Shown here one piece after another: positions 1-39,082 of a stretch of 39,082 nucleotides of DNA. A model generated the notes under the pieces. That model was not told the DNA's origin, made no database searches, and saw nothing but the letters and a program-made list of their open reading frames with translations. A program made the position numbers and the translations under genes. The stretch comes from Macrostomum lignano (Eukaryota), in NCBI GenBank assembly GCA_002269645.1, contig NIVC01004658.1, positions 1-39,082 on the forward strand, read 5' to 3'. How positions within the stretch are numbered: the stretch's first letter is position 1; each line of letters starts with the position of its first letter.

Positions 1-3000
1 CTGTTGGCGTCAGCGTCCTCCTGCTGCTGCCCATCACCGCTGTTCTCCTCTGCTCCCGCCGCTGCTGAAGCAACTCCCGCCCTTGGCAATCGCATCAACG
101 TAGCTGATAACCGCCGCACCGGCCGGCTGCTCCGCCTCCAGACGGCTCGGCCACAATCACCGGATGGCCTGTTCGGCCGACCCCAGCTCGGACACTGTGG
201 CGGCCTGCTTGTCCGAGCGGCAGAACGCCACGCTGAGCTGCGTCTCCTACGGCAGGCAGGGGCAGAAGGAACTGGTTTAGTTGCTGGGGGAACCGGCCTG
301 GGATAGACTGAGGGGGGCTGAAGGATCAGGGCTGAGGTGGCCTGAAAAATCAGGGCTGAGGTGGCCTGAAAAATCAGGGCTGAGGTGGCCTGAAAAATCA
401 GGGCTGATGTGGCCTGAAAAATCAGGGCTGAGGTGGCCTGAAAAATCAGGGCTGATGTGGCCTGAAAAATCAGGGCTGAGGTGGCCTGAAAAATCAGGGC
501 TGAGGTGGCCTGAAAAATCAGGGCTGAGGTGGCCTGAAAAATCAGGGCTGAGGTGGCCTGAAAAATCAGGGCTGAGGTGGCCTAAAAAATCAGGGCTGAG
601 GTGGCCTGAAGGATCAGGGCTGAGGTGGCCTGAAAAATCAGGGCTGAGGTGGCCTGAAGGATCAGGGCTGAGGTGGCCTGAAGGATCAGGGCTGAGGTGG
701 CCTGAAAAATCAGGGCTGAGGTGGCCTGAAGGATCAGGGCTGAGGTGGCCTGAAGGATCAGGGCTGAGGTGGCCTGAAAAATCAGGGCTGAGGTGGCCTG
801 AAAAATCAGGGCTGAGGTGGCCTGAAGGATCAGGGCTGAGGTGGCCTGAAGGATCAGGGCTGAGGTGGCCTGAAGGATCAGGGCTGAGGTGGCCTGAAGG
901 ATCAGGGCTGAGGTGGCCTGAAGGATCAGGGCTGAGGTGGTGCGAAGGATCAGGGCTGAGGTGGCCTGAAGGATCAGGGCTGAGGTGGCCTGAAAAATCA
1001 GGGCTGAGGTGGCCTGAAGGATCAGGGCTGAGGTGGCCTAAAGGATCAGGGCTGAGGTGGCCTAAATGATCAGGGGCTGAGGTGGCCTAAAGGATCAGGG
1101 GCTGAGGTGGCCTAAAGGATCAGGGGCTGAGGTGGCCTAAAGGATCAGGGCTGAGGTGGCCTAAAGGATCAGGGGCTGAGGTGGCCTGAAGGATCAGGGG
1201 CTGAGGTGGCCTGAAGGATCAGAGCTGAGGTGGCCTGAAGGATCAGGGCTGAGGTGGCCTGAAGGATCAAGGCTGAGGTGGCCTGTAGGACCAGTGGCTA
1301 AGTGGCTTAAAACCGTGAAAGACTACTTATTGACAAGTAGAGTACATAGAAAATGGTCAGTTAAATAATTCATCAAATCCGAGGCCATTTCTCACCTGCA
1401 GAATGTGGCTGCAGGCCTCCCGGCCCAAGGTGTCGTACAGCGGCACAATGACCAGGCCGCTGGAGTAGCAGGCAAGCTCCAGGACAACCAGGCTGGCGCT
1501 GTTGCTGGAGAAGGTGCCAACAAAACTGCCCCTGGTCAGGCCCAGCGGCCCGGTCAGGTAGGCCGCCATTGCGCGCACTTCTTGAAGCACCTGCGTAAGG
1601 TAAACGGTGAGAGTAACTTTGCCTATCGTTTGATATCCAGGGGCCTCGTCATTAAATGAAGATTGAGGATTGACTGGGTTGCCCGTCTGTCTCTAGCCGT
1701 CCAGATGGGATCCAGACTCGGCATGGTTACTGATTGGCATGCAGGGATCCGACTACCGACTATTAGCGCCCCCTGCACTTGGCAACACAATGCTTTGATT
1801 GACTTCGTCGCTTGAACTTGCACTGTGTGGCAGGGTGATGCAGGCAGCAGCAGCTGTGCCAGTTTCTTGCGAAACTGGCCGAACCGACATCACGCTTTGA
1901 AAAGCCACAGATTCGGATGCTAAGAGAACAGAAACAGAGAAAAGGAGGAGAGGCGGTTCAATTATTAGACCGCGCAAATTTTGCTTTACGAATGAAAATG
2001 GTAAGCGAAGTACTTTCGGAAGAAAAAACATTTTAGGAATATAACTAGGAATAGATGTGAGACTCAGAGAAGAGGGGGGAAGGGAGAGAAAAAGGAGAGG
2101 AAAGCGGAGAGGGAGAGAGAGAGTGGAGAGGAAGGGGAGGGGAGAGGAAGGGGAAAGGGGAGAGGAAGGGGAGATGGGAGAGGAAGGGGAGAGGGAAGAG
2201 TAAAGGGGAGATGGGAGAGGAAGGGGAGAGGGGAGGGGGGAGAGGAGGGGAGAGGAAGGGGAGAGGAAAGGGGAGAGGAAGGGGAGAGGAAAGGGAGAGG
2301 AAGGGGAGAGGTAGAGAGAGGGGATAGGAAGGGGAAAGGGGAGAGGAAAGGGAGAGGGAAGAGTAAAGGGGAGATGGGAGAGGAAGGGGAGAGGAGGGGG
2401 AGAGGGAGAGGAGGGGGAGAGGAGGGGGAGAGGGGAGGAGGGGGAGAGGAGGGGAGAGGGAGAGGAGGGGGAGAGGAGGGGGAGAGGGGAGAGGAGGGGA
2501 GAGGAGGGGGAGAGGAGGGGGAGAGGGGAGAGGAGGGGGAGAGGGGAGAGGGAGAGGAGGGGGAGGGGGGAGGAGGGGGAGAGGAGGAGGAGAGGGGAGA
2601 GGAGGGGGAGAGGGGGAGAGGGGAGAGGAGGGGGGAGGGGAGAGGAGGGGAGAGGAGGGGGAAGGGAAGAGGGGGGGAGGAGAGGAACGGAGGAAGATGG
2701 AGAAAGGATCATTATATGGGATAAAAGCAGACAACGGGACAATTGATCACTTAAATCTGAGGTTTTTTGGCAAATGTTAGGAATTTGATCAAGGATGTGC
2801 ACTGACTGGCACCTGAAGCTAACTTCTAGAGAACAGAAGTGCTTTTCACTCCTGGAGATGCAGTGCAGCCGTGGGAAAGAAGTTTATAAAATCGAAACTT
2901 CGATTGCTGTTTACACTGGAATAAGCAAACTGGCACTTGAAGCAGCATTAACAGAATCTTGCAGAAGAAAAATCAATTCCACTGAAAGTCGAACTGACGA

Positions 3001-4259
3001 TTTAATACCAACTGGTGCTGATACTACAACGGAATGTACTATAATTAGAAACAGCAAGGAAGAAACTGTTAATTAGCATGTCACAGCCTCACCTCGCCAT
3101 AGGTACTGTATACAAATGGAGCACTGGCTGTCTGGCGGGTGCCCAGGCAGGGCCCATCATGGCTGGCCGCCTCCAGGCCAGCAAGAAACAGGTCGAATGC
3201 CACGCGAGCTTCTGCCAGGGCTTTCTGCTGCTGCTGTTTTCCGCCGCTCTGCTGCTATGGGACAAAACGATTTGGGGAAAGGAATGTCAGTAATGGAATG
3301 AGGAGCTTGTGTCACTGTTATGTTTGATAAAAAACAGATCTTTGACTTTATAGCAATTTACTACTAAACTAAATGCTTGTGTAGATACTGCACATACATC
3401 CGCAAATGCTGGCCGACCTGGCTGATCTGGCCACCGTAAATTGTGGTAGACCAGGGGTAAGTTGCAAAAATGCCCATCCAAAATACAGATGTAGTACTAA
3501 TTAGATGACAAGGCATTTAGCCTTAATAAGACAGTTATAGTTACTCCTGCCGTTTACCCAAGTGTTAATTTTGCTTTAGGGTTTCTTTCACAGGAAAGTC
3601 ACATGGCCCGTGTAAATCAGGGGGGGGGGGTTGCGCATGTTTGATACTGCAACTATACTATAGCTATAGTTATGGGAAATTACAAGAATGGCAATTTTCA
3701 TCTAGACCTAAAAAAATGAGATTTATGACTATGGCCTATGGCTATGGAAGTTATTACTTGAAATAACTTGATATGGCTTATAATTAAGATACTGAATTTG
3801 TCAATTTGCCATAACAAACAACAAATAATATTAATAGATATTTGGCAAATCTAAATTATTCACATTTATTATGCCCAAATAATAATATACTTAACCAATC
3901 TTAATATTATAAAACAGAAACATTTATACTACTGGTCAATATTTTGACATTTTTTGAAGTTTGTTTAAGGTAAGTGGTACAAACAAAGCTATGAGTTGAA
4001 CTGTAATTTCTGATTCAATCATTTTCAATATTAAAATAACTTTCAAAAAAGTGCAAACTTCGTAGTAGAACTGTAGAAGTTGGCCTGATAAACTCTAATT
4101 CAATTAGCTTCCTTCTACCAACACTGCGGACACAAAAACTTACGTCCTTACCTCTACTAAATTGGACTTCAAAACTTCGTTGCTGGAACCGCAAGCGCCA
4201 TCCTTGGGACAGTAAGAGTTGCTATGAGTATTGGACAGTGTGCTAACAGTTCCGCCCAT
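1..4259 (-). CDS. ACSL: Long-chain fatty-acid-CoA ligase (ACSL family), 5' part; gene continues beyond the left edge
   Basis: Exons with canonical, phase-0-compatible GT/AG: 4259-4152 (MGGTVS...NLVE), 3254-3093 (...AFDLFLAGLEAASHDGPCLGTRQTASAPFVYSTYGE), 1590-1396 (VLQEVRAM...LELACYSSGLVIVPLYDTLGREACSHILQ), 246-<1 (ETQLSVAFC...). GPCLG.R and VPLYDTLG are ACSL1/5/6-type motifs. The last exon has an in-frame TGA at 157-159 and apparent small indels. Confidence 0.88.
315..1290. repeat. 24-bp minisatellite (GATCAGGGCTGAGGTGGCCTGAAG / AAATCAGGG... variants), about 40 copies, in ACSL intron 247-1395
   Basis: Tandem units read directly; produces the spurious WPEKSGLR-repeat ORF 281-1069. Confidence 0.97.
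2065..2700. repeat. Polypurine (G/A) low-complexity tract in ACSL intron
   Basis: Almost entirely G and A over about 630 bp (GGGAGAGGA-type units); source of the Pro/Leu/Ser and Gly/Glu ORFs. Confidence 0.95.
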
Positions 4260-6466
4260 GACTGTAGTAGATAATAGAATTCTGTCAATTTGGTTCAACG
4301 GCGAGCTTAGCAAACAAGAGCTTGGATTCAATCCGTTTGACCCTGGTAGGACAAAAAAGCAAAGTAAGAAGGTAGCGAACCACGCTGGTACTTCTTATTT
4401 ATTGAGGGAAGATCACGTGGGTCCTCACAATTTGGGGTTTGCTCGTAGGGGGTGGGGCGCTGCGGGGGGACGAGGAAGCGTGGCCACGATCACGTGCGCT
4501 TGGACTGGACAGACAGACTGGATTGGGCTAGAATTAGAATGGCCCGAGGAATTTTGGGGGTTTGTGAACTTGAGGGAGGGCGGGCTTGTCCCATTCTCCG
4601 TACATTCGTACGCCACCCCCACCCCTTCCCTTAGCCAGCGTACATTCAAGGCGTTCCAAACATTGGAGCAACGTGGCAAATGACAAACAATTAGTAAAGA
4701 CAGACGTGTCGCTTCCTGTATTTCGTCCTTATCTTATCGCGTTCGTAATGCATGAGTGTTATCTGTCCCTGTGACTACTGTACTGTCTGCCGTAGATAGT
4801 AAAGCCCAGAAGCTTATGAAAATTTAAATAGCTGTTTTGATTGGTTGGTTGTACTATTTGTAATTTATCTGAAAACTTTGCACTTTTCGATCAAGTCTCT
4901 GCAGTTAACAATGTTTCATTCTATTTTAGCATGCATTGCATGCATGTCATGTCTGGCACAAACTAGGTAAAGTTAGTAGTAAAGCCAGCCAGTGAGTGGT
5001 AATGGAATATTCCAGTTTTTTCTGCAAATTTTCCGCACCAAAACCAGTTTAAGATCAGGTCGTCCAAAGACCAAAATCTAAAAAAATCCGATAGTAATTT
5101 TAGTGTTGTGGATTCATAACCTTTTTAGCAACCGCGAGATTTGCCGGCAGAAAATCTGACCAAGTGGCACGTTAAGAAAAAAATCAACGTGCAATCTTTT
5201 CTGGGTTTCTTCTGGTGCCACCCGTTTCTCGTTAGCTAATTCAAATTGCGCTGGCAGGTTGCAAGTTGCACCTGCAGCTTCTGTTTTGTTTAAGAAATTT
5301 TATGTAGCGAAATTGGACTTTAATTAAGTGCAGCATCTTTCATCAGTCATCATTGCAGTGCAAGGCAATAAATGAAGTAGACTAACTGTTCATTCAAACT
5401 GCGTTTTATTTGCAAAAAACTCCCGTAATTTGCACAATAAGAATTTTGATATCAATATATATATTACAACAAACATTAATAAATGGTATCTAAACATAAT
5501 TTACATGATCCGAATAGTATAAAGTATAATAATTGAAATAAAACAAAAGTAAATCACAAATCAAGCTAATAATATCACAATTACTGCCCGCTTTAAAAAA
5601 CAAATCATGGACCGAGTCGGCAGCTGAAAATCAGAGGAGTAAACTTTTGATGCCTGCAGGTGCAGTTTGTTCATTTTGACACTGTACACACTATTTTGTG
5701 ACCTCAAAGATTGAATCTGTTATGGTTTTTAAGTGCGCAAGGTAATTTAAGGAAAGCATTCCGTTAAAAGAAAAATATCAAGTTTGCATTAATTTAGTGG
5801 AGCGCAGTACATGTACATGTATGGGCCGGCCTAGATCTTCAAAATGGACGAACCTGAAAAATGCGCCAATGTGCAGTGCCTGTTGGGGGCGCCAATGTAA
5901 GGTGTCTAATACTTCCTATTTCTTCTAAGGCACTAAATCAAATAAATTATTTATTTTAGTATACATTAAAACAATATTCCTGGTTATGGTTATCTGGTGG
6001 TGCTCTCTGTAAGGCCAGAGACAAAATTACAGTAAAATTACAGGTATAACAGTCGCGATAATTCGTAAGCAGGATATGGCAGATCCCGAGTTGAAACGTA
6101 GAGTGAAAGACGAATGTGCTGGGTTGCTGCTTGCACTTTTGGCCATGGTATCGGGTAGAAATGGAATGTGATACGAGAAAATTCCGGTAGGAGCTCAGAA
6201 AAAATACGAATTCAAAGACTTTTTAAGAATAGAGAAATGGTACACACGCTTTCTTCGCTGGAGATGTCACCTTCTGTAGCAGACAAATAATAACAAAAAC
6301 TGCCACTCATACTACTCAATAAGTTTTCTACTTTGCTTCGCACCAAGTGAAAAATAAAAAGCCAATAAAAAGCAAACTCTACGTCCAGTTAAAAATTCAA
6401 TAAACTTTTCTTCACAGCTCATCCGTCGTAAGGATCAATTAGGTAGTTGTTGGTCCCAAAACCAAC

Positions 6467-6800
6467 CTGCACGTCTTCTTCGGAAGCTGGTTGCGAGCTG
6501 TTAACTGTTTCAGCTGCTTTGGCGTCTGGCAGATCTGGCGTTTCGGCATTTGCAGCGACTCCTTCTAGTCTGATCTGCACGGGCTGCTGGTCTTGCGCCG
6601 CCGCAGCCGTCTGCTGTTGACTTGCCGCGTCAGCAACCGAGTTCCCGAAGGACACGGTGGCGGACTCTCCTCTGCCAACAAAGTACACGGCGATCTCTTG
6701 GCGGCGTTTCTGCACCAAGCTGATGAATGCCGGCTCCTTGCCGCTGTTGGAGAATTTGATGGGGTTCAAGTTTATGTAATTCGTTTGTTTGAGACGAGTT
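6467..6800 (-). CDS. Putative coding exon of unknown function
   Basis: Open frame (...NPIKFSNSGKEPAFISLVQKRRQEIAVYFVG...AASQQQTAAAAQDQQ...EEDVQ) with GC-rich, coding-like composition in an AT-rich context; possible donor CAG|GTTGGT at 6466. No ATG start (the ORF track starts at TTG) and no recognised domain. Confidence 0.35.
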
Positions 6801-6861
6801 GAGAGAGCATTTAATCCGACTGCAGTCTAATTAAAAATTGGTCAGGGGAGTTTAGGGCCTC

Positions 6862-7228
6862 CCAGAGAGTGACAGGGAAGGTGGGAGGAGAGTGGCAGGG
6901 GAGGCGGGAGGAGAATGGCAGGGGAGGTGGGAGGAGAGTGGCAGGGGAGGCGGGAGGAGAATGGCAGGGGAGGTGGGAGGAGAGTGGCAGGGGAGGCGGG
7001 AGGAGAATGGCAGGGGAGGCGGGAGGAGAATGACAGGGGAGGCGGGAGGAGAATGACAGGGGAGGCGGGAGGAGAATGACAGGGGAGGCGGGAGGAGAAT
7101 GATAGGGGAGGCGGGAGGAGTGACAGGGGAGGCGGGAGGAGAGGGACGGGAAAGCGGGAGGAGAGTGACAGGGAGGCGGGAGGAGAGTGACAGGGAGGCG
7201 GGTGAAGAGTGACAGGGGGAGGCGGGAC
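6862..7228. repeat. About 23-bp purine-rich minisatellite (GGCAGGGGAGGCGGGAGGAGAAT) just 3' of the SLC22 stop
   Basis: About 16 tandem units seen directly. Confidence 0.93.
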
Positions 7229-7248
7229 AGCAGTCAAGAGGCCCCAGC

Positions 7249-10200
7249 TCACGGTGTGATGATGTTGGCCTCCCTCACAGTCTGCGGCAGCGGGATGCCC
7301 TTGGTCTCTGGCAGGTAGTAGAGCGCGGCGCCGGCAAGAATGCCCAGGCAAGCGAATGCGATTGGGGCGGCCATCCGGGCGCCGTAGGAGCCGCCGCTGT
7401 TGACGGCCAGGATGAAGGGGGCCAGCAGGGAGGAGATGCGGCCGATGGCGCTGCAGAAGAAGATACCAGTGTTCCGGATCGAGGTCGGGTAGACCTCTGC
7501 TGTGTAGTTTGTGATGATTGAGAAAGCGCAAGTAGCTGACAGCTTGGCCAGAAGGGCGAGAACGGTGTGAGAGACGCTGCCTGTGAAAGAAGAGTCCGAT
7601 AAATATTTCAATATTTGATGAAGCAGAGCAGAAGAGAGCAAAAATATGGATGTTACACGGCCCGATGTAAATTTTTCTAGAATAGCTAAGACTTTTTTGA
7701 TACTGTAGCTTTATAGTGCTGTGGGACCTTGGCTACGAGCTGACTGACGCCTTGTCCAGAGAGCATGACTGACCCGGCCTCACGATGTCCTGCTGAGTTG
7801 TTAGATGCCGGCTGGGCAAGTGATCGGATTGGAGGCCTGCTGCCCTGAGCCTGTGCATGCAGGGACTGCGCAGACGTTGACAAGGACGCGGGAGTGGTTA
7901 CGTCATATAGTGACCTCGCCTTAAGGTGACGCAGCCTCCTTTTTTGACCGCGTGCGGCTGGCGGGCAAAAAAAATCATTGTTCAAGACGGGATATAGCCC
8001 AACACTGAGTTGGACGCGTCCTTATTTAGTACATAAAAACTTTTGAGATTTAGTTATATAGACTACAGAAAAGACAAGAAAGATCCGCACGGATGCAGCG
8101 GTCTATCCTATCTGTTACCGATGTCGAGATGCGATATGATTCACTTCACATTTTGCAACAATCTAATTATATCGAAAAGTATCTTGAAGGTCATTGAACC
8201 CTACTGGCAGGATTGCTCACCTGGAGTGAGCACAGCCACCGAGATTAGGCAGGCGCTAAGCATCGTGTATAAGACGGCAATGGGAATTCTGCGTCCGACT
8301 TTCTCGGCCACAATCCAGGCCGTGACGTAGGCCGGGACCTCGATCAAACCGGACAGGACGGTGTTTATGAAGACGTCGCTGGCCAGGAAATCAGAGTCCA
8401 GGGATATGCTGTTGTAGTTTAAACTGATTGCGAACCTGTGCAGGCGTGAGGAAGTAGGAGGCAAAATTCTCTAATTCGCTTCTTTTATTCTGTAAGCAGA
8501 GTGTCCCCATGGACTTTATCGAAGGGGGCAGAGCCTTATAACTATAATTAGCATTTCATACTGAGCATAGCAACCATTTTTCAGTAAATGTAGAACTTTT
8601 TACGCCATACGAGCGTACAGGCGATACCTAAAGATCCCTAAAGATTAAAGATCCTAAAGTCCCTAAAGTCCCTAAAGACGGATGGGACTAAAAGTTGCAA
8701 TAAATGTTAAATGTACATAGTATAAGCAGGTGCAAGACTTTGTCATTGTTAGAGCCAGTCATTATTTCGTGAAGCAACTAAGAAAACTAAGCATTAGCAT
8801 GTTCCCAAAACTTTTACTCGGGAGGATGGTCGTTTTTGCGACACCCCTGAAGTAGTGTAAGAATAAATCTTTTGTTCAACAAAAGCTACAAAATCTTATC
8901 CATCGCGATACATTTTCCATACTAGACTCACCAGGCGCAGAACAAAATGAGGGACTTTTTTAGCATTATCCGGGTCCTGAACATTTCCGAGACGTTGCCT
9001 TCGCGACTGTGCTCAGGTGGCTGCGAGGTCTGGAAGCCGTAGGTCTGCGGGTTGAGAGATGGTGGAATTTTACTTCAGTGCGGGGTTAACTTTAAACTGA
9101 GTCACTCATCGTAGGTCTCGCTGGACTCACCAGCAACTCCTTGGCAGCGGTCGGGATGGTCCGGCCGTTCACTCTGGCGATGTTTTCGCACACGTAGAGG
9201 GCGTCGGTATACCGGCCGTGGGCGATCAGCCAGCGCGGCGATTCCTGCAGAGACTGCAACGGTTGATCGGTTAATCAACGGTTAATCATTGACCTATTGT
9301 ATAAGAGTTAGAGTTGCATACATCTTAAGTTAGCTCTTGCTTTTCAAAGCTTGGAATCTAGGTCTTAATAATACAGTACACGTCTTCACGTCTGTAGTTT
9401 TTAGTCTGGCAAAAGTGTCCCACCAAGCCAAAGTTATCGTAGATTCGCTTCTGCACTCACAAGTAGCAGGCAATGTAAAAAAGGCAGGGCAGGCAGGTGA
9501 GCAGTTGCAGCCACCGCCACTGTCTCACTAGATAAGCCATACCGGCCACAGACATGTAGCCTAGACAATAGTACAGCCACAGTAAATTGGCGACCAAAGC
9601 TCTGTGCTTGCAGCCGACAAACTCGGTGATGCACACAGTGGACAGAAGATTAACTGTGGCGAAGATGCCGTGCGCAAAGTGCAGCCCCAGGTAGGAGAGG
9701 AAGTTCGGAGAGACGCTCTCCAGCAGAGTGAACAGGGCCTCCATCGCGCAGCTCACCAGCAGCACTGGTCGACGACCGAACCTGCGGTGGGGCAGCGTGG
9801 GTTGCACTCGGAGTGAGCTGGCAGGATGAGTAGTGGTTGATTTAGATGGGTCAGGGTGAGTCTTGGTGCATGCCAGGTTTAGTTTGACGGAACAATCAAT
9901 AAAGTTTGCGCTGTTATTCTTTAACTAGTCGTTCGATCTAGTTTTTAAGCCGTATTCTGATTTGAAGTGGGTACTTAAGCCCGCCCAATTGAACTGCTCA
10001 CTTGTCGGCAAAGATGCCCAGCACGACGCCGAAGCCGTAGCCGAGGGCGTAGCTGCCGAACACAAGCGGCTCCAGGCCTTGGCGCGACAGACAAGATCCC
10101 ACTGGGTGTGAGCGTAAATGGAAATAGATCGTTAATAAACACCTGAAAGCCATGTCTTTATCGCAGAATGTGACTGTTTACCTGCGTTGTAATTGTCTCC

Positions 10201-10538
10201 TTCCACTCGCTTTTATCGTAGGCAAACAGGGTGCACTGCTGCTGTTGCTGCTCCCCGGAAGTGCCATTTCGTGGCGGCGTGAACCAGCACTGGCTGTCCT
10301 GACCGCCTGTGGCTGAAGCGTTAACGATCTGCGCCCAGGTGGGGGGACTCTCCAGCCAGTTCGGGTAGGCCTGCTGGCACACGAACGCCGGTCGGACCAC
10401 GTGGAATACCGTAATGACCATGTTGGCAGCGGCCTTCCACGACAGCGAGGCGAGGAGGTTGAACAGCACGATCTGGTAGCGGCCAAGGCTGCCGATGTGT
10501 TCCAGGACCTCTTCGTACTCCATGTGCACGGGAGCCAT
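7249..10538 (-). CDS. SLC22: SLC22 organic cation/anion transporter (MFS), 7 exons
   Basis: Exons 10538-10182, 10101-10002, 9781-9461, 9253-9131, 9044-8932, 8435-8221, 7580-7249, all GT-AG. Family motifs: YEEVLEHIGSLGRYQ, WDLVC, D-K/R-FGRRP, ESPRWL, EKVGRR, AEVYPTSIRNTG, LPETKG. Two apparent 1-nt deletions (about 10077 and 9251) must be corrected to keep the frame. Confidence 0.93.
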
Positions 10539-11533
10539 GGCTCCGACCCTGCTCGCGGCTGATGCGGAGCTCTGTAAAGCTAGACTCGCGAACTGGTTCG
10601 CCGAATTTCCAGTCTCAATGCCGCAAGGAGAAAGCGAGGCTGCAGGCAGAGGCTGGCTGACTCACAAATTAAACGGGCCTAGTGATACAGCAGGGTAGGA
10701 ACTGTGGGGTACGCAGGGAGGGAGGCGTCCCTACAGCCGCTCAGGTAAGGAGGCTCCGACAGAGGCAGTGGAGGAGGAAGTTCAGAGCAAGCGATGCTGC
10801 AGAGGTGAGAGCGTACTCTCGGGGCTGAGTATCATGAGAAGGTAAAAGCCACGCTCTTCTGCTTGGGTTAGGACTGTACTCAGCAGCTGCTCTGTATGCC
10901 TCCCTCACAACCGAGAATTAGCGCGAAGCGGTGGGTCAGAGGCGAGGGGTGGGAGTCCAGGCGGGGACAGAAAAATCGATCTGTTTTAGCCCCTCTTGTC
11001 TCCCTCTCAACCCCAGTTTCTGCCGGTCTCCACGCGTTTGCATGGCTTCTAAAGCCAAGGCAGGGTAGGCTGGACTCTGTGACTTTTGCAGAGAGCTCTG
11101 AAGATAACAGCTGTTATATTTAGAAGTCTCTGGACTTTTGAAGGCCACGGAGAAAGGGAGTGAAACTAAAGACCGGGTGCACCCACGAATCCATTGTAGC
11201 TTTTATTGTTCGCAGCAACCATGCCTCGGCTTGTGAAACTGATGCTTGGATGGATACGAAGTCAATTCGCCGCTAAAATTTCTGTGTATGCCTGATCTAG
11301 CAAATCTAGCTTCTCTTGTGTACATAATTCTGATGCTATGATATGCAACCATAACTATTAAGCAGTCATTCTAAAATCGAATTCAGGAAATAAAAACAGA
11401 CTTTTTGACACAATTGCAAGCATTTTGTCGACCAAACCACTGTTACATGCCCGTAAAGTTTTAACAAACTAAAAATAACGCCACAAAGTGTATTTTGAAA
11501 TTAGCCTTTATCTACGTACGTATCTGCAGTTTG

Positions 11534-12022
11534 TCACACCATATCGTACAGGAAGGTGTACTGAAGGAGAATGGCCTCAGGCTCTGAAGGCAATCCGGAT
11601 GACAATCCAACCGAATCGATGCAGGTGTTGTTTGTATTGCAGTTGCTATTACTAACAGTAGTTGAATCGCGCAGCACTTGCAGTCTGGAATTGACTTGCG
11701 ACTCCAATCTGTGCCAATCCTGTCCCAGGGGCCAGTAGGGTAGCCGGTGGTTGCACCAGTTCACCTGCTGGTTGTCCTTAGACCGCTGCTCCAGGGTGGC
11801 ATCGTCGCCCGAGGCGGGCTTTCGCAGGCGCAGCAGCGCTGGCGGCGGCCTGTAGTTCGAGCGCGGCAGGGTGAAGACGCCGCGACGAAGAGAAATGGCG
11901 CTGTCGGCTCCCGGAGAGGAGTACAGGATGCGGACAAAGACTGCCGCCAACGCCCAGCCGATGATGACGCATACGGCAATGATGGACACAGTCAGGACCC
12001 ACAGAATTTGCTCTAGCGCCAT
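11534..12022 (-). CDS. Putative small single-pass membrane protein (162 aa ORF), no recognised family
   Basis: ATG-initiated ORF with an N-terminal hydrophobic segment (ILWVLTVSIIAVCVIIGWALAAVFVRIL) followed by a basic/polar tail; GC-rich island within AT-rich flanks. Confidence 0.5.
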   Translation of the reverse strand: MALEQILWVLTVSIIAVCVIIGWALAAVFVRILYSSPGADSAISLRRGVFTLPRSNYRPPPALLRLRKPASGDDATLEQRSKDNQQVNWCNHRLPYWPLGQDWHRLESQVNSRLQVLRDSTTVSNSNCNTNNTCIDSVGLSSGLPSEPEAILLQYTFLYDMV

Positions 12023-14550
12023 TGTAGCTGGTGTTTGCCTTACCTTGTTTGTCGAGAGCTACTGAGTACTTATAAACTCATAAAATCAGCTAAAAATCTC
12101 ATTCTTAGTTGATTCTATTTTAATCAGAGACCATAAAGTTAGACCATAGAAAAAATCAATCCTGCACGTTGAAGAGGGTTTTCCATTTCTAAAAATAGAT
12201 TTCAATCCTGTACCTTTTGATGTATTTGGACCTACTTCCAACTTCATGCTTGAGCGTGCAAGATTGTGGCCAATTCTGCACGCAAAATCAAATATGAATG
12301 CACAAGAACATAGATCGCAAAAAGATATTTAGTTTAAGCGAGTTTAGCGAGACAGGAGTACTATATATCTATTGCCTAGAAGATACATGTATATGGGGGT
12401 GAAGGGCACTGACCTGGAAATGAAGGGGGCGCACCCAGCGAGAGTCAGGGGGCGCAGCTATACCAAGTGGGGAGACCACCATAAGAAAAGAGAGAGATCG
12501 GTGCCAATGCCAACCAAGACACCGCCGGGCGCCCACCCGACATTTAGGAGATACACTAGCAATCAGCTGTGCCCCTGTTGGGAGCCAACAAAGAATGGAA
12601 AATTTTTTTGAATATACTACGTATAGATTCAGCATGACTTCAACCATGAAATCTCAGGAATTCCCCCCATGATTCCCTTGACATCTCAGCAATACATGTA
12701 CATGTACATTACGAGCGTAGGGCGTCCAATTAACGTACCAAGATACCAAATAATTGCACAATTAGGGTTGGGGAATTGCCCCCTCCAAATTTAAATTCCT
12801 GCGTATACATGCAGTTGTACATTACTGCAATCAAAGATGCAAGCACCACAAGACGTGGTTGGATGTATCAGGTACTTTTCAGCCTGACAATCTAAGGCTA
12901 AACATACATATATATAGGTACGGGTATACATGTACAGCTAGTACATACATTGACATGGTGTATAACCATACATGTTGTACATGTACATGTAACATATACA
13001 TGTAGCTTTGTCCTAATAGAAGCGTTTTTCTCTTCTGACATTGCATGTTAGGAAATTAGGAGCTACACGTATGTATTTTCATCCGAGATTAAAGAGGCTT
13101 TAAAAGCTGGATGGAGACCGACGACACAAAAATTCTGGGACCTGCCAATAAGACAATTGTCGTTGACAATTGTTAGGCAACACGAAAACTGTGTTTTCCG
13201 AACAGATTTCGCGGAGGACTTGTTTTTTGCAGTGCCTTAAGCACGCTCTTATTTAGACAAGAAGCTTGTCCGGCCGCCACAAGCGTAAATTTTAGCTAAA
13301 ATGACTGTTTTACTGCTCGCTGTTTTACACACCGTTAGATGTCGTCACTCATCGTTATAACAACGTGAGAGTTATAAGATTTTCTAATAAAACAGGGTAA
13401 TAGAGTATTTAAAACATAATCATAATTTCATAAAGTTAAGTTTTTGCTTGATACTCAAATTATTAACTAAAAACTAATTTTCTCGATCAGTTGTCATTAA
13501 TGATATTTTTCAAGTTGATGCCTTGTTTAGAAATCAGAATTTCTCTATTTTCGCTTTCAAATTGCAGGGACAGCGGGTGATTTTCAAAAATCATCCAAAT
13601 GGGTCCGACTCACCTAGCTTCTAGATAAAAAACACAATGTTGCCAATAAAATAGCGAAAAGATCAGATATTATGTTTTATAAAATAAGCTGAAAAGCCGT
13701 TGAAGTTGTTTTTTTTCAAAATTGAATTTTGAGTTAGGCCTATTAAAATAAAATATAACTAGAAATATATCTTACAAAGGAACCTAATAGTCTTACTAAA
13801 AAAGTATTTTTATGCAAACTTTTTAATCCCAATATCATAATTTTCATAGCATAGCCATAATTAGATATTTTTTAAGGAGGGATATCTTGTATCTAGTCTA
13901 TCTAACTTCTAAGAGATGAGGTAGGTTAGGTAGCATGCCTCTTTGAAAAACCCTAAATTGTTAATGGTTATCATTAAAGTTAATCTGACTTATCAAGTAT
14001 ATGTGGGTATATCTACTTTCTTCCCTATCCCCTTTACCATGTACCACTTGCAGTTGCAGTTTCAGTCTGGTATTTAATCTTATATAATGTATATAATAAT
14101 AATATTGAAACAAGTATATCTTTTAATTATGAGTAATTATTTATATTTTAGAATATAACAATAACAAACAAATAATTTGTTTATCCAATATAATAAAAAT
14201 TTATTTTAAGAATCAATCCACTTATAGTTATACTTATTATAATAATAGGTCCTGAGATTTTTTAATTTGAAAAATATGGAAATGTTTGCATTCTATTGTG
14301 TAGATCTTATTGAAAGGTTTTCAAATAAATTTAGTTCATGAAAATCAGACTAGGCATAAACAATGTCTTGACCATTTTATTGTCACAATTTCTTTGACTT
14401 TTGTAGTATATTTTCGTATAACTATAAGGACTATGATCATAATTAATATACACAATAATTGAATAAATTTATCAAAAAAGCAAGTCAAAATTTGTATGAA
14501 CATTTTAAAAAGAATAAAATAACAATTATAAATTAAGAAATAAATAGTAG

Positions 14551-16165
14551 ACAACAACAACAACAGAGTACGCTGCCAGTTCACAAAAGCAGCGTCAGAT
14601 GGCGCGCTTCAAAGCTTGGGTGCGAACAAAAGCCGCACCGCTGGCAGAGTCCGGAGCGCCGGCGTCAGCCAGCAGACAGTCGACGTAGCGCCGAGTCCTC
14701 GCCTGTCCCCGCCGGTAGGGTGCCTGCAACGTAAGTAGCAGCACCTCCTGCACCAGCTCCGGACAGTAGGCCTCGGCGCGGATGACGTGGCCTGCCAGCT
14801 GGAGTCGCCGACGGCGCAGCAGATCGCTAGGACGGGCCAGGCCGGCGCGATGATAGAGCGCCGTGTTGGTGACTCGCTCGTTGCCGATCTTGAAGGCGGC
14901 GCGCAGCAGGCCAGCGTGCGCCGCGTCGACTTGAGCCTCGAGCGAGTCTGTCAGCGTCCAGGTCTCGGCGTTGTATAACAGGACGGTCTCGATCACCGCC
15001 TGGAACAGCGCCGCCCTCTGGCGGTCCGGTAGGGCCTCGGACTGCAGGACTGACCTTATAGAACGAAAGGCAGCCCAAGCAAGTCCTCGGCGACGCCGCA
15101 GATCCTCGCGGACGTCGGGAACCAGACCGCCGAGGTAGACGAACTGCTGACATCTTGGAAGCTCACTCGCCTGTCCGTCAGCGCCTCGGCAGAAGATTGC
15201 AGCCTCGGTGTCGTCCGGCACGCATAGCACGACGGTCTTCTGCGTGTTGACCACCAGGCCGACGCTCGCCGCAACGGCAACCAGCCTATCCAGCTGTCGT
15301 TGGGCGCCCTCGACGGTCGAGGACAGCAGGGCGAGGTCATCGGCGTAGCCAAGCACGCTGAGCCGTCTCTCCGGTTGGCGTCGACCCACGCGTCGCCGCA
15401 GCAGGAAGCCGTCGTCGTTGGAAGGCAGAGCAGTCCGTAGCACCCAGTCAAGCACCAGAATAAATAGGAACGGCGCTAGCGTATCTCCCTGGAGCACCCC
15501 GGAGGATGTCTCGAAGAAATCCGATAGGCCGTCCGGTGTTGAGACAGCAGCCGTCGTGCCGTGGTACAGCGCCATGACAGCAGAAATCAGCAGCTCTGGC
15601 ACGTTGTACGCACGGAGCACCTCTGGGAGCGCGTCCCTCACGACCGAGTCGAAAGCCTTCCTGAAATCGACGAAGATCAGGATCAGGGTCAACTGGCGGA
15701 TGCGTGCCTCCTCGATGACTCGTCGAAGAGCCAGGATCTGCGTCACTGTGCCGCGATGGGGATTGGGGCCGGAATCCGTTCTGCTCAGGTCGCAGGTACG
15801 GGTCCAGCACAGGCTGTAACCGCGATAGCAGCATGCGGTTGAACAGCTTCGCGGCGCAGGACTGTAGGCAGATGCCTCGATGCTCCTCGAGCTTGGTGGT
15901 GCCCGGCTTCTTTGGAATGGCGACGATGTGCGCTGTGGTCCATTCGTTTGGCGCCACCTCACCGAAAAGCACGCGGTTCATCACTCTGGCGACCTCAGTG
16001 GCCATGCAGTGGATCCGCAGCGCCTCGGTGGGCACCTCGTCCGGACCAAGCGCTTTGCCGCCCGGCGACTGCCGAGCGAACTTCACAACGTCGGCTGTGC
16101 TGACTGGGGCAACATTGAAGCTCTCCTCCGCCGGCAACGGCGTCTCCGGCGGCAGCCTCAGATTT
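14551..16165 (-). mobile_element. 5'-truncated non-LTR retrotransposon (RTE-like LINE) with reverse transcriptase domain
   Basis: RT motifs: KALGPDEVP, IVAIPKKP, RGICL, PEQNGFRP, FVDFRKAFDSV, GVLQGDTLAPFLF, GYADDL, VNTQKT, YLG. ORF 15448-16137 joins ORF 14595-15760 across a 7-bp insertion. About 30-nt 3' UTR then a (GTT)n tail at 14551-14565. No endonuclease domain in view. GC-rich element in very AT-rich flanks. Confidence 0.93.
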
Positions 16166-16830
16166 TCTCAGATTTCTATGTAAAAGAACTAGAAGCAAGA
16201 TATTTTTTAATAAAAAAACGTTTAATAAATAGTTTTTAAAAATATTTTTATGTCTATGCTATGGTATTAAATGTTAACTTAGCATATTATACCTTTCAAC
16301 AATTTTTGCTTCACTATAAAGCATTTATTGTGCCTTTGAATTATCTCCTTTTTTCATATTCATTTTCTTCATTTTTAGGTATATACTTTGTGTTTCCAAT
16401 CTGGTAGAAATATATACATGATGTTGGGGGGCATGTGTAAAAAATAATGCACAAAAATAAGGGCAGCAAAATACTTGTAAAACAATCTGGTGGTTTACTT
16501 ATAACTAATAAGTCTAACAAATTACTATTTGCATTCTTTTTTAATTAAATAATTTTATATATTCAATACTAATAGACTACATTAGCTAGCATATAAATTT
16601 GTAGACATTGCTTTGGGCTTTTAATTATTCTATTAGCAAGCCATTAATCAATTTTCCTGAGTTTAAATAAAACATAGGTTAGCTATGGCCTATGGCCTAG
16701 TTGCATTTCTACTAACTATTTGCCACTTTAAAAGGTGGCCTGCATCTGCATGTTAAAAGACCATCTTTTTATGGACTGTGCATTGGCTTTTCTGGAATTC
16801 AGCCATCTAGTCTAGTCTTCTATTTTACAG

Positions 16831-19800
16831 CTGGAGCCTCCCAGTCCCACCGCAGCTTCCAAGGGCGTTGCTGCTGACTGGTGGCCAGCTGTCTCATCGG
16901 CCGCGGCCCGCCTTGAAGCTGCCATCAAGTCAGGCGACGCCGAGGAGGCAGCTCGCCAAGCGCGGCTGCTCTGCGAACGGCGCGTCCAGCTGGACATCCG
17001 GCCTGCGCCGCCTCCGCTGGCGATGCCGCAGCAGCAGGAAGAATCGCCAGTGGTCGCGCGGCGGTCGCTGCTGGATGACGGCTGGTTCGCCCTGCCGGTA
17101 GCCCTGGAGGGCCGCGGCCGGCCGCGCCAGCTGCTCCGCTTGATGGCGCGCGGCGACACTCGGATTGGCGAGCTGCGGGCCCGGGTGGCGGCTCGAGCTC
17201 GGGACCTACCGCCCGGACGGCAGTGCTGGATCGCAGGCGGGCTGCTGGCTTCTGACGACAGGTGATTTTTTCTCGCCTGCTGCTACCCTTCTAGGTCCTC
17301 AGTTGCTGGGCCAGCCTCCCAGATCCTCATTTGCAGGGCCAGCCTCCCAGATCCTCAGCTGCTGGGCCAGCCTCCCAGATCATCAGTTGCTGGGCCAGCC
17401 TCCCAGATCCTCAGCTGCTGAGCCAGCCTCCCAGATCCTCATTTGCAGGGCCAGCCTCCCAGATCCTCAGTTGCTGGGCCAGCCTCCCAGATCCTCAGTT
17501 GCTGGGCCAGCCCCCCAGATCCTCAGTTGCTGGGCCAGCCTCCCAGATCCTCAGTTGCTGGGCCAGCCTCCCAGATCCTCAGTTGCTGGGCCACGCTTCA
17601 TTTTTTGATTCCAACCACGCAAAACTCCGTCATCATCGTTGCTTCCCAGGTGCTTAAAAGATCTCGGGGCGGTCAGCGAGACTCAGCCGGTGCACCTGTA
17701 CGTGCTCGGCGATCCGCAGCCCGCAGCGGCGCCAGAAGCTCCACCAGCAGAAGAGGATGCTGAGCCAAGTCCAGCTGTGCCCGCGGCAACGGTGCCCGTT
17801 GCCATGGAGCCTGTGGTAAGTGGATGGAAAAGCAGTTGAGCGTATTAGTACTGGCTAGATATGCACAGTGTAAGGCCTGCATGCCTGACTAGGCAAGCAA
17901 TAAGAGATTCGCTTTACATTCTGTTCTTACTACTCTTCAGTAGGCGATCGACTACAATTGATTGATTCTGGTACCCACCACCCCCATGACAGGCCGAGCA
18001 GCCGCAGCGCACCTGGGACTGCCCGGTGTGCACCTTCAGGAACAGGTGGCGCCGACCCGGCTGCGAAATGTGCGCCACTGAGCGGCCCGAATCGGCGCCC
18101 TCGTCCGGGGCGTCTTCGGACGAAAAAGGCAGCGGCTTGCAGAGCAGAGAGTCGCCTGGACAGCGGCGCAGAGGCCACATTGGGGGGCTGTTCCGAGTGC
18201 TTCGGCCGGTGCCGGCTGCGAAACAGCGGCAGCAGCAGCGGCAGCAGCAGACGGGCAGCGGCGGCAGGAGAATCTGCTACAGTCGGGATTTCCTGCTGTC
18301 CCTGCAGAACTGCCCGCTGGCCGCCGGGAAGCCCGGGGACCTGCCGCGCGAGTTGCTGCGATCGCAGGTGCGAGTTGAAGTAAAAATATCAAACTATTGA
18401 TAATATTCGCAGGAGGACTGTAGGCTCAGTCAATCCTGTATTGGTGTGAGGAGTGCTGAGTCAGTGCTGTATTGATGTGAGGAGTGCTCAGTCAATCCTG
18501 TATTGATGTGAGGAGTGCTCAGTCAGTGCTGTATTGATGTGAGGAGTGCTCAGTCAATCCTGTATTGATGTGAGGAGTGCTCAGTCAGTGCTGTATTGAT
18601 GTGAGGAGTGCTCAGTCAATCCTGTATTGATGTGAGGAGTGCTCAGTCAGTGCTGTATTGATGTGAGGAGTGCTCAGTCAATCCTGTATTGATGTGAGGA
18701 GTGCTGAGTCAATCCTGTATTGATGTGAGGAGTGCTCAGTCAATCCTGTATTGATGTGAGGAGTGCTCAGTCAGTGCTGTATTGATGTGAGGAGTGCTCA
18801 GTCAATCCTGTATTGATGTGAGGAGTGCTCAGTCAGTGCTGTATTGATGTGAGGAGTGCTCAGTCAGTGCTGTATTGATGTGAGGAGTGCTCAGTCAATC
18901 CTGTATTGATGTGAGGAGTGCTGAGTCAATCCTGTATCGATGTGAGGAGTGCTCAGTCAATCCTGTATTGCTGTGAGGAGTGCTGAGTCAGTGCTGTATT
19001 GATGTGAGGAGTGCTCAGTCAATCCTGTATCGATGTGAGGAGTGCTCAGTCAATACCTACTTTCAAAAGTTGCCAATCAGCCTCCCTTTACTCCTTTGGC
19101 AGAAGCCTCCCAGGCTCCCAGTGGCGGGAGTCACCAGCCAGATGAATTATGCGCAGCCGCCTCTCCAGCTGCCATTTGCGGCCAGAAAGCGCCCGCCCCG
19201 CGGCCTGGTTGCATCACGGTCGGGCGCAAAGCAGACAGTCGGGCACAGGAGACCGGCGCAGCCTCCTCCGTGTTTGCAGCTCGTTCAGGACGGCAGCTCT
19301 TCGTCTGTGAGTGATAGTGGATTGCTAGTCTAGTCACAGTGGATTGCTAGTCTATTCACAGTGGATTGCTAGTCTAGTCACAGTGGATTGCTAGTCTAGT
19401 CACAGTGGATTGCTAGTCTATTCACAGTGGATTGCTAGTCTAGTCATAGTGGATTGCTAGTCTATTCACAGAGGAATGCTAGTCTATTCACAGTGGATTG
19501 CTAGTCTAGTCACAGTGGATTGCTAGTCTAGTCACAGTGGATTGCTAGTCTATTCACAGTGGATTGCTAGTCTAGTCATAGTGGATTGCTAGTCTATTCA
19601 CAGTGGATTGCTAGTCTAGTCATAGTGGATTGCTAGTCTATTCACAGAGGAATGCTAGTCTATTCACAGTGGATTGCTAGTCTAGTCACAGTGGATTGCT
19701 AGTCTAGTCACAGTGGATTGCTAGTCTATTCACAGTGGATTGCTAGTCTAGTCACAGTGGATTGCTAGTCTAATCACAGTGGATTGCTAGTCTAGTCACA

Positions 19801-20080
19801 GTGGATTGCTAGTCTATTCACAGTGGATTGCTAGTCTAGTCATAGTGGATTGCTAGTCTATTCACAGTGGATTGCTAGTCTATTCACAGTGGATTGCTAG
19901 TCTAGTCACAGTGGATTGCTAGTCTATTCACAGTGGATTGCTAGTCTAGTCACAGTGGATTGCTAGTCTAGTCACAGTGGATTGCTAGTCTAGTCACAGT
20001 GGATTGCTAGTCCATTCGAAGTCTCGGACTCAGAGTAATTTATCATATTTGTGTTGTCCCGCCTGAAATTGCAGGACTGA
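16831..20080 (+). CDS. SHARPIN: SHARPIN-like LUBAC subunit (LTM-UBL-NZF) with C-terminal extension; 5' exon(s) not found
   Basis: Exons 16831-17261, 17650-17815, 17993-18367, 19103-19306, then 20075-20080 (GAC TGA) or an alternative acceptor near 20260. LTM-like AARLEAAIKSGDAEEAARQARLLCERRVQLDI; UBL ending LPPGRQCWIAGGLLASDDR/CLKDLGAVSETQPVHLYVL; NZF WDCPVCTFRN...PGCEMCATERP (recalled human SHARPIN WSCPSCTFIN...PGCEMCSTQRP). No RBR in these exons. Confidence 0.78.
17290..17592. repeat. 28-bp minisatellite (GCTGGGCCAGCCTCCCAGATCCTCAGTT), about 11 copies, intron 17262-17649
   Basis: Tandem units seen directly. Confidence 0.95.
18263..18346 (+). other. eIF4E-binding (4E-BP-like) motif inside exon 3 of the SHARPIN-like gene
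   Basis: In-frame GRRICYSRDFLLSLQNCPLAAGKPGDLP contains canonical YxxxxL-phi and extends the match to the 4E-BP segment RIIYDRKFL....NSP.....P.DLP. Confidence 0.7.
18420..19052. repeat. 31-bp minisatellite (GAGGAGTGCTCAGTCAATCCTGTATTGATGT), about 20 copies, intron 18368-19102
   Basis: Tandem units seen directly. Confidence 0.96.
19312..20015. repeat. 22-bp minisatellite (CACAGTGGATTGCTAGTCTAGT), about 32 copies, intron 19307-20074
   Basis: Tandem units seen directly; begins about 5 nt after the GT donor. Confidence 0.96.
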
Positions 20081-20304
20081 TGGCACACGAGGAACAGCCG
20101 CTTGTCAACTGCGATTCGCAATTCCAGTTCTTATTCACTTTGATTTTTTTCAGCTCTGCGATTTGCCATTTTTAATGTTTGATTTGTAGTGTAAATAATT
20201 ACAATTTCTTATTTTTCTTATTTCCTAGTTTTTTATTATTATTTTCAAAAATTTTAGCAGATGGACGCTGCTCTGGTGCCGCTTTTGTACCAGTTAGACA
20301 GAAT

Positions 20305-20705
20305 GCCTCTGTAACACCTGTTAGACACATCTGCCAGAAACTCTGTAACACCTGTTAGACACATCTGCCAGAAACTCTGTAACACCTGTTAGACACATCT
20401 GCCAGAAACTCTGTAACACCTGTTAGACACATCTCCTAGAAACTCTGTAACACCTGTTAGACACATCTCCTAGAAACTCTGTAACACCTGTTAGACACAT
20501 CTCCCAGAAACTCTGTAACACCTGTTAGACATCTCCTAGAAACTCTGTAACACCTGTTAGACACATCTCCTAGAAACTCTGTAACACCTGTTAGACACAT
20601 CTCCCAGAAACTCTGTAACACCTGTTAGATATAACCCCTGTAACACCTGTTAGACATAACCCCTGTAACACCTGCTTGACAGAATAAGCTGTTACTGTAA
20701 CGCCT
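20305..20705. repeat. 34-bp minisatellite (CTCTGTAACACCTGTTAGACACATCTGCCAGAAA), about 10 copies plus degenerate tail
   Basis: Tandem units seen directly. Confidence 0.93.
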
Positions 20706-21039
20706 GTTCGCCTATAACAGCAGCCGTATGCACAGCCTCCCAATTATTGAATGCCAGGTAGAAAGGTGCGCTGGTGTTTTGATCTATTCATCCATAAATA
20801 ACATCCTTGAACATGATTTCGTGTCATCTGACAGTCCAAATCTCATCGCGTTTTTTATCGCCTTGCTCGTGCTATTTTAGCCAGATATTTTATTGAGGTT
20901 AAGGTAACCTACTTTTAACAATGTTGCATCGCACATCCAGTGTAGTCAATAAATTTTATATACATACTCTTTTATAACTAACAAAGCTAAAAACGGCATA
21001 CTTTTGTCTGTTCAGTTTGTTAGCACCATCAGCGAAGGA

Positions 21040-21680
21040 TCAGAAACCACCCTGAAAATCACTCAGAAACCACCCTGAGAATCACTCAGAAACCACCCTG
21101 AGAATCACTCAGAAACCACCCTGAGAATCACTCAGAAACCACTCTGAGAATCACTCAGAAACCACCCTGAGAATCACTCAGAAACCACCCTGAGAATCAC
21201 TCAGAAACCACCCTGAGAATCACTCAGAAACCACTCTGAGAATCACTCAGAAACCACCCTGAGAATCACTCAGAAACCACCCTGAGAATCACTCAGAAAC
21301 CACCCCGAGAACCGCCCAGAAACCCTGAAAACCACCAAGAAACCCTGAGAACCACCAAGAAACCCTGAGAACCGCCCAGAAACCCTGAGAACCACCAAGA
21401 AACCCTGAGAACCACCAAGAAACCCTGAGAACCGCCCAGAAACCCTGAGAACCACCAAGAAACCCTGAGAACCGCCCAGAAACCCTGAGAACCACCAAGA
21501 AACCCTGAGAACCACCAAGAAACCCTGAGAACCACCAAGAAACCCTGAGAACCGCCAAGAAACGCTGAGAACCGCCAAGAAACCCCGAGAACCGCCTTGA
21601 GAACCCCCCTGAGAACCGCCAAAAAAACCCTGAGAACCGCCCAGAAACCCCAAGAACCGCCCAGAAATCCTGAGAACTGC
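21040..21680. repeat. Composite minisatellite: 23-bp (GAGAATCACTCAGAAACCACCCT) switching to related 20-bp (GAGAACCACCAAGAAACCCT) unit
   Basis: Tandem units seen directly; ends about 70 nt before the HOIL-1 ATG. Confidence 0.94.
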
Positions 21681-21750
21681 TCCAAAACGAGAAGCAGGTC
21701 AGAATGCAGCAGGAAAACCGCATTTATTGCATGCTGATCTCCGCCTCGCC

Positions 21751-24700
21751 ATGTCGACGGTGCCCGCCGGTGTCCGGCGCCTCTCCGAGAACTTCAACGC
21801 CGCTCTGTCGGAGCGCAACGTAGACAAGGCGCAGCGCCTGGCAGCGGAGCTCGCCAACTCCCGGCTGTTCAGCCTGCGCGCCTACGCTGAACCCGAGGGC
21901 GCCGCGACCTCCTCCGGTGGCGCCCTGCCTGAGGAGAGCCTGCTGGTGTCGCTGACGCTGCAGGCTGGTGGCTCTCGCTCCTGCGGCCCGCTGCGCCTCG
22001 TCATGCCGCGGACCGCCTGCATCGCCGACCTGAAGGACGAGACGCTGTTGGTTTTCGGCCTGCCGCCCGCGATTCAGCGGTGCATGGCTGATGGCCAGCT
22101 GCTGGGCAATGAGAGGATTTTTGATGAGCTCACCAAGACTAAGGAGCTCAAGGTTGGGGACTGCGGAACTGCTAAAGCTGACTGATCCCATGATGATGCT
22201 GGCTGTGTGATCCCATGATGATGCTGGCTGTGTGATCCCATGATGATGCTGGCTGTGTGATCCCATGATGATGCTGGCTGTGTGATCCCATGATGATGCT
22301 GGCTGTGTGATCCCATGATGATGCTGGCTGTGTGATCCCATGATGATGCTGATGTGTGATCTCATGATGATGCTGGTGTGTGTGATCCCATGATGATGCT
22401 GATGTGTATGATCCCATGATGATGCTGTTGTGTTTGATCTCATGATGATGCTCAGTGTGTGATCCCATGATGCTCAGTATGCGATCCCATGATGATGCTG
22501 AGTGTTTGTCCTCAAAGTGGACCTGGAGCATGCCAAATCTGTTTATTCCCCAATCTCTCAGGTGCTGACCTACCTGGTTACATCGAATCCTGAGCACTGG
22601 CCACCAAAGAAGGATCATCTTGAGCAGCTGAAGGCGGCTGTACGGGCCGAGCGGGACCGGCAGGTCATCCGCCGGGAGGATTCCGAATACGATGAAGGCT
22701 CTGCAGGATCTGTAGGGCCGTCGCAGCCGCAGCAGCCTGAGGTTGAAGAAGAAGTGAGTGACTCAAATAGCTCACTTCATTAAATCTCAGAATTCACATC
22801 CTTTGATGTGTGCCGCCATCTCGATTTGCATCCTTTGATGTGTGCCGCCATCTCGATTTGCATCCTTTGATGTGTGCCGCTATCTCGATTTGCATCCTTT
22901 GATGTGTGCCGCCATCTCGATTTGCATCCTTTGATGTGTGCCGCTATCTCGATTTGCATCCTTTGATGTGTGCCGCCATCTCGATTTGCATCCTTTGATG
23001 TGTGCCGCTATCTCGATTTGCATCCTTTGATGTGTGCTGCCATTTCGATTTGTATCCTTTGATGTGTGCCGCCATCTCGATTTGCATCCTTTGATGTGTG
23101 CCGCCATCTCGATTTGCATCCTTTGATGTGTGCCGCTATCTCGATTTGCATCCTTTGATGTGTGCCGCCATCTCGATTTGCATCCTTTGATGTGTGCCGC
23201 TATCTCGATTTGCATCCTTTGATGTGTGCCGCCATCTCGATTTGCATCCTTTGATGTGTGCCGCTATCTCGATTTGCATCCTTTGATGTGTGCCGCCATC
23301 TCGATTTGCATCCTTTGATGTGTGCCGCCATCTCGATTTGCATCCTTTGATGTGTGCCGCCATCTCGATTTGCATCCTTTGATTTGTGCCGCCATCTCGA
23401 TTTGCATCCTTTGATGCATGTCACCATTCAGGATTCTTTGATGTGGACCGCCACTTAAGATCCTTTGATCTGTGCCGCCATTTTAGAAGAATCATTTGTT
23501 GTGTGCCGCCATTTTAGAATCCTTTAATGTGTGCACCATTTCAGAATCATTTGATGTGTGCCGCCATTTCAGAATCCTTTAATGTGTGCCATCATCTCAG
23601 AATTCGCATCCTTTAATGTGTCACGTTACCGTCGCCTTCTCCGCCCTCTCCGCCCCCGCAGCCAGGCTGGAGCTGTCCCAAGTGCACCTTCCGCAACGAG
23701 CCGGTGCGGCCCGGCTGCCAGATGTGCGGTGGGGCGCGGCCGCCCGACTACGAGGTGCCGGCGGAGCTGCAGGCAGAAGAGGAGCAGCGGCAGCTGAAGC
23801 TGCACGGCGAATTTCTTAAATTCGTGAGTTGCGAGTCCCTGCTTTGTCTTAATGTTCTATGGGCTGATTTCTTGCTGCATGTGAACAATTGTAGGCCGGG
23901 GCAAGGGTAGAATAGCTGGGGCAGGGGTAGAATAGCTGTGGCAGGGGTAGAATAGCTGTGGCAGGGGTAGATTAGCTGGGGCAGGGGTAGAATAGCTGGG
24001 GCAGGGGTAGAATAGCTGTGGCAGGGGTAGATTAGCTGTGGCAGGGGTAGATTAGCTGTGGCTGGGTAGAATAGCTGTGGCAGCGGTAGATTAGCTGGGG
24101 CAGGGGTAGATTAGCTGTGGCAGGGGTAGATTAGCTGTGGCTGGGGTAGATTAGCTGTGGCTGGGGTAGATTAGCTGTGGCAGGGGTAGAATAGCTGTGG
24201 CAGCGGTAGATTAGCTGGGGCAGGGGTAGATTAGCTGTGGCAGGGGTAGATTAGCTGTGGCTGGGGTAGATTAGCTGTGGCAGGGGTAGAATAGCTGTGG
24301 CTGGGGTAGATTAGCTGTGGCTGGGGTAGATTAGCTGTGGCTGGGGTAGATTAGCTGTGGCAGGGGTAGAATAGCTGTGGCAGCGGTAGATTAGCTGGGG
24401 CAGGGGTAGATTAGCTGTGGCAGGGGTAGATTAGCTGTGGCAGGGGTAGATTAGCTGTGGCAGGGGTAGAATAGCTGTGGCAGCGGTAGATTAGCTGGGG
24501 CAGGGGTAGATTAGCTGGGGCAGGGGTAGATTAGCTGTGGCAGGGGTAGATTAGCTGTGGCAGGGGTAGATTAGCTGTGGCAGGGGTAGATTAGCTGTGG
24601 CAGGGGTAGATTAGCTGTGGCAGGGGTAGAATAGCTGGGGCAGGGTTAGATTACCTGGGGCAGGGGTAGTGACCCAAGCAGCCAATCAGAAGCCTGAAAA

Positions 24701-27700
24701 GCTAGATTGCCAGCCAATCAGCGATCGAGCTCCGCGACTAAGCTGAGAGCCGAGCGGCAGAACTGCACTGTTTTGTACATGCGCTTTTAAAAAGTGGAAA
24801 TGTTTTGTTAAGCAAGGCAAATGCGGGGCCAAGTCAGACCAGCGCAACCGATCCCACAGAGAGCTACATTGAGACACCGGGCTCTGAGGAACCCGATGAC
24901 CGCCGCCGCCGCGGATTCCAGCAGCAGCGACTCGGATGATGAAGAGAACAAGGCGGATGAACCTAGCGAAGCTGCTGATCCATAGTGTTCCACTACCTCA
25001 TTGGAATCTTATTGAACTTCTTTTACATTTGGCATTGTGATAGCACTGTGACAATATGCCCTAAGATGCGTTCCGATTCCCTGTCACCGGTGTACTGATA
25101 TCTGAGATCACCTGTTCACCCGTATCTTAATATCTGAGATCACCTGTTCACCGGTATCTTAATATCTGAGATCACCTGTTCACCGGTATCTTAATATCTG
25201 AGATCACCTGTCACTGGTGTCCTAATATCTGAGCTCACCTGTTCACAGGTGTCCTGATATCTGAGATCACCTGTTCACCGGTATCCTAATATCTGAGATC
25301 ACCTGTTCACCGGTATCCTAATATCTGAGATCACCTGTTCACAGGTGTCCTGATATCTGCGATCACGTGTTCACAGGTGTCCTGATATCTGCGATCACGT
25401 GTTCACAGGTGTCCTGATATCTGAGATCACCTGTCACCGGTGTCCTGATAGCGCTAAGATTCCCTGTTTCTGGAAATCAGCTTCTGTAAATCGTGTACAC
25501 TATTTCTCGAATCTTTTATTTACTATTATCTCTTATCATTTTCTTTGCTTGCCATGCGGTTATCCAGTGTTTTTATTTCTTTCCAAAGTGGATATTGTCC
25601 CCACTTGGCCAATAGCTGCCTAATTTCCTAGCAAAAATTTTAGACACGTTTGATAATCCGTGAAATATAAAACAGATTTTTTGGTCAAAGAGATTTTTCT
25701 CTCAAGAAATACCTAATACGAAACCTCTGCTATTCTTCACAGGCATTAATTTATTGTTTGACAATGAACGGCTGACTGCACGGATCCAGGCAGGCTGGCT
25801 GACTTCTCAAATTTGCCTTTATCGGTTGGACTGATGATGTGAATTTCCAATATTGCACCGTTACCAGGAATCTTGCTGATTGACCTCTCGGAATACGCTC
25901 GGAGCGACTTTCCAGAGACACAGTGACGGAGTGACTTTCCAGGGACACAGTGACGGAGCGACTTTCCAGAGACACAGTGACGAAGTGACTTTCCAGAGAC
26001 ACAGTGACAAGAGTGACTTTCCAGAAACACAGTGAGGGAGTGACTTTCCAGGGACACAGTGACAAGAGTGAATTTCCAGGGACACAGTGACGGAGTGACT
26101 TTCCAGGGACACAGTGACGGAGTGACTTTCCAGAGACACAGTGACGAAGTGACTTTCCAGGAACACAGTGACAAGAGTGAATTTCCAGGGACACAGTGAC
26201 CGCTATTTAAATGCCGAAAGTGTGCCTGAAGGGCAGGAAAGACTGGAAGCCCGCTGGCTTAGTTTACATTAATGCGGCACTGGGGTTGGGCCTAAAGTAC
26301 ACCTGCAGGCAGTCGCACGGTGGGAAGCCGGAATCCTCATCAATCAGAATTGCCCCCCCCCCCTGTTGCGCAATCTGCAGACCGAGCGGGAGCGCGAGCG
26401 CAACTTCCGCGAGCTCATGAACCTGACGCAGGGCTCGCTGATCCCCGTGCCGGCGCAGCAGGGCTTCGAGTGCCCGATCTGCCTCTGCGACGTTGGCGGC
26501 GACGATGACGACGGCGACGGCATCCGGGGCCTGCGGCTGCGCGAGTGCGGCCACGAGGTCTGCGAGAACTGCCTGAGGGACCACGCGCTCAACTCCGACC
26601 GGCTGCCCGTCATCTGCCCGTGCGAGCCGTGCCAGCAGACTGTCACCGAGGCCGAGCTCAAGGAGCTGCTCACCGATGAGCAGCTGGCCAGGCTGCAGCG
26701 GCTGGGGCTCCGCCAGGCCGAGGCCGTCATCACCAACGCCTTCCACTGCGTGACGCCAAACTGCGAGGCATTCGTTGAACTGGTGGACAATGTTAACGAG
26801 TTTGAGTGCGAGGTGTGCCAGGAGCACAACTGCGTCACCTGCAGGGCCTCCCACAAGGACCTCACCTGCCAGCAATACCAGGACGACCTGCGCAGGCGCG
26901 CTGAGAACGACGAGAATGCCAAGCTGGGACTGCAGAAACTGGAGGTGAGTGATTGAGTGACACCTTGGCTGATTGAGTGACACCTTGGCTGATTGAGTGA
27001 CACCTTGGCTGATTGAGTGACACTATTGGCTGATTGAGTGACACTATTGGCTGATTGAGTGACACCCTTGGCTGATTGAGTGACACCTTGGCTGATTGAG
27101 TGACACCCTTGGCTGATTGAGTGACACCCTTGGCTGATTGAGTGACACCCTTGGCTGATTGAGTGACAGCCTTGGCTGATTGAGTGACACCCTTGGCTGA
27201 TTGAGTGACACTGACTGATTGAGTGACACCTTGGCTGATTGAGTGACACCTTGGCTGATTGAGTGACACTATTGGCTGATTGAGTGACAGCCTTGGCTGA
27301 TTGAGTGACACCTTGGCTGATTGAGTGACAGCCTTGGCTGATTGAGTGACACCCTTGGCTGATTGAGTGACACTGACTGATTGAGTGACACCTTGGCTGA
27401 TTGAGTGACACCTTGGCTGATTGAGTGACACTATTGGCTGATTGAGTGACAGCCTTGGCTGATTGAGTGACACCTTGGCTGATTGAGTGACAGCCTTGGC
27501 TGATTGAGTGACACCCTTGGCTGATTGAGTGACACTGACTGATTGAGTGACACCTTGGCTGATTGAGTGACACCTTGGCTGATTGAGTGACACTATTGGC
27601 TGATTGGGTGACAGCCTTGCCTGATTGAGTGACACCTTGGCTGATTGAGTGACACCCATGACTGATTGAGTGACACTGACTGATTGAGTGACACCATGTG

Positions 27701-27989
27701 TAAAGTTTATAGGATAGCAGACTAACTGCAACTGGTTTCCCACTGTCACTCCCGAATCGTGCAGGACATGCTGCAGTCCGGAGAGGCCAAGAAGTGCCCC
27801 AAATGCCAGGTGTTTCTCTCCAAGCGCGAAGGCTGCGACTGGCTGATGTGCTCCGTGTGCCGCACCGAGATCTGCTGGGCCACCCGCGGCCCGCGCTGGG
27901 GACCCGGCGGCCAGGGTGACACCTCTGGCGGCTGCCGCTGCCGGGTGAACAACAAGAAGTGCCACCCGAACTGCATGAACTGCCATTAG
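21751..27989 (+). CDS. RBCK1: HOIL-1L / RBCK1 RBR E3 ubiquitin ligase, 514 aa, 5 exons
   Basis: Exons 21751-22152, 22562-22753, 23662-23823, 26381-26944, 27765-27989, all phase 0 with GT-AG. LTM plus UBL; [24 protein letters not shown]...PPDYEVP; RING1 CPIC...[12 protein letters not shown]; [11 protein letters not shown]...VNEFECEVC; RING2 CPKC...[53 protein letters not shown]-stop, the diagnostic HOIL-1L C-terminus. Confidence 0.96.
22183..22502. repeat. 25-bp minisatellite (TGTGATCCCATGATGATGCTGGCTG), about 13 copies, intron 22153-22561
   Basis: Tandem units seen directly. Confidence 0.95.
22795..23620. repeat. 32-bp minisatellite (CATCCTTTGATGTGTGCCGCCATCTCGATTTG), about 20 near-perfect copies plus degenerate 3' copies, intron 22754-23661
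   Basis: Tandem units seen directly. Confidence 0.96.
23895..24670. repeat. 20-bp G-rich minisatellite (GGCAGGGGTAGATTAGCTGT), about 38 copies
   Basis: Tandem units seen directly, in HOIL-1 intron 23824-26380. Confidence 0.96.
25095..25445. repeat. 32-bp minisatellite (ATATCTGAGATCACCTGTTCACCGGTATCTTA), about 11 copies
   Basis: Tandem units seen directly. Confidence 0.93.
25903..26200. repeat. 27-bp minisatellite (GACTTTCCAGGGACACAGTGACGGAGT), about 11 copies
   Basis: Tandem units seen directly. Confidence 0.93.
26951..27695. repeat. 20-21-bp minisatellite (GATTGAGTGACACCTTGGCT), about 36 copies, intron 26945-27764
   Basis: Tandem units seen directly; starts immediately after GTGAGT donor. 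Confidence 0.96.
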
Positions 27990-30900
27990 ACATAGGGAGC
28001 TGCCATTAGACACTGGGAGCTGCCGTTAGGCACTGGGGAGCTGCCATTAGACACTGGGAGCTGCCATTAGACACTGGGAGCTGCCATTAGACACTGGGAG
28101 CTGCCATTAGACACTGGGAAGCTGCCATTAGACACTGGGAAGCTGTCATTAGACACTGGGGAGCTGCCATTAGACACTGGGGAGCTGGTATTAGACACTG
28201 GGGAGCTGCCATTAGACACTGGGGAGCTGCCATTAGACACTGGGGAGCTGTCATTAGACACTGGGGAGCTGCCATTAGACACAGGGGAGCTGCCATTAGG
28301 CACTGGGAGCTGCCATTAGACACTGGGGAGCTGCCATTAGACACTGGGGAGCTGCCATTAGGCACTGGGAGCTGCCATTAGACACTGGGGAGCTGATATT
28401 AGACACTGGGGAGCTGCCATTAGACACTGGGGATCTGCCATTAGGCACTGGGAGCTGCCATTAGACACTGGGAGCTGCCATTAGACACTGGGAGCTGGTA
28501 TTAGACACTGGGAGCTGCCATTAGACACTGGGAGCTGGTATTAGACACTGGGGAGCTGCCATTAGACACTGGGGAGCTGCCATTAGACACTGGGAGCTGG
28601 TATTAGACACTGGGAGCTGCCATTAGACACTGGGGAGCTGCCATTAGGCACTGGGAAGCTGCCATTAGGCACTGGGGAGCTGCCATTAGACACTGGGGAG
28701 CTGCCATTAGGCACTGGGAGCTGCCATTAGACACTGGGAGCTGCCATTAGACACTGGGAGCTGCCATTAGACACTGGGAGCTGGTATTAGACACTGGGAG
28801 CTGGTATTAGACACTGGGAGCTGCCATTAGACACAGGGAAGCTGTCATTAGACACTTGGAAGCTGCCATTAGGCACTGGGGAGCTGCCATTAGACACAGG
28901 GAGCTGCCATTAGACACTGAGAGCTGTCATTAGACACTGGGGAGCTGCCATTAGACACTGGGGAGCTGCCATTAGACACAGGGAGCTGCCATTAGACACT
29001 GGGAGCTGCCATTAGACACTGGGAGCTGCCATTAGACACTGGGAGCTGGTATTAGACACTGGGGAGCTGCCATTAGACACTGGGGAGCTGCCATTAGACA
29101 CTGGGAGCTGCCATTAGACACTGGGAGCTGCCATTAGACACTGGGAGCTGCCATTAGACACTGGGAGCTGGTATTAGACACTGGGAGCTGGTATTAGACA
29201 CTGGGAGCTGGTATTAGACACTGGGAGCTGCCATTAGACACTGGAAGCTGCCATTAGACACTGGGGAGCTGCCATTAGACACTGGGGCTGCCATTAGACA
29301 CTGGGAGCTGCCATTAGACACTGGGAGCTGCCATTAGACACTGGGAGCTGCCATTAGACACTGGGAGCTGGTATTAGACACTGGGAGCTGGTATTAGACA
29401 CTGGGAGCTGCCATTAGACACAGGGAAGCTGTCATTAGACACTTGGAAGCTGCCATTAGGCACTGGGGAGCTGCCATTAGACACAGGGAGCTGCCATTAG
29501 ACACTGAGAGCTGTCATTAGACACTGGGGAGCTGCCATTAGACACTGGGAGCTGCCATTAGACACAGGGAGCTGCCATTAGACACTGGAAGCTGCCATTA
29601 GACACAGGGAGCTGCCATTAGACACTGAGAGCTGTCATTAGACACTGGGGAGCTGCCATTAGACACTGGGGAGCTGCCATTAGACACAGGGAGCTGCCAT
29701 TAGACACAGGGAGCTGCCATTAGACACAGGGAGCTGCCATTAGACATAGGGAGCTGCCATTAGACACTGGGGAGCTGCCATTAGACACAGGGAGCTGCCA
29801 TTAGACACTGGGAGCTGCCATTAGACACAGGGAGCTGCCATTAGACACTGGAGCTGCCATTAGACACTTGGAAGCTGCCATTAGGCACTGGGGAGCTGCC
29901 ATTAGACACAGGGAGCTGCCATTAGACACTGAGAGCTGTCATTAGACACTGGGGAGCTGCCATTAGACACAGGGAGCTGCCATTAGACACAGGGAGCTGC
30001 CATTAGACACTGGGAGCTGCCATTAGACACTGGGAGCTGCCATTAGACACTGGGAGCTGGTATTAGACACTGGGGAGCTGCCATTAGACACTGGGGAGCT
30101 GCCATTAGACACTGGGGAGCTGCCATTAGACACTGGGAGCTGCCATTAGACACTGGGAGCTGCCATTAGACACTGGGAGCTGCCATTAGACACTGGGAGC
30201 TGGTATTAGACACTGGGAGCTGGTATTAGACACTGGGAGCTGGTATTAGACACTGGGAGCTGCCATTAGACACTGGGAGCTGGTATTAGACACTGGGGAG
30301 CTGCCATTAGACACTGGGGAGCTGCCATTAGACACTGGGAGCTGCCATTAGACACTGGGAGCTGCCATTAGACACTGGGAGCTGCCATTAGACACTGGGA
30401 GCTGGTATTAGACACTGGGAGCTGGTATTAGACACTGGGAGCTGCCATTAGACACAGGGAAGCTGTCATTAGACACTTGGAAGCTGCCATTAGGCACTGG
30501 GGAGCTGCCATTAGACACAGGGAGCTGCCATTAGACACTGAGAGCTGTCATTAGACACTGGGGAGCTGCCATTAGACACTGGGAGCTGCCATTAGACACA
30601 GGGAGCTGCCATTAGACACTGGAAGCTGCCATTAGACACAGGGAGCTGCCATTAGACACTGAGAGCTGTCATTAGACACTGGGGAGCTGCCATTAGACAC
30701 TGGGGAGCTGCCATTAGACACAGGGAGCTGCCATTAGACACAGGGAGCTGCCATTAGACACAGGGAGCTGCCATTAGACATAGGGAGCTGCCATTAGACA
30801 CAGGGAGCTGCCATTAGACACAGGGAGCTGCCATTAGACACTGGGAGCTGCCATTAGACACTGGGAGCTGCCATTAGACACTGGGAGCTGCCATTAGACA

Positions 30901-31168
30901 CTGGGGAGCTGCCATTAGACACTGGGGAGCTGCCATTAGACACAGGGAGCTGCCATTAGACACTGGGAGCTGCCATTAGACACTGGGAGCTGCCATTAGA
31001 CACTGGGAGCTGCCATTAGACACTGGGGAGCTGCCATTAGACACTGGGGAGCTGCCATTAGACATAGGGAGCTGCCATTAGGCACTGGGGAGCTGCCGTT
31101 AGGCACTGGGGAGCTGCCATTAGACACTGGGAGCTGCCATTAGACACTGGGGAGCTGGTATTAGACAG
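27980..31168. repeat. About 3.2-kb 20-21-bp minisatellite (CTGCCATTAGACACTGGGAG) with higher-order blocks, starting at the HOIL-1 stop codon
   Basis: About 155 tandem units seen directly. Confidence 0.97.
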
Positions 31169-31689
31169 AGGTGCAAAATGATATCTGATTGGCTCGGTTG
31201 CCTGGATTCATTGCTATAAATTAAAAAGTGCCACAAATTTCATCACTTATTCAGATTTCTATTTGGTTATTACATCTCTGTTTTCTCTTAGAAGCAGGGC
31301 TGCTTGTCGGTATTTACTCGTATTTAGCTGCCGTCGTCACCCTGTTTTCTCCAGTTGCTTTGCTAGCTTTACTAATAGCAAAAAAATTGTTCACGGATAA
31401 TTATGAAATTAGTTTTTCTGTATTCTCTTCTTTCCAATTTCAATTTTGTCTGTTTTCAAACCACCTGATTTATGTATTCAGAAGTTGATAATTGAGTATC
31501 AACTCTTGACACATCTCGTGTGAAATCAGCGTCTGCTTTCACTGGTTTTTTGATTCAAATACAAATTTGTGCTGCAAAGATTTTATACTATTAACATCTG
31601 ACGTGTACATTAAAGGTGACATATACCTCAGAACTTCAAATATGAAACAGGTAAATCTCCGTGGAAACTTCCTGTGTACACTGTAGATT

Positions 31690-32680
31690 CAGTCTATAGT
31701 CTATATCGGTGAGGTCAGAGCTGCCATGCCAATGTACATTCCCTGTGTACAGTCTATAGTCTATATCGGTGAGTTCAGAGCTGATATGTCAATGTACATT
31801 CCCTGTGTACAGTCTATAGTCTATATCGGTGAGGTCAGAGCTGCTATGCCAATGTACATTCCCTGTGTACAGTCTATAGTCTATATCGGTGAGTTCAGAG
31901 CTGATATGCCAATGTACATTCCCTGTGTACAGTCTATAGTCTATATCGGTGAGGTCAGAGCTGCTATGCCAATGTACATTCCCTGTGTACAGTCTATAGT
32001 CTATATCGGTGAGTTCAGAGCTGATATGCCTATGTACATTCCCTGTGTACAGTCTATAGTCTATATCGGTGAGGTGAGAGCTGATATGCCAATGTACATT
32101 CCCTGTGTACAGTCTATAGTCTATATCGGTGAGGTCAGAGCTGATATGCCAATGTACATTCCCTGTGTACAGTCTATAGTCTATATCGGTGAGTTCAGAG
32201 CTGCTATGCCAATGTACATTCCCTGTGTACAGTCTATAGTCTATATCGGTGAGGTGAGAGCTGATATGCCAATGTACATTCCCTGTGTACAGTCTATAGT
32301 CTATATCGGTGAGGTCAGAGCTGCTATGCCAATGTACATTCCCTGTGTACAGTCTATAGTCTATATCGGTGAGGTGAGAGCTGATATGCCAATGTACATT
32401 CCCTGTGTACAGTCTATAGTCTATATCGGTGAGGTCAGAGCTGATATGCCAATGTACATTCCCTGTGTACAGTCTATAGTCTATATCGGTGAGGTCAGAG
32501 CTGCTATGCCAATGTACATTCCCTGTGTACAGTCTATAGTCTATATCGGTGAGGTCAGAGCTGCTATGCCAATGTACATTCCCTGTGTACAGTCTATAGT
32601 CTATATCGGTGAGGTCAGAGCTGATATGCCAATGTACATTCCCTGTGTACAGTCTATAGTCTATATCGGTGAGGTGAGGT
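31690..32680. repeat. 60-bp minisatellite (CAGTCTATAGTCTATATCGGTGAGGTCAGAGCTGCTATGCCAATGTACATTCCCTGTGTA), about 16 copies
   Basis: Exact 60-bp period visible as column-aligned lines. Confidence 0.97.
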
Positions 32681-32823
32681 GAGGACAGTGAGAGACATCG
32701 TTTGTGAAAACAATTAAAACGATCAGCAGAAGTTTACCAAAAGTATATAATTAATCCCCCAATATATATTTACTGAGAAGTGAGGGGCGGTGGCTGAAAA
32801 CCAGTCTTTAATTATCGAAGCAG

Positions 32824-34764
32824 TTAAGACGACTTCGAGTGCCGGGATCTGTGACTGCCTCGGCTGCTGCTCCGCGATCTGCTGCCGCGGCTGCCACGGC
32901 TGTGGCTTCGCTGCTTGTGGCCGTGGCCCCCCTTCTTCTTGTCCCCATCGCCGCCACCGGAGCCTTTGTCGTGGACTTTCTGCTTTTTAGTCTCAATCAT
33001 CTTCGTGATGTCCGTCATCAGAGTGCTCAGAAACTCTGCGGATCGGAGAAGTTTGGTTTGAGTTGCGGCCGGGAAGGAAATTCGGAGCTCAGCTTGTTTG
33101 GTTAGCTGTTAAATCTTTCAGATGTAAGATTGATAACTGGTGCGAAGTACATGTAACTGACAGCTGTTGTCTGCTCATGGCAACTTAGTGCAGGTTTGGA
33201 TGGGTAAAGGGGTAACCCTGATCCTGCACCCAACCCTGCACCCAAACCTGCGCCAAAACCTACACCCAACCCTACACCCAACCCTGCACCCAACCCTACA
33301 CCCAACCCTGCACCCAACCCTGCACCCAGCCCTCACCGGAGTAGTCGATCTTGCCATCCCCGTTGGCATCCGCCTCTCGCATGAGCTTGTCGAACTCCTT
33401 CTCGGTGAGGGCGGAATTCCCCGAGCCGAAGATCGCATCGTGCAGTTCGTCTCGCTCGATGTAGCCGCTGTTGTCTTTATCCAGCTTCTGGAAGCTCGCC
33501 ATCAAATCGTCGCGGACAGCCTGAGGCGGCTTGCACACCTGACCCATCAACTGGGAAAATTCCACAAAGTTCATGGAACCGCTGGCGTCCTTGTCGTACA
33601 ATTTAAGCAGTTTTTCGACCTCCTCTTTCGACTTTGGAGCCTGGCCCATCACCTGTGATTGGGGATACCGACCTAGTCAATGCAATCCAATGTCTGTGAA
33701 GATTCATAATTTTCCCTTTTATCCCATAAGGGGTTGAGTGACAGACTAAGTTGTGATTTTTTTAACGATTCTAAACTCATTAAGCTGGTCATTAGAGCTG
33801 GCAGCTCTGTTTGGGGCAGGGCGTGAGGTGGGTGTCTGCTGAGCGAGGGGTTAGGGGAGGGCGTGAGGTGGGTGTCTACTGAGGGGGTTGGGGCAGGGGG
33901 TGAGGTGGAAGTCTGCTGAGGGAGGCGTTGAGACAGGGGGTGAGGTGGAAGTCTGCTGAGGGAGGCGTTGGGGCACGGGGTGAGGGGAAGTCTGCTGAGG
34001 GAGGCGTTGGGGGAGGGCGTGAGGTGGATGTTTGCTGAGAGAGGCGTTGGGGCAGGGGGTGAGGGGAAGTCTGCTGAGGGAGGCGTTGGGGGAGGGCGTG
34101 AGGTGGAAGTTGCTGAGAGAGGCGTTGGGCAGGGGGTGAGGTGGAAGTTTGCTGAGAGAGGCGTTGGGGCAGGGGGTGAGGTGGAAGTCTGCTGAGGGAG
34201 GCGTTGGGGCAGGGGGTGAGGTGGAAGTCTGCTGAGGGAGGCGTTGGGGCAGGGGTGAGGTGGAAGTCTGCTGAGAGAGGCGTTGGGGCAGGGGGTGAGG
34301 TGGAAGTCTGCTGAGGGAGGCGTTGGGGCAGGGGTGAGGTGGAAGTCTGCTGAGAGAGGCGTTGGGGCAGGGCGTCCCTGAAGAGATCAAGTTTTAGTCT
34401 ATGGGTGAGACAAGTTCTCAGAGAGTTCGCCGAGTATTGGTCAGCAACGCTTGACAATATGAGGAGCCATCAGATTCCTGATCAGGCTCTGCACAGCGGA
34501 GTGTTGAACTTGGGCAGCGATAGTCTATGGCCAGCCCTGCCAAACCCGCCGGCAGGAACGGATTTTACGAGTATTACGGCGAGAAGAGCAGATTAATTGA
34601 ACATACCTGCAGGCAGGCAAATAACTCTCCAGCATCCATGGTGTCTGAGTTGTCCTTGTCGAACATCTTGAACACAAGTAGTGCTTGCTGGCCTCCTCAA
34701 CTGACACGCCGGCCTCTTGCAGAGCAGCGTAGTACTGCTCAGGAACCGCGGACACCGCTGCCAT
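32824..34764 (-). CDS. Calmodulin-like 4-EF-hand protein with basic Arg/Ser-rich C-terminal tail (about 228 aa)
   Basis: Exons 34764-34607, 33652-33337, 33035-32824. EF loops DKDNSDTMDAGE, DKDASGSMNFVE, DKDNSGYIERDE, DANGDGKIDYSE. Exon 1 is 158 nt, one base short of 53 codons (apparent deletion near 34684). Confidence 0.88.
33222..33330. repeat. 12-bp repeat (CCAACCCTGCAC), about 9 copies, starting at the donor of calmodulin-like intron 2
   Basis: Seen directly; reads GGGTTGGGTGCA on the transcribed strand. Confidence 0.9.
33810..34375. repeat. About 40-bp G-rich minisatellite (GGGCAGGGGGTGAGGTGGAAGTCTGCTGAGGGAGGCGTTG), about 14 copies, calmodulin-like intron 1
   Basis: Tandem units seen directly. 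Confidence 0.94.
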
Positions 34765-35311
34765 CTCTGGTTGATAACTCTAAACAATTTCAGTAGGAAG
34801 ACACAAAGCAGCAACAGACAGGGCTGTCTGAGGTGGCAGCTTAAGCTTTATACGCTCACCTGCCCTCCACACTTCGCTGTGCCCGTCTCTCACCCTGCGC
34901 CTCCTATTATTCGAGTCTTGTGTAGCCAATTATCCAATGTACGAGCCTGCGTTGCACACACTGCGGCTAGGGGGCAGCTGCTCCGCGACCATGGAGACCG
35001 GCGGCTCGGGCTTGTGTTTCTAAGCCTAGCCAGCTCTTGTATCTCGCCTTCAACTCTCGCCCGCAGATACAGAAAAAACGAAATTAGCAGTTTGTTATAA
35101 CTGAGCCGCACTTTTGCAGGCTTGCGAAGCATCTAAAAATAGATCTGCTTCTTTGAGCGCTGCAATGCAAGTCCTTCTGTTTGATACTGAACTGGGGCCC
35201 GGCTTATCTGCCTTATTTAGTTAGCTAAAGCTCTTAAAGTAACCTTATGCGATCAAGTTTGCTGAGTTGCTTTTGCTTTAGCAGAATTTCCAGAGTTGCT
35301 TGAAGCTAAAA

Positions 35312-37500
35312 ATGTGGACGAACTGGCGCGCCGTAACTGGGGCGGCGGTTCTGCTGGCGCTGGTGGCTGCTGGGACCTCCGGGCTCGCTGTCCCGCTGGC
35401 CCTCATTGGCCAGGCTCAGCCGGTCCCCCGCGGCGCTGGCCGGGCCCCTCCGCTCTACCGGGTCGACCTGGACCAGGACCCAGCCACCAGGTGGGCCGCG
35501 GTGGTGGCCGACTTCAAAGCCGACACGCAGCAGTTGATCAAAGCGTTTCTGGGGTGAGTTACTACACCATTGCCGTTGTGGAGTTCTGCAATACAAAACT
35601 CTAGTAGAGAGGGATGAAACGGTTTCTTAATACCGTCAGTGAAGTGAGATAGAGTTCTGTCCTCAATGTACGGGACGGCCGGAGGATAGGGTTGGCCTCA
35701 CTATACATCGGGGGCAGAGGTTTCAGCAAATAGAAAGTGTACATTGGGGCAAGGGTTTCAGTAAATAGTGAGAGTGCATTGGGGGCAAGGGTTTCCGTAA
35801 ATTGTGAGTGTGCATTGGGGCAGAAGCTTCAGTAAGCAGTGAGTGTACATTCGAGGCCCAGATGTTTCAGTAAATAGTGAGTGTACATTCGGGGCAGAGT
35901 CAGTGAATAGTGAGTGTAAATTCGGGGCAGAGGTTTGTTTCAGTAAATAGTGAGTGTACATTCGGGCAGAGGTTTCAGTGAATAGTGAGTGTACATTCGG
36001 GGCAGAGGTTTCAGTGAATAGTGAGTGTACATTCGGGGCAGAGGTTTCAGTGAATAGTGAGTGTACATTCGGGCAGAGGTTTCAGTGAATAGGGAGTGTA
36101 CATTCGGGCAGAGGTTTCAGTGAATAGTGAGTGTACATTCGGGGCAGAGGTTTCAGTGAATAGTGAGTGTACATTGGAGGCTCAGTTTTCAGATCATTAG
36201 GGGTTGGGGGCAAAGGAATGGTCGTGTTGGGTGCTATGGAAACGCATTTAAAACAAAATTCGCCCATTTATAGGATTATAATGTGTATTCGCCCACGAAG
36301 ATAACACAGAAAATTTTCAGATCAGTACCTCTGGAGTTGAAGTACCTGGCAGACGTAATTGCTGCAGATTTGGACACCCACCTGCCGGCCGACTATGGAG
36401 CGGAGTTGCTAGGTGAGAGGAACCTTCGAATGCACCAATGTAAAATACCCTGTTTAGCAGTTCAACCCTGCCTCAACCAAATTAGATGATCCCAATAACT
36501 AATGCACTTTTTAGGCATTTCGAAGACGGTGAATGCGTCACTCGGAGACATCGTGCTGCTCAATCTGATCTACGATGTCACCGCGTAGGCTTTTGCCTCT
36601 TCTAAATAGATGCTGGATCAGTTTGTCACTCCTGGAGACACGCAAACCCGAAATAAGCATTAAATACCAGTATAAAACCAACTGTACACGCATTGCTTGA
36701 ACCCAGTCTTAGTTTCCTAGAAACCAGCTAGCAAACTCGTCAGGCAACCGCAGCCAGAAAGTTCTTCCAGCAATCAAATCTGCCCTTTTTGCTGCAGCTT
36801 CTGCACCGGCATCATCGCCAACGACCGGAACGGCGGCCTCTGGCACGGAAGAAATTTGGACTACGGCAACACGATGCCCCAGACTGACATGCTGGAGAAG
36901 GTCACCATCAGGGTCGACTTTTATAGACGAGGCAAGGTAACCACTGGTGTTGCTCAAGCAAGAACCCCGATATCATAAATAAATATCGCGTACAGAAAAT
37001 ACCCGCCATTTCAGCTGCTTTATTCCGCCGTCTCCTTTGCGGGCTATGCGGGCATCCTCACCGGCTGGAAGCCGCACCAGTTCGCCATTACCGTCAACGA
37101 GAGAGGCGCGTAATGACTTTTTAAATTGTTTTCCACATTTTCACAGCACTACTCGCAGTAGTTCATCCACATGAAAAAAAAGCGCTATAATTTCACTCGC
37201 CATGTTCTAAACATATCTTTGTATTCTAAGTTTTCTCTTTTGCGTTCGACTGTAAATCTTCAATCTTAGTGACTTGGTGACTTGGTGACTTGGCAGTTCC
37301 AAGCTGCCATGCACTCCCCAGTGTTCTAAGGCTGCCACTGTAACATTCTCAGGCATGTAGTTCTAAGCTTTTTCGGGTAGTCTCAACACACACACTGCGT
37401 CTTTGCAGACAAAGGAAACTTCATCAACAACATCGTGTCGGCTCTGCAGGAACTGCTGAACGGAGGCAAGCTCTACCCTGTGACAATGATGACCCGCTTG
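35312..37500 (+). CDS. NAAA: N-acylethanolamine acid amidase / acid ceramidase family (Ntn hydrolase), first six exons; remaining exons not found in window
   Basis: Exons 35312-35553 (signal peptide, PPLYRVDLDQDPATRW), 36321-36412, 36515-36584 (GDIVLLNLIYDV), 36798-36936 (FCTGIIA...HGRNLDY, catalytic Cys), 37015-37105 (FAGYAGILTGWKP.QFAITVNER), 37409-37500 (DKG...). NAAA preferred over ASAH1 because of FCT and ERDKG. Confidence 0.9.
35705..36180. repeat. About 36-bp minisatellite (GTGAGTGTACATTCGGGGCAGAGGTTTCAGTGAATA), about 13 copies, NAAA intron 1
   Basis: Tandem units seen directly. Confidence 0.94.
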
Positions 37501-39082
37501 GTAAGCCCCGCTGATTTTCGTATGTCGCATTGGCTTGATGCAGGTCGTCATTCCAAAGCAACTCATTGCGCAGACTAGTATATAAAAAAGCAAATGAACG
37601 GTCAAAATAGTTCCATTTGGAAGACGTCGAAATAGTTCCTGACGGAGGCCACCAAAGCAGGTTCTAGATCAACGATTCCGTCAGGAAGTTCTTCACAGCT
37701 ACACCTGGAGGCACAGACGGGGAGAAGACAACCCGCTGGCAGCCGCTGTTGCCGACCCAGCTCAGGAGGGATTTGCCGAGGACGAGCCGGCAGCGTGACC
37801 CTCCTTGGCACTTTTATTGACGATCTGCGCGTCCTGTACCTGACTTCCAGCGAGGCCATGCGCTTTCCCTCCTAGGTTTTTTGCGAGCGCTTGTGCGCTA
37901 GTGTCTTTGAGGCCTCTGCGCGTCGCTACTACTATACTACTACACCTGAATAAGCTGCTTTCTAAGCTGTTTCGAGGTACAAAAATCCAACAGATTTCTT
38001 TCATCATCAGCCTGACGTGACGACCTATCGGATCTCCAAATTGACTTCAATAAGGTACTGTTTTGCGATTATTGCCTTTGCAGATGCAGAGTGCAAACTT
38101 GGCGAACACGTTCGACTAGAAACACCGAGGCATCTCATCCAGGTGCCTTCCTCGCGCTTCCATGGAGTAAAGGAATTCTAGAGAATCGAGCCTAAAGTAA
38201 ATCCGATCTAGAGTGACCCGGATGTGGCGTATAAATGTTTCTAATCGCCTGGTCCCACAAGTGGTCGATTGCGATCAGCTTGGTGTGGACGCAAAGCTTC
38301 ACTTTCATTCACTTTAGCTTTAACTTTGGACGCAAAGTTCGCCGCCAGTACAGGTGGGCATCCCTGTACTTAAGATGAGTGTGTCTAAATTGCATTACAG
38401 TTGTCGAAATTGAATGTGAGCTTTGCCTTAGGACTTAAATTTTACCATAGACAAATTGCTCTGACTGAGAAACTGTTTAAAAATGGAATATCCGCTGTCT
38501 AAAATGAATGTCTGGTGTCTAAATCGAGGTTTGCTTTGTCTAATTTGAAAGTCCAATTGAAAGTATAAAAAAGATTATCGAAAATGAATTTCGAGTTGTC
38601 TGAATTGTATTGCATATTTGTTGAAATTGAACGGGAAAAGGTGTATGCGCATACAGTCACTGACTTTGGAAGGTTGCCCAAGCCGTTGCGGAAGGATACT
38701 CACACAATGCTCTGCATAAAGCAATTGCAAGCCACGTTCGCAGTTCTACTGATTGTGACGATGGATAGCTTATTGAAAGCCTAATCGTTGCTGTCGAGAG
38801 CCGGATGCGCCGGTAGTAATGGAATTCACCAGGCCGTAACTCGAGCCCTGCTAGGCAGCCCGATGCTGGCTTATTGTCTCTCAGCCATCTGATGCGGCAG
38901 TGCAGGTCTCCGCTTTTGTTTATGCAGATTGCAGATGCATCGTCTGCCTGGAGCACATGGCGGGACATTGTGCTTCCATCCATCCAAAATAACTGTCTTT
39001 CTATCTCGTTTCTCGCAGCTTTTGAGACAGGGTTTTCAAGGGAGCAATTTTTGCTGCAGGTAAACAGCGCCTGATGCAGCAA

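Follow-up and report, generated by a model that had tools for sequence, protein, structure and literature searches.

A 4E-BP-type module in the tail of a SHARPIN/HOIL-1-like protein of Macrostomum lignano

Textbooks present the 4E-BPs as what connects mTOR with cap-dependent translation, and SHARPIN and HOIL-1 as accessory subunits of LUBAC, the ligase that makes linear ubiquitin chains. In the stretch of 39,082 nucleotides analysed here (the window; Macrostomum lignano contig NIVC01004658.1), one gene appears to join parts of both: a front half of LTM, UBL and NZF is followed by a stretch that resembles the eIF4E-binding core of the 4E-BPs. This raises the questions of whether the two parts belong to one protein, whether the resemblance reflects common descent, and whether such a tail might still dock on eIF4E. 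The features that bear on these questions are collected in Table 1.

Table 1. Features of the chimeric gene and its neighbor, with positions in the window
Feature	Positions	Strand	Basis
AG acceptor right before the CDS start	16829..16830	+	CDS begins at 16831, the first base after ttttacag
Exon 1, residues 1-144: LTM helices and first part of UBL	16831..17261	+	Pfam, AF2, Foldseek
Exon 2, residues 144-199: end of UBL and Pro/Ala-rich linker	17650..17815	+	GT-AG junctions; UBL strands to residue 163
Exon 3, residues 200-324: NZF, 58-residue linker, 4E-BP-type module	17993..18367	+	Matches RNA-seq-guided model
NZF (RanBP2-type) zinc finger, residues 207-231, WDCPVCTFRNRWRRPGCEMC	18014..18088	+	3b08_B, Pfam, AF2
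4E-BP-type module, residues 290-322	18263..18361	+	Pfam eIF_4EBP; aligns with 4E-BP1 residues 45-77
Exon 4, residues 325-392: disordered tail	19103..19306	+	GT-AG junctions
Exon 5: last codon (Asp393) and TGA stop	20075..20080	+	No TOS motif
HOIL-1/RBCK1 orthologue, LTM-UBL, NZF and RBR, 516 aa	21745..27989	+	Called gene

The five-exon GT-AG gene model at 16831-20080 (+) encodes a protein of 393 aa that is 100% identical to GenBank PAA46902.1, the product of BOX15_Mlig004010g1, annotated on the same contig with the same CDS limits (16831-20080). The annotation rests on RNA-seq data and on assembled transcriptomes from which the spliced leader had been trimmed (PMC5730564). Three signals bound the frame of exon 3: the AG acceptor at 17992, the GT donor at 18368 and, at 17987, a stop in the same frame. 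Its GT-AG junctions, together with the identity to the RNA-seq-guided protein, agree with the splicing proposed in the initial annotation. Within this exon, 18263-18346 (+) translates exactly to GRRICYSRDFLLSLQNCPLAAGKPGDLP, in the frame of the NZF. The motif had been placed about 60 residues after the NZF, and it begins at Gly290, 59 residues past the end of the NZF match (Pro231), with one open frame linking it to WDCPVCTFRNRWRRPGCEMC. The NZF and the 4E-BP-type module share one exon and one transcript-supported reading frame, and BOX15_Mlig004010g1 is a real, transcribed chimeric gene.

Could the fusion nevertheless be an effect of isoforms or annotation, with separate NZF and 4E-BP products arising from an internal spliced-leader acceptor or from splicing that skips the motif? 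Trans-splicing affects about 30%–39% of M. lignano genes, and multi-gene precursors make up about 7% of the transcripts assembled for the annotation (PMC5730564, PMC8629364). The spliced leader supplies an AUG, with which a stand-alone 4E-BP-like peptide could start, and ab initio models from the old assembly splice the region otherwise (P0004 jumps from the NZF to exon 4). We nonetheless consider separate products very improbable: the TBONE pipeline cuts at mapped spliced-leader sites and yet leaves a single 393-aa ORF in two independent contigs, the stretch between the NZF and the 4E-BP-type motif has no intron and no in-frame ATG, and the P0004-type models are ab initio predictions full of frameshifts.

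The front half reads, by sequence and predicted fold, as an adaptor of the SHARPIN/HOIL-1 type, with LTM, UBL and NZF and without a catalytic domain. The LTM (residues 25-60) falls just short of the Pfam PF25393 cut-off of 27.5 bits, with a score of 27.3 and E 3.4e-6, and AF2 predicts its helices at residues 14-34 and 37-49 with pLDDT above 90. The top Foldseek matches of the AF2 model are 5y3t_A, 4dbg_A, 5y3t_C and 5x0w. As a unit, LTM-UBL matches 5y3t_A (E 1.2e-8) and 5y3t_C (E 7e-6) by fold, and the Sharpin chain 5y3t_C by sequence (E 1e-3); the UBL itself superposes on the HOIL-1L UBL 4dbg_A with TM 0.83 and on 5x0w with TM 0.77-0.83, and is predicted to be of the HOIP-binding type. The NZF is modeled with pLDDT 86-93 and carries the Thr-Phe ... 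Met ubiquitin-binding signature, which makes it a putative ubiquitin binder. It falls just under the Pfam cut-off (PF00641, E 3.6e-6), and its best match is the HOIL-1 NZF in chain 3b08_B (E 2.5e-7).

The protein had initially been called a SHARPIN-like LUBAC subunit. The order LTM-UBL-NZF agrees with this, as does the lack of an RBR, and the M. lignano gene is paired with a HOIL-1 gene. Unlike SHARPIN, it has a tail of ~160 residues after the NZF that bears the 4E-BP module, and a tblastn search of the window with three SHARPINs gave no match upstream of the LTM, where the SHARPIN PH domain would lie. Given that this search turned up no PH domain and that HOIL-1 provides the closest NZF, we describe the protein as a SHARPIN-like paralogue of the neighboring HOIL-1 gene rather than as a demonstrated SHARPIN orthologue. 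HOIL-1/RBCK1 supplies the best structural and sequence matches to its LTM-UBL and NZF (5y3t_A, 4dbg_A, 3b08_B), from which it differs in having no RBR catalytic module. The RBR (RING1-IBR-RING2) sits instead in the next gene: the fusion gene ends at 20080, and the HOIL-1 gene starts 1.7 kb downstream. The RING2 of this neighbor matches human RBCK1 with E 1e-36, the N-terminal parts of the two proteins share 32% identity over 124 residues, and both genes have a phase-0 intron shortly before the NZF. An identity this low over 124 residues rules out a recent duplicate of the neighboring HOIL-1; the front half of the fusion gene is an old paralogue of this adjoining catalytic gene, whose product is likely to be its partner.

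The resemblance of the tail to the 4E-BPs exceeds what chance would give, and at the level of sequence we regard the stretch as a true homologue of their eIF4E-binding core. The claimed 13 gap-free identities in 28 positions to human 4E-BP1 were reproduced with HMMER against PDB chains (5bxv_B, 8rch_Z and 6bcu_X). The likeness had also been said to reach well beyond the 7-residue core, and several searches bear this out. The 4E-BP profile check proposed for the exon-3 peptide gave a borderline match: the gathering score of Pfam PF05456 (eIF_4EBP) is 24 bits, and the fusion scores 21.9-24.8 bits depending on sequence context (38-residue peptide, 24.8 bits, E 2.1e-5; isolated tail or peptide, 24.4-24.8 bits; exon, 23.6 bits, E 5.1e-5; whole protein, 21.9 bits, E 1.7e-4). 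When the whole protein was searched with phmmer against 1.84e9 representatives, two small 4E-BPs (P0102 and P0105) were matched with library-wide E values of 3.4e-4 and 3.6e-4, in both cases through the 4E-BP-type stretch alone. The canonical 4E-BP of M. lignano itself (P0166) has 18/30 identities to the module (BLASTP, E 5e-10). In a MAFFT alignment of the fusion with nine 4E-BPs the pattern G..Y.R.FL...P.A...P..LP...GVT is invariant, and the Thor peptide of 4UE8_B, crystallized with eIF4E, aligns with the module without gaps. The 4E-binding region of eIF4G (YDREFLLGFQ...KPEGLP) also resembles the module. PDB searches with E up to 10 found 4E-BP1 and Thor and no eIF4G chain, so 4E-BP is the better relative, and eIF4G was set aside.

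What the module has kept and what it has lost are unlike in kind. The canonical motif Tyr295-x4-Leu300-Leu301 (Tyr295-Ser-Arg-Asp-Phe-Leu-Leu, 18278-18298) aligns by HMMER to Tyr54...Leu59-Met60 of 4E-BP1, and AF2 predicts a helix over it (297-304) inside an otherwise disordered tail. An elbow of the Asn-x-Pro type is present as Gln-Asn-Cys-Pro. Further on, Leu-Pro-Arg-Glu-Leu-Leu-Arg (18341-18361) is a candidate non-canonical motif, in which Leu320-Leu321-Arg falls, at the sequence level, on Leu79-Leu80-Arg of Thor in the gap-free alignment to 4UE8_B. Leu79-Leu80 is the experimentally shown non-canonical motif of Thor, and the usual distance of these motifs from the canonical one is about 15-29 residues downstream (PMC4164784). 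A further stretch, Pro-Val-Ala-Gly-Val-Thr-Ser (19118-19138), aligns with 4E-BP Ile-Pro-Gly-Val-Thr, the Gly-Val-Thr being invariant among the nine 4E-BPs, and is preceded by a 10-residue insertion relative to the canonical M. lignano protein. The second element might be Leu320-Leu321, 19-20 residues downstream as in Thor, or Ala-Gly-Val-Thr, ten residues further.

The features through which mTORC1 acts on 4E-BPs, in contrast, are missing. Alignment with 4E-BPs shows no Thr-Pro site at Thr37, Thr46 or Thr70 (Thr46 and Thr70 are both replaced by Gly, and Thr37 has no equivalent), no RAIP motif, and no TOS: the fusion protein ends ...DGSSSSD rather than in a FEMDI-type sequence, whereas all nine aligned 4E-BPs end in TOS-type sequences with Phe first and Met or Leu third (FEMDI, FDMDI, FHMEM, etc.). 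The initial annotation had the mTOR phosphosites replaced, reading Ser65-Pro66 as Cys-Pro and Thr70-Pro71 as Lys-Pro. The first reading holds; in the HMMER alignment the second is Gly-Lys, and the Lys-Pro that had been noted falls on Pro71-Pro72 of 4E-BP1, one residue off. This misplacement does not alter the outcome that the copy carries no Thr-Pro site. In the canonical 4E-BP of M. lignano, Thr37, Thr46 and Thr70 are retained but the Ser65 position reads Asp-Cys-Pro-Leu, so the Cys is not special to the fusion. Compared with the 4E-BP family as a whole (human 4E-BP1-3 and Drosophila Thor; PF05456), the fusion shares the eIF4E-binding core and a predicted disordered state in which the canonical motif forms a short helix; it differs in placing the module (residues 290-336) in the C-terminal tail of a 393-aa multidomain LTM-UBL-NZF protein rather than in a small stand-alone 4E-BP of about 100-160 aa, and in having no RAIP, Thr-Pro or TOS element.

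These losses invite another account, in which the tail is a decaying relic: a 4E-BP copy that came to lie after the NZF in the Macrostomum lineage would be drifting without function in the fusion protein, its motif still recognizable only because the fusion is young. The architecture was found only in M. lignano, the Thr-Pro sites, RAIP and TOS are gone, ten residues have been inserted before Gly-Val-Thr, and the Pfam score is borderline. An intact canonical 4E-BP elsewhere in the genome could make the fusion copy redundant. Nor does a second genomic copy (L001; NIVC01003120.1, Mlig_3_7) yield a sign of purifying selection: it encodes an identical protein, it is identical to the window across 16709-18420, introns included, and every difference is upstream of 16708. 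Since its introns match as fully as its exons, no constraint can be read from it, and we dropped that argument. Several observations nevertheless make a relic unlikely. The losses are selective, in that only kinase-input features have gone, while every position known to touch eIF4E remains: Tyr, Arg+2, Phe+4 and Leu-Leu, then the Asn-x-Pro elbow, and a hydrophobic element spaced as in Thor. Identity to the M. lignano 4E-BP is only 60% over the core, which indicates that the copy is not very young, and yet the frame is open to the stop. A diverged copy is represented in the older ML2 assembly by models P0001 and P0003-P0006, which are riddled with frameshifts; a frame-aware comparison, too noisy to quantify, suggests changed linkers in P0001, P0003 and P0005 (LQSRESP to LDSREPT, HIGG to HNEG) beside retained RRICYSRDFLLS and VAGVTSQMNYA. 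This last argument is a weak one because the ML2 assembly is error-prone.

The reading we favor, and hold to be somewhat probable, is a functional fusion of an LTM-UBL-NZF adaptor with a 4E-BP-derived tail. The disordered tail, descended from a 4E-BP gene, would keep a bipartite eIF4E-binding region, whereas the means by which mTORC1 controls 4E-BPs are all gone from it. It would dock on the dorsal and lateral surfaces of eIF4E in competition with eIF4G, and so might act as a constitutive, mTOR-insensitive 4E-BP. Through the LTM-UBL the protein would be held to HOIL-1 and HOIP, and through the NZF to ubiquitin chains; this may deliver the cap-binding protein to the ubiquitin machinery, or may put repression under ubiquitin rather than mTOR control. 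More tentatively, the protein could possibly be a SHARPIN-type subunit of a LUBAC-like complex with a constitutive eIF4E-binding tail, arisen by fusion of two otherwise unrelated regulators. The HOIL-1/HOIP machinery would then be in physical contact with the cap-binding protein, providing either a branch of cap-dependent translation control that answers to ubiquitin and not to mTOR, or a means of ubiquitinating eIF4E and capped mRNPs.

Modular eIF4E-binding proteins bring another activity to the cap, and to our knowledge none of 4E-T, Cup, Mextli, GIGYF1/2 and Angel1 has ubiquitin-like or ubiquitin-binding domains. These proteins likewise hold a canonical and a non-canonical region within a larger protein (PMC4164784); in the fusion, by contrast, the module clearly comes from a bona fide 4E-BP and is not an independently evolved motif. 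Among RBR-ligase systems, HHARI (ARIH1) sets a precedent by binding and ubiquitinating the eIF4E-family cap-binding protein 4EHP (PMC3940038). There, contact is made by RING1 of the ligase itself, and not by an adaptor subunit with a Tyr-x4-Leu-hydrophobic motif. HOIL-1 has recently been linked to PABPC1 and to ribosome ubiquitination (PMC13179138).

The same two reports also count for a different role, in which the module is functional with another partner, either a 4EHP-like or germline eIF4E paralogue or, as a degron or substrate-recognition tail, HOIL-1/LUBAC in self-ubiquitination. Flatworms have several eIF4E-family proteins to choose from, and the 4EHP-specific motif of the GIGYF type is Tyr-x-Tyr-x4-Leu-hydrophobic. 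The module reads Ile-Cys-Tyr, without the extra Tyr, and its closest relatives are ordinary 4E-BPs; we rate such a partner as improbable.

The combination of a 4E-BP with a SHARPIN/HOIL-1 domain set has not been described before in the libraries and papers searched. Among 128 library-wide hits and 138 NZF proteins, the NZF and the 4E-BP-type module occur together only in M. lignano models; a word-indexed search, an exhaustive phmmer search and a metagenome scan found no protein outside Macrostomum with both, the metagenome scan returning NZFs only. The literature searched held no paper on Mlig004010 and no direct link between SHARPIN or LUBAC and eIF4E. Vertebrate SHARPIN had been said to end soon after the NZF with no such motif, and this is so in bat SHARPIN (P0048), which ends about 40 residues after it.

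As read from the sequence, the domain combination may link ubiquitin signaling to the mRNA cap-binding protein. If the functional reading is right and the tail binds eIF4E, the gene would be a natural experiment in which a 4E-BP has been taken out of mTOR control and put under ubiquitin control, and it would add to the hints from PABPC1 and the ribosome and from HHARI and 4EHP that HOIL-1-type ligases act on the translation machinery. If the tail is inert, the gene is only a lineage-specific curiosity of gene fusion. M. lignano is tractable by RNAi, transgenesis and in situ hybridization, and the idea is thus directly testable.

The start of the gene offers one further observation. An in-frame stop lies upstream of the CDS start, at 16813, and from there no ATG occurs up to 17023. 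In M. lignano the last bases of the spliced leader are ...TTGCATG (PMC8629364), an ATG that after trans-splicing would be read in one frame with CTG GAG CCT. The acceptor right before the CDS is probably a spliced-leader trans-splice site, and the start codon of the fusion protein would then be the AUG of the spliced leader.

The best-supported reading of this locus is that it holds a chimeric gene, restricted to one lineage, that joins a tail derived from 4E-BP to a SHARPIN/HOIL-1-type adaptor. Both halves come from well-known families and the combination is the novel part; no description of it was found in the libraries or literature searched. The closest precedents are the HHARI-4EHP interaction (PMC3940038) and the recent HOIL-1-PABPC1/ribosome link (PMC13179138).

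The 4E-BP-type stretch, GRRICYSRDFLLSLQNCPLAAGKPGDLP in translation (18263-18346, +), belongs to a five-exon model, hereafter the fusion gene, which has GT-AG at all junctions and encodes 393 residues. An in-frame stop at 17987 lies ahead of the acceptor of its third exon. Along its whole length the modelled protein shows 100% identity to GenBank PAA46902.1 ("hypothetical protein BOX15_Mlig004010g1, partial", Macrostomum lignano), whose annotated CDS is exactly 16831-20080; the window is contig NIVC01004658.1 of assembly GCA_002269645.1. The assembly annotation drew on RNA-seq data and assembled transcriptomes and took its boundaries from mapped spliced-leader and poly(A) sites (PMC5730564); the splicing of exon 17993-18367 proposed in the initial annotation is therefore the transcript-supported one. 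Its placing of the motif in one exon with the NZF is likewise borne out, and it is highly improbable that separate isoforms are masked by the annotation.

Features of the fusion gene and its surroundings, with the separate canonical 4E-BP (window positions unless a contig is named)
Feature	Positions	Strand	Remarks
MFS/sugar-transporter-type gene	6831-10661	-	Pfam Sugar_tr, MFS_1; upstream of fusion gene
Small ORF	11537-12058	-	predicted membrane segment
Retroelement with reverse transcriptase	14552-16176		RT ORFs on - strand, 14598-16167
Fusion gene exon 1	16831-17261	+	
Fusion gene exon 2	17650-17815	+	
Fusion gene exon 3	17993-18367	+	375 bases; AG acceptor, GT donor at 18368; 4E-BP-type stretch
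NZF zinc finger	18014-18088	+	WDCPVCTFRNRWRRPGCEMC; encoded by exon 3
Fusion gene exon 4	19103-19306	+	
Fusion gene exon 5	20075-20080	+	
HOIL-1/RBCK1 orthologue	21745-27989	+	LTM-UBL, NZF at 23662-23742, RBR; complete
Canonical M. lignano 4E-BP (P0166)	L002 6001-6459		

The front half of the protein has an LTM at residues 25-60 (E 3.4e-6) and a Zn_ribbon_RanBP match (E 1e-5), both by Pfam. PDB sequence searches match its NZF to that of HOIL-1 (3b08_B, E 2.5e-7) and its LTM-UBL to Sharpin (5y3t_C, E 1e-3) and HOIL-1 (5y3t_A, E 0.02). An AF2 model with an input alignment of 19 sequences is confident for helices 14-49, UBL 85-163 and NZF 201-230; its top Foldseek matches (5y3t_A, 4dbg_A, 5y3t_C and 5x0w) are HOIL-1L or SHARPIN LTM-UBL structures. 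The LTM-UBL-NZF order and the absence of an RBR make the protein SHARPIN-like in architecture, as initially described. The defining SHARPIN feature, a PH domain, was however not found, tblastn with three SHARPINs as queries giving no match upstream in the window.

The frame has a stop at 16813 and no ATG until 17023, although the LUBAC-tethering motif is recognisable by homology from residue 25 on. The CDS begins at the first base following ttttacag. The M. lignano spliced leader is 35 nt long and ends in ...TTGCATG (PMC8629364), and according to Cheng et al. 2006, as cited in PMC12582326, the 3'-terminal AUG of flatworm leaders can serve as initiator. Trans-splicing at 16830/16831 would set the leader ATG in frame with CTG GAG CCT. 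We infer that, despite the "partial" label, the protein is complete except for a leader-encoded Met and, if so, it lacks a PH domain. An exact 12-nt copy of the leader's 3' end, ATTTATTGCATG, occurs in both genomic copies (21722-21733, +, in the window; 16474-16485 in L001, the duplicate contig NIVC01003120.1), against a chance expectation of 0.02 per window. It lies 12 nt ahead of the annotated HOIL-1 gene start and 18 nt ahead of the HOIL-1 ATG, and is not an SL RNA gene, since no GT donor follows.

The likeness of the tail to 4E-BP goes beyond a chance short-motif match. Pfam search recovers eIF_4EBP over profile positions 42-74, with E-values of 2.1e-5 (peptide), 2.8e-5 (tail), 5.1e-5 (exon) and 1.7e-4 (whole protein) and scores of 21.9-24.8 bits (gathering score 24). 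When 1.84 billion representatives were searched exhaustively with phmmer, the small 4E-BPs P0102 (E 3.4e-4) and P0105 (E 3.6e-4) were hit, solely via residues 282-320. M. lignano also has a separate canonical 4E-BP (P0166, BOX15_Mlig006102g1; one exon, TTPGGT repeats, FEMDI ending), to which the window module has 18/30 identities (E 5e-10). The initial annotation's claim of likeness well outside the 7-residue core holds. Across the window module and nine 4E-BPs, G..Y.R.FL...P.A...P..LP...GVT is invariant. The tail is predicted by AF2 to be disordered, with its sole helix (297-304) exactly at the canonical motif. P0102, P0105 and P0147-P0150 (JGI and Logan contigs; 123-165 aa) are small 4E-BPs with two tandem eIF4E-binding modules per chain; the second module and the M. 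lignano 4E-BP are equally near the one in the window.

Aligned to 4E-BP1 chains, the window module keeps Tyr54 (as Tyr295), Arg56, Phe58, Asn64, Pro66, Pro72 and Asp74-Leu75-Pro76, and has Leu-Leu for Leu59-Met60, Gly for Thr46, Cys for Ser65, Gly for Thr70 and Lys for Pro71. The Thr70-Pro site, first read as Lys-Pro, is indeed absent, but that reading was one residue off (Gly-Lys). The replacement of Ser65 by Cys stands but is not specific to the fusion: it is a lineage trait, being common to the canonical M. lignano 4E-BP, which still has Thr37, Thr46, Thr70 and a TOS motif (FEMDI). In the alignment with nine 4E-BPs, the fusion protein lacks RAIP, the Thr-Pro sites at Thr37 and Thr46, and a TOS motif at its C-terminus. 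Unlike canonical 4E-BPs, it has ten extra residues between Leu-Pro-Arg and Gly-Val-Thr, with an intron inside the insertion. The insertion is not without features: a gap-free alignment of RICYSRDFLLSLQNCPLAAGKPGDLPRELLRS to the Drosophila Thor peptide from the crystal structure with eIF4E (4UE8_B) sets Leu320-Leu321-Arg on Thor Leu79-Leu80-Arg; the non-canonical motif of Thor was experimentally defined as Cys78, Leu79 and Leu80, and such motifs lie ~15-29 residues past the canonical one (PMC4164784). From these alignments and absences the pattern of loss is selective, contact residues being kept and kinase-input features gone. Judged by its sequence, the tail would be competent for eIF4E binding and stripped of mTORC1 control. 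That it is a drifting relic seems unlikely, and that the motif has another partner or role quite improbable; that the gene is real and its tail a functional eIF4E-family-binding element is rather probable. By homology, the protein would bind eIF4E, HOIP and HOIL-1, and ubiquitin. That it goes further and links a LUBAC-like complex with the cap-binding protein is possible if doubtful.

The NZF plus 4E-BP-type combination was not found outside M. lignano; only M. lignano models have it among 138 NZF-containing proteins retrieved, and a metagenome scan gave NZFs only. L001 is identical in exons and introns alike and so says nothing on selection. In frameshifted models of the older ML2 assembly there are signs of a diverged copy with changed linkers but with RRICYSRDFLLS and VAGVTSQMNYA retained; these data contain too many errors to be given weight.

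The HOIL-1/RBCK1 orthologue (RING2 against human RBCK1, E 1e-36) lies 1.7 kb downstream, the two LTM-bearing paralogues being direct neighbours in tandem. Their N-terminal halves are only 32% identical; the fusion gene is therefore an old paralogue, and a recent partial duplication is rejected. The last exon of the fusion gene contributes only Asp and TGA. In its +2 frame, 20075-20170 (+) reads ...EEQPLVNCDSQFQFLF..., a faint echo of the (D/E)xQF start of a TOS ending, which could be reached only if another donor, at 19310/19311 and thus 4 nt further on, were used; it is probably a coincidence. Three of its introns are largely minisatellite, with one array each (17296-17593, 18424-19054 and 19316-20012; units of 28, 31 and 22 bp, 10-32 copies); the window has more arrays of this sort, among them those at 20307-21677. 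The retroelement, ~0.65 kb upstream of exon 1, is missing from the otherwise collinear L001 and is thus a copy-specific insertion.

Follow-up and report, generated by a model that had tools for sequence, protein, structure and literature searches.

A HOIL-1L/RBCK1 gene and a probable SHARPIN analogue with a 4E-BP-like tail lie in tandem in Macrostomum lignano

To our knowledge, LUBAC biology is known almost wholly from mammals and from Drosophila LUBEL, and the origin of the two LUBAC accessory subunits is not settled. Of these, vertebrate SHARPIN is a non-catalytic subunit with a PH-LTM-UBL-NZF architecture, and HOIL-1L/RBCK1 carries an LTM, a UBL and an NZF followed by an RBR unit. In Aplysia, HOIP and HOIL1 are present and a SHARPIN gene is absent; by alternative splicing, a single gene there yields an RBR-less RBCK1 isoform (XP_035825204.1), for which the role of a SHARPIN analogue has been suggested (PMC9334734). 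Our literature search found no papers linking LUBAC to flatworms.

The window analysed here is a stretch of 39,082 nucleotides from Macrostomum lignano contig NIVC01004658.1. It contains two genes in head-to-tail order on the plus strand (Table 1), which NCBI labels merely as hypothetical proteins: gene A and, directly downstream of it, gene B. The original prediction read them as a SHARPIN-like gene and a HOIL-1L gene about 1.7 kb apart, and this spacing agrees with the CDS-to-CDS distance of 1,664 bp given by the exon models. The LTM motifs of both genes and the GCDW and NCH motifs of gene B lie where it had placed them, on the plus strand. The same pair in the same order is found on a second M. 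lignano contig, so that the neighbourhood is not a mis-join, and gene models of an older assembly run through from gene A into gene B; the predicted adjacency is thereby confirmed.

Table 1. Features of the tandem locus in the M. lignano window
Feature	Positions	Strand	Content
Trans-splice-type acceptor TTACAG	16825..16830	+	abuts first annotated base of gene A; probably a spliced-leader site
Gene A	16831..20080	+	393 aa
Gene A exon 1	16831..17261	+	LTM (16903-17004) and first part of UBL
Gene A LTM motif	16909..16971	+	RLEAAIKSGDAEEAARQARLL
Gene A exon 2	17650..17815	+	last UBL strand (..PVHLYVLG, UBL end 17710), Pro/Ala-rich linker
Gene A exon 3	17993..18367	+	NZF 18014-18073 (WDCPVCTFRNRWRRPGCEMC), linker, 4E-BP-type core RRICYSRDFLLSLQNCPLAAGKPGDLP 18266-18346
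Gene A exon 4	19103..19306	+	disordered tail with LPVAGVTS (19115-19138)
Gene A last exon	20075..20080	+	GAC TGA: final Asp and stop; completes the 393 aa of P0001
A-B spacer	20081..21744	+	1,664 bp; two minisatellite blocks (20307-20681, 21040-21677) = 1,013 bp
ATTTATTGCATG	21722..21733	+	exact match to the 3'-terminal 12 nt of the M. lignano spliced leader
Gene B	21745..27989	+	516 aa
Gene B exon 1	21745..22152	+	ATG 21751, diverged LTM 21778-21885, most of UBL
Gene B LTM motif	21790..21852	+	21 residues
Gene B exon 2	22562..22753	+	last UBL strand (end 22585), acidic linker
Gene B exon 3	23662..23823	+	NZF 23668-23727, HOIL-1L-type helical NZF tail 23728-23823
Gene B exon 4	26381..26944	+	RING1 26471-26632, IBR 26744-26869
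Gene B exon 5	27765..27989	+	RING2, catalytic Cys (GCDW 27831-27842), Zn2-Cys6 extension, NCH 27978-27986, stop

Gene A comprises five GT-AG exons, which translate into a protein matching NCBI BOX15_Mlig004010g1 at 100% identity. NCBI models built from transcripts have 393 and 392 aa on the two contigs, and the two available DNA copies are nearly identical. The annotated product begins at the first base of exon 1 and is flagged partial: the frame is open from there on, with no ATG until 17023, past the LTM. The absence of a start codon before the LTM did not figure in the original prediction, nor did the lack of a PH domain or the 4E-BP-like segment. The TTACAG ahead of exon 1 conforms to [T/C]TNCAG, the motif of trans-splice acceptors in M. 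lignano, and the spliced leader of this species terminates in ATG (PMC8629364); flatworm spliced-leader AUGs are able to initiate translation, according to Cheng 2006 as cited in PMC12582326. The start codon of gene A is thus probably supplied by the leader: the mRNA would be trans-spliced at 16830|16831, and the terminal AUG of the leader would serve as the start of a product M-LEPPS...

The LTM-UBL-NZF architecture of gene A is real, and an RBR is lacking; the domain matches of both genes lie well above chance. The Pfam LTM model, with a cut-off at 27.5 bits, scores 28.7 on the fragment and 27.3 on the full protein, and all three Pfam scores of the full-length protein fall slightly below their curated cut-offs; a family LTM+UBL profile recovers gene A at 8e-27, gene B at 2e-22 and a third paralogue, C, at 3e-17. 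This profile also covers the gene B LTM, in which the Pfam LTM model found no match. By sequence, the PDB matches of gene A include the LTM-UBL modules of SHARPIN (5y3t_C, 9.6e-4) and HOIL-1L (0.021), and the best match of its NZF is the HOIL-1L NZF (2.5e-7). The AF2 model of gene A, the family resemblance of which is partly built in through an input alignment of family members, gives pLDDT values of 84-97 in the LTM, UBL and NZF modules and likewise in residues 85-165, with the LTM helices at residues 17-49 (pLDDT 93-94). Its top Foldseek matches are HOIL-1L/SHARPIN LTM-UBL structures (5y3t_A at 1.3e-9, 4dbg, 5y3t_C, 5x0w), ranked above ubiquitin, and the UBL superposes on 4dbg_A with a TM of 0.86 and an rmsd of 1.5 A and on 5x0w with a TM of 0.81-0.85. 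The LTM contact residues are L176, I180 and A192 in mSHARPIN and L15, A18, V19 and A31 in mHOIL-1L (PMC6044281). In our alignment their equivalents are conserved in both genes: at the positions of mSHARPIN L176/I180/A192 and mHOIL-1L A18, gene A has L, A, I, A and gene B has F, A, L, A. Both genes also retain the four zinc-ligand cysteines and the TF motif of the NZF, for which a 28-sequence alignment shows position 207, C209, C212, T213, N216, C223 and C226 to be invariant.

Gene B consists of five GT-AG phase-0 exons, encoding 516 aa as recorded for this contig, and its sequence clearly marks it as an orthologue of HOIL-1L/RBCK1 whose catalytic apparatus is intact. Its RBR aligns to that of human HOIL-1 (8eaz) with an E value of 4.5e-70, the structures 8eaz, 7yuj and 8bvl spanning 4.5e-70 to 3e-57, and its NZF too has the HOIL-1L NZF as best PDB match. 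The key residues of HOIL-1, namely C460, E471, N508 and H510, and the Zn2-Cys6 cysteines C473, C493, C495, C502, C506 and C509 (PMC10575588), are all identical in gene B when it is aligned to these structures. The claim that it keeps the catalytic Cys of GCDW and the terminal His of NCH therefore holds, and the protein is expected to work as an active RBR ligase that forms ester bonds. A second full-length M. lignano paralogue (P0010), 42% identical to gene B, is encoded on another contig.

The original prediction had proposed an LTM-UBL phylogeny as a check on gene A. Our neighbor-joining tree of 34 sequences with 300 bootstraps, a distance method applied to a short alignment of 129 columns, recovered the mammal-type SHARPINs as a 99% clade beside or within vertebrate PH-bearing RBCK1 proteins, such as a fish RBCK1 of 709 aa (P0012) that combines Sharpin_PH, LTM, NZF and RBR. 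Gene A joined the SHARPIN clade in 0/300 bootstraps and the vertebrates in 0/300. The clustering of SHARPINs with PH-containing RBCK1 points to a vertebrate origin and suggests that SHARPIN proper branched off, among vertebrates, from an RBCK1 carrying a PH domain. The Sharpin_PH model (PF16764) found no match in gene A in the same search that gave 191 bits for the fish protein, and tblastn with three PH queries against the whole window returned nothing below E 0.5.

These results bear directly on whether gene A and SHARPIN are true orthologues, the A-B pair keeping a pre-bilaterian tandem duplication that gave rise to SHARPIN and HOIL-1L. The identical order of LTM, UBL and NZF, the shared lack of an RBR, the slight lead of SHARPIN over HOIL-1L in the sequence ranking of PDB chains, and a gene A LTM nearer the family consensus than that of gene B would all suit such a history. 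However, the missing PH domain, the 0/300 bootstraps and the vertebrate affinities of SHARPIN speak against it, as do the Foldseek ranking, which puts HOIL-1L first, the arthropod RBCK1 proteins that are the best non-Macrostomum matches of the gene A LTM-UBL, and the lack of a SHARPIN gene in Aplysia (PMC9334734); we consider it highly improbable. Orthology of gene A to SHARPIN was rejected on the absent PH domain and the bootstraps. "SHARPIN-like" thus remains apt in the sense of an LTM-UBL-NZF paralogue lacking the RBR, and not in the sense of orthology. Of the two histories first put forward, retention of an ancestral tandem duplication is not borne out by the PH searches, the tree and Aplysia, and independent lineage-specific creation fits them better.

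The LTM-UBL modules of genes A and B are only 23% identical over 129 aligned columns, a strong divergence that makes the duplication old, as had been supposed from the two LTMs; overall, gene A has diverged by about 75% from B and C. Since A and B group in 42% of bootstraps, as two long branches joined, the parent of gene A may have been B-type, C-type or older. Gene A probably originated by an ancient local duplication followed by loss of the RBR.

The C-terminus of gene A resembles, at the level of sequence, a 4E-BP-type eIF4E-binding core lacking the mTOR phosphorylation sites. The core, YSRDFLL plus flanks, aligns with a 27-residue stretch of 4E-BP1, and TGSGGRRICYSRDFLLSLQNCPLAAGKPGDLP can be aligned to residues 45-77 of human 4E-BP1, a stretch that takes in Y54, L59 and M60 of the YxxxxL-phi motif and the DLP motif. 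For the Pfam eIF_4EBP model (PF05456), whose cut-off is 24 bits, the scores are 23.6 with exon 3 alone and 21.9 with the full protein; 4E-BP1 chains match the core at 0.003. In a search of 1.84 billion proteins, two 4E-BP proteins that themselves score 72-116 bits on PF05456 match gene A at 3.4e-4 and 3.6e-4; tblastn with a 4E-BP (P0112) against the window hits 18260-18346 with an E value of 5.8e-6, the next best hit being at 2.5. AF2 predicts a disordered tail with a short helix on the eIF4E-binding motif. Further along, LPVAGVTS resembles the non-canonical IPGVTS motif of the 4E-BPs, a comparison made with 4E-BP1 and with P0112; its distance to the canonical motif exceeds that in 4E-BP1 by 13 residues. 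In the alignment, T46-P47 of 4E-BP1 is replaced by G-S, S65 by C and T70 by G; the mTORC1 sites of the human protein are T37, T46, S65 and T70. Neither a RAIP nor a TOS motif was found in gene A, whose end, ..DGSSSSD, is without F-x-phi-D-phi. Of the 128 significant matches among 1.84 billion representative proteins, none of the others has an in-frame 4E-BP-type tail. This tail, which had been overlooked, takes gene A beyond mere mimicry of SHARPIN.

Operons are numerous in M. lignano, and a spliced leader that donates the ATG leaves a downstream cistron in no need of its own; several CAG triplets lie closely upstream of RRICYSRDFLL. The gene A model might accordingly merge a SHARPIN-like gene ending near the NZF with a separately trans-spliced 4E-BP gene. 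We regard this as quite unlikely, given that a single exon of 375 nt encodes the NZF and the 4E-BP core in one frame, uninterrupted by a stop codon, that the transcript-based models on both contigs cover both parts, and that the linker GLFRVLRPVPAAKQ is conserved in more diverged older-assembly copies as well.

Gene A could also be a functionless or decaying chimera of a truncated HOIL-1L copy and a 4E-BP fragment, with no role alongside HOIL-1L, HOIP or eIF4E. It has no orthologue outside Macrostomum among the 1.84 billion representative proteins, the mTOR sites and TOS motif of 4E-BP are gone, and the genome is described in PMC10468722 as a hidden polyploid, rich in repeats and in duplicates. 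Decay is nevertheless unlikely: the frame is intact through five exons on two contigs, the LTM contacts, the NZF zinc ligands with TF and the YxxxxLL are all conserved despite the divergence of the rest, older-assembly copies that differ elsewhere retain identical motifs, and annotation from transcripts implies expression.

The arrangement of the two genes may be compared with the spliced-leader operons of this species, for which the criterion is a repeat-adjusted spacer of < 1 kb between same-strand neighbours, the downstream one being trans-spliced (PMC8629364). Without its minisatellite blocks the A-B spacer measures 651 bp, which makes co-transcription possible. Like operon members, the genes are same-strand neighbours, and gene A begins at a motif-conforming acceptor. 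Unlike them, gene B has an annotated 5' end not preceded by an AG acceptor, and known operon spacers are typically ~100 bp (Ustyantsev and Berezikov 2021). The leader-identical ATTTATTGCATG lies 18 nt upstream of the gene B ATG, out of frame with it.

Taken together, genes A and B are likely to be two old LTM-UBL-NZF paralogues, B being HOIL-1L and A an independent SHARPIN analogue with a 4E-BP-type tail. That the pair forms a LUBAC accessory cluster, as first proposed, is something we infer; a search with the RING2-LDD of human HOIP, a query checked against 4ljo, returned 69 vertebrate fragments and nothing else, which speaks neither for nor against a HOIP in M. lignano. The LTM of gene A would pair with that of gene B or paralogue C, yielding a tethering domain, the UBLs would dock on a HOIP/LUBEL-type UBA, provided that the species has one, and the NZF would bind ubiquitin. 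With neither the phosphorylation sites nor TOS, the disordered tail may bind eIF4E outside the control of mTOR. A bolder reading, which we consider less likely than not, makes gene A a bifunctional adaptor, in which a constitutive, mTOR-insensitive 4E-BP is fused to a ubiquitin-binding HOIL-1L/HOIP-tethering module. If true, it would couple cap-dependent translation directly to HOIL-1L/linear-ubiquitin signalling, with the ligase recruited to eIF4E-mRNPs or eIF4E sequestration made ubiquitin-dependent, and evolution would have arrived at a SHARPIN-like subunit by a third, independent path. Co-folding of the A and B LTMs would mean that the tethering-domain mechanism both predates and outlasts SHARPIN. 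The in-frame tail is a concrete, testable candidate link from HOIL-1-type ubiquitin signalling to translation initiation, in an animal amenable to RNAi and transgenesis. A bifunctional gene A would also parallel the LUBAC-independent role recently reported for human HOIL-1 at PABPC1 and the ribosome (PMC13179138).

Among the known systems, HOIL-1L/RBCK1 is matched by gene B in the LTM-UBL-NZF-RBR order, the HOIL-1-specific Zn2-Cys6 extension and the C-terminal His. Gene A shares with the 4E-BPs (PF05456) the YxxxxL-phi motif, its flanks and DLP followed by PVAGVTS, along with predicted disorder and a short helix; it differs in being the tail of a 393-aa multidomain protein, whereas 4E-BP is a free protein of about 120 aa, and in its G/C/G at T46/S65/T70, its lack of RAIP and TOS, and the 13-residue insertion before the IPGVT-like motif. 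Vertebrate SHARPIN is like gene A in module order, absence of the RBR, LTM contacts and, as modelled, the fold of the SHARPIN/HOIL-1L LTM-UBL crystals. In contrast to SHARPIN, gene A has no PH domain, falls outside the clade, bears a long disordered 4E-BP-type tail and adjoins a HOIL-1L gene; human SHARPIN and RBCK1 are on separate chromosomes, 8 and 20. The RBR-less Aplysia isoform has a domain content like that of gene A, but it is spliced from one gene, whereas gene A is a separate, highly diverged gene. This suggests that non-vertebrates acquired an RBR-less LTM-UBL-NZF partner by other means, through splicing in Aplysia and through a neighbouring gene in Macrostomum.

Gene A, the upstream member of the pair, encodes a real LTM-UBL-NZF protein, where LTM is the LUBAC-tethering motif. 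Its product is 100% identical over its full length to the NCBI entry BOX15_Mlig004010g1 (393 aa, "hypothetical, partial"). The Pfam LTM model scored the fragment at 28.7 bits and the full protein at 27.3 bits (cut-off 27.5), and residues 26-166 matched at 8e-27 a family LTM+UBL profile that started from a fish RBCK1 seed and was assembled from family members. A sequence search of the PDB recovered the NZF of HOIL-1L (2.5e-7), the LTM-UBL of SHARPIN (5y3t_C, 9.6e-4) and the LTM-UBL of HOIL-1L (0.021). In an AlphaFold2 model computed from a family alignment of 28 sequences, two LTM helices (residues 17-49) have pLDDT 93-94, the UBL (85-165) has 84-97 and the NZF (205-230) has 86-96; the remainder is disordered. 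The top Foldseek matches of this model were 5y3t_A (HOIL-1L LTM-UBL, 1.3e-9), 4dbg_A (TM 0.86, 1.5 A), 5y3t_C and 5x0w (SHARPIN), all of which outranked ubiquitin itself; as the alignment behind the model was made of family members, the fold match supports the assignment but does not prove it independently. At the LTM-LTM contact positions defined by Fujita et al. (PMC6044281; L176, I180 and A192 of mSHARPIN, L15, A18, V19 and A31 of mHOIL-1L), gene A has L, A, I and A, and its NZF retains the four cysteines, the T-F dipeptide and the Met ahead of the last Cys pair.

Gene B, directly downstream, is by its sequence the HOIL-1L orthologue that the original prediction took it to be. Its C-terminal half matches the human HOIL-1 RBR (8eaz) at an E-value of 4.5e-70 and the IBR-RING2 structures 7yuj and 8bvl at about 1e-57. 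In the alignment it is identical to HOIL-1 at all four catalytic residues (C460, E471, N508, H510) and at all six positions of the unique Zn2-Cys6 cluster (C473, C493, C495, C502, C506, C509) described in PMC10575588. The NZF is followed by a helical tail of the HOIL-1L type. The LTM of gene B gave no Pfam detection; it is covered by the family LTM+UBL profile (2e-22), with F, A, L and A at the helix contact positions. Its exons together encode 516 aa, matching the database record for the contig. A second full-length paralogue in M. lignano, C (P0010, 516 aa), is diverged, at 42% identity to B; it shows all the RBR features and shares three intron positions with B, the UBL intron being absent from C. 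A six-frame motif scan of 29 kb, reaching 10 kb to either side of C and confined to NZF-like and YxxxxL-phi patterns, found no A-like gene, no second NZF and no 4E-BP motif.

The adjacency of A and B is genuine. On a second contig, NIVC01003120.1, A (392 aa) is likewise followed by B (511 aa), then by a minus-strand EF-hand gene and by NAAA, and several older-assembly models in UniProt (P0004, P0005, P0006) read through the end of A into B; together these exclude a mis-join. All the motifs quoted in the original prediction were found at their positions. The copies of gene A on the two contigs are nearly identical, leaving their comparison free of dN/dS signal. The exons of the window are GC-rich, and nearly every intron or spacer throughout it holds its own minisatellite of 20-35 bp units whose copies match at 88-96%. 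The biggest, a 20-mer in 157 copies (3.2 kb), lies immediately 3' of the gene B stop codon. The neighbouring genes look ordinary. A literature search on the gene identifiers Mlig004010 (gene A), Mlig014046 and Mlig021711 returned no mention. A reverse transcriptase, of the non-LTR/LINE type judged by motifs, has long open frames at 14595-16137 on the minus strand, about 700 bp upstream of the gene A acceptor in the presumed outron/promoter region.

Features of contig NIVC01004658.1 (assembly GCA_002269645.1; the window is the entire 39,082-bp contig) and the locus of paralogue C
Feature	Coordinates	Strand	Remarks
Acyl-CoA-synthetase-like exon	1360-1692	-	ordinary-looking neighbour
MFS/sugar-transporter-like gene	7252-10661	-	ordinary-looking neighbour
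Gene A exon 1	16831-17261	+	GT-AG gene model
Gene A exon 2	17650-17815	+	GT-AG gene model
Gene A exon 3	17993-18367	+	GT-AG gene model
Gene A exon 4	19103-19306	+	GT-AG gene model
Gene A exon 5	20075-20080	+	GT-AG gene model
Gene B exon 1	21745-22152	+	GT-AG, phase 0
Gene B exon 2	22562-22753	+	GT-AG, phase 0
Gene B exon 3	23662-23823	+	GT-AG, phase 0
Gene B exon 4	26381-26944	+	GT-AG, phase 0
Gene B exon 5	27765-27989	+	GT-AG, phase 0
EF-hand gene	33299-33676	-	ordinary-looking neighbour; syntenic on second contig
NAAA/acid-ceramidase-like gene	35282-37100	+	ordinary-looking neighbour; syntenic on second contig
Minisatellite examples	17296-17593, 18424-19054, 19316-20012, 22183-22500, 22797-23590, 23900-24669, 26950-27695, 27980-31167		
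Paralogue C	L003 (locus on the contig of C) 10001-19087		contig NIVC01000837.1 (141 kb)

The annotated product of gene A starts at the first base 3' of TTACAG (16825-16830), which conforms to the acceptor motif for trans-splicing in M. lignano, [T/C]TNCAG; the spliced leader of this species ends in ATG at its 3' end (PMC8629364). The frame of gene A is closed upstream of this start, and its first internal ATG (17023) lies 3' of the LTM. Leader AUGs of flatworms are able to initiate translation according to Cheng et al. 2006, as relayed in PMC12582326, and the leader ATG would be in frame with gene A. The most economical reading is that gene A would encode a complete protein of M+393 aa without a PH domain, its start codon being supplied by the leader. 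The two genes lie on the plus strand 1,664 bp apart, and two minisatellite blocks account for 1,013 bp of this spacer; the remaining 651 bp is below the 1 kb of repeat-adjusted spacer used as the operon criterion in M. lignano (PMC8629364). On this spacing, co-expression of A and B is possible; the annotated 5' end of gene B is not at an AG. The full 35-nt leader has no match in the window at up to 3 mismatches, and only its 12-nt 3' end does: ATTTATTGCATG, an exact copy of the last 12 nt, occurs once in the window, at 21722-21733 on the plus strand, 18 nt upstream of the gene B ATG and out of frame with it; the second contig retains the copy (locus L002, 9963-9974). The 12-mer may be a remnant of a retro-copied 5' end, a site at which spliced-leader reads map falsely, or a chance match.

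The original prediction presented the pair as a SHARPIN-like and a HOIL-1L gene in tandem. The tandem itself stands, with gene B as HOIL-1L and gene A as an RBR-less relative; orthology of gene A to SHARPIN does not. Gene A has no Pfam match to Sharpin_PH, in a run that scored the fish RBCK1 P0012 at 191 bits, and tblastn with the Sharpin_PH domains of fish, bat and frog found neither PH-like sequence nor an upstream PH exon in the 39-kb window. When 1.84 billion representative proteins were searched exhaustively with HMMER, 128 matches were significant; the named matches to the LTM-UBL part include RBCK1 or RBCK1-like proteins from arthropods, molluscs, a nemertean, Nematostella, a sponge and hagfish, along with mammalian SHARPINs and a PH-bearing, RBR-less Xenopus protein that is probably SHARPIN. 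A neighbour-joining tree built on 129 LTM-UBL columns groups the mammal-type SHARPINs in a clade with 99% support, adjoining the vertebrate PH-containing proteins, and gene A fell with SHARPIN or with vertebrates in 0 of 300 replicates. The lack of Sharpin_PH and this placement speak against SHARPIN by descent. A grouping of A with B was recovered in 42% of replicates, both being long branches. Pairwise identity of gene A is 31% with B (124 aa aligned) and 28% with C (232 aa aligned); on these sequence comparisons, the duplication that gave rise to gene A is old. Its UBL intron is 12 columns off that of B, and its pre-NZF intron is near that of B at a differing residue. Gene A, immediately upstream of the HOIL-1L orthologue, is an RBR-less member of the family that is old and evolved independently.

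Some vertebrate RBCK1 proteins, from fish and others (P0012, P0094, P0082), carry an N-terminal Sharpin_PH before LTM-UBL-NZF-RBR. This suggests that the PH domain is older than the SHARPIN/RBCK1 split and was later lost from mammalian HOIL-1L; the fish RBCK1 with PH, LTM, UBL, NZF and RBR suggest an origin of SHARPIN within vertebrates, from a PH-bearing RBCK1.

Gene A has a distinctive tail, TGSGGRRICYSRDFLLSLQNCPLAAGKPGDLP, which is an in-frame, stop-free continuation of its NZF exon and aligns with residues 45-77 of human 4E-BP1 (E 0.003, PDB search). The Pfam eIF_4EBP model (cut-off 24) scored it at 23.6 bits as a fragment and 21.9 within the full protein. From the library of 1.84 billion proteins the tail retrieved two (3.4e-4 and 3.6e-4) that are clearly 4E-BPs themselves, scoring 72 and 116 bits, and tblastn with one of them against the window hit 18260-18346 (E 5.8e-6), the runner-up being at 2.5 and nothing else significant. 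In the AlphaFold2 model a short helix falls on SRDFLLS, and exon 4 encodes LPVAGVTS, similar to the non-canonical IPGVTS motif but 13 residues more distant. The counterparts of T46, S65 and T70 (human 4E-BP1 numbering) are G, C and G, and sequence comparison found neither a TOS nor a RAIP motif in the tail; the tail therefore looks like a putative eIF4E-binding module that mTORC1 could not turn off. No other protein among the 128 significant matches joins LTM-UBL-NZF to a 4E-BP-type module, and of the matches outside M. lignano only the two free-standing 4E-BPs covered the tail region. The small 4E-BPs P0112 and P0109 (JGI and Logan assemblies) each have two tandem YDRDFL eIF4E-binding cores, the second being the nearest match to the gene A tail. 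A recent report has human HOIL-1 acting, without LUBAC, at PABPC1 and the ribosome (PMC13179138), in light of which a link to translation is plausible, as a lead and not a test.

The "LUBAC accessory cluster" of the original prediction is a functional hypothesis, not a finding. A human HOIP RING2-LDD query retrieved vertebrate fragments only and is uninformative for M. lignano, and a literature search combining flatworms with LUBAC or HOIP gave nothing relevant. In Aplysia, HOIP and HOIL1 are present, a SHARPIN gene is absent, and the analogue proposed for it is an isoform of HOIL1 that lacks the RBR (PMC9334734); this isoform is P0090 among the gene A matches. Other RBR-less LTM-UBL-NZF proteins outside jawed vertebrates are P0093 of Sycon ciliatum (457 aa) and P0107 of hagfish (isoforms of 231-243 aa). 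The RBR-less family members may have originated more than once, in several events. Within intron 3 of gene B, an open frame in phase with exon 3 runs to a stop (24859-24985, plus strand); it is preceded by a good acceptor (cccacag) and included in older-assembly models. Its use as a terminal exon would yield a gene B isoform that lacks the RBR and has an acidic, Ser-rich end, and this predicted form would be like the RBR-less forms of Aplysia and Bradybaena.
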